Below, piece by piece: positions 1 through 20,000 of a DNA stretch of 20,000 bases (positions are counted from its first letter, which is position 1; every line of letters starts with the position of its first letter). The notes beneath the pieces were generated by a model that saw only the letters and a list, made by a program, of their open reading frames with translations, did not search any database and was not told the origin of the DNA. A program made the translations under genes and the position numbers. This DNA comes from an uncultured virus (IMG/VR IMGVR_UViG_3300032167_000096). Its lineage: Duplodnaviria; Heunggongvirae; Uroviricota; Caudoviricetes. Location of the stretch: positions 53,952 to 73,951 of the IMG/VR virus record IMGVR_UViG_3300032167_000096, one strand, 5' to 3'.

Positions 1-824
1 TCTGTATCCATATAAAAAGGTATAGAAGTATATGTACCAAAATCAGCAATAGATTTCAAACCAGTTTTTGTATATGTTTCCCAGTTCATATTTCTAATTT
101 TTGTGCCATTAAGATAGACATCTCCAATACCTAGAAAAATTGCAGCAGCTCTGCACATTGGGTTGACAAATTTATAATAGCGTTTAGGATTATATTCAAA
201 AGTATAATAACGCCCAGCTCCTTTAAGCAAATCATCAATACTCCCGGTCTGATTTCCGGCACCAGCATTGATCAATTTACTAAGAATATTTTTCTTAGAA
301 CTTTCAGAATATTTACTCATGAAATTCGCTTTTCCTGGGGCTATGAAGAGTAATGGTATTCGCTCAATAATTCTTTCTCCATATTCATAACCAATGTTTT
401 CTGTAGAGCTTGAACCATCGAGACGTGGGTCAGTGTTTGGAAGAAATTGATAGGGCAGACCAAAAACACCGGCCACATGCTTAATCTTTACAAATTCAGA
501 GTTATTTATATTAGTATTTTGGCTTGCAAGAATATCTGAAGTAGAAGGAAGATATCCGCTACTTTCATCAGCAGATCCTCCAGAAGAAGCAGCTCGCATC
601 ATTATTCTTGGCGCACCCATTTCCATATAAGTCTCTTCAGCAGTATATGCTAAAGACCATCCTTCTGAATGCTTGATCCATAAAGATCCATCAATTTCTT
701 TTGATTCTTGTTCAATAATAACTTTTCCTTGGGATAGAGCTCCTCTAACTAAAGAAGTCTCACTATACCCAGATCTTATATAAATAGAAGAAGATGTTAC
801 AGTCCAAGTTGAATTCTTAGCCAT
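1..824 (-). CDS. Putative virion structural (tail/baseplate-region) protein with N-terminal SH3b-like domain; truncated by the window edge
   Basis: Not in the ORF track (no stop in window). Read manually: ATG at 824, AGGAGGT RBS at 839-833, frame open to position 1 (MAKNSTWTVTSSSIYIRSGYSETSLVRGALSQGKVII...GSLWIKHSEGW...GVFGLPYQFLPNTDPR...). The N-terminus fits the SH3b pattern (xIRSG...W...GW). The structural role is inferred from context. Confidence 0.7.
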   Translation of the reverse strand, partial: MAKNSTWTVTSSSIYIRSGYSETSLVRGALSQGKVIIEQESKEIDGSLWIKHSEGWSLAYTAEETYMEMGAPRIMMRAASSGGSADESSGYLPSTSDILASQNTNINNSEFVKIKHVAGVFGLPYQFLPNTDPRLDGSSSTENIGYEYGERIIERIPLLFIAPGKANFMSKYSESSKKNILSKLINAGAGNQTGSIDDLLKGAGRYYTFEYNPKRYYKFVNPMCRAAAIFLGIGDVYLNGTKIRNMNWETYTKTGLKSIADFGTYTSIPFYMDT

Positions 825-860
825 TTACTGTTACCTCCTATTCAATATTTTCTATTCAAT

Positions 861-872
861 TAATATATAGTT
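861..872 (-). promoter_or_regulatory. Putative phage late promoter AACT-ATATAT-TA
   Basis: AAC(A/T)-N6-TA motif about 37 nt upstream of ATG 824. The same motif precedes four other genes. Confidence 0.55.
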
Positions 873-899
873 GGAAGGGTCTAAAATGACCCTTCCAAC
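870..899 (-). terminator. 12-bp stem-loop after the giant gene (terminator or processing hairpin)
   Basis: GTTGGAAGGGTC (870-881) / TAAAAT loop / GACCCTTCCAAC (888-899), 11 nt past the stop. Followed by an AU-rich tail rather than a clean U-run. Confidence 0.6.
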
Positions 900-910
900 C
901 TTCATTTTAG

Positions 911-3900
911 TTATTCTTTAGCGATTGCAGCCATTGCTGTGAGGATATATTCATTATCCGAGCCATTCAGCATCTTAGAGACGCTTCCAGCATCGCCGCC
1001 GCCTTTCTTTATAAGATCAGCAAGAGCTCTTTCAGTTCTAGCCTTTCCTTGATTAGCAGCTTTATTCACCTCTTCAGGATCAATATCGATATTGAACTTG
1101 CTAGATAAGATATCAAGTATCTTAACAAGCAGAGCACTATTATCAGAAATATTCATAAGAAGAGTTACAATTGTCTGCAAGAATGTCGCATAATCAACAG
1201 TCTTAGCCATAGCATTAGCTCTACCAGCCGATGTCATAATCCTGCTTGTTCTAGCATCCTCTGTCTCATAAGAATTCAGAGCATCTCTAGCACGTCCAGC
1301 ATTCTTCTTAAAGTCAGCATTATGAGCCGATCCATGATAAGTATCGTAGATTGTAGCAGCATAACCCTTAGGAGTCTCATAATCAAGCGATTCATCAGTT
1401 TTATCATCCATATGATACTGCTTAAGATATGCATCAGAAGCAGCAGCATGATCAGTAGAACCACGAAGTGCAGAATATAGACTAGATCTTTCGGATTTCA
1501 TGTTATCGACAAGGAACTTCATCTGAGCATCAAGATCTCCGATAGAAGCACCCTTCTTAACAGTAGCATCATAGAGCTTACGTTTTCTATTTGCTGAATG
1601 CCACATTGTCATACCATAGCCAGAACCATCAGTAGCAAACTGCTCCCTAGTCTTCTGACCTCTGTCGACCATGTAAGTATAACCAACGTCAGTACCAAGA
1701 TCTTCTTCCTTAGAATCTTCAAGGTTTGCAGTCTTAAACTTGGAGCTATTATAGATATTACCCATAATACCAGCAGCACCATGTTCAGAGAAACCTTTAG
1801 ATCTCAAATACTTCCAAAGTTTTGCAGCGATTTCAGGGTTTTCAAACTCTGCTTCGCTTGTCGATCCAGAGATAGCATTATATGCATCTTCTCCAAACAT
1901 CGACTTTACAAGAGAACTGGTAAGAGAACCGAAACTAGACATAAGAGCATTGAAGCTCGTCTTTCTTCCTTCTTCTTCACCGTTTTCCCCATCACCTAAT
2001 CCATAGCGTCCACGGCCCTTACCGCTAACAATGGTAGAAGTCATCATAGAATTCAATACCTTATCTTTCTTGTAAACAAGAGAGCTCTGAGGCATATCAG
2101 GATCCTCGACAACAATATTACCATTCGCATCAAGACCAATAGCAGTTACGAAATGAGGAGTAGTTCCAAATGTTGCACCATGTTTGTTAGTCTTATCCTG
2201 TCCAAGCATAATTACCTGCTGTCCATTCTTAAGAGCTTCCATTATAGCGCCTCTATTTGTCGTATTCGTAGCATCAATATTCTGAGAATTCAAGAAGGAT
2301 TTAAAGTAACCTATATCGGTACCTCCTCCAGGAATTGTCATACCTTTGTCTTCAGCATAATCTGCAGCTTTTCTTACAGACATAGAGCCTGCGCCACGAA
2401 GACGATTAATAGCATTTGTAGCGGCTACAGGACCACATCCAGCTTTACCTATTGTACTGTCGCCATAAGGCATTCCAGCAAGTTCAGGTCCAGACTGATA
2501 TTTATGCCCTAAGCCATAATGGGCACGCATTTTTGCAGCATCATCAGATGCATTAGAAGAAAACCAACCTTTTACGGTATCCCAAGCACTACTAAATGCT
2601 CCAGATATTTTATCCCATGCACCACTAATACCACTTTTAATCTTTTCTCCAAGATTTGATGCGGCTTCTGTAATTCCACTAGTAAGATCTTTGAAAGTGA
2701 ATCCATCTTTTACCTTTTGGATTGCTGTTGTGATTCCTTCTTTAATCTTTCCAATAGCCTGTATAACAAGAGTTACAGGTGTCATAAGAACTTTACCGAT
2801 ATTAAATATTACATTAGCAATTGTATCACAAGTACTATTGCCTGTAGATTCAACTTTACTCGGAAGCTCTTCTCCCGCCCAAGCCTTAGTAAATAAAGTG
2901 CCAAATGCAGATCCGACTTTAGGGAATATTAGTTTAGATCCATCGATGAATCCCTTAACTGTATCGACTACACGTCCAACAGCATAGGTTAACGTACGAG
3001 GAACAAACATAACCACCTTAACAACTCCAAATATTACGTTCTGAATCTTATCGAGCAGATCAACTCCAGTTGTAGGTAGACTTTCATCAGATTCTTCACC
3101 CTTCCAAGCACTTGTAAACAAATTACCAGTTCCAGAAAGAATATTAGGAATAATCTTCTTAGCTCCATCTATAACTGTCTTAACAGCATCGACAACTCTT
3201 CCGACTGCATAAGTTAGAGTTCTAGGAATAAATGTGATTACCTTAACTACACCAAAGATACCATTCTGGATTTTATCGAGCAAATCTGTACCAGTGCTAG
3301 GTAGAGTGCGATCATTATCTTCACCTTTCCATGCATCTTTGAACAAGTTACCCGTTCCAGTAGCGATATTAGGAATAATCTTTTTAGATCCATCAATTAC
3401 CGCTTTAACAGCATCTACTACACGACCAACCGCATAAGTCAAGGTTCTAGGAACGAAGGTCATAACCTTAACAACTCCAAAGATACCACCCTGAATCTTA
3501 TCAAGAAGCTCATTTCCTGTACTAGGAAGCTCGCTATTATTCTCTTGACCCTTCCAAGCATCTACAAATAGCTGCCCAGTACCCTTAGCAACGTTGGGTA
3601 TAATGAGTTTAGCTGCATTGATAACAGACTTAACAGCATCTACAACTCTACCTACAGCATAGGTTAAAGTTCTAGGTACGAATGTCATCACCTTAACTAC
3701 CCCAAAGATACCGCCTTGAATTTTGTCAAGCAACTCATTTCCTGTACTAGGAAGCTCGCTATTATTCTCTTGACCCTTCCAAGCCGAAACAAATAAGTCT
3801 CCAGTACCTTTTGCAATATTAGGTATAATAAGCTTAGCAGCATTAATTACGGATTTGACTGCATCTACTACACGACCAACCGCATAGGTTAACGTACGAG

Positions 3901-6900
3901 GAACAAACGTGACAACTTTGACAATGCCAAATACCACATTTTGAATCTTATCGAGCAGATCATTTCCTGTAGAAGGCAATGTAGAATTATTATCTTCACC
4001 CTTCCATGCACTTACAAACAAATTCTTTGTACCAGTTGCTACATTAGGAATAATTTTCTTAGCAGCATCGATAACTGCTTTTACTCCATCTACAACCCTT
4101 CCAACTGCATAAGTTAGAGTTCTAGGTACAAATGTTACGACCTTTACAATACCAAAGACAACATTCTGAATCTTATCCAGAAGATCATTTCCAGTACTTT
4201 CAAGCTCACCGCCATTATCCTCACCCTTCCAAGCATCCTTGAACAATTGTCCAGTACCCTTGGCTACATTAGGAACTATGACTTTAGCAGCATTGATAAC
4301 TGCTTTAACACCATCTACTACACGACCTACAGCATAAGTTAGAGTTCTAGGTACAAATGTTACAACTTTAACTATACCGAATACTACATTCTGAATCTTA
4401 TCCAGAAGATCATTATCGGTCGATTTAAGTTGAACATCAGCATCTTCACCCTTCCAAGCAGCTGCAAATAGTTGTCCTGTACCAGAGGCAATATTAGGAA
4501 CGATTTCCTTAGCAACGTCAATAACTTTCTTGACTCCTCTTACTACACTGCCGATAGCAAATGCACCGAACTGTACAGGAAGCGTAACGATCTTTCCGAC
4601 AGTAAGTATAGCTTCAGAAACCTTATCAAGCATATCGTTGCCAGTAGGCTTAATTTGTCCTTGACAGAATTCTCCATTCCAAGCTTTCTTAAGAGTATCA
4701 GCCATTCCCTGGCCAACGTTAGGTAATACATTCTTTGCAGCATCTATTACCTTCTTAACAGCTCCAACAACCTTACCAATTAGGAATGCACCAAATTGTA
4801 CAGGAAGCGTAACGATCTTTCCGACAAAGAGAATTGCATTAGAAACTTTATCGAGCATTTCATTTCCGGTAGATTTAATCTGACCCTTACAGAATTCGCC
4901 CTTCCAAGCTCCCTTAAATGTATCTGCCATTCCTTGACCAACAGCAGGTATTACCTGTTTAGCAGCATCAAAGAGTTTGACGAATACATCTTTAATTTTA
5001 CCTACGAGAGAAGTTATAAGGATTACAGGAGTATAGAATACTTTTCCGATTCCAAGTATAATATTCGCAATCTTAGAGGTTACAGGGGATTCCTTGTTTT
5101 CCTCTACAGAATATTTATATGCTCCCTTAAGATCTCCCTTCCATGCAAAGGATAGAACTTTTCCGATTCCTTTTCCAATGGCAGAGAAAGTATCTTTGAA
5201 TCCATCAAAGAGTTTGCCAAATGTGCTGCCAACGTTAGAGAAGAAGCTTGTTACGCCCTCCCAAACATTGCTAGCCTTTTCTTTAGCCCATTCCCATGCA
5301 GTAGAAGCACCGGATTTTATTCCAGACCATGCTTTTCCTGCTGTATCTTTGATCCAAGTTCCGGCTTTGCCAAGAGCACCCTTAACAGCTTTCTTAGCTT
5401 TAAACCACCACTTGTCTTTGTTATTAAAGTCTTCAAGGTTAGTATACGTATCATCAGGATGAGCTTCATTCCAAGCATCCATGATATCATCTGCACGCTC
5501 TCTTGCTGCCATAAGCTCGTCAGCACTAAGACCAAAGAGCGGGAACAAGAATTCGACAATAATATCAACTAGAGTCTCTGTAGGAACTAGTCCAAAGGTT
5601 AAGTTGGTAGTTATAAGATGTAACAAACCACAAAGAACCTTATGGCCAAATCCAACCTTAAAAGATTCATCTCCTTTAGCAACGCCAAGAATTGTATCAG
5701 CATTGTTATAACCCCATAAGAAGTCTGCTACATAAAGAGCTATATTCAAATAAGGAATACACTTAGCTAATTTACCAGCAAGCTTACCAACACCAGATTT
5801 ACCAATCTTTGTAGCAACTTTACCAATCTTATCAGCAATTGCACTAAGAGCTTTCTTAATAACTCCATCATCAGTACCGGCCTTCTTACAAGCCTTCTTA
5901 ATGAATCCGATAATTTTACTATTGCCAGCAATTTCAGTAAAGAAATTCTTAATCTTAGCAATAATCTTAGGGCCATGCTTAGCTACATCATCTGCATTCT
6001 TAACGACCTTTTCAGCAGTTTCTTCAACTACTTCTTTGGCCACCTTAGAACCAGTTTTCGTAGCTGCAGTTTCGGCAGCTTCTTTACCAGCTTTGCCGAA
6101 TATTTTATCTTTAATCTTACTAAGAACACCTTTGCTCTTAGTTGCAGACTTAGCAGCGCCTTCTACAACGTCATCGGCATTCTTAGCCATAAATTTACCA
6201 ACGTCATCGACATTAGATCCAAATGCTTTGGCAATATCATCGGCACTATATCCGGCCTTCTTGCCCATAGCTTTTGCAATATCATCAGCAGATGTTCCAA
6301 AAGCCTTAGCAACTTCATCAGCCGTATATACAGGAGTATTTGTCATCCAGCTATTTAATTTCTGACCAAGCTTATTCGATCCACCAAAGATCTTTCCAGA
6401 CCATTTAGCGGCTTTGCCCATACCGCCAGTAACAACTTTAGCTGTACCTTTTCCAATACCCTTGCCGCTAATTTTACCAAGAGCTGTAAATATAGGATTC
6501 TTACGTCCAAGAAGTCCATGCAGGAATCCTCTACCGGCAACCTTAGCACCTTTACTTGCAAGACTATCGGTTGTATTCCAAGTATCATACTGATCTATTG
6601 CTATATTACCATTTTCATCATAATAAAGCTGATTAGTTGATTTCTTAGAACCGAGGAAACCATCCTCATACATTATATCCTGTCCAGACTTATTAAGCTT
6701 ATTGCCATTTGCATCATAAGTTTCATCTGCTTTAGCATCATTTACGCCAAACAATGAGCCATAATTGATTTCAGCAGCCTTATTTGCAGTATATGCGGCA
6801 GAGCTCTTAGCTGTACTGAACATGTTTTTCACAGATCCTTTAGCATCTCCAAGAGCATTATACATAGCATTGGAATTTGCAACACCACCATTAAGCTCTT

Positions 6901-9900
6901 TAAGTGCATTACCCGTGTCAATTGTAGTATTCTTTTCTCTTACAATACCCTTATTAAGTACTGCAATTTTAATACCATTAATAACGCCCTTTACAAGACC
7001 AAGGAACATGCTAGGCAAGTTCTTGATTAGTATTGCTACAAGAGGAGTTACAATATTATCCATTGCAAGACCCCAACCGGCAATAATCTTAGGAACAACG
7101 TCATTTACAAGAATGCCAGAAATTCCACCCTTACCTTCATACCAATCTTTGATCTTGGTAAAGAATCCTCCGATCTTCTCAACAACACCACCAGTGCCTA
7201 AGAAGATTTGTTTCATCTTATCACCAAGGCCACCAAGAAGACCATTCTTTACAACGTTACCATCAGCATCTTTCTCTCCAAATAGGAAAGATTTTAATTT
7301 AGGCCATACGGATGTTTTAATCCATTCAGAACCCCATCCAAGAAGTGAAAGTCCTCCGGCTGCAAGAGCTATCTTGCCAGCAGTAGTTCCAAGACCACCA
7401 GTAAGGAAACTAAAGATACCCTTAATACCTTTACCAATGCCGCCAAAGATCTTTCCAAGGAAGCCACCTCCCTCTTCATCATCTTTGCCTTTCTTCTTCT
7501 TGCCGAATCCTAAGCCTTCGCCAATACGTTGAAGCCATGTTGCAGATTCTCTGGTATTGGCATCATTCTCATCCTCTTCAGCCTCTTCTTGCTCTGCAGC
7601 TTGTCTAGCTTCAGTAGCTTCCTTAGAGTCTTCATCATGATGAGGAATAAATTTAGAAGCAAAGCCTGTAACTGCTTGACCAACTTTACTGCCTTTTGCT
7701 TTATTAAGCATTCTCTGGACAAGAGTAGGCTTGGCAGATCCATCGACCCCAGCTGCTTCAGCAGCTATAACGTCTTGCTGTGCTTCTTCTTTCTCCGCTT
7801 TTTCTCCAGCAGCATCTGCAATCTTTGCAATTTCAGAAGATGCCGGTCCCTTAGGAGCTTCTATAGTGGCAGGAACTCCAGATTTTCCATCAGTTAATTG
7901 CGGAACACCCTTCTGCTGACCTTCTTCATTACCAGGAGGTGTAGTTTTTTCAGCCTCTCCAGTAGGATCAAGCTGAATCTTGATCAATTTGATGATTTCA
8001 TCGATTTTGCTGTTAGCACTCTGGAATTGCTGAGAAACAACATCTGTCTGCTGCTTAGTAGCATCTAATATAGCTGCTTCAGCAGGATGCTCTTTCTTGA
8101 AAGCTTCATCTGCTGCAGCCGCAGCTGCTGCATCTGATTCTTTCTTTTTCTTTTCTTTTTCTGCAGCTTTGGTACGAAGAGCTATTTCTGCATCTACAGA
8201 TCTCTTGACATCTCTAAGACCCTTCTTATCCTTAACCTTATGACCAAGAATTTTAGAGAGTCCCTTATTGCCTTTTTTAAGATCTGCATTAGCCTTCTTA
8301 AGCTCTGCATTTGCGCCTTCAGCAGCCTCTACTTTAGCCCCGAGACGCTGCTTAAGATCTGCTTTTTCTACAGGAGTGAGATTAGGCTCTGCATCAATAA
8401 GACGGTGCATCTCTTCAAGATCTCCGTCTGCTCCAGCGCGAGCAATCTTCTTTACATATTTAAACTTAGTGACATCATATCTTAATGTGCCATCAGGGTT
8501 TGTTTCGTTAAAGAATGCAGAGATTTCCCGACCAAGCGCACCTCTAGCTTCAACTACAGCTTTACTTGCAGTTTGACGACCTTCAAGAGTTCCGCCAGCT
8601 TGAGCAGACATTGCTTGAAGTTCTTCAAGAGAAGCATTTGCAAGATACTCGTCTTGTTTCTGCATCTTATCAGCACCACGTACTTTGGAAAAGTAGTTAC
8701 GAACGCCATGCTTCTTTCTAAAGTCTAGACGCTCTTGTGCTGTCATATCTCTAGCTTTACCCTTATTGATTTGCCCCATTCTCATAGAATTGCCAATAGC
8801 ACCAAGAGCTTTGAAAGGAGCTGCTACAGCAACTTTAGCAATCTTAAGAGGGAACTTCAAGATGTTGAAGAACAACTTAGTCATCGGTTTGAAGACTTTC
8901 TCCTGAAGGAAATCATGAATCGGGATTCCGAGATATTTTTCAGCAACACGATTAAATGCATCTTTAACCCCATCGCCGATAGAGGTTATCATATTCTTTA
9001 GACCTTGCTTAAAAGGCTCCCAGAAATTCTTAAGAGGCTCAAGAAGATGCTTCTTAGCATATCCTTTAAATCCTTCAAGAATCTCATTAATCTTTTCTTT
9101 AGCAGGTTCAAGAATACCTCTCTTCATTGCACCAACAAGGCTACCCTTCTTAGGATCGTCAGGATCACCAAATACAAACTTATGAAAAGCAGAAGTACTA
9201 GAAAGCAATCCAACTCCAGCACCCATAATTGCATTACCAAGAAGACCAAAGGGCCCCATAAGAATACCAGCACCAGCACCAATAAGCATACTAGGAGCTG
9301 CTTTCTTAAGGTGTTTCTTAAACTTATCAAAGGATTCTTTCTTTAAGAATCCACCCTTACCATCCTTGTCACCGAATACAAATTCTTTAAACTTTTCATT
9401 ATTCTTTAAGAATCCGATAGAAGAACCGATAATAGCACCGCCAAGAGGTCCAAGAGGAGTCACAAGACCCAATAGACCACCAGCTATACCAAGATCTGTC
9501 ATATCTTTACCAGATTTCTTAAACATATCCACAAGACCCTTAGGCATCAGGCCCTTCTTATAAGTACCATCTTCCATCTCTTTACCAAAGAGAGCAGTCT
9601 TGAGAGTATCAGAACTTTCGATAATAGAAATACCAGCACCTGCCATAGCACCAAGTAGAGGGTTGAATCCGGTCAAAAGACCAGCAGCTCCACCAAGAAT
9701 ACCACTTGCGGCAGTTCTAGCACCTTTACCTTTATTCTCTTCCATGATCTTACGAAGGTTTGCCTTCATTTGATCAGTATTTACAGTACCTTTAGCATTT
9801 AATCCAATAGCATTGATTATTCTTCTACGATCTCTTCTCTCAAGAGCCTCCATAGCCTGCTGCTCTCTAGGATCGAAAGAAGCAGGAATAATCATTTCGC

Positions 9901-12508
9901 CAGGAGATACCATGGTAAGACCACGCTTGGTTGCATAAGTTCCGCGAGCATTAGTATCAACAACATCTTCTCCAGATTTAGCTGCTTCAACAACTTCTCC
10001 TGTAGGAACTACTTCACCCTTTTTCATACGGGTCTTTACAGTATCATAAGCTCTGCCAAATGTATTTCCAACTCCTTCTTTGAAACGACCAAAACCTTTC
10101 TTTGCCATTCCGAATACCTGATCTTTAACAGGCTTTCCGTACTTTTCCCAAAGAGGCTTAATCTTTTCTTTGAAGAAATCAGATATAGTATTTTTAACGT
10201 TCTTAAATTGCTCTTTAAACCAGTTTCCGATATCAGCAAAGGTATCTTTAACCTTCATAGTGATATACTGGAATACGCTCTCGACTTTGTTTCCATCTTT
10301 ATCCTTAAGATCAAGAGTGCCAAACATCATCTTGAACATGCTTTCATCAGCTTTATTAATAAGCTTAGTGACATAGTTTAAAGGCTTGGAGACAATATCG
10401 GCAGCGCCGCCAAGCATCTTACCGAAAAGTTTGCCTATAGGAGAGTTGCCCATCTTGTCGCGAACCCAGTCACCTAGACCTTTTTTCTTAGTACCAGATG
10501 CAGCCCTAGCTGCTTCATCAGCCTTAAGACTCTCCCAAACATCATCCCCTAATGGGCCATCATCATCTGAGGCCGGGTCAGGGTCGCCGCCAGAATCATC
10601 TGAACTTTCAGATCCGCTTCTGCGACTTCCTCCTTCTCTATGAGATGACGGTGTTCTAGTATTGGCATAACATCTATTTTTATTCTTCTTATTATGCTTA
10701 AGAGTAATAGCATTAAGAATTTCTCTAAGATAATGGAACACATTGTGTCCTTGTTCATCTTTACTAAGAGATAGCCATCCAGAACCTTTTGCAAGACCAG
10801 TATAATCAACACGTTTGCCTTTACCAGAAGGATCCATTTCAAAAGCTCCATTATAGAGCTGACGGCTAATACCACCATTGGCTTCTTCGGCAAGACGAGC
10901 ATTTGATACACGCTGTCTAGCATCCATATTTGATTTAGCAATATCGCGAACAGTAGTTCTGCTCATACGTCCATATGCTAAATCGAAATCTCTTTTACTC
11001 TTGAATCCATAATGTTTCCAAGCATCAGGATCATTAGGTCTGAAATCTCCACCATCTTTATAAATCTGCATAATCATTCTATCAACAGATTTGGACATGG
11101 ATCTCGCCTGTCCTTCGTTTATAGCTTTTAGCTGATCAATAAGAGGTTGAATATCAGACTTAATACTACTATTTGCATTTGCAATAGCAGAAGTTTCTAC
11201 GGCATCATATTCCTTAGCGATTCTTCTAGCACCTTTCCAAGTACCACCTTGATAATCATAGTAACGTTCATCATTACCTGTCAATGCGGCTTCGATTCTA
11301 GCAAGATAACCAGGAATGGTTTCAATGATAGCTTGACGAGTAATACCGTCAAAGGGGACAGCATCCTTCTTATACTTTGAAGGATCAATATTATCTTTCT
11401 TAGCAATATCAATACCAAAAATAGATGCTACGATATCCCAAAGTCCTCCGCTAACATCATTTTTCTTAGTATTCATTCTTGCAACGAACTGCGAGAACAT
11501 GCTCGTCAGCCCCTTATCAAAAGATTTTAAAGACTTCTTAAAGTCTTTAGACATGATATTATCAATCATAAATGAAGTGAAGATCTTCATTGGAGCTGCT
11601 GCGAAAGCCATGAAGGGGTTACCTCCACCGAGATCGAAACCTCCAATGCCGTATTCACTCATAAGATTGCCAATATTGCCTTTTACATTCTTAAAATATC
11701 CGGCAATATCAATTCCTCCACCAGCAGTGAAGGACTGATCAAGCTTGCTAGGCTTAGCAGCTTCCTGCTGTGCCTTATACAGATTTCTCTGCATTTCAAG
11801 CATTTCTTTCATCATACCCTGAGTCTCTTCAAGAGATCTAAGGCTAGCCTCATAGTATTTTCTGGAGTTCTCCATATGGGAAACAAGAGGACCATTGAGG
11901 AACTTATTTACAGAATCTACTGCGGTGTAAACACTTCCCATACTAGAAGAAATGATAGAAGCGCTTCTATCCATTTGAGCCATCATGAGTTGTGTTGAAG
12001 CCTCATTAGACTGAGTAACCAGTCTAACACCTTTTGCGACAGTGGAATTAGTTGACATGGCAGCGGCCCCAATAGACTGATCAAGTCTATCGGACATAGC
12101 ATTTGTTGAAGCGATAGTTGCTTTGGTACCATCATCTACGCTTTCATTATCCCAAGAAAAATCAAGATCATCATCACCGAAGCCTTCATCAAGACCAAGG
12201 ACCTGATCACTGTAGTCTCTTTCATTATAGAATTTACCACTCTTCAGGTCTTCGCCAAGATTTCTTGCGCCGACTTTAATAGCTTGATAGAGATTACTCT
12301 GCTTAATGCTCTTGGCAGCATTTCTAGCAGTCTGGCGATAATTCTTAGCACCAGAATAAGATTCTCTGAAAATATCATTATTTGTTTCAATAAAGTCTTT
12401 AATACCAGATGTATTTTCGGACACAGCGTCGATTGTGGCAAAGGCTAGCGACTTTCCCACATTAGCGACATATCTAGTTACTTTAGGTAATTTTAATTTG
12501 GCGGCCAT
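911..12508 (-). CDS. Giant (~3865 aa) tape-measure/ejection-type virion protein with C-terminal C39-like peptidase and tail-lysozyme-like domains
   Basis: 11.6-kb ORF. AGGAGG (12524-12519) is 1 nt from ATG 12517 but 10 nt from ATG 12508, so the MAAKLK start is preferred. Ala/Gly/Lys-rich with periodic Trp/Phe, Gly-zipper segments, a GEMIIP motif (~9885-9905), 75-aa repeats and C-terminal hydrolase-like domains. Confidence 0.8.
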   Translation of the reverse strand: MAAKLKLPKVTRYVANVGKSLAFATIDAVSENTSGIKDFIETNNDIFRESYSGAKNYRQTARNAAKSIKQSNLYQAIKVGARNLGEDLKSGKFYNERDYSDQVLGLDEGFGDDDLDFSWDNESVDDGTKATIASTNAMSDRLDQSIGAAAMSTNSTVAKGVRLVTQSNEASTQLMMAQMDRSASIISSSMGSVYTAVDSVNKFLNGPLVSHMENSRKYYEASLRSLEETQGMMKEMLEMQRNLYKAQQEAAKPSKLDQSFTAGGGIDIAGYFKNVKGNIGNLMSEYGIGGFDLGGGNPFMAFAAAPMKIFTSFMIDNIMSKDFKKSLKSFDKGLTSMFSQFVARMNTKKNDVSGGLWDIVASIFGIDIAKKDNIDPSKYKKDAVPFDGITRQAIIETIPGYLARIEAALTGNDERYYDYQGGTWKGARRIAKEYDAVETSAIANANSSIKSDIQPLIDQLKAINEGQARSMSKSVDRMIMQIYKDGGDFRPNDPDAWKHYGFKSKRDFDLAYGRMSRTTVRDIAKSNMDARQRVSNARLAEEANGGISRQLYNGAFEMDPSGKGKRVDYTGLAKGSGWLSLSKDEQGHNVFHYLREILNAITLKHNKKNKNRCYANTRTPSSHREGGSRRSGSESSDDSGGDPDPASDDDGPLGDDVWESLKADEAARAASGTKKKGLGDWVRDKMGNSPIGKLFGKMLGGAADIVSKPLNYVTKLINKADESMFKMMFGTLDLKDKDGNKVESVFQYITMKVKDTFADIGNWFKEQFKNVKNTISDFFKEKIKPLWEKYGKPVKDQVFGMAKKGFGRFKEGVGNTFGRAYDTVKTRMKKGEVVPTGEVVEAAKSGEDVVDTNARGTYATKRGLTMVSPGEMIIPASFDPREQQAMEALERRDRRRIINAIGLNAKGTVNTDQMKANLRKIMEENKGKGARTAASGILGGAAGLLTGFNPLLGAMAGAGISIIESSDTLKTALFGKEMEDGTYKKGLMPKGLVDMFKKSGKDMTDLGIAGGLLGLVTPLGPLGGAIIGSSIGFLKNNEKFKEFVFGDKDGKGGFLKKESFDKFKKHLKKAAPSMLIGAGAGILMGPFGLLGNAIMGAGVGLLSSTSAFHKFVFGDPDDPKKGSLVGAMKRGILEPAKEKINEILEGFKGYAKKHLLEPLKNFWEPFKQGLKNMITSIGDGVKDAFNRVAEKYLGIPIHDFLQEKVFKPMTKLFFNILKFPLKIAKVAVAAPFKALGAIGNSMRMGQINKGKARDMTAQERLDFRKKHGVRNYFSKVRGADKMQKQDEYLANASLEELQAMSAQAGGTLEGRQTASKAVVEARGALGREISAFFNETNPDGTLRYDVTKFKYVKKIARAGADGDLEEMHRLIDAEPNLTPVEKADLKQRLGAKVEAAEGANAELKKANADLKKGNKGLSKILGHKVKDKKGLRDVKRSVDAEIALRTKAAEKEKKKKESDAAAAAAADEAFKKEHPAEAAILDATKQQTDVVSQQFQSANSKIDEIIKLIKIQLDPTGEAEKTTPPGNEEGQQKGVPQLTDGKSGVPATIEAPKGPASSEIAKIADAAGEKAEKEEAQQDVIAAEAAGVDGSAKPTLVQRMLNKAKGSKVGQAVTGFASKFIPHHDEDSKEATEARQAAEQEEAEEDENDANTRESATWLQRIGEGLGFGKKKKGKDDEEGGGFLGKIFGGIGKGIKGIFSFLTGGLGTTAGKIALAAGGLSLLGWGSEWIKTSVWPKLKSFLFGEKDADGNVVKNGLLGGLGDKMKQIFLGTGGVVEKIGGFFTKIKDWYEGKGGISGILVNDVVPKIIAGWGLAMDNIVTPLVAILIKNLPSMFLGLVKGVINGIKIAVLNKGIVREKNTTIDTGNALKELNGGVANSNAMYNALGDAKGSVKNMFSTAKSSAAYTANKAAEINYGSLFGVNDAKADETYDANGNKLNKSGQDIMYEDGFLGSKKSTNQLYYDENGNIAIDQYDTWNTTDSLASKGAKVAGRGFLHGLLGRKNPIFTALGKISGKGIGKGTAKVVTGGMGKAAKWSGKIFGGSNKLGQKLNSWMTNTPVYTADEVAKAFGTSADDIAKAMGKKAGYSADDIAKAFGSNVDDVGKFMAKNADDVVEGAAKSATKSKGVLSKIKDKIFGKAGKEAAETAATKTGSKVAKEVVEETAEKVVKNADDVAKHGPKIIAKIKNFFTEIAGNSKIIGFIKKACKKAGTDDGVIKKALSAIADKIGKVATKIGKSGVGKLAGKLAKCIPYLNIALYVADFLWGYNNADTILGVAKGDESFKVGFGHKVLCGLLHLITTNLTFGLVPTETLVDIIVEFLFPLFGLSADELMAARERADDIMDAWNEAHPDDTYTNLEDFNNKDKWWFKAKKAVKGALGKAGTWIKDTAGKAWSGIKSGASTAWEWAKEKASNVWEGVTSFFSNVGSTFGKLFDGFKDTFSAIGKGIGKVLSFAWKGDLKGAYKYSVEENKESPVTSKIANIILGIGKVFYTPVILITSLVGKIKDVFVKLFDAAKQVIPAVGQGMADTFKGAWKGEFCKGQIKSTGNEMLDKVSNAILFVGKIVTLPVQFGAFLIGKVVGAVKKVIDAAKNVLPNVGQGMADTLKKAWNGEFCQGQIKPTGNDMLDKVSEAILTVGKIVTLPVQFGAFAIGSVVRGVKKVIDVAKEIVPNIASGTGQLFAAAWKGEDADVQLKSTDNDLLDKIQNVVFGIVKVVTFVPRTLTYAVGRVVDGVKAVINAAKVIVPNVAKGTGQLFKDAWKGEDNGGELESTGNDLLDKIQNVVFGIVKVVTFVPRTLTYAVGRVVDGVKAVIDAAKKIIPNVATGTKNLFVSAWKGEDNNSTLPSTGNDLLDKIQNVVFGIVKVVTFVPRTLTYAVGRVVDAVKSVINAAKLIIPNIAKGTGDLFVSAWKGQENNSELPSTGNELLDKIQGGIFGVVKVMTFVPRTLTYAVGRVVDAVKSVINAAKLIIPNVAKGTGQLFVDAWKGQENNSELPSTGNELLDKIQGGIFGVVKVMTFVPRTLTYAVGRVVDAVKAVIDGSKKIIPNIATGTGNLFKDAWKGEDNDRTLPSTGTDLLDKIQNGIFGVVKVITFIPRTLTYAVGRVVDAVKTVIDGAKKIIPNILSGTGNLFTSAWKGEESDESLPTTGVDLLDKIQNVIFGVVKVVMFVPRTLTYAVGRVVDTVKGFIDGSKLIFPKVGSAFGTLFTKAWAGEELPSKVESTGNSTCDTIANVIFNIGKVLMTPVTLVIQAIGKIKEGITTAIQKVKDGFTFKDLTSGITEAASNLGEKIKSGISGAWDKISGAFSSAWDTVKGWFSSNASDDAAKMRAHYGLGHKYQSGPELAGMPYGDSTIGKAGCGPVAATNAINRLRGAGSMSVRKAADYAEDKGMTIPGGGTDIGYFKSFLNSQNIDATNTTNRGAIMEALKNGQQVIMLGQDKTNKHGATFGTTPHFVTAIGLDANGNIVVEDPDMPQSSLVYKKDKVLNSMMTSTIVSGKGRGRYGLGDGENGEEEGRKTSFNALMSSFGSLTSSLVKSMFGEDAYNAISGSTSEAEFENPEIAAKLWKYLRSKGFSEHGAAGIMGNIYNSSKFKTANLEDSKEEDLGTDVGYTYMVDRGQKTREQFATDGSGYGMTMWHSANRKRKLYDATVKKGASIGDLDAQMKFLVDNMKSERSSLYSALRGSTDHAAASDAYLKQYHMDDKTDESLDYETPKGYAATIYDTYHGSAHNADFKKNAGRARDALNSYETEDARTSRIMTSAGRANAMAKTVDYATFLQTIVTLLMNISDNSALLVKILDILSSKFNIDIDPEEVNKAANQGKARTERALADLIKKGGGDAGSVSKMLNGSDNEYILTAMAAIAKE
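1335..1830 (-). other. Phage tail lysozyme (Phage_lysozyme2-like) domain, catalytic Glu apparently absent
   Basis: LWKYLRSKGFSEHGAAGIMGNIYNSS...GYGMTMW...RKRKLY...DLDAQMKFL...AASDAYLKQYH matches the family pattern GAAGIxGNxxxES...GYGLxQW...QLxF...FE except at the E, Q and E positions. Boundaries approximate. Confidence 0.7.
2030..2510 (-). other. Peptidase C39-like (papain-fold) domain
   Basis: Q(2495-97)...TIGKAGCGP (Cys 2435-37)...HFV (His 2153-55)...VEDP (Asp 2102-04): Q/C/H/D residues in the expected order. Boundaries approximate. Confidence 0.8.
2700..5200 (-). repeat. Intragenic tandem repeat with a 225-bp (75-aa) unit; 10 in-phase copies plus one degenerate copy
   Basis: The AWxG anchor recurs at 2876, 3101, 3326, 3551, 3776, 4001, 4226, 4451, 4676 and 4901 (exact 225-bp period) and off-phase at 5138. 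Unit approximately IIPNxxxGTGxLFxxAWKGExxxxxLPSTGNxLLDKIQxxxFGxVKVxTFVPRTLTYAVGRVVDxVKxVIxxAKx. Confidence 0.95.
9165..9715 (-). repeat. Three Gly-zipper hydrophobic repeats within the giant protein
   Basis: GILGGAAGLLTGFNPLLGAMAGAG...LFG; GIAGGLLGLVTPLGPLGGAIIGSSIG...FVFG; LIGAGAGILMGPFGLLGNAIMGAGVG...FVFG. Confidence 0.7.
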
Positions 12509-12539
12509 ACCAATCATTCCTCCTTTCTTTTGAGGATTT

Positions 12540-12551
12540 TAATACTATGTT
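12540..12551 (-). promoter_or_regulatory. Putative phage late promoter AACA-TAGTAT-TA
   Basis: Exact AACA-N6-TA about 32 nt upstream of ATG 12508, downstream of the RNAP-gene terminator. Confidence 0.6.
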
Positions 12552-12620
12552 CACAGTATAAAAGTTGGCTAAGATAATCTAATTCGACCAAATTCAATGC
12601 AATTAGAACATTTTAAAATA

Positions 12621-12658
12621 CAAAAATAGACGTAGAAGTGTAAGAACTTCTACGTCTA
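12621..12658 (-). terminator. Intrinsic terminator of the RNAP subunit gene
   Basis: 13-bp stem TAGACGTAGAAGT (12627-39) / ACTTCTACGTCTA (12646-58) with a 6-nt loop, then TTTTTG on the minus strand. Confidence 0.85.
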
Positions 12659-12685
12659 AAATTTATTATTTTTGAAGAAATTTTA

Positions 12686-15600
12686 TCATTCCATATCTTC
12701 CAAAGGAGTCCATGGAATACCCATAATTTCTTTTACCTGACGATCCAATTCTATCATACATTTATTTATAGCTCCAGATGTCCATACGGAAGTAACCATA
12801 CGAGCATTGAATGATCTAGCTGCATATAGAGCATGGATCTTCTCATCAGGTCTATACTCAGAGAACGGCTCATATCCTTTAGGGAAGATGTTTTTAACAA
12901 CGCCTTTATTTGCCGACTGAGCAACTGTCTTATCTCCAACGGAAAGTTTATCAAAATATTTAATATAGAATACAATTTTTATTCCATCATTATTATTCTT
13001 CATAATTCCTGTTGGAGCCATCTTATAGTCAGGATCAAGAAGATTTTCTCCAGGCATATTATGCTTCTTATAAAGTTTTCTAGTCTCTTGAATCTTCTTT
13101 TCATAACTTGTAACAAGAGCTTTCAGACTATCAGACATTTCGTCAATTTCGCAAGTACGATAAATCTTAATATCCTGAATTACTCCAGTATATTTACTCT
13201 TAAGACGAATTCTTCCCAAATCCGATACATATTCTGGATCTGTGATATTCTTTAAGAGCATATTTGCATCTTTCTCATCGAAAGAATTTTGGAATATAAG
13301 TAAAGGATCGCCCTCCTGCACAGACTGCCCAACTTTAACAATCTGATACAAGTTAGTTTCCTTAGAAAGATCAACATCTTTTTCTACAACTACATCGGTA
13401 GCCATTGCTTCAGACAGCCAATCAGATACAGATGTAGAGTCTTCAAAACCTTCATCGGTATTCATAATTGCTACCTTAGCCAAAACTCCCAAGTTGTATG
13501 CAAGATTATCTGTCTCTCCATTCTTATTGGAGAACGAGGTTCTATCATATGCTATAATATCACCTTTCTTAAATTTAGATCCAACTTTAAGATCTGTATC
13601 CAATTTAAGAGTAATATAGAAACCGCCATCAGAGTTCTTCTTGACTTCTTCTTTGAGATCAACATACTCAGATGTAAAAGCTTGGCCCTCTTGGTTGTAT
13701 ACAGGTTTCTTATATGATACAATCATATGACTATTATCAATTATTTCTATAACTTCTCCATCTTCTTTTGCTTTAAATGCAAAAGTATCAGATGCTATAT
13801 GTGCCATGGCTTCATCCGCACCATTGGTAATAAGAAGAGGCATAGATTTTTGAGTTCTCATAGAGTGTTTAGATGTCTGAATAAATGTCATCGCAGAACG
13901 GAACGGGTCATCTCTTGTTGTTCCGAAAGGAGTAACAGCTTCAGTCATACTAAACGTCTTAGTTACAGACATATCATCAGGATTGGTGGATTTGATATAT
14001 CCACGGGTTCCTTCAATGTCCATATCTACGGTTGTCTGCCTGTTGATACCAACGTTGGCAGCAAATCCAGTAGACAATGCAAGTTTATTAATCATTGAAT
14101 CATCATATGTACGTTTATCGAGACCATATGATCTATCAGAGTTCATACCAGAAAGGCCTTTAAACGATACGGAATTAGATGCTTCAATTTCAAGAAGCGG
14201 GTTAAGGATAGACAAATCAGAGGACATTGGGTCTTCCATAATACCATCGATAACAGCACTTCTCTTTATAGAAATACCAACTTTCCTACCACGCTTAACC
14301 TGAGCTTTGTACTCTACATATGCTCTAGCAAGAGCTTTGTAAACATATCCAGCTACAATCTCTGTAGTTCTATAGCGGTTACCAGAAATATCAGTATGAC
14401 GATTATATTTATTATCTGCAAGAAGATTATTTGCATAAATGAGCATTTCAAAATAATCTGAAGGAATTCCACAATACTCACAAACTTCTGCAGTAATAGG
14501 ATCTACGAATAGATCGACGAAGTTATCGAGACCATCGGATAGGATTCTTCCCCCAAAATCATCAAGGAAGTCTAGCCACATGGCTCTCGAATCTACATCT
14601 GCAATAGAATAATTTTCTGTCGGGCATTCTGCAAGACCATTAAAGAGCATGGAAGTTGCATAATTAATAGGATAAACAAATAAACCATCAGAAAATTTAA
14701 TTGCTGCCTCTTTATCGGGGTCGTATTTGGTTCTCTTATCATCATAAAATTTAGCATTAGTATCACACATTATCTTGGCAATTTTATGCAAACCAAGAGA
14801 ATATCCTAAAAGCACAATAAGAGGAATTTTATTCGCAAGAATACTTGCCTCGGAATAATTGAGTCTAGATGCTGGTTTAATACTATTATAGAGTGATCTA
14901 AAGTCCTCAGAAACAAAACCAAGTTCTTTTGCTATTACGTATGATAATAATCCTTGATTATTATCAGCATAATAGCATACCGATTCATCTGCTTTATTAA
15001 TAGCATATGGAATGCCATTCTTCTTTTCAATTTTATAATGAGTATAATACTCATCTTGATTAAAGAAATAGGTCTTTTCTTTTGTTTCAATCCTATTAAC
15101 TTCAGAAGCCAAATCTATATAATCAACAGGAAGTTCGTATTTAGAGCAAATAGCTTTATTATCACCAAAATATACTTTAATTGCAGCATTATTTTCATGC
15201 TTTCTTAAAGCTTTTAGAAGCTTATCCACAGATGGATATGATCTTCCTTGTAAGCCATGACGGCGAATAAATATTTTGTTATAGTTACTTACGCACTGTA
15301 CAGTGTCTTCATCTGTTTTAAGACAAGGAAGTAAAAGAAGCTGTCCAGACATAACCTTTTCATTTCCACGAAGTCTCATGAAACGATTATTTTTAAATTT
15401 CGGCACATCAAATACAAGTGTAGATCTCTTACCAAAACCATCTTCAACAGTCACAGTATAAGTTTCAATATAGTCCATATTAGTAGAAGTATCTTCCACC
15501 TTAGTTTCGACTACATTAATAGGATAGCTTGTTTTCGAAAGATGATAAAGAGCAGCATAAATATCTGCACTAATATTATACTGATTATTGAAGCTAAGAA

Positions 15601-16483
15601 ACTTCATATCGTCCCATTCTTCATTAATCGAAGTCACCTTCAAATGCTTAGGCTCAAGCTTAACTGCTGGTTTTGAAATGAGCTGACGTATAGTCTTATC
15701 TCCAACAACTTTCTTATTTAAGAATTCATCATTGAGCTTGGACATTCTTTCAGTTCTAGCCGCATTAAATTTGGGCTTGCCATCATCTTCTTCATCAAGT
15801 TCAGCAATAAGAGATTTAATATACTCATCAGAATTTAATTTCTCCCATGCTTCTTCTTCAGTTTCTGAAGATTCAGACGCTGCATTAATAGCATCAATAA
15901 GATCCTGTTTCTTTGCCTTGGTTTCTTCCTTATCTGCCTCTTTCGTATCCGTAACAACATCTTTAACTGGAGATTTATTTTCATTATCATCCTTCGATTC
16001 GGAAGAAAATCTCTTAACAGTTGGAGTTGCATTCATTATAAGAGTACTTATTAGCTCAGAAACAATCTTATATTCCGTTGCCTTATATTGATCTGCATAA
16101 AGTGCAAAACTTTCTTTATTTTCATTATAAAAAATAAAGATATAATCTGAAAATACTTTCTTAAATTCTGTAGGAGCTTTCTTTATATATCTACAAATAG
16201 CTCCGAGAGGAGTTTTAGATTCCTCAATAGCATTTTGATCTTTCCTATACCATTTCGATACAGGAATATAAATGATCTTTTCTCTATAACCTTCAAGTTT
16301 TTGGCAAAGGTTTTTTAGAGAATTCATATAAGCCTCATCTTCTTTATATTGAATAGAGGAAGTATCTATAATGGCATTTTTGCCATTAAGCTCTTTTATC
16401 GAATCAGTAGTATTCTTAATACCTTTCTTTTTCAAGGAATTAGCAATTACCTGATCCAATACTGCTTCATTATAGGAATACAT
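12686..16483 (-). CDS. rpoB: Phage-encoded multisubunit RNA polymerase beta-like subunit (large fragment; probably virion RNAP, phiKZ gp178-type)
   Basis: Divergent beta motifs in order: FMRLRGNEKVMSGQL, AANVGINRQT, TPFGTTRDDPFRSAM (cf. PFLEHDDANRALM), EGFEDS (cf. GYNFEDS), VKVGQSVQEGD, VGDKTVAQSANKGVV (cf. GDKMAGRHGNKGV), SFNARM (cf. GVPSRM). Lacks the C-terminal beta part and has a ~300-aa N-terminal extension. AGGAGG RBS 9 nt upstream. Confidence 0.92.
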   Translation of the reverse strand: MYSYNEAVLDQVIANSLKKKGIKNTTDSIKELNGKNAIIDTSSIQYKEDEAYMNSLKNLCQKLEGYREKIIYIPVSKWYRKDQNAIEESKTPLGAICRYIKKAPTEFKKVFSDYIFIFYNENKESFALYADQYKATEYKIVSELISTLIMNATPTVKRFSSESKDDNENKSPVKDVVTDTKEADKEETKAKKQDLIDAINAASESSETEEEAWEKLNSDEYIKSLIAELDEEDDGKPKFNAARTERMSKLNDEFLNKKVVGDKTIRQLISKPAVKLEPKHLKVTSINEEWDDMKFLSFNNQYNISADIYAALYHLSKTSYPINVVETKVEDTSTNMDYIETYTVTVEDGFGKRSTLVFDVPKFKNNRFMRLRGNEKVMSGQLLLLPCLKTDEDTVQCVSNYNKIFIRRHGLQGRSYPSVDKLLKALRKHENNAAIKVYFGDNKAICSKYELPVDYIDLASEVNRIETKEKTYFFNQDEYYTHYKIEKKNGIPYAINKADESVCYYADNNQGLLSYVIAKELGFVSEDFRSLYNSIKPASRLNYSEASILANKIPLIVLLGYSLGLHKIAKIMCDTNAKFYDDKRTKYDPDKEAAIKFSDGLFVYPINYATSMLFNGLAECPTENYSIADVDSRAMWLDFLDDFGGRILSDGLDNFVDLFVDPITAEVCEYCGIPSDYFEMLIYANNLLADNKYNRHTDISGNRYRTTEIVAGYVYKALARAYVEYKAQVKRGRKVGISIKRSAVIDGIMEDPMSSDLSILNPLLEIEASNSVSFKGLSGMNSDRSYGLDKRTYDDSMINKLALSTGFAANVGINRQTTVDMDIEGTRGYIKSTNPDDMSVTKTFSMTEAVTPFGTTRDDPFRSAMTFIQTSKHSMRTQKSMPLLITNGADEAMAHIASDTFAFKAKEDGEVIEIIDNSHMIVSYKKPVYNQEGQAFTSEYVDLKEEVKKNSDGGFYITLKLDTDLKVGSKFKKGDIIAYDRTSFSNKNGETDNLAYNLGVLAKVAIMNTDEGFEDSTSVSDWLSEAMATDVVVEKDVDLSKETNLYQIVKVGQSVQEGDPLLIFQNSFDEKDANMLLKNITDPEYVSDLGRIRLKSKYTGVIQDIKIYRTCEIDEMSDSLKALVTSYEKKIQETRKLYKKHNMPGENLLDPDYKMAPTGIMKNNNDGIKIVFYIKYFDKLSVGDKTVAQSANKGVVKNIFPKGYEPFSEYRPDEKIHALYAARSFNARMVTSVWTSGAINKCMIELDRQVKEIMGIPWTPLEDME

Positions 16484-16510
16484 GTATCTCTACCTCCTAT
16501 CTAAATCACT

Positions 16511-16522
16511 TATTATTAAGTT
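16511..16522 (-). promoter_or_regulatory. Putative phage late promoter AACT-TAATAA-TA
   Basis: Motif lies between the upstream terminator and the RNAP RBS, about 28 nt from the ATG. Confidence 0.55.
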
Positions 16523-16530
16523 CTGAGTAC

Positions 16531-16566
16531 AAAAAAGAACAGGGAGTAAGGAAACCTTACTCCCTG
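16531..16566 (-). terminator. Intrinsic terminator of the 195-aa gene
   Basis: 12-bp stem CAGGGAGTAAGG (16540-51) / CCTTACTCCCTG (16555-66) with a 3-nt loop, then TTCTTTTTT on the minus strand. Confidence 0.9.
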
Positions 16567-16571
16567 AGTGT

Positions 16572-17159
16572 TTATGCAGTTTCATTTAGAAACCTAACAC
16601 TTGAGAATATTTTGGATTCTTCATAAGCTTTCAATGGCCTTGAGATATAGATAAAATTATTTAAAGGTCCTAATTTAAGTCTCTTAGGCATTTTACTGCA
16701 TCTATAATTAAATGCAGCATCCTCCAAATGTAATGACTTAAAAGGTTTATCATCATAGCATTCTGATTTCAATTCTGTATAATTTAGTAAACAAAATCCT
16801 AATATAATGCGACGATCTAACTCATCAGTTTCTCTTATAAGATACTTATGATCTAGTTTATCTATACTAACTCCTCCGCGTGGATGGAGAAGAATTCTTA
16901 CCAAGCGTCCACTTGGAAGTCTGTAATAGATATTGGTATCTCTCATATTGAGAACTGATCCAACTTGCCTTGTTATATAAAGTGTGTAGTTTGGAACATT
17001 TTCAAGATCTTTAAAATCAGGTCTTACATTAGTTTCCATTCTAGCATAAGCTCTAGGGATATGAATAGCATAACTATACTTGCCTCCTTCCTCATCAATC
17101 CTTACATCTTTATAATCTTCATTGAAAGATCTACGTCTTTCATCACAATAAATAGACAT
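16572..17159 (-). CDS. Hypothetical protein (195 aa)
   Basis: ORF with an AAGGAGG RBS (17176-17170) and its own terminator. No family recognised. Confidence 0.75.
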   Translation of the reverse strand: MSIYCDERRRSFNEDYKDVRIDEEGGKYSYAIHIPRAYARMETNVRPDFKDLENVPNYTLYITRQVGSVLNMRDTNIYYRLPSGRLVRILLHPRGGVSIDKLDHKYLIRETDELDRRIILGFCLLNYTELKSECYDDKPFKSLHLEDAAFNYRCSKMPKRLKLGPLNNFIYISRPLKAYEESKIFSSVRFLNETA

Positions 17160-17189
17160 GATATAAATTCCTCCTTATGGAAAATAAAT

Positions 17190-17232
17190 AGAGAAAACTT
17201 TTAAAGCTTTCTCTTCAAATTTATAATATATA
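17190..17232 (-). promoter_or_regulatory. Candidate early-type promoter (TATATATTAT) followed by a 5' leader hairpin
   Basis: Minus strand TATATATTAT at 17232-17223, then hairpin AGAGAAAGCU-UUAAA-AGUUUUCUCU (17214-17190). The G.U pair works only on the minus strand. Confidence 0.4.
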
Positions 17233-17303
17233 ACCATAATGAAGAACCTTACATTTGCCTACGATACTGGCGGTAAAGAATTATAGACTTTTACATCATC
17301 TGA

Positions 17304-17315
17304 AACTATATTATA
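17304..17315 (+). promoter_or_regulatory. Putative phage late promoter AACT-ATATTA-TA
   Basis: Same AAC(A/T)-N6-TA motif, 100 nt upstream of ATG 17415. Confidence 0.45.
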
Positions 17316-17347
17316 AGCTGTTAATTTCTCATGAGCTAAAATAGTTG

Positions 17348-17394
17348 ATTGTACATACTGCCTGTTGAAATGGCGGTATGTACAATATATTTTT
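17348..17394 (+). terminator. Terminator-like hairpin in the 5' leader of the endonuclease gene
   Basis: 15-bp stem ATTGTACATACTGCC (17348-62) / GGCGGTATGTACAAT (17372-86) with one U.G pair on the + strand, followed by ATATTTTT. Confidence 0.6.
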
Positions 17395-17414
17395 GTGATA
17401 AAGGGGTGATTATA

Positions 17415-18230
17415 ATGATAGAACCGATGAATCCTTTATATGAAACATTAAAACTAGAAATAAAGCGGTATGAGATTCAAGAGCAGCTAGCATTTGACGA
17501 AGTATTACAAGAATTAAGAAGAGATCGAGTAATTAATATCTACAACACAACTTCATCAGATAATAAATACACTGGAAATGTATTCTTATCTAAAAACTGT
17601 GGCGAGTTTATGGTAACTGAGTATTTTAATTATGACAAAATAGCTGTTATATTTTTAAATAGCGGTTATCGAATGCTTGCTAGAGCAAATAATATTAATA
17701 AAGGCGAACTTAAAGATCCATATGCTAAATCTATCTTAGGAATAGGTTGTATTGGCGTTGGACCTTATAGGGTCGATGGAAATCCATTTGAAAGAATGGT
17801 ATACTCTAGATGGCGAGGAATCTTAGATAGATGCTATGTAAAGAGAGAAAGACACAAAAGTGTACACCCAGAATGGTGGAACTTTCAGTACTTTGCTGCT
17901 TGGTTTACAGCATCTTTTTATTCGGTACCTTACAATTCTATGTATGATATGGTTGTCGATAAAGACGTCCTTTGCCCAGGAAATGAGGAATACGGTCCTT
18001 ATAAATGTCTTATACTTCCGAACTTTATAAATGCAAAAGTTCAAGTAAAAGACTTTGAAAAAGACCGCATTGAAGCTCTTATGAGTGGGCAGATGTCACA
18101 ATTCGAAATTTTAAAACTTTTTAAGTATAAAGAGGCTAAAGAGAGTCGAATACGATCGCTAGCTGATGAAAATCGAAATATTTTACCGCCACATGTATTT
18201 TTGGCAATAAAGAACTATCGACTGTTCTAA
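17415..18230 (+). CDS. Putative free-standing HNH-type (homing) endonuclease, 271 aa
   Basis: Pattern YSRWRGILDRCY...EWWNFQYFAAWF...VDKDVLCPGNEEYGPYKCLILPNFIN matches phage HNH-like endonucleases (YxxWxxMLxRCY...WxxFxxFxxW...DKD...GNxxYxPxxC...N). Start moved to ATG 17415 after the AAGGGGTG RBS; the track's TTG 17349 lies inside the hairpin. Confidence 0.7.
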   Translation: MIEPMNPLYETLKLEIKRYEIQEQLAFDEVLQELRRDRVINIYNTTSSDNKYTGNVFLSKNCGEFMVTEYFNYDKIAVIFLNSGYRMLARANNINKGELKDPYAKSILGIGCIGVGPYRVDGNPFERMVYSRWRGILDRCYVKRERHKSVHPEWWNFQYFAAWFTASFYSVPYNSMYDMVVDKDVLCPGNEEYGPYKCLILPNFINAKVQVKDFEKDRIEALMSGQMSQFEILKLFKYKEAKESRIRSLADENRNILPPHVFLAIKNYRLF

Positions 18231-18253
18231 GAGGGATTTACCGTCCCTCATTT
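18231..18253 (+). terminator. Weak terminator-like hairpin after the endonuclease gene
   Basis: GAGGGA (18231-36) / 7-nt loop / TCCCTC (18244-49), then ATTT, immediately after the TAA. Confidence 0.45.
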
Positions 18254-18301
18254 ACATATTTAAAGGTAGTAAAAGCGTTAATTATAATTCAAAAACGTGA
18301 A

Positions 18302-18313
18302 AACTATTTAATA
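18302..18313 (+). promoter_or_regulatory. Putative phage late promoter AACT-ATTTAA-TA
   Basis: Motif 25 nt upstream of leader ATG 18339. Confidence 0.55.
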
Positions 18314-18338
18314 ATTCCAATAAAGGAGGAATTTAAAT

Positions 18339-18458
18339 ATGATTAAAATTCGTAACACCCCCCCCCCATGTCAAGTGATTCGAAAACTTCTCACGGGGCT
18401 TTTTAACAGCGTTAAAAGGGTATTGATTGTACGGAGGGAGGTGCTCTGTAATGGGTGA
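18339..18458 (+). CDS. 39-aa leader ORF (MIKIRNTPPPCQVIRKLLTGLFNSVKRVLIVRREVLCNG) containing a poly-C tract and overlapping the next start
   Basis: Strong AAAGGAGG RBS (18322-29) 9 nt before the ATG. The frame is open to TGA 18456-58, overlapping ATG 18451 (ATGGGTGA). Too short for the ORF track. Confidence 0.7.
   Translation: MIKIRNTPPPCQVIRKLLTGLFNSVKRVLIVRREVLCNG
18358..18367 (+). repeat. C10 homopolymer (candidate slipped-strand phase-variation tract)
   Basis: Ten consecutive C in AT-rich DNA. No comparable G/C run was noticed elsewhere in the window. Confidence 0.85.
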
Positions 18459-19902
18459 AGCTTTAATGTCCCGTTATGGTGGAGGTTCATCTTCCTCGGA
18501 CGAAAAGATTATTGCGCAAGTTAATGTAACTACTGCAGCTCATGCAACCATTACATGCGCAGGATGCGGAACTGTTCTTCAGAGAACTCCCGCAGATGGT
18601 ACGTCCACTTTCTGGCTTGAAGCCGGCGATTGGGTTATTTCTAGTACCGCTTCTGGATCTAGAAATATTACTATTACGGCAGCAGAAGTGATCGACGTCA
18701 ATCTTACTCAGGTTACCTATGGTATTAGTATCGATATGAGTAATACAGATCCTGAATCTGCAGTTACATACATCGATGATGCTGTAGGTCTTAATCCTCT
18801 TTCGGTAAATCTCGAAACCGGTGAATGTAACTATGGCGACTGGGAAGAGATTATTACCGGCGGATGGGGAGTAAAGCCCTGTCTATATAAAGATGGTGCC
18901 AGATCTGTTTATCTTAATCCTAATAATTATAGCAAGACAGTTACTGGTGCCGATGCCGACATTACTTCTGGCGCTGCTGGAGATGTAATGGTCGAATTTA
19001 AGAAGACTTGGTATAAGTATTCTAAGTCTGGAAATATTCTAACATTCCAGGTTGCTAACTATGACAGATCTGCAGACGGATTTGTAACTTCTGCATTTAA
19101 GACCATGGATGGCAGCGATGGAGTTGCAGGAACTGTTCGCGATTATATGTATTTCGGTGCATATGAAGCGTATGGCGATGCGGAAAATAATAAGGCTCGT
19201 AGCTTGAGCGGTAAGAGTGTAAGTAATGGTGAAAACTATTGGACTTATCAGAACTATCGCACAAATTGCAAAGCTATGGGTGCTAAATATGGCATGGAAG
19301 ACTGGTGTAAGAGATATTATATTCTTGGTCTTCTCATGCTTGTTACCAAAACTCGTGAATGCCAGGCGGCAGTTGGTTATGGTAATATTAGCGTAGGCAC
19401 TGGTACATCTGGATTGATTAATGCCGGTACTATGGACACCAAGGGTCTCTTCTTTGGTGGTAAGAATAAGGGTACTGGAGTTAAATGCTTCGGTATCGAA
19501 AATATGTGGGGTAATACTTATTCTTGGTGTGATGGCATTCAGATTGAGTCTGAATCATCTATTTTGATTAAGGATTGCCCGCCTTATAAAGATGCATATG
19601 ACGGTGAAGATACAAGTTCGTATACTTCTGTTGGTCATTCTTTGCCTGTATGGGAATCTCTGTATCCTACAGAAATGTCTCCTGTACTTGGGGGAGCGGC
19701 TATTTTTGCATCTGTTGGTCAGTCTGATTCTACAATTGGTTGGCCAGATTATCTTTGCGTCGGCGGCGACTCCGGCTGTGTTGCCTATGTCGGTGGTGGC
19801 TACTGGGGTAACCTGGCGAATGCTGGTCCCTTCTGCGCCGTCGTCGACTACAATCCCTACGACAGCATCGACGGTTATGTCGGGCGCCTTGTTGCGGCCT
19901 AA
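18451..19902 (+). CDS. Putative tail fibre/receptor-binding protein with C-terminal C-type-lectin (Mtd/FGE-like) fold; DGR target candidate, 483 aa
   Basis: GGAGGTG RBS (18437-43) 7 nt before ATG 18451. MGEALMSRYGGG start, beta-rich Ig-like segment, YFGAYEA, GIENMWGNTYSWCDG (cf. GNVxEW), and a terminal VGGGYW...AGPF...GRL typical of CLec-fold DGR targets. Confidence 0.8.
   Translation: MGEALMSRYGGGSSSSDEKIIAQVNVTTAAHATITCAGCGTVLQRTPADGTSTFWLEAGDWVISSTASGSRNITITAAEVIDVNLTQVTYGISIDMSNTDPESAVTYIDDAVGLNPLSVNLETGECNYGDWEEIITGGWGVKPCLYKDGARSVYLNPNNYSKTVTGADADITSGAAGDVMVEFKKTWYKYSKSGNILTFQVANYDRSADGFVTSAFKTMDGSDGVAGTVRDYMYFGAYEAYGDAENNKARSLSGKSVSNGENYWTYQNYRTNCKAMGAKYGMEDWCKRYYILGLLMLVTKTRECQAAVGYGNISVGTGTSGLINAGTMDTKGLFFGGKNKGTGVKCFGIENMWGNTYSWCDGIQIESESSILIKDCPPYKDAYDGEDTSSYTSVGHSLPVWESLYPTEMSPVLGGAAIFASVGQSDSTIGWPDYLCVGGDSGCVAYVGGGYWGNLANAGPFCAVVDYNPYDSIDGYVGRLVAA
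19756..19902 (+). other. DGR variable region (VR) candidate with GC-rich IMH-like 3' end
   Basis: Last 48 sense codons: 63% GC, 12% A, 29 end in C and none in A. In contrast, 0 of 40 codons at 19621-19740 end in C. Ends GTCGGGCGCCTTGTTGCGGCCTAA. Confidence 0.8.
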
Positions 19903-19903
19903 C

Positions 19904-19942
19904 CCCTCGAGTTGAGGGTCGTAGGGGGCCGCGGCCCCCTAC
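19904..19942 (+). other. Tandem GC-rich hairpins/cruciform directly after the VR
   Basis: CCCTC-GAGTT-GAGGG (19904-18) and a perfect 22-bp palindrome GTAGGGGGCCGCGGCCCCCTAC (19921-42). Confidence 0.85.
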
Positions 19943-19946
19943 ACTC

Positions 19947-19996
19947 AGTCCCATTACACTAAAGCGAAGCGGCAGCGGAGCGAGTGTAATGGGACT
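19947..19996 (+). repeat. 14-bp inverted repeat enclosing four AGCG motifs
   Basis: AGTCCCATTACACT (19947-60) / AGTGTAATGGGACT (19983-96); loop AAAGCGAAGCGGCAGCGGAGCG; followed by TCTT at the window end. Confidence 0.8.
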
Positions 19997-20000
19997 TCTT

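Follow-up and report, generated by a model that had tools for sequence, protein, structure and literature searches.

A diversity-generating retroelement target gene behind a C10-bearing leader reading frame in an RNA polymerase-encoding jumbo phage

Phages are known to pre-diversify their host recognition in two ways, by diversity-generating retroelements (DGRs) and by homopolymer phase variation. The locus analyzed here raises the question of whether both act on one gene, since a fibre-type gene with a variable 3' end lies directly behind a short leader reading frame containing a run of ten C's. The locus is found in a 20,000-nt stretch of DNA from an uncultured virus (positions 53,952 to 73,951 of IMG/VR record IMGVR_UViG_3300032167_000096), which we refer to as the window.

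The fibre cassette and its retroelement

The original prediction described a single unit running from a promoter motif and a strong ribosome-binding site through a C10-containing leader and an overlapping fibre gene to a variable-region-like end and hairpins, and every one of these elements was located at its place in the window sequence, all on the plus strand. A putative sigma-70-like promoter, TTTAAA-18-TATAAT (18259..18288, 10 of 12 matches), lies just upstream of nt 18302, and its -10 block is kept across an alignment of three lineages. The phage encodes its own RNA polymerase (RNAP) besides having this sigma-70-like promoter before the leader. The Shine-Dalgarno sequence of the leader ORF, AAAGGAGG (18322..18329), is placed 9 nt before the ATG and is conserved in the related records L039 and L042. 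The leader ORF itself has 39 codons, from the ATG at 18339 to a TGA ending at 18458, and this stop lies within ATGGGTGA, the start of the fibre gene. The C10 homopolymer (18358..18367) reads ACC CCC CCC CCA, or T-P-P-P, in the leader frame. The fibre gene has a Shine-Dalgarno sequence of its own, GGAGGGAGG (18433..18441), which in the relatives is the predicted pairing partner of ACAC plus the C-run, and its ORF of 483 aa extends from the ATG at 18451 to the TAA at 19902, overlapping the leader ORF by 8 nt.

The variable region (VR) occupies 19751..19905, with adenine-linked differences at 19757-19874 and an invariant, IMH-like 3' segment at 19875-19901. DNA folding places a small hairpin directly after the fibre stop codon (19904..19918), a GC hairpin (9-bp stem, 4-nt loop) some 20 nt past the VR (19921..19942), and a long hairpin followed by a T-run (19947..19996), the terminator of the fibre gene. 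The T-run extends past the window end in record L002, and both the structure and the loop motif of the terminator hairpin are also kept in L003 and L004. Over window positions 19750-20000 the GC content climbs from ∼0.40 to 0.60-0.63.

The gene at 18451-19902 is almost certainly the single target of a working DGR. The window's own record, a 73,951-nt fragment with 30% completeness, breaks off 95 nt past the VR, and neither a template repeat (TR) nor a reverse transcriptase (RT) was found in it by blastn or with the RVT_1 profile, an outcome that carries no weight for the full genome. Two other records, L001 and L002, are 100% identical to window positions 18200-20000, and both continue into a TR and an RT; because records identical over this region carry the TR and the RT, we attribute both to the phage of the window. 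In L002 the TR lies 380 nt downstream of the VR, and the RT is a 495-aa protein (L002 12342-13829) that matches RVT_1 (E 3e-15) and phrog_1423 (E 2e-77). The RT gene and the TR/VR layout are the same in L003 and L004. Mismatches between VR and TR fall at TR adenines in 23 of 24 cases in L002, 27 of 27 in L003 and 17 of 17 in L004, while the 27 nt before the stop codon are identical between VR and TR, adenines included. In motif 4 of DGR reverse transcriptases SQ replaces the SP of group II introns, and the translated RT contains G-Y-Y-T-S-Q. Bordetella phages are among the tblastn matches of the RT, and an Rfam scan gave a sub-threshold RT-18 match between TR and RT.

The natural variants agree with this assignment. 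The VR encodes residues 434-483 of the 483-aa fibre protein, and among the full-length members of its 90% cluster (n = 10, the 455-aa member P0126 excluded) nine carry 16-27 residue differences relative to the window protein, of which 15-20 lie within the 26 codons that hold TR adenines; for one protein, P0124, all 16 differences are in such codons. What had been predicted as DGR diversification of the fibre 3' end is thus borne out by the TR, the RT and natural variation of the VR at TR-adenine codons. The suggestion that one TR/RT pair is shared by paralogous fibres was not: the TR matches only itself and a single VR in G002 and in G003, and with a single VR in the 90%-complete record of 223,865 bp we reject the idea that one TR serves several fibres. 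Within the 13.4 kb of G004 that were covered (L004), the other poly-C cassettes share no repeat with the TR.

The arrangement can be compared with the DGR of the Bordetella phage BPP-1, whose order is mtd-avd-TR-brt. As in BPP-1, the VR forms the 3' end of the target gene on a C-type-lectin fold, the TR lies downstream and differs from the VR in an adenine-specific manner, the RT is of the DGR kind, and the 3' end of the VR is invariant with a GC hairpin just beyond it. In all three lineages a GC stem of 9-11 bp, closed by a loop of 3-4 nt, occurs about 20 nt past the stop; its sequence differs among them, L003 and L004 having an equivalent stem of 10-11 bp at the position of the 19921-19942 hairpin. 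This hairpin sits where the target-recognition hairpin of BPP-1 does, and presumably plays the same role. Unlike in BPP-1, no Avd, an accessory protein that some DGRs lack, was found; the small ORFs around TR and RT have no Pfam or PHROG match, and those spanning the TR are probably an in-frame copy of the VR. Further differences are a Lys-rich extension of ∼150 aa in the RT, lying outside the coverage by phage relatives, a genome of 224 kb with its own RNAP where BPP-1 is a 42-kb temperate phage, and the C10-bearing leader ORF ahead of the target.

The target protein matches the 'tail protein' family phrog_5302 (E 6e-55). Its AlphaFold2 model (pLDDT 89.7) has an N-terminal beta-sandwich followed by a C-type-lectin/FGE-type domain at residues ∼141-483, and the predicted presence of a C-type-lectin-fold target in an RNAP-encoding jumbo phage is upheld by the match of this model to TaqVP (PDB 5vf4; Z 24.5, rmsd 3.1 Å over 265 residues for model residues 141-483). 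TvpA (2y3c) and Mtd follow, each with Z 12.9, and FGE with ∼12; sequence identity to TaqVP and TvpA is 13-15%. These two best structural matches are likewise DGR variable proteins. They are cellular proteins, whereas the target here belongs to a phage family and carries the extra N-terminal beta-sandwich. Adenine-specific mutagenic retrohoming rewrites ∼26 codons at the C-type-lectin tip of this protein, which is of the tail-fibre type.

The leader reading frame and its C10 run

The C10 run is not a product of chance, since 200 dinucleotide-shuffled versions of the window contained no such run; for the whole 73,951-nt record about 0.005 runs of at least ten C's or G's are expected and two are found. 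A C11 lies at record position 1529. Only run lengths of the form 3n+1 leave the leader ORF open to the fibre start. By frame analysis a C9 or C11 leads to a stop 3-12 codons past the run, and the range for C8, C9, C11 and C12 together is 3-20 codons. In all three lineages the leader frame reads through to the fibre start without a stop, with the other two frames closed, and the segments between run and start vary in length (83, 108 and 95 nt). The fibre start GTAATGGGTGA itself contains TAA/TGA in both of the other frames, and therefore only the openness of the leader counts as evidence; for each leader ORF taken singly, only ∼20% of shuffles match it.

Conservation in the leader is concentrated around the run. 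Across three lineages that share 49-55% identity in their fibres, the ribosome-binding site, the ATG and the C10 with the bases that follow show little or no change. In the peptide the first 12 residues are kept (M-I/F-K-I/N-R-N-T-P-P-P-C-Q) and the remainder is not conserved. CCC makes up 9.6% of Pro codons in the record of the window, and given the codon usage of this record the homopolymer spelling of T-P-P-P has a probability of 3.7e-4. The leader peptide is absent as a catalogued protein from the collection searched, and an Rfam scan of the leader gave nothing beyond a chance-level ar7 match.

Some uses of the run can be set aside. Fusion of leader and fibre by frameshifting is ruled out because the fibre frame stops three codons past the run. 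The C-run is unlikely to be a promoter spacer: the promoter-like site precedes the leader ribosome-binding site, and no consistent -35/-10 spacing was seen by eye around other C-runs. The AACA before the run was also judged by eye to be a poor fit to the AR9-type late promoter motif, given as AACA(N6)TW in the MarsHill preprint.

We consider it probable that the leader ORF is translated and controls fibre translation. The fibre gene would then be expressed from a leader in which an upstream ORF of 39 codons, equipped with a strong ribosome-binding site, is translated. Ribosomes on this ORF would open the leader RNA where ACAC and the C-run are predicted to pair with the G-rich ribosome-binding region of the fibre gene, and the same ribosomes would be delivered to the fibre start, i.e., the two genes would be translationally coupled. 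If the run slipped by one or two bases, the leader ORF would terminate 3-20 codons beyond it, and fibre synthesis would be lowered or switched off; slippage would then be a heritable and reversible dimmer added to DGR diversification. Two points weaken the last step. An out-of-frame leader need not silence the fibre, because the fibre gene has a strong ribosome-binding site of its own, and unmasking may not depend on run length, because a ribosome crosses the C-run in any frame. That slippage of the run is actually used as a switch is a possibility that we lean against. Taken as a whole, a DGR target gene behind a coupled C10 leader with slippage as the dimmer is our best explanation, and one that we put forward tentatively, at slightly under an even chance.

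Run length and alternative accounts of the leader

If the run acts as a switch, alleles of different length may be expected, and we judged these from assembled contigs and consensus sequences. The leader run is C10 in all five IMG/VR records that have the leader, and also in the five Logan contig pieces that read through it. Scanning IMG/VR with two patterns likewise returned C10 only, after one chance match (L028) was dropped. The sole possible length variant is an in-frame C7 in a relative, on a single 163-nt contig, and the spanning IMG/VR records and Logan contigs show no out-of-frame allele. Fibre homologs number 175 in our search, and more than 170 lie on ENA or Logan contigs; the count here covers the records and pieces just named. 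Contigs break at the C-run in three of four sequencing runs, which may be a trace of slippage but can also stem from sequencing error. Equal run length across lineages with ∼50% diverged fibres would fit constraint better than hypermutation.

Homopolymers elsewhere do vary. Among paralogous cassettes the run lengths differ, C11 versus C10, and a related 28.6-kb record has C10/C11 runs outside any clear ORF. In the same phage a paralogous gene occurs with G10 and with G12, without a single mismatch in the other 2,212 nt, and its full-length and truncated protein calls each recur in several assemblies. We take G10 as the ON allele and G12 as the OFF allele of this gene. The protein, P0140, has a structure model with a pLDDT of 29.1, no Pfam or PHROG match and a weak atlas lead to a tail-collar cluster (score 0.79), and to call it a fibre is a guess. 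For the ON/OFF layer that the original prediction assigned to the poly-C run, the frame logic, the conservation of the leader in three lineages and the poly-G polymorphism elsewhere speak in favour, whereas the invariant C10 of the consensus sequences, with no out-of-frame allele, and the strong ribosome-binding site of the fibre gene speak against. We regard the poly-C layer as plausible but unproven.

The strongest alternative is that the run is an RNA element, a cis-acting anti-Shine-Dalgarno arm that masks the fibre ribosome-binding site and is relieved by leader translation or by a run-binding factor. The homopolymeric make-up of the run would then do no more than mirror a purine-rich partner of the GGAGG type, and selection would hold the run length fixed, in keeping with the unchanged C10 in three diverged lineages. 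Pairing of the C-run with the fibre Shine-Dalgarno or start region is predicted in all three leaders. Specifically, the partner of ACAC and the C-run in the minimum-free-energy folds is the fibre Shine-Dalgarno for L039 and L042 and the AUGGGUG start region for the window, and the four 3' C's of the run are predicted to pair with a conserved GGGG block. In the 28.6-kb relative the C10/C11 runs and their flanks, which lie outside clear ORFs, pair with GGGGAGGGAGGGUGAU while the real Shine-Dalgarno sits in a CU-rich hairpin; the fold scores there are z -3.0 (L014) and z -4.8 (L008), and the four-segment layout is attenuator-like. However, the leader itself folds no better than shuffles (z -0.18 for the window and -1.61 for L003), and both arms are conserved, so that there is no covariation. 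A pure RNA element also leaves the conserved strong ribosome-binding site, the ATG and the open frame of the leader superfluous, and the difference between C11 and C10 among paralogous cassettes argues against a fixed length, as does another homopolymer that demonstrably varies in the phage. We therefore consider this account somewhat doubtful, while a serious contender.

It is also conceivable that the run merely encodes a stalling peptide. Polyproline stalls ribosomes, and in this case R-N-T-P-P-P-C-Q would pause them at the triple proline in a manner dependent on elongation factor P, so that the paused ribosome keeps the leader open and fibre translation is tied to how the host's own translation stands. 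Conservation of the 12 N-terminal residues and not of the rest is what such a peptide predicts. However, the preferred codons CCT and CCA would suffice for this purpose, yet the rare CCC is kept in all three lineages, and related runs in other cassettes lie outside ORFs, making the explanation improbable. Finally, that the small ORF and its C-run are functionless, a hitch-hiking or assembly-prone homopolymer in the 5' untranslated region, is very hard to credit: short-read assemblies do err at homopolymers, and contigs do break at the C-run, but the C10 is common to independent assemblies from at least four samples, such a run arose in no shuffle, and its flanks are conserved while the fibre falls to 49-55% identity.

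Relation to known systems

The coupled leader that we favour has partial counterparts. Campylobacter phages reportedly carry hypermutable poly-G tracts in receptor-binding-protein genes; these too are homopolymers of about ten bases in genes with a presumed role in host recognition. The Campylobacter tracts are part of the receptor-binding-protein frame itself, whereas the run at the DGR target belongs to a distinct ORF upstream and showed no length variants. In Helicobacter pylori tlpB, a length-variable G-repeat in the leader sets expression by pairing with the sRNA RepG (PMC8295292). The two cases share a leader homopolymer and a complementary C/U-rich or G-rich partner. The partner in tlpB is a trans-acting sRNA, while here the run is within an ORF and has its candidate partner in cis, in the Shine-Dalgarno of the fibre gene itself. 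Bacterial upstream ORFs are described as acting through translational coupling or occlusion of the ribosome-binding site (PMC13285730), and they resemble the leader in combining an upstream ribosome-binding site with a short ORF whose stop falls at the main gene's start. They lack a homopolymer, unlike the frame-dependent coupling via a slippery run proposed here.

In the literature covered, some of it available in part, we found no description of a DGR together with homopolymer phase variation on one gene or in one phage. A survey of 224 jumbo phages reported no DGR-type lectin (FGS) domains (PMC7824862), and the RT of the nearest cultured relatives was judged in a preprint not to be a DGR (bioRxiv 10.1101/2020.12.14.422802). 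By RNAP, the closest cultured phages share about 32% identity and have Listeria, Staphylococcus and Bacillus as hosts.

A broader and unlikely reading is that of a combinatorial host-range lottery, in which continuous DGR rewriting of the fibre tip and stochastic, heritable turning up or down of the fibre by C10 slippage are joined by independent poly-G ON/OFF switching of at least two paralogous proteins, maybe fibres; the C-run would double as an anti-Shine-Dalgarno arm whose length tunes both frame and RNA masking. If true, one burst would yield virions differing in their adhesin sets as well as in their adhesin sequences.

Should the leader not work as proposed, the cassette is still a clean and conserved case of a DGR target under regulation, in an animal-gut jumbo phage that encodes its own RNAP. 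If it does, the locus represents a compact and testable design, in which a hypermutating receptor-binding protein is gated by a slippery run within an upstream ORF coupled to it, and it would provide a rule for spotting such switches outside coding frames.

The fibre cassette and its phage

The 20-kb window closes a linear viral record of 73,951 nt with 35% GC and an estimated completeness of 30%. On the plus strand, a promoter-like TTTAAA-18-TATAAT motif (18259-18288) is followed by a strong ribosome-binding site (RBS), AAAGGAGG (18322-18329), and by a 39-codon leader ORF running from an ATG at 18339 to a TGA at 18458, which includes a C10 homopolymer (18358-18367). A second RBS, GGAGGGAGG (18433-18441), stands before the 483-aa fibre ORF (ATG 18451 to TAA 19902). 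The GC content is 60-63% in the final 150 nt of this ORF and the next 100 nt, compared with about 40% in the gene body, and three hairpins lie downstream of the stop codon. The original prediction had presented promoter motif, RBS, C10 leader ORF, fibre gene, VR-like 3' end and GC hairpins as one apparent unit, and each element was found as described. The C10 is beyond chance expectation: it was absent from 200 of 200 shuffles of the window, and the whole record, with an expectation of about 0.005 runs of at least 10 C or G, contains two, the C10 and a C11 starting at record position 1529.

The C11 (1529-1539) is intergenic and has equal length in the 223,865-bp record G002 (222321-222331). 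It is preceded by a terminator hairpin and lies 41 nt upstream of the RBS-led start of a small-protein gene, whose product is probably a membrane protein.

The window also encodes an RNA polymerase beta subunit (12686-16483, minus strand; phrog_3148, E 3e-150), whose closest cultured matches are in Listeria, Staphylococcus and Bacillus jumbo phages at about 32% identity, and a 3,868-aa tape-measure-like ORF (911-12517, minus strand) with a phage tail lysozyme domain (PF18013, E 2e-17). An HNH endonuclease gene (17349-18230, plus strand) sits between the polymerase gene and the fibre cassette. The stretch occurs in gut and faecal metagenomes of animals, sequenced in 13 studies.

The retroelement and its fibre target

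The window's own record contains neither a reverse transcriptase (RT) nor a second copy of the GC-rich end, and it stops 95 nt past that end. Two IMG/VR records with 100% identity over window 18200-20000 extend further: L001, from a contig of 80 kb, and L002, from one of 223,865 bp that is 90% complete. In L002 a copy of window 19751-19905 is located 380 nt downstream, and the two copies differ at 24 positions. At 23 of these the downstream copy has an adenine (17 A to G and 6 A to T changes), and the last is in the stop codon (TAG versus TAA). The downstream copy is followed by a 495-aa RT (12342-13829; RVT_1 E 3e-15, phrog_1423 E 2e-77) with an S-Q motif, which is typical of the enzymes of diversity-generating retroelements (DGRs). 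The proposal that the GC-rich 3' end is the variable region (VR) of a DGR is thereby upheld, since the suggested search located both the template repeat (TR) and the RT downstream, in sequence identical to the window.

The arrangement recurs. Two relatives with 55%-identical fibres have the same layout and an adjacent RT, and every difference falls at a TR adenine (27 of 27 in one, 17 of 17 in the other). The TR copy stood at an unchanged distance in all four sequencing runs compared with the window. The 27 nt of the VR ahead of the stop codon equal the TR, adenines included. About 20 nt past the stop, all three lineages have a GC stem (9-11 bp, loop of 3-4 nt) that is constant in position, not in sequence, and downstream of it comes a long terminator hairpin whose loop is conserved. 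Between TR and RT, the Rfam model RT-18 matches L002 at 12169-12229 with 32.9 bits, below the threshold of 41.3; at the same position more distant relatives give RT-18 above threshold (50.1 bits; L041 2946-3026, minus strand) and RT-17 (53.9 bits; L044 4803-4899). No Avd was found among the small ORFs around TR and RT using Pfam and PHROG. Because of this, the RT's own C-terminus might stand in for Avd: phage relatives align to residues 1-344 only, and the remaining approximately 150 aa are Lys-rich. Apart from itself, the TR matches just one VR, both in the 223-kb genome and in a 185-kb relative, so the idea that one TR and RT serve several paralogous fibres finds no support in these genomes.

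Natural variants show where the fibre changes. Its 90%-identity cluster has 11 members, 10 of them of 483 aa, one of which is identical to the window protein; the 455-aa member, whose tip is likewise different, was excluded from the variant count. The other nine 483-aa members differ at 16-27 residues, 15-20 of which fall in the 26 codons with TR adenines (residues 434-476), and in one member, P0124, all 16 differing residues do so. Judged by these variants, the DGR is active in nature.

The AlphaFold2 model of the fibre (mean pLDDT 89.7, pTM 0.87) matches the DGR variable protein TaqVP with Z 24.5 and an rmsd of 3.1 A over 265 residues (model 141-483), TvpA and Mtd with Z 12.9, and formylglycine-generating enzymes with Z of about 12; a beta-sandwich made of residues 19-86 stands apart from this domain. 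The fibre falls in the family phrog_5302 'tail protein' (E 6e-55), which is widely tied to DGRs, since 55 of 144 related loci carry an RT match beside the fibre homolog. Separately, G9-G13 or C10-C14 runs were seen 1-2 kb or less from distant fibre homologs in four metagenomic loci (L119 808-816; L123 142-154; L127 342-351; L150 1448-1461 and 2593-2602).

The leader ORF and its C10

Three lineages keep the leader ORF: that of the window, that of L003/L039, with a fibre 55% identical, and that of L042, with a fibre 49% identical. The RBS, the ATG, about 20 nt upstream of the run, the C10 itself and the next six bases are identical or nearly so in all three; the remaining leader has diverged with indels, giving spacings of 83, 108 and 95 nt between run and fibre ATG. 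In each lineage the C10 frame is open up to the fibre start (39, 45 and 43 codons) and the two other frames are closed, an openness retained by a fraction of 0.207, 0.204 and 0.199 of dinucleotide shuffles. Note that the conserved fibre start GTAATGGGTGA contains TAA and TGA in both other frames, so that an open leader frame must end there and the stop position is not added evidence. Conservation of the peptide is limited to its first 12 residues. By comparative sequence analysis this small ORF is genuine and conserved, and it is probably regulatory.

The run reads ACC CCC CCC CCA, and in the long ORFs of the record 60 of 628 proline codons are CCC. With this codon usage the probability of the spelling is 3.7e-4, which argues that the homopolymer itself is under selection. 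Frame analysis predicts that the leader ORF would stop 3-5 codons past the run for C9 or C12 and 3-20 codons past it for C11 or C8.

The run was C10 in all five IMG/VR records containing the leader, the window's own included, and in five Logan contig pieces spanning it; among these no out-of-frame allele was seen. In a single, low-depth 163-nt contig of an L042-like relative, seven C's align before the shared downstream bases, which would be an in-frame C7 allele. Contigs break at the C10 in three of four sequencing runs, and in the deepest (depth about 30) this is the sole break within the stretch. Such ends fit mixed run lengths, and also homopolymer sequencing error.

The main alternative to a length switch is that the C-run pairs as RNA with the ribosome-binding region of the fibre, which could also accompany such a switch. 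In the minimum-free-energy folds of L039 and L042, ACAC and the first C's pair with the fibre Shine-Dalgarno (SD), while in the window they pair with the AUGGGUG start region, and the final four C's are predicted to pair with a conserved GGGG block. However, the leader folds no better than its shuffles (z -0.18 for the window, -1.61 for L003).

Related runs occur in the 28.6-kb record G004, where three C10/C11 runs (L008, 1852-1861; L014, 10593-10603; L020, 13676-13685, minus strand) lie upstream of genes starting M-G-E. In these cassettes the run is succeeded by a G-rich pseudo-SD, a CU-rich segment, the true SD or a terminator-like hairpin, and finally the gene. Two homologous cassettes there differ in their runs, C11 versus C10. 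None of the three cassettes has a strong RBS with an ATG-started ORF across the run, the sole candidate being a TTG-started ORF of 32 codons over one run. Two of the three runs, with their flanks, are predicted to pair with a G-rich pseudo-SD, the true SD being part of a CU-rich hairpin (z -3.0 for L014), and the third leader (L008, z -4.8) instead combines a strong G-rich/CU-rich hairpin with a terminator-like alternative hairpin. Because of these predicted foldings, the G004 runs may serve as the first arm in an attenuator-like leader with four parts.

Poly-G switching in the same phage and the setting of the cassette

Four runs of at least 9 C or G are present in the 223-kb genome, two of them about 14 codons from the start of paralogous genes that encode roughly 470-510 aa (L035 2578-4004, plus strand, and 4192-5724, minus strand, within G002; also L187 and L188). 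One paralog has G12, with the frame closed seven bases past the run, and the second carries G10 with an open frame. A 106-kb record from a different sample carries the first paralog with G10 and no differences in the remaining 2,212 nt. The protein collection contains three full-length (474 aa) and three internal-Met-started (401 aa) forms of it, full-length and truncated calls alike recurring across public assemblies, and for an identical protein the ON and OFF forms each occur on 7 contigs; the second paralog has an additional 458-aa form starting at an internal Met. At the level of assembled sequence, homopolymer switching at the poly-G paralog is proven. The paralogs have no Pfam or PHROG match and one weak atlas lead (0.79) to a tail-collar cluster. 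Since conserved N- and C-termini flank a variable middle, our guess is that they may be fibres.

Position 1 of the window's record falls at most 6 nt from the end of G002 (223,859-223,865), in the conserved 5' part of one paralogous gene, and both assemblies probably break at that repeat.

The frame logic, the selected spelling of the homopolymer and the switching at another run in the same phage make use of the C10 as a slippage switch plausible; its constancy across lineages and the RNA-pairing alternative weaken the case, and we hold this reading only tentatively.

In the literature, DGRs are common in gut phages (PMC8241571), most targets of viral DGRs are tail proteins with a C-type-lectin fold, with no mention of jumbo phages found there (PMC8144416), FGS domains were not found in jumbo phages (PMC7824862), and Staphylococcus jumbo phages have an RT without DGR features (MarsHill preprint, PMC10638138). 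Searches of the literature on DGRs with jumbo or huge phages, or with homopolymers and phase variation, found no account of the cassette; supplementary DGR catalogues might list it. The DGR of this phage is certain; it is ordinary in mechanism but unusual for the phage that carries it.

Follow-up and report, generated by a model that had tools for sequence, protein, structure and literature searches.

Among the described diversity-generating retroelements (DGRs), that of the Bordetella phage BPP-1 follows the order mtd-VR, avd, template repeat (TR) and the reverse transcriptase (RT) gene brt, its variable region (VR) closing the gene of a tail receptor-binding protein of C-type-lectin fold. 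The homology between VR and TR has a GC-rich end, and a GC-rich inverted repeat, downstream of the IMH, accompanies the VR but not the TR (Wu et al., 2018; PMC5758913, in the portion of the text available). According to the same portion, avd is present in 74% of DGRs, the TR-RT arrangement devoid of any accessory gene is designated 'Architecture A', an avd-less 'Lineage 3' is distinguished, and Avd-independent retrohoming is suggested (Wu et al., 2018; PMC5758913). Regarding structured RNAs, the motif RT-10 has been tied to the BPP-1 DGR, where it lies between TR and RT, and other RT motifs have been speculated to serve other DGRs (Weinberg et al., 2017; PMC5737381, in the passages available).

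The locus considered here closes a stretch of 20,000 nucleotides (the window), which corresponds to the final 20 kb of a viral contig of 73,951 b, rated linear and ~30% complete. With a probability of about 95%, positions 19751..19901 are the VR of an Avd-less DGR laid out as target gene, TR and RT, which would diversify the C-terminal ligand-binding face of a CLec-fold tail protein, presumably receptor-binding, in a ~224-kb animal-gut phage. As in BPP-1 (PMC5758913, same portion), the VR stands at the 3' end of a tail gene predicted to encode a C-type-lectin fold (the Z score with Mtd is 13.3), the differences between the two repeats are adenine-specific, TR lies just upstream of RT and the homology has a GC-rich end, after which a GC-rich inverted repeat follows the VR only; a structured RNA also separates TR from RT, as RT-10 does there (PMC5737381, passages available). 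Unlike BPP-1, avd was not recognised here, the RT is 495 aa long with a C-terminal extension of ~150 aa, the spacer RNA is RT-18-like rather than RT-10, and the host is a ~224-kb phage that encodes a multisubunit RNA polymerase of its own. The succession of target, TR and RT is rather that of 'Architecture A' and of the avd-less 'Lineage 3' (PMC5758913, same portion), a likeness drawn from the layout.

At the 3' end of the gene, the base composition switches abruptly. In the frame of the ORF 18427-19902, the 48 codons at 19756-19899 end in C 29 times, in T 14 times, in G five times and never in A, this segment holding 11.8% A and 63.2% GC; just upstream, at 19621-19740, none of 40 codons ends in C (25 end in T, eight in A and seven in G). 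An earlier note on the window had read a DGR VR into these counts, every one of which was reproduced, and that interpretation is supported by the evidence presented below. C-ending codons amount to 70/443 in the remainder of the gene (Fisher P = 9e-11). When 144-b segments were slid along the whole 73,951-b contig (73,808 of them), 27 attained the 63.2% GC of 19756-19899, all starting at contig positions 73707-73786, that is the VR start and the next 79 b, and the maximum reached outside the last 400 b of the contig was 56%. The switch is far above the chance level, and it is explained by a VR that would be repeatedly overwritten from an AAC/AAT-rich TR, thereby escaping the AT-rich codon usage of the phage. 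Considered on its own, such a switch would allow a horizontally acquired 3' end; the corresponding rival explanation, namely a GC-rich tip gained by recombination or else an ordinary duplication that has diverged, without any retroelement, is to be judged on the copy of the VR and on strain variation.

Within the 73,951-b contig itself, a BLAST-type search for a TR returned only the self match and chance-level scores, an ungapped scan of both strands in which any target adenine was scored as a match found no second VR copy, and a profile search with PF00078 found no RT. The absence of a nearby copy, already claimed for the 20 kb, thus extends to both strands of the entire contig. The sequence beyond was reached by searching viral contigs with the target protein. 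In two records, L005 (source contig of 80,079 b) and L006 (source contig of 223,865 b), the encoded protein is 100% identical, and in two others, L007 (source contig of 185,246 b, L011 being the L007-equivalent stretch) and L008, it is ~55% identical. Positions 1-7574 of L006 match positions 12427-20000 of the window with 0 mismatches, L005 and L006 are identical across 14,008 b, and L006 continues past the window end; being identical to the window up to base 20000, it therefore shows the sequence that follows. A TR was found there at L006 7860-8010, that is 286-436 b past base 20000, where the earlier note had suspected it to be, and an RT gene starts 356 b beyond the TR, so that the anticipated proximity of copy and RT gene was borne out as well. 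From the identical sister contigs L005 and L006, we infer that TR and RT are present in the window's own genome. That this genome would instead have lost both, or that both would act remotely on an orphaned VR, the end of the contig being something other than a mere assembly break, agrees with the lack of TR and RT in its own 73,951 b but is very unlikely. The window ends within a T-run and after two palindromic hairpins, therefore at a usual site of assembly break; the two contigs identical to it over its last 7,574 b do continue into TR and RT; and the 223,865-b contig contains exactly one VR and one TR.

The VR (19751..19901, + strand) aligns without gaps to the TR at an offset of 535 b, and the 151 b differ at 23 places, all 23 of which are adenines in the TR (hypergeometric P = 6e-17). 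The copy differing nearly only at its adenines, on which the earlier reading depended, thus exists in the strictest form, since 23 of the 42 TR adenines are changed in the VR and none of the 109 other TR bases. The mismatches fall 13, 10 and 0 times at the first, second and third codon positions, respectively, and lead to G in 17 cases and to T in six; A-to-C changes are absent. The template is rich in AAC and AAT, as predicted from the VR, with 15 of 50 TR sense codons being one or the other, and no stop codon can be reached by changing adenines in the TR codons; with 25 variable codons, ~10^23.5 proteins are possible. The places differing from the TR span 19757-19874, and the protein variants of relatives extend to the TAT codon at 19876-19878. 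The homology then ends in an adenine-free GC-rich stretch of 23 b (19878..19900, + strand, from the list of TR adenines), the putative counterpart of an IMH, and breaks off at the last base of the stop codon, which is TAA in the VR and TAG in the TR. The VR therefore occupies the 3' end of the protein-coding target gene and ends at its stop codon. L007 and L008, whose target proteins are 55% identical, have their own VR/TR pairs at the same place, with mismatches at adenines in 27/27 and 17/17 cases. A 174-aa ORF at L006 7629-8153 was rejected as a gene, for it reads through the TR, belongs to no family and finds a match of only 34% over 73 aa in L008. Returning to the recombined tip or diverged duplication, 23 mismatches that all coincide with adenines of a single copy (P = 6e-17), strain variation confined to adenine-templated codons and an RT gene adjoining the copy already refute this reading, whose probability is negligible despite its agreement with the composition switch; the DGR VR is the reading kept in what follows.

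The RT gene (L006 8366-9853), located outside the window and adjoining the TR, is an intact ORF encoding 495 aa. The protein matches PF00078 at 3e-15 (56.9 bits vs. a cut-off of 29.6) and phrog_1423 'Reverse transcriptase' at 6.8e-78; with NCBIfam, only sub-threshold matches were obtained, to models of group II intron, Drt3a and retron RTs. By sequence, the nearest solved RT structures are those of group II intron-type RTs (5hhj, 9e-15), and 8ub7, a 328-aa chain named only 'Reverse transcriptase', matches at 1.2e-12. The RT carries YMDD. A signature of DGR RTs is the SQ found in place of SP in the motif [I/L]GxxxS[Q/P], and here LGYYTSQ aligns to GGNLSP of the group II intron-type RT 5hhj. Around related viral RTs (31-43% identity), an adenine-biased repeat pair is present upstream of the RT in 49/75 loci; as judged from this association, the RT can therefore be assigned to a DGR-associated clade. 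The last ~150 residues (~346-495) form a C-terminal extension common only to L007, the RT of L008 being 426 aa long and the other relatives aligning only to residues 1-345. Searched in a protein atlas, this extension (residues 335-495) gave scores of 0.79-0.80, which are at chance level.

Concerning accessory genes, the profile PF05635 of Avd was searched in the two contigs of 223,865 b and 185,246 b, where nothing matched at E <= 10, and in the records of five relatives, where nothing matched at E <= 1, which makes 0/7 records of the RT clade overall. The five ORFs around the cassette likewise gave no Avd with Pfam, PHROGs or NCBIfam, a result to be read with the poor conservation of Avd in mind, as a very divergent one could escape; more broadly, none of Avd, HRDC, MSL and CH1 was recognised in this cassette. 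A 111-aa ORF following the RT (L006 9935-10270) was considered as an accessory gene and set aside, being 46% identical in L007, not found in L008 and without family. In many relatives, the gap between VR and TR is <100 b. As far as its sequence tells, the cassette is thus of the known accessory-free architecture.

Besides the repeats themselves, the 3' flank of the VR is predicted to fold into a succession of DNA hairpins, all given here on the + strand. A small 5-bp hairpin comes just after the stop codon (19904..19918), followed, 20 b past the homology end, by a perfect GC-rich hairpin or cruciform with a 9-bp stem and a 4-nt loop (19921..19942), and then by a long hairpin with a 14-bp stem and a loop containing two GCGNAGCG-like words (19947..19996). 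The GC-rich type at 19921-19942 is present after the VR and absent after the TR, and L007 and L008 keep it with a different sequence (11 bp and 10 bp, respectively). Of the related loci, 41 have a recognised VR/TR pair; the VR is followed by a perfect hairpin of at least 6 bp in 25 of these, and the TR in eight, the latter hairpins being mostly AT-rich. As seen in L006, a T-run follows the 14-bp hairpin and extends past base 20000; together, the hairpin at 19947-19996 and the T-run are probably the terminator of the gene. The fold z was -5.0 for a 116-b stretch.

Between TR and RT, the Rfam motif RT-18 (RF03021) matches L006 8193-8253 with 32.9 bits and an E-value of 0.0015, below the gathering cut-off of 41.3 bits; neither L011, the counterpart of L007, nor L008 is matched by it at E <= 0.1. 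The motif exceeds its cut-off in 15/18 related loci, always between TR and RT. Once 12 spacer sequences were aligned (those of L006-L008 and nine above-cut-off members), a UAGUAG...GAAA core was found to be kept, with compensatory changes in seven of the eight predicted pairs. By analogy with the BPP-1 model, the RNA comprising TR and spacer would be reverse-transcribed by the RT, with adenines copied at random, and the RT-18-like structured RNA between TR and RT would probably serve as the RT-binding and priming element. The resulting cDNA would then replace the VR, guided by the adenine-free, GC-rich 3' end of the repeat and by the GC-rich hairpin that follows the VR and not the TR.

The target gene (18451..19902, + strand) encodes a tail protein of 483 aa when read from ATG 18451, where the database copies of the protein begin (483 aa), or of 491 aa from TTG 18427. 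It matches phrog_5302 'tail protein' with an E-value of 4.7e-55, nothing significant having been obtained with Pfam and nothing with NCBIfam. The gene had previously been called a fibre gene: its tail nature is upheld by this PHROG, but the label of fibre is not, the protein being presumably a tail receptor-binding protein. An AlphaFold2 model, built from 55 aligned homologues with a mean pLDDT of 90.2, predicts an N-terminal beta-sandwich domain (18499..18711, + strand, residues ~25-95 of the 491-aa reading), for which VIA-align returned Ig-like, CnaB-like and transthyretin-like sandwiches with Z scores of 6-9.4. It is followed by a domain of C-type lectin/formylglycine-generating-enzyme type with the VR at its C-terminus (18871..19899, + strand, residues 149-491, from VIA-align). 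Against 48,161 chains, the top VIA-align match of residues 149-491 was TaqVP (5vf4; Z 24.7, 265 residues aligned, 3.1 A), followed by TvpA (2y3c; Z 14.4), Mtd (1yu0; Z 13.3) and then FGE-like enzymes; TaqVP, TvpA and Mtd were each aligned through residue 491 of the model. Foldseek also ranked TaqVP and Mtd at the top (E 7.6e-6 for TaqVP). The structure prediction proposed earlier as a check for a CLec fold thus turned out as expected, and the target is predicted to be a C-type-lectin-fold protein of the DGR variable-protein type. Like the best structural match TaqVP, from Thermus aquaticus, it has its VR at the C-terminus; unlike TaqVP, which is bacterial and only 15% identical in sequence, it has an extra N-terminal beta-sandwich and belongs to the phage family phrog_5302. 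Many homologues of the target are located on contigs of 108-259 kb.

As for activity, the protein of the window belongs to a cluster of 11 proteins defined at 90% identity. Over the final 50 residues of these proteins (the tail), 26 columns have a TR codon with adenine in its first or second position, and 25 of them are variable, the sole exception being the codon just beyond the homology, whereas none of the 24 other columns is; in the body, 17/433 columns vary. Of the scaffold residues listed in the earlier note, AGPF and GRL are indeed invariant, but the W of 'GG..W' is not fixed, since its TR codon is AGG and W, G and R are encountered among the 11 members. The protein P0073 has 0 differences in the body and 16 in the tail with respect to that of the window, and proteins with 0 or 1 body differences have 15-16 differing VR residues, so that the turnover of the VR would be recent relative to all other divergence.

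The same pattern was found at the DNA level, where assembled contigs from four public runs, belonging to four studies and recorded as animal gut or faeces, were aligned to L006 6800-8100. Among the 38 distinct variant places listed, 27 are in the 151-b VR block, every one of them (27/27) at a TR-adenine place, whereas the TR contains none. Two contigs of run X1 contrast in this respect, the one over 6800-7472 having 22 changes and the other, over 7496-8100 and including the TR, having 0; a contig of run X2 over 7449-8041, including the TR, is likewise unchanged. The whole region is spanned by a single contig of run X6 with 37 changes, and among the 35 listed 25 are in the VR and 0 in the TR. 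Run X2 has no cover over 7331-7448, between a contig ending at 7330 and one starting at 7449; this gap at the VR is suggestive of an assembly bubble, though a gap proves nothing.

It is unlikely that the DGR, though genuine in the lineage, has fallen silent in this particular strain, the VR being then the frozen product of a past retrohoming. The VR is letter-identical in the window, L005 and L006 and thus gives no sign of turnover, these three records being possibly not independent samples. The RT ORF is nevertheless intact, with its YMDD; TR, adenine-free 3' end and hairpin are intact too; and the 15-16 different VR residues at 0-1 body differences speak for a recent turnover. The VR therefore appears to be that of a genuine DGR, recently active in the lineage.

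The window also bears marks of the phage that hosts the cassette. On the - strand, 12686-16483 encodes an RNA polymerase beta subunit (phrog_3148, 3e-150), whose nearest GenBank phage relatives, at ~32% identity, come from Listeria, Staphylococcus and Bacillus phages of 220-275 kb, and 911-12517 encodes a tape measure protein of 3,868 aa that includes a lysin domain. When RT and target were searched in the cultured jumbo phages whose RNA polymerase beta is nearest, namely Staphylococcus DC4, Listeria LPJP1 and Bacillus Goe21, no match was returned, an outcome uninformative for absence. The nearest GenBank phage relatives of both RT and target are the Butyrivibrio phages Arawn, Idris and Closwp03 (31-kb, rumen) and the Lactobacillus phage LBR48. 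The RT is 36.6% identical to those of the Butyrivibrio phages over residues 41-341 and 33.1% identical to that of LBR48 over residues 1-344, and the target is 31.8% identical to these phage relatives over residues 96-399. As in Arawn, tail genes are followed by a non-coding gap and then by the RT; the Butyrivibrio and LBR48 phages differ in being small and in having RTs without the C-terminal extension. In GenBank, the RT of these phages is annotated as 'putative reverse transcriptase' only, with no TR/VR features. With RT and target nearest to those of 31-kb Butyrivibrio phages, the cassette looks acquired from small phages of Bacillota.

While this DGR is of a well-known kind, with an accessory-free architecture, it brings two modest extras, namely the jumbo-phage setting and the finding of RT-18 within cassettes of this type. 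In a comparative survey of 224 jumbo phages, lectin domains of the FGS type were reported as absent, according to the portion of the text available (PMC7824862), PMC12880540 makes no mention of DGR, retroelement, reverse transcriptase or hypervariable, and Roux et al. (2021; PMC8144416) make no mention of jumbo, Avd or genome size. More generally, in the parts of the literature available, no jumbo phage was found described as carrying a DGR; large DGR catalogues may well include these very contigs.

Beyond the locus itself, a wider scenario can be put forward tentatively, at somewhat less than even odds, that is an Avd-independent DGR lineage using RT-18 as its priming and RT-binding spacer, of which one branch would have been captured by ~185-260-kb animal-gut jumbo phages with their own multisubunit RNA polymerase, the RT gaining there its basic C-terminal extension of ~150 aa and the spacer expanding. 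If true, jumbo phages would thereby have their first described case of a receptor-binding protein of lectin fold diversified by a DGR (cf. PMC7824862, portion of the text available). The orphan RNA motif RT-18 is in any case now placed between TR and RT in a DGR clade. From a practical standpoint, a DGR VR is recognisable by composition alone, i.e. NNC/NNT codons, loss of adenines and a jump in GC, even when template and RT have been lost to assembly, a frequent failure given that assemblies break at hypervariable regions and at palindromic hairpins. The working mechanism known for DGRs is left unchanged by these findings, which add an accessory-free DGR, active as far as the variation between strains indicates, that would retarget a tail protein of a large gut phage.

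In the variable region (VR) of the diversity-generating retroelement (DGR), at the 3' end of the tail-protein target gene, 17 of the 23 substituted adenines (window 19757-19874) are converted to G, 6 to T and none to C. Since a few of the residues among the cluster relatives of the target protein (T and L) require A-to-C changes, such changes are rare rather than absent, and enzyme bias or selection may account for this scarcity.

Downstream of the VR, a second long hairpin (window 19947-19996) also occurs in the contigs of two related phages, L007 (about 7470-7517) and L008 (about 3465-3516), and lies at 7521-7570 in L006, the longer contig that overlaps the window and continues into the template repeat (TR) and the reverse transcriptase (RT) gene. 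The stem, of 14-15 bp, differs in sequence in each of the three, whereas the loop retains two tandem words separated by GCA, namely GCGAAGCG-GCA-GCGGAGCG in L006, GCGAAGCG-GCA-GCGTAGCG in L007 and GTGAACG-GCA-GTGAACG in L008. GCGAAGC is a DNA mini-hairpin of very high stability. The second hairpin may be merely a terminator or may be a component of target-site recognition.

Directly upstream, the target gene is adjoined by an HNH homing-endonuclease gene (17349-18230, + strand; phrog_2081, 2.4e-26), which shares 78% identity with its L007 counterpart against 48-55% for the flanking genes, as expected for a mobile gene. On the opposite strand are encoded the beta subunit of a phage multisubunit RNA polymerase (12686-16483), whose nearest cultured relatives, at about 32% identity, are found in jumbo phages infecting Listeria, Staphylococcus and Bacillus, and an ORF matching tape measure proteins (911-12517), with an endolysin-like domain near residues 3565-3733; at 3,868 aa, this tape measure is exceptionally long. 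Staphylococcus phage S6 is described as containing deoxyuridine (PMC10638138).

Regarding the RT itself, residues about 346-495 (L006 9400-9853) form a basic, K/E-rich C-terminal extension of about 150 aa, common to L007 only and without any match in family and protein-atlas searches. Downstream of the RT gene, further direct repeats are present in both L007 (9838-9920 and 10351-10433, 81% identity) and L008 (5627-5844 and 5942-6159, 75% identity). In the interval separating the TR from the RT gene, a stretch resembling the Rfam motif RT-18 (RF03021) is located at L006 8193-8253, equivalent to window positions 20619-20679 and beyond the window end, and the motif also occurs among the related RT loci L019-L042. 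The RT-18 motif is thereby likely to serve as the spacer of the DGR RNA in a clade devoid of the accessory protein Avd.
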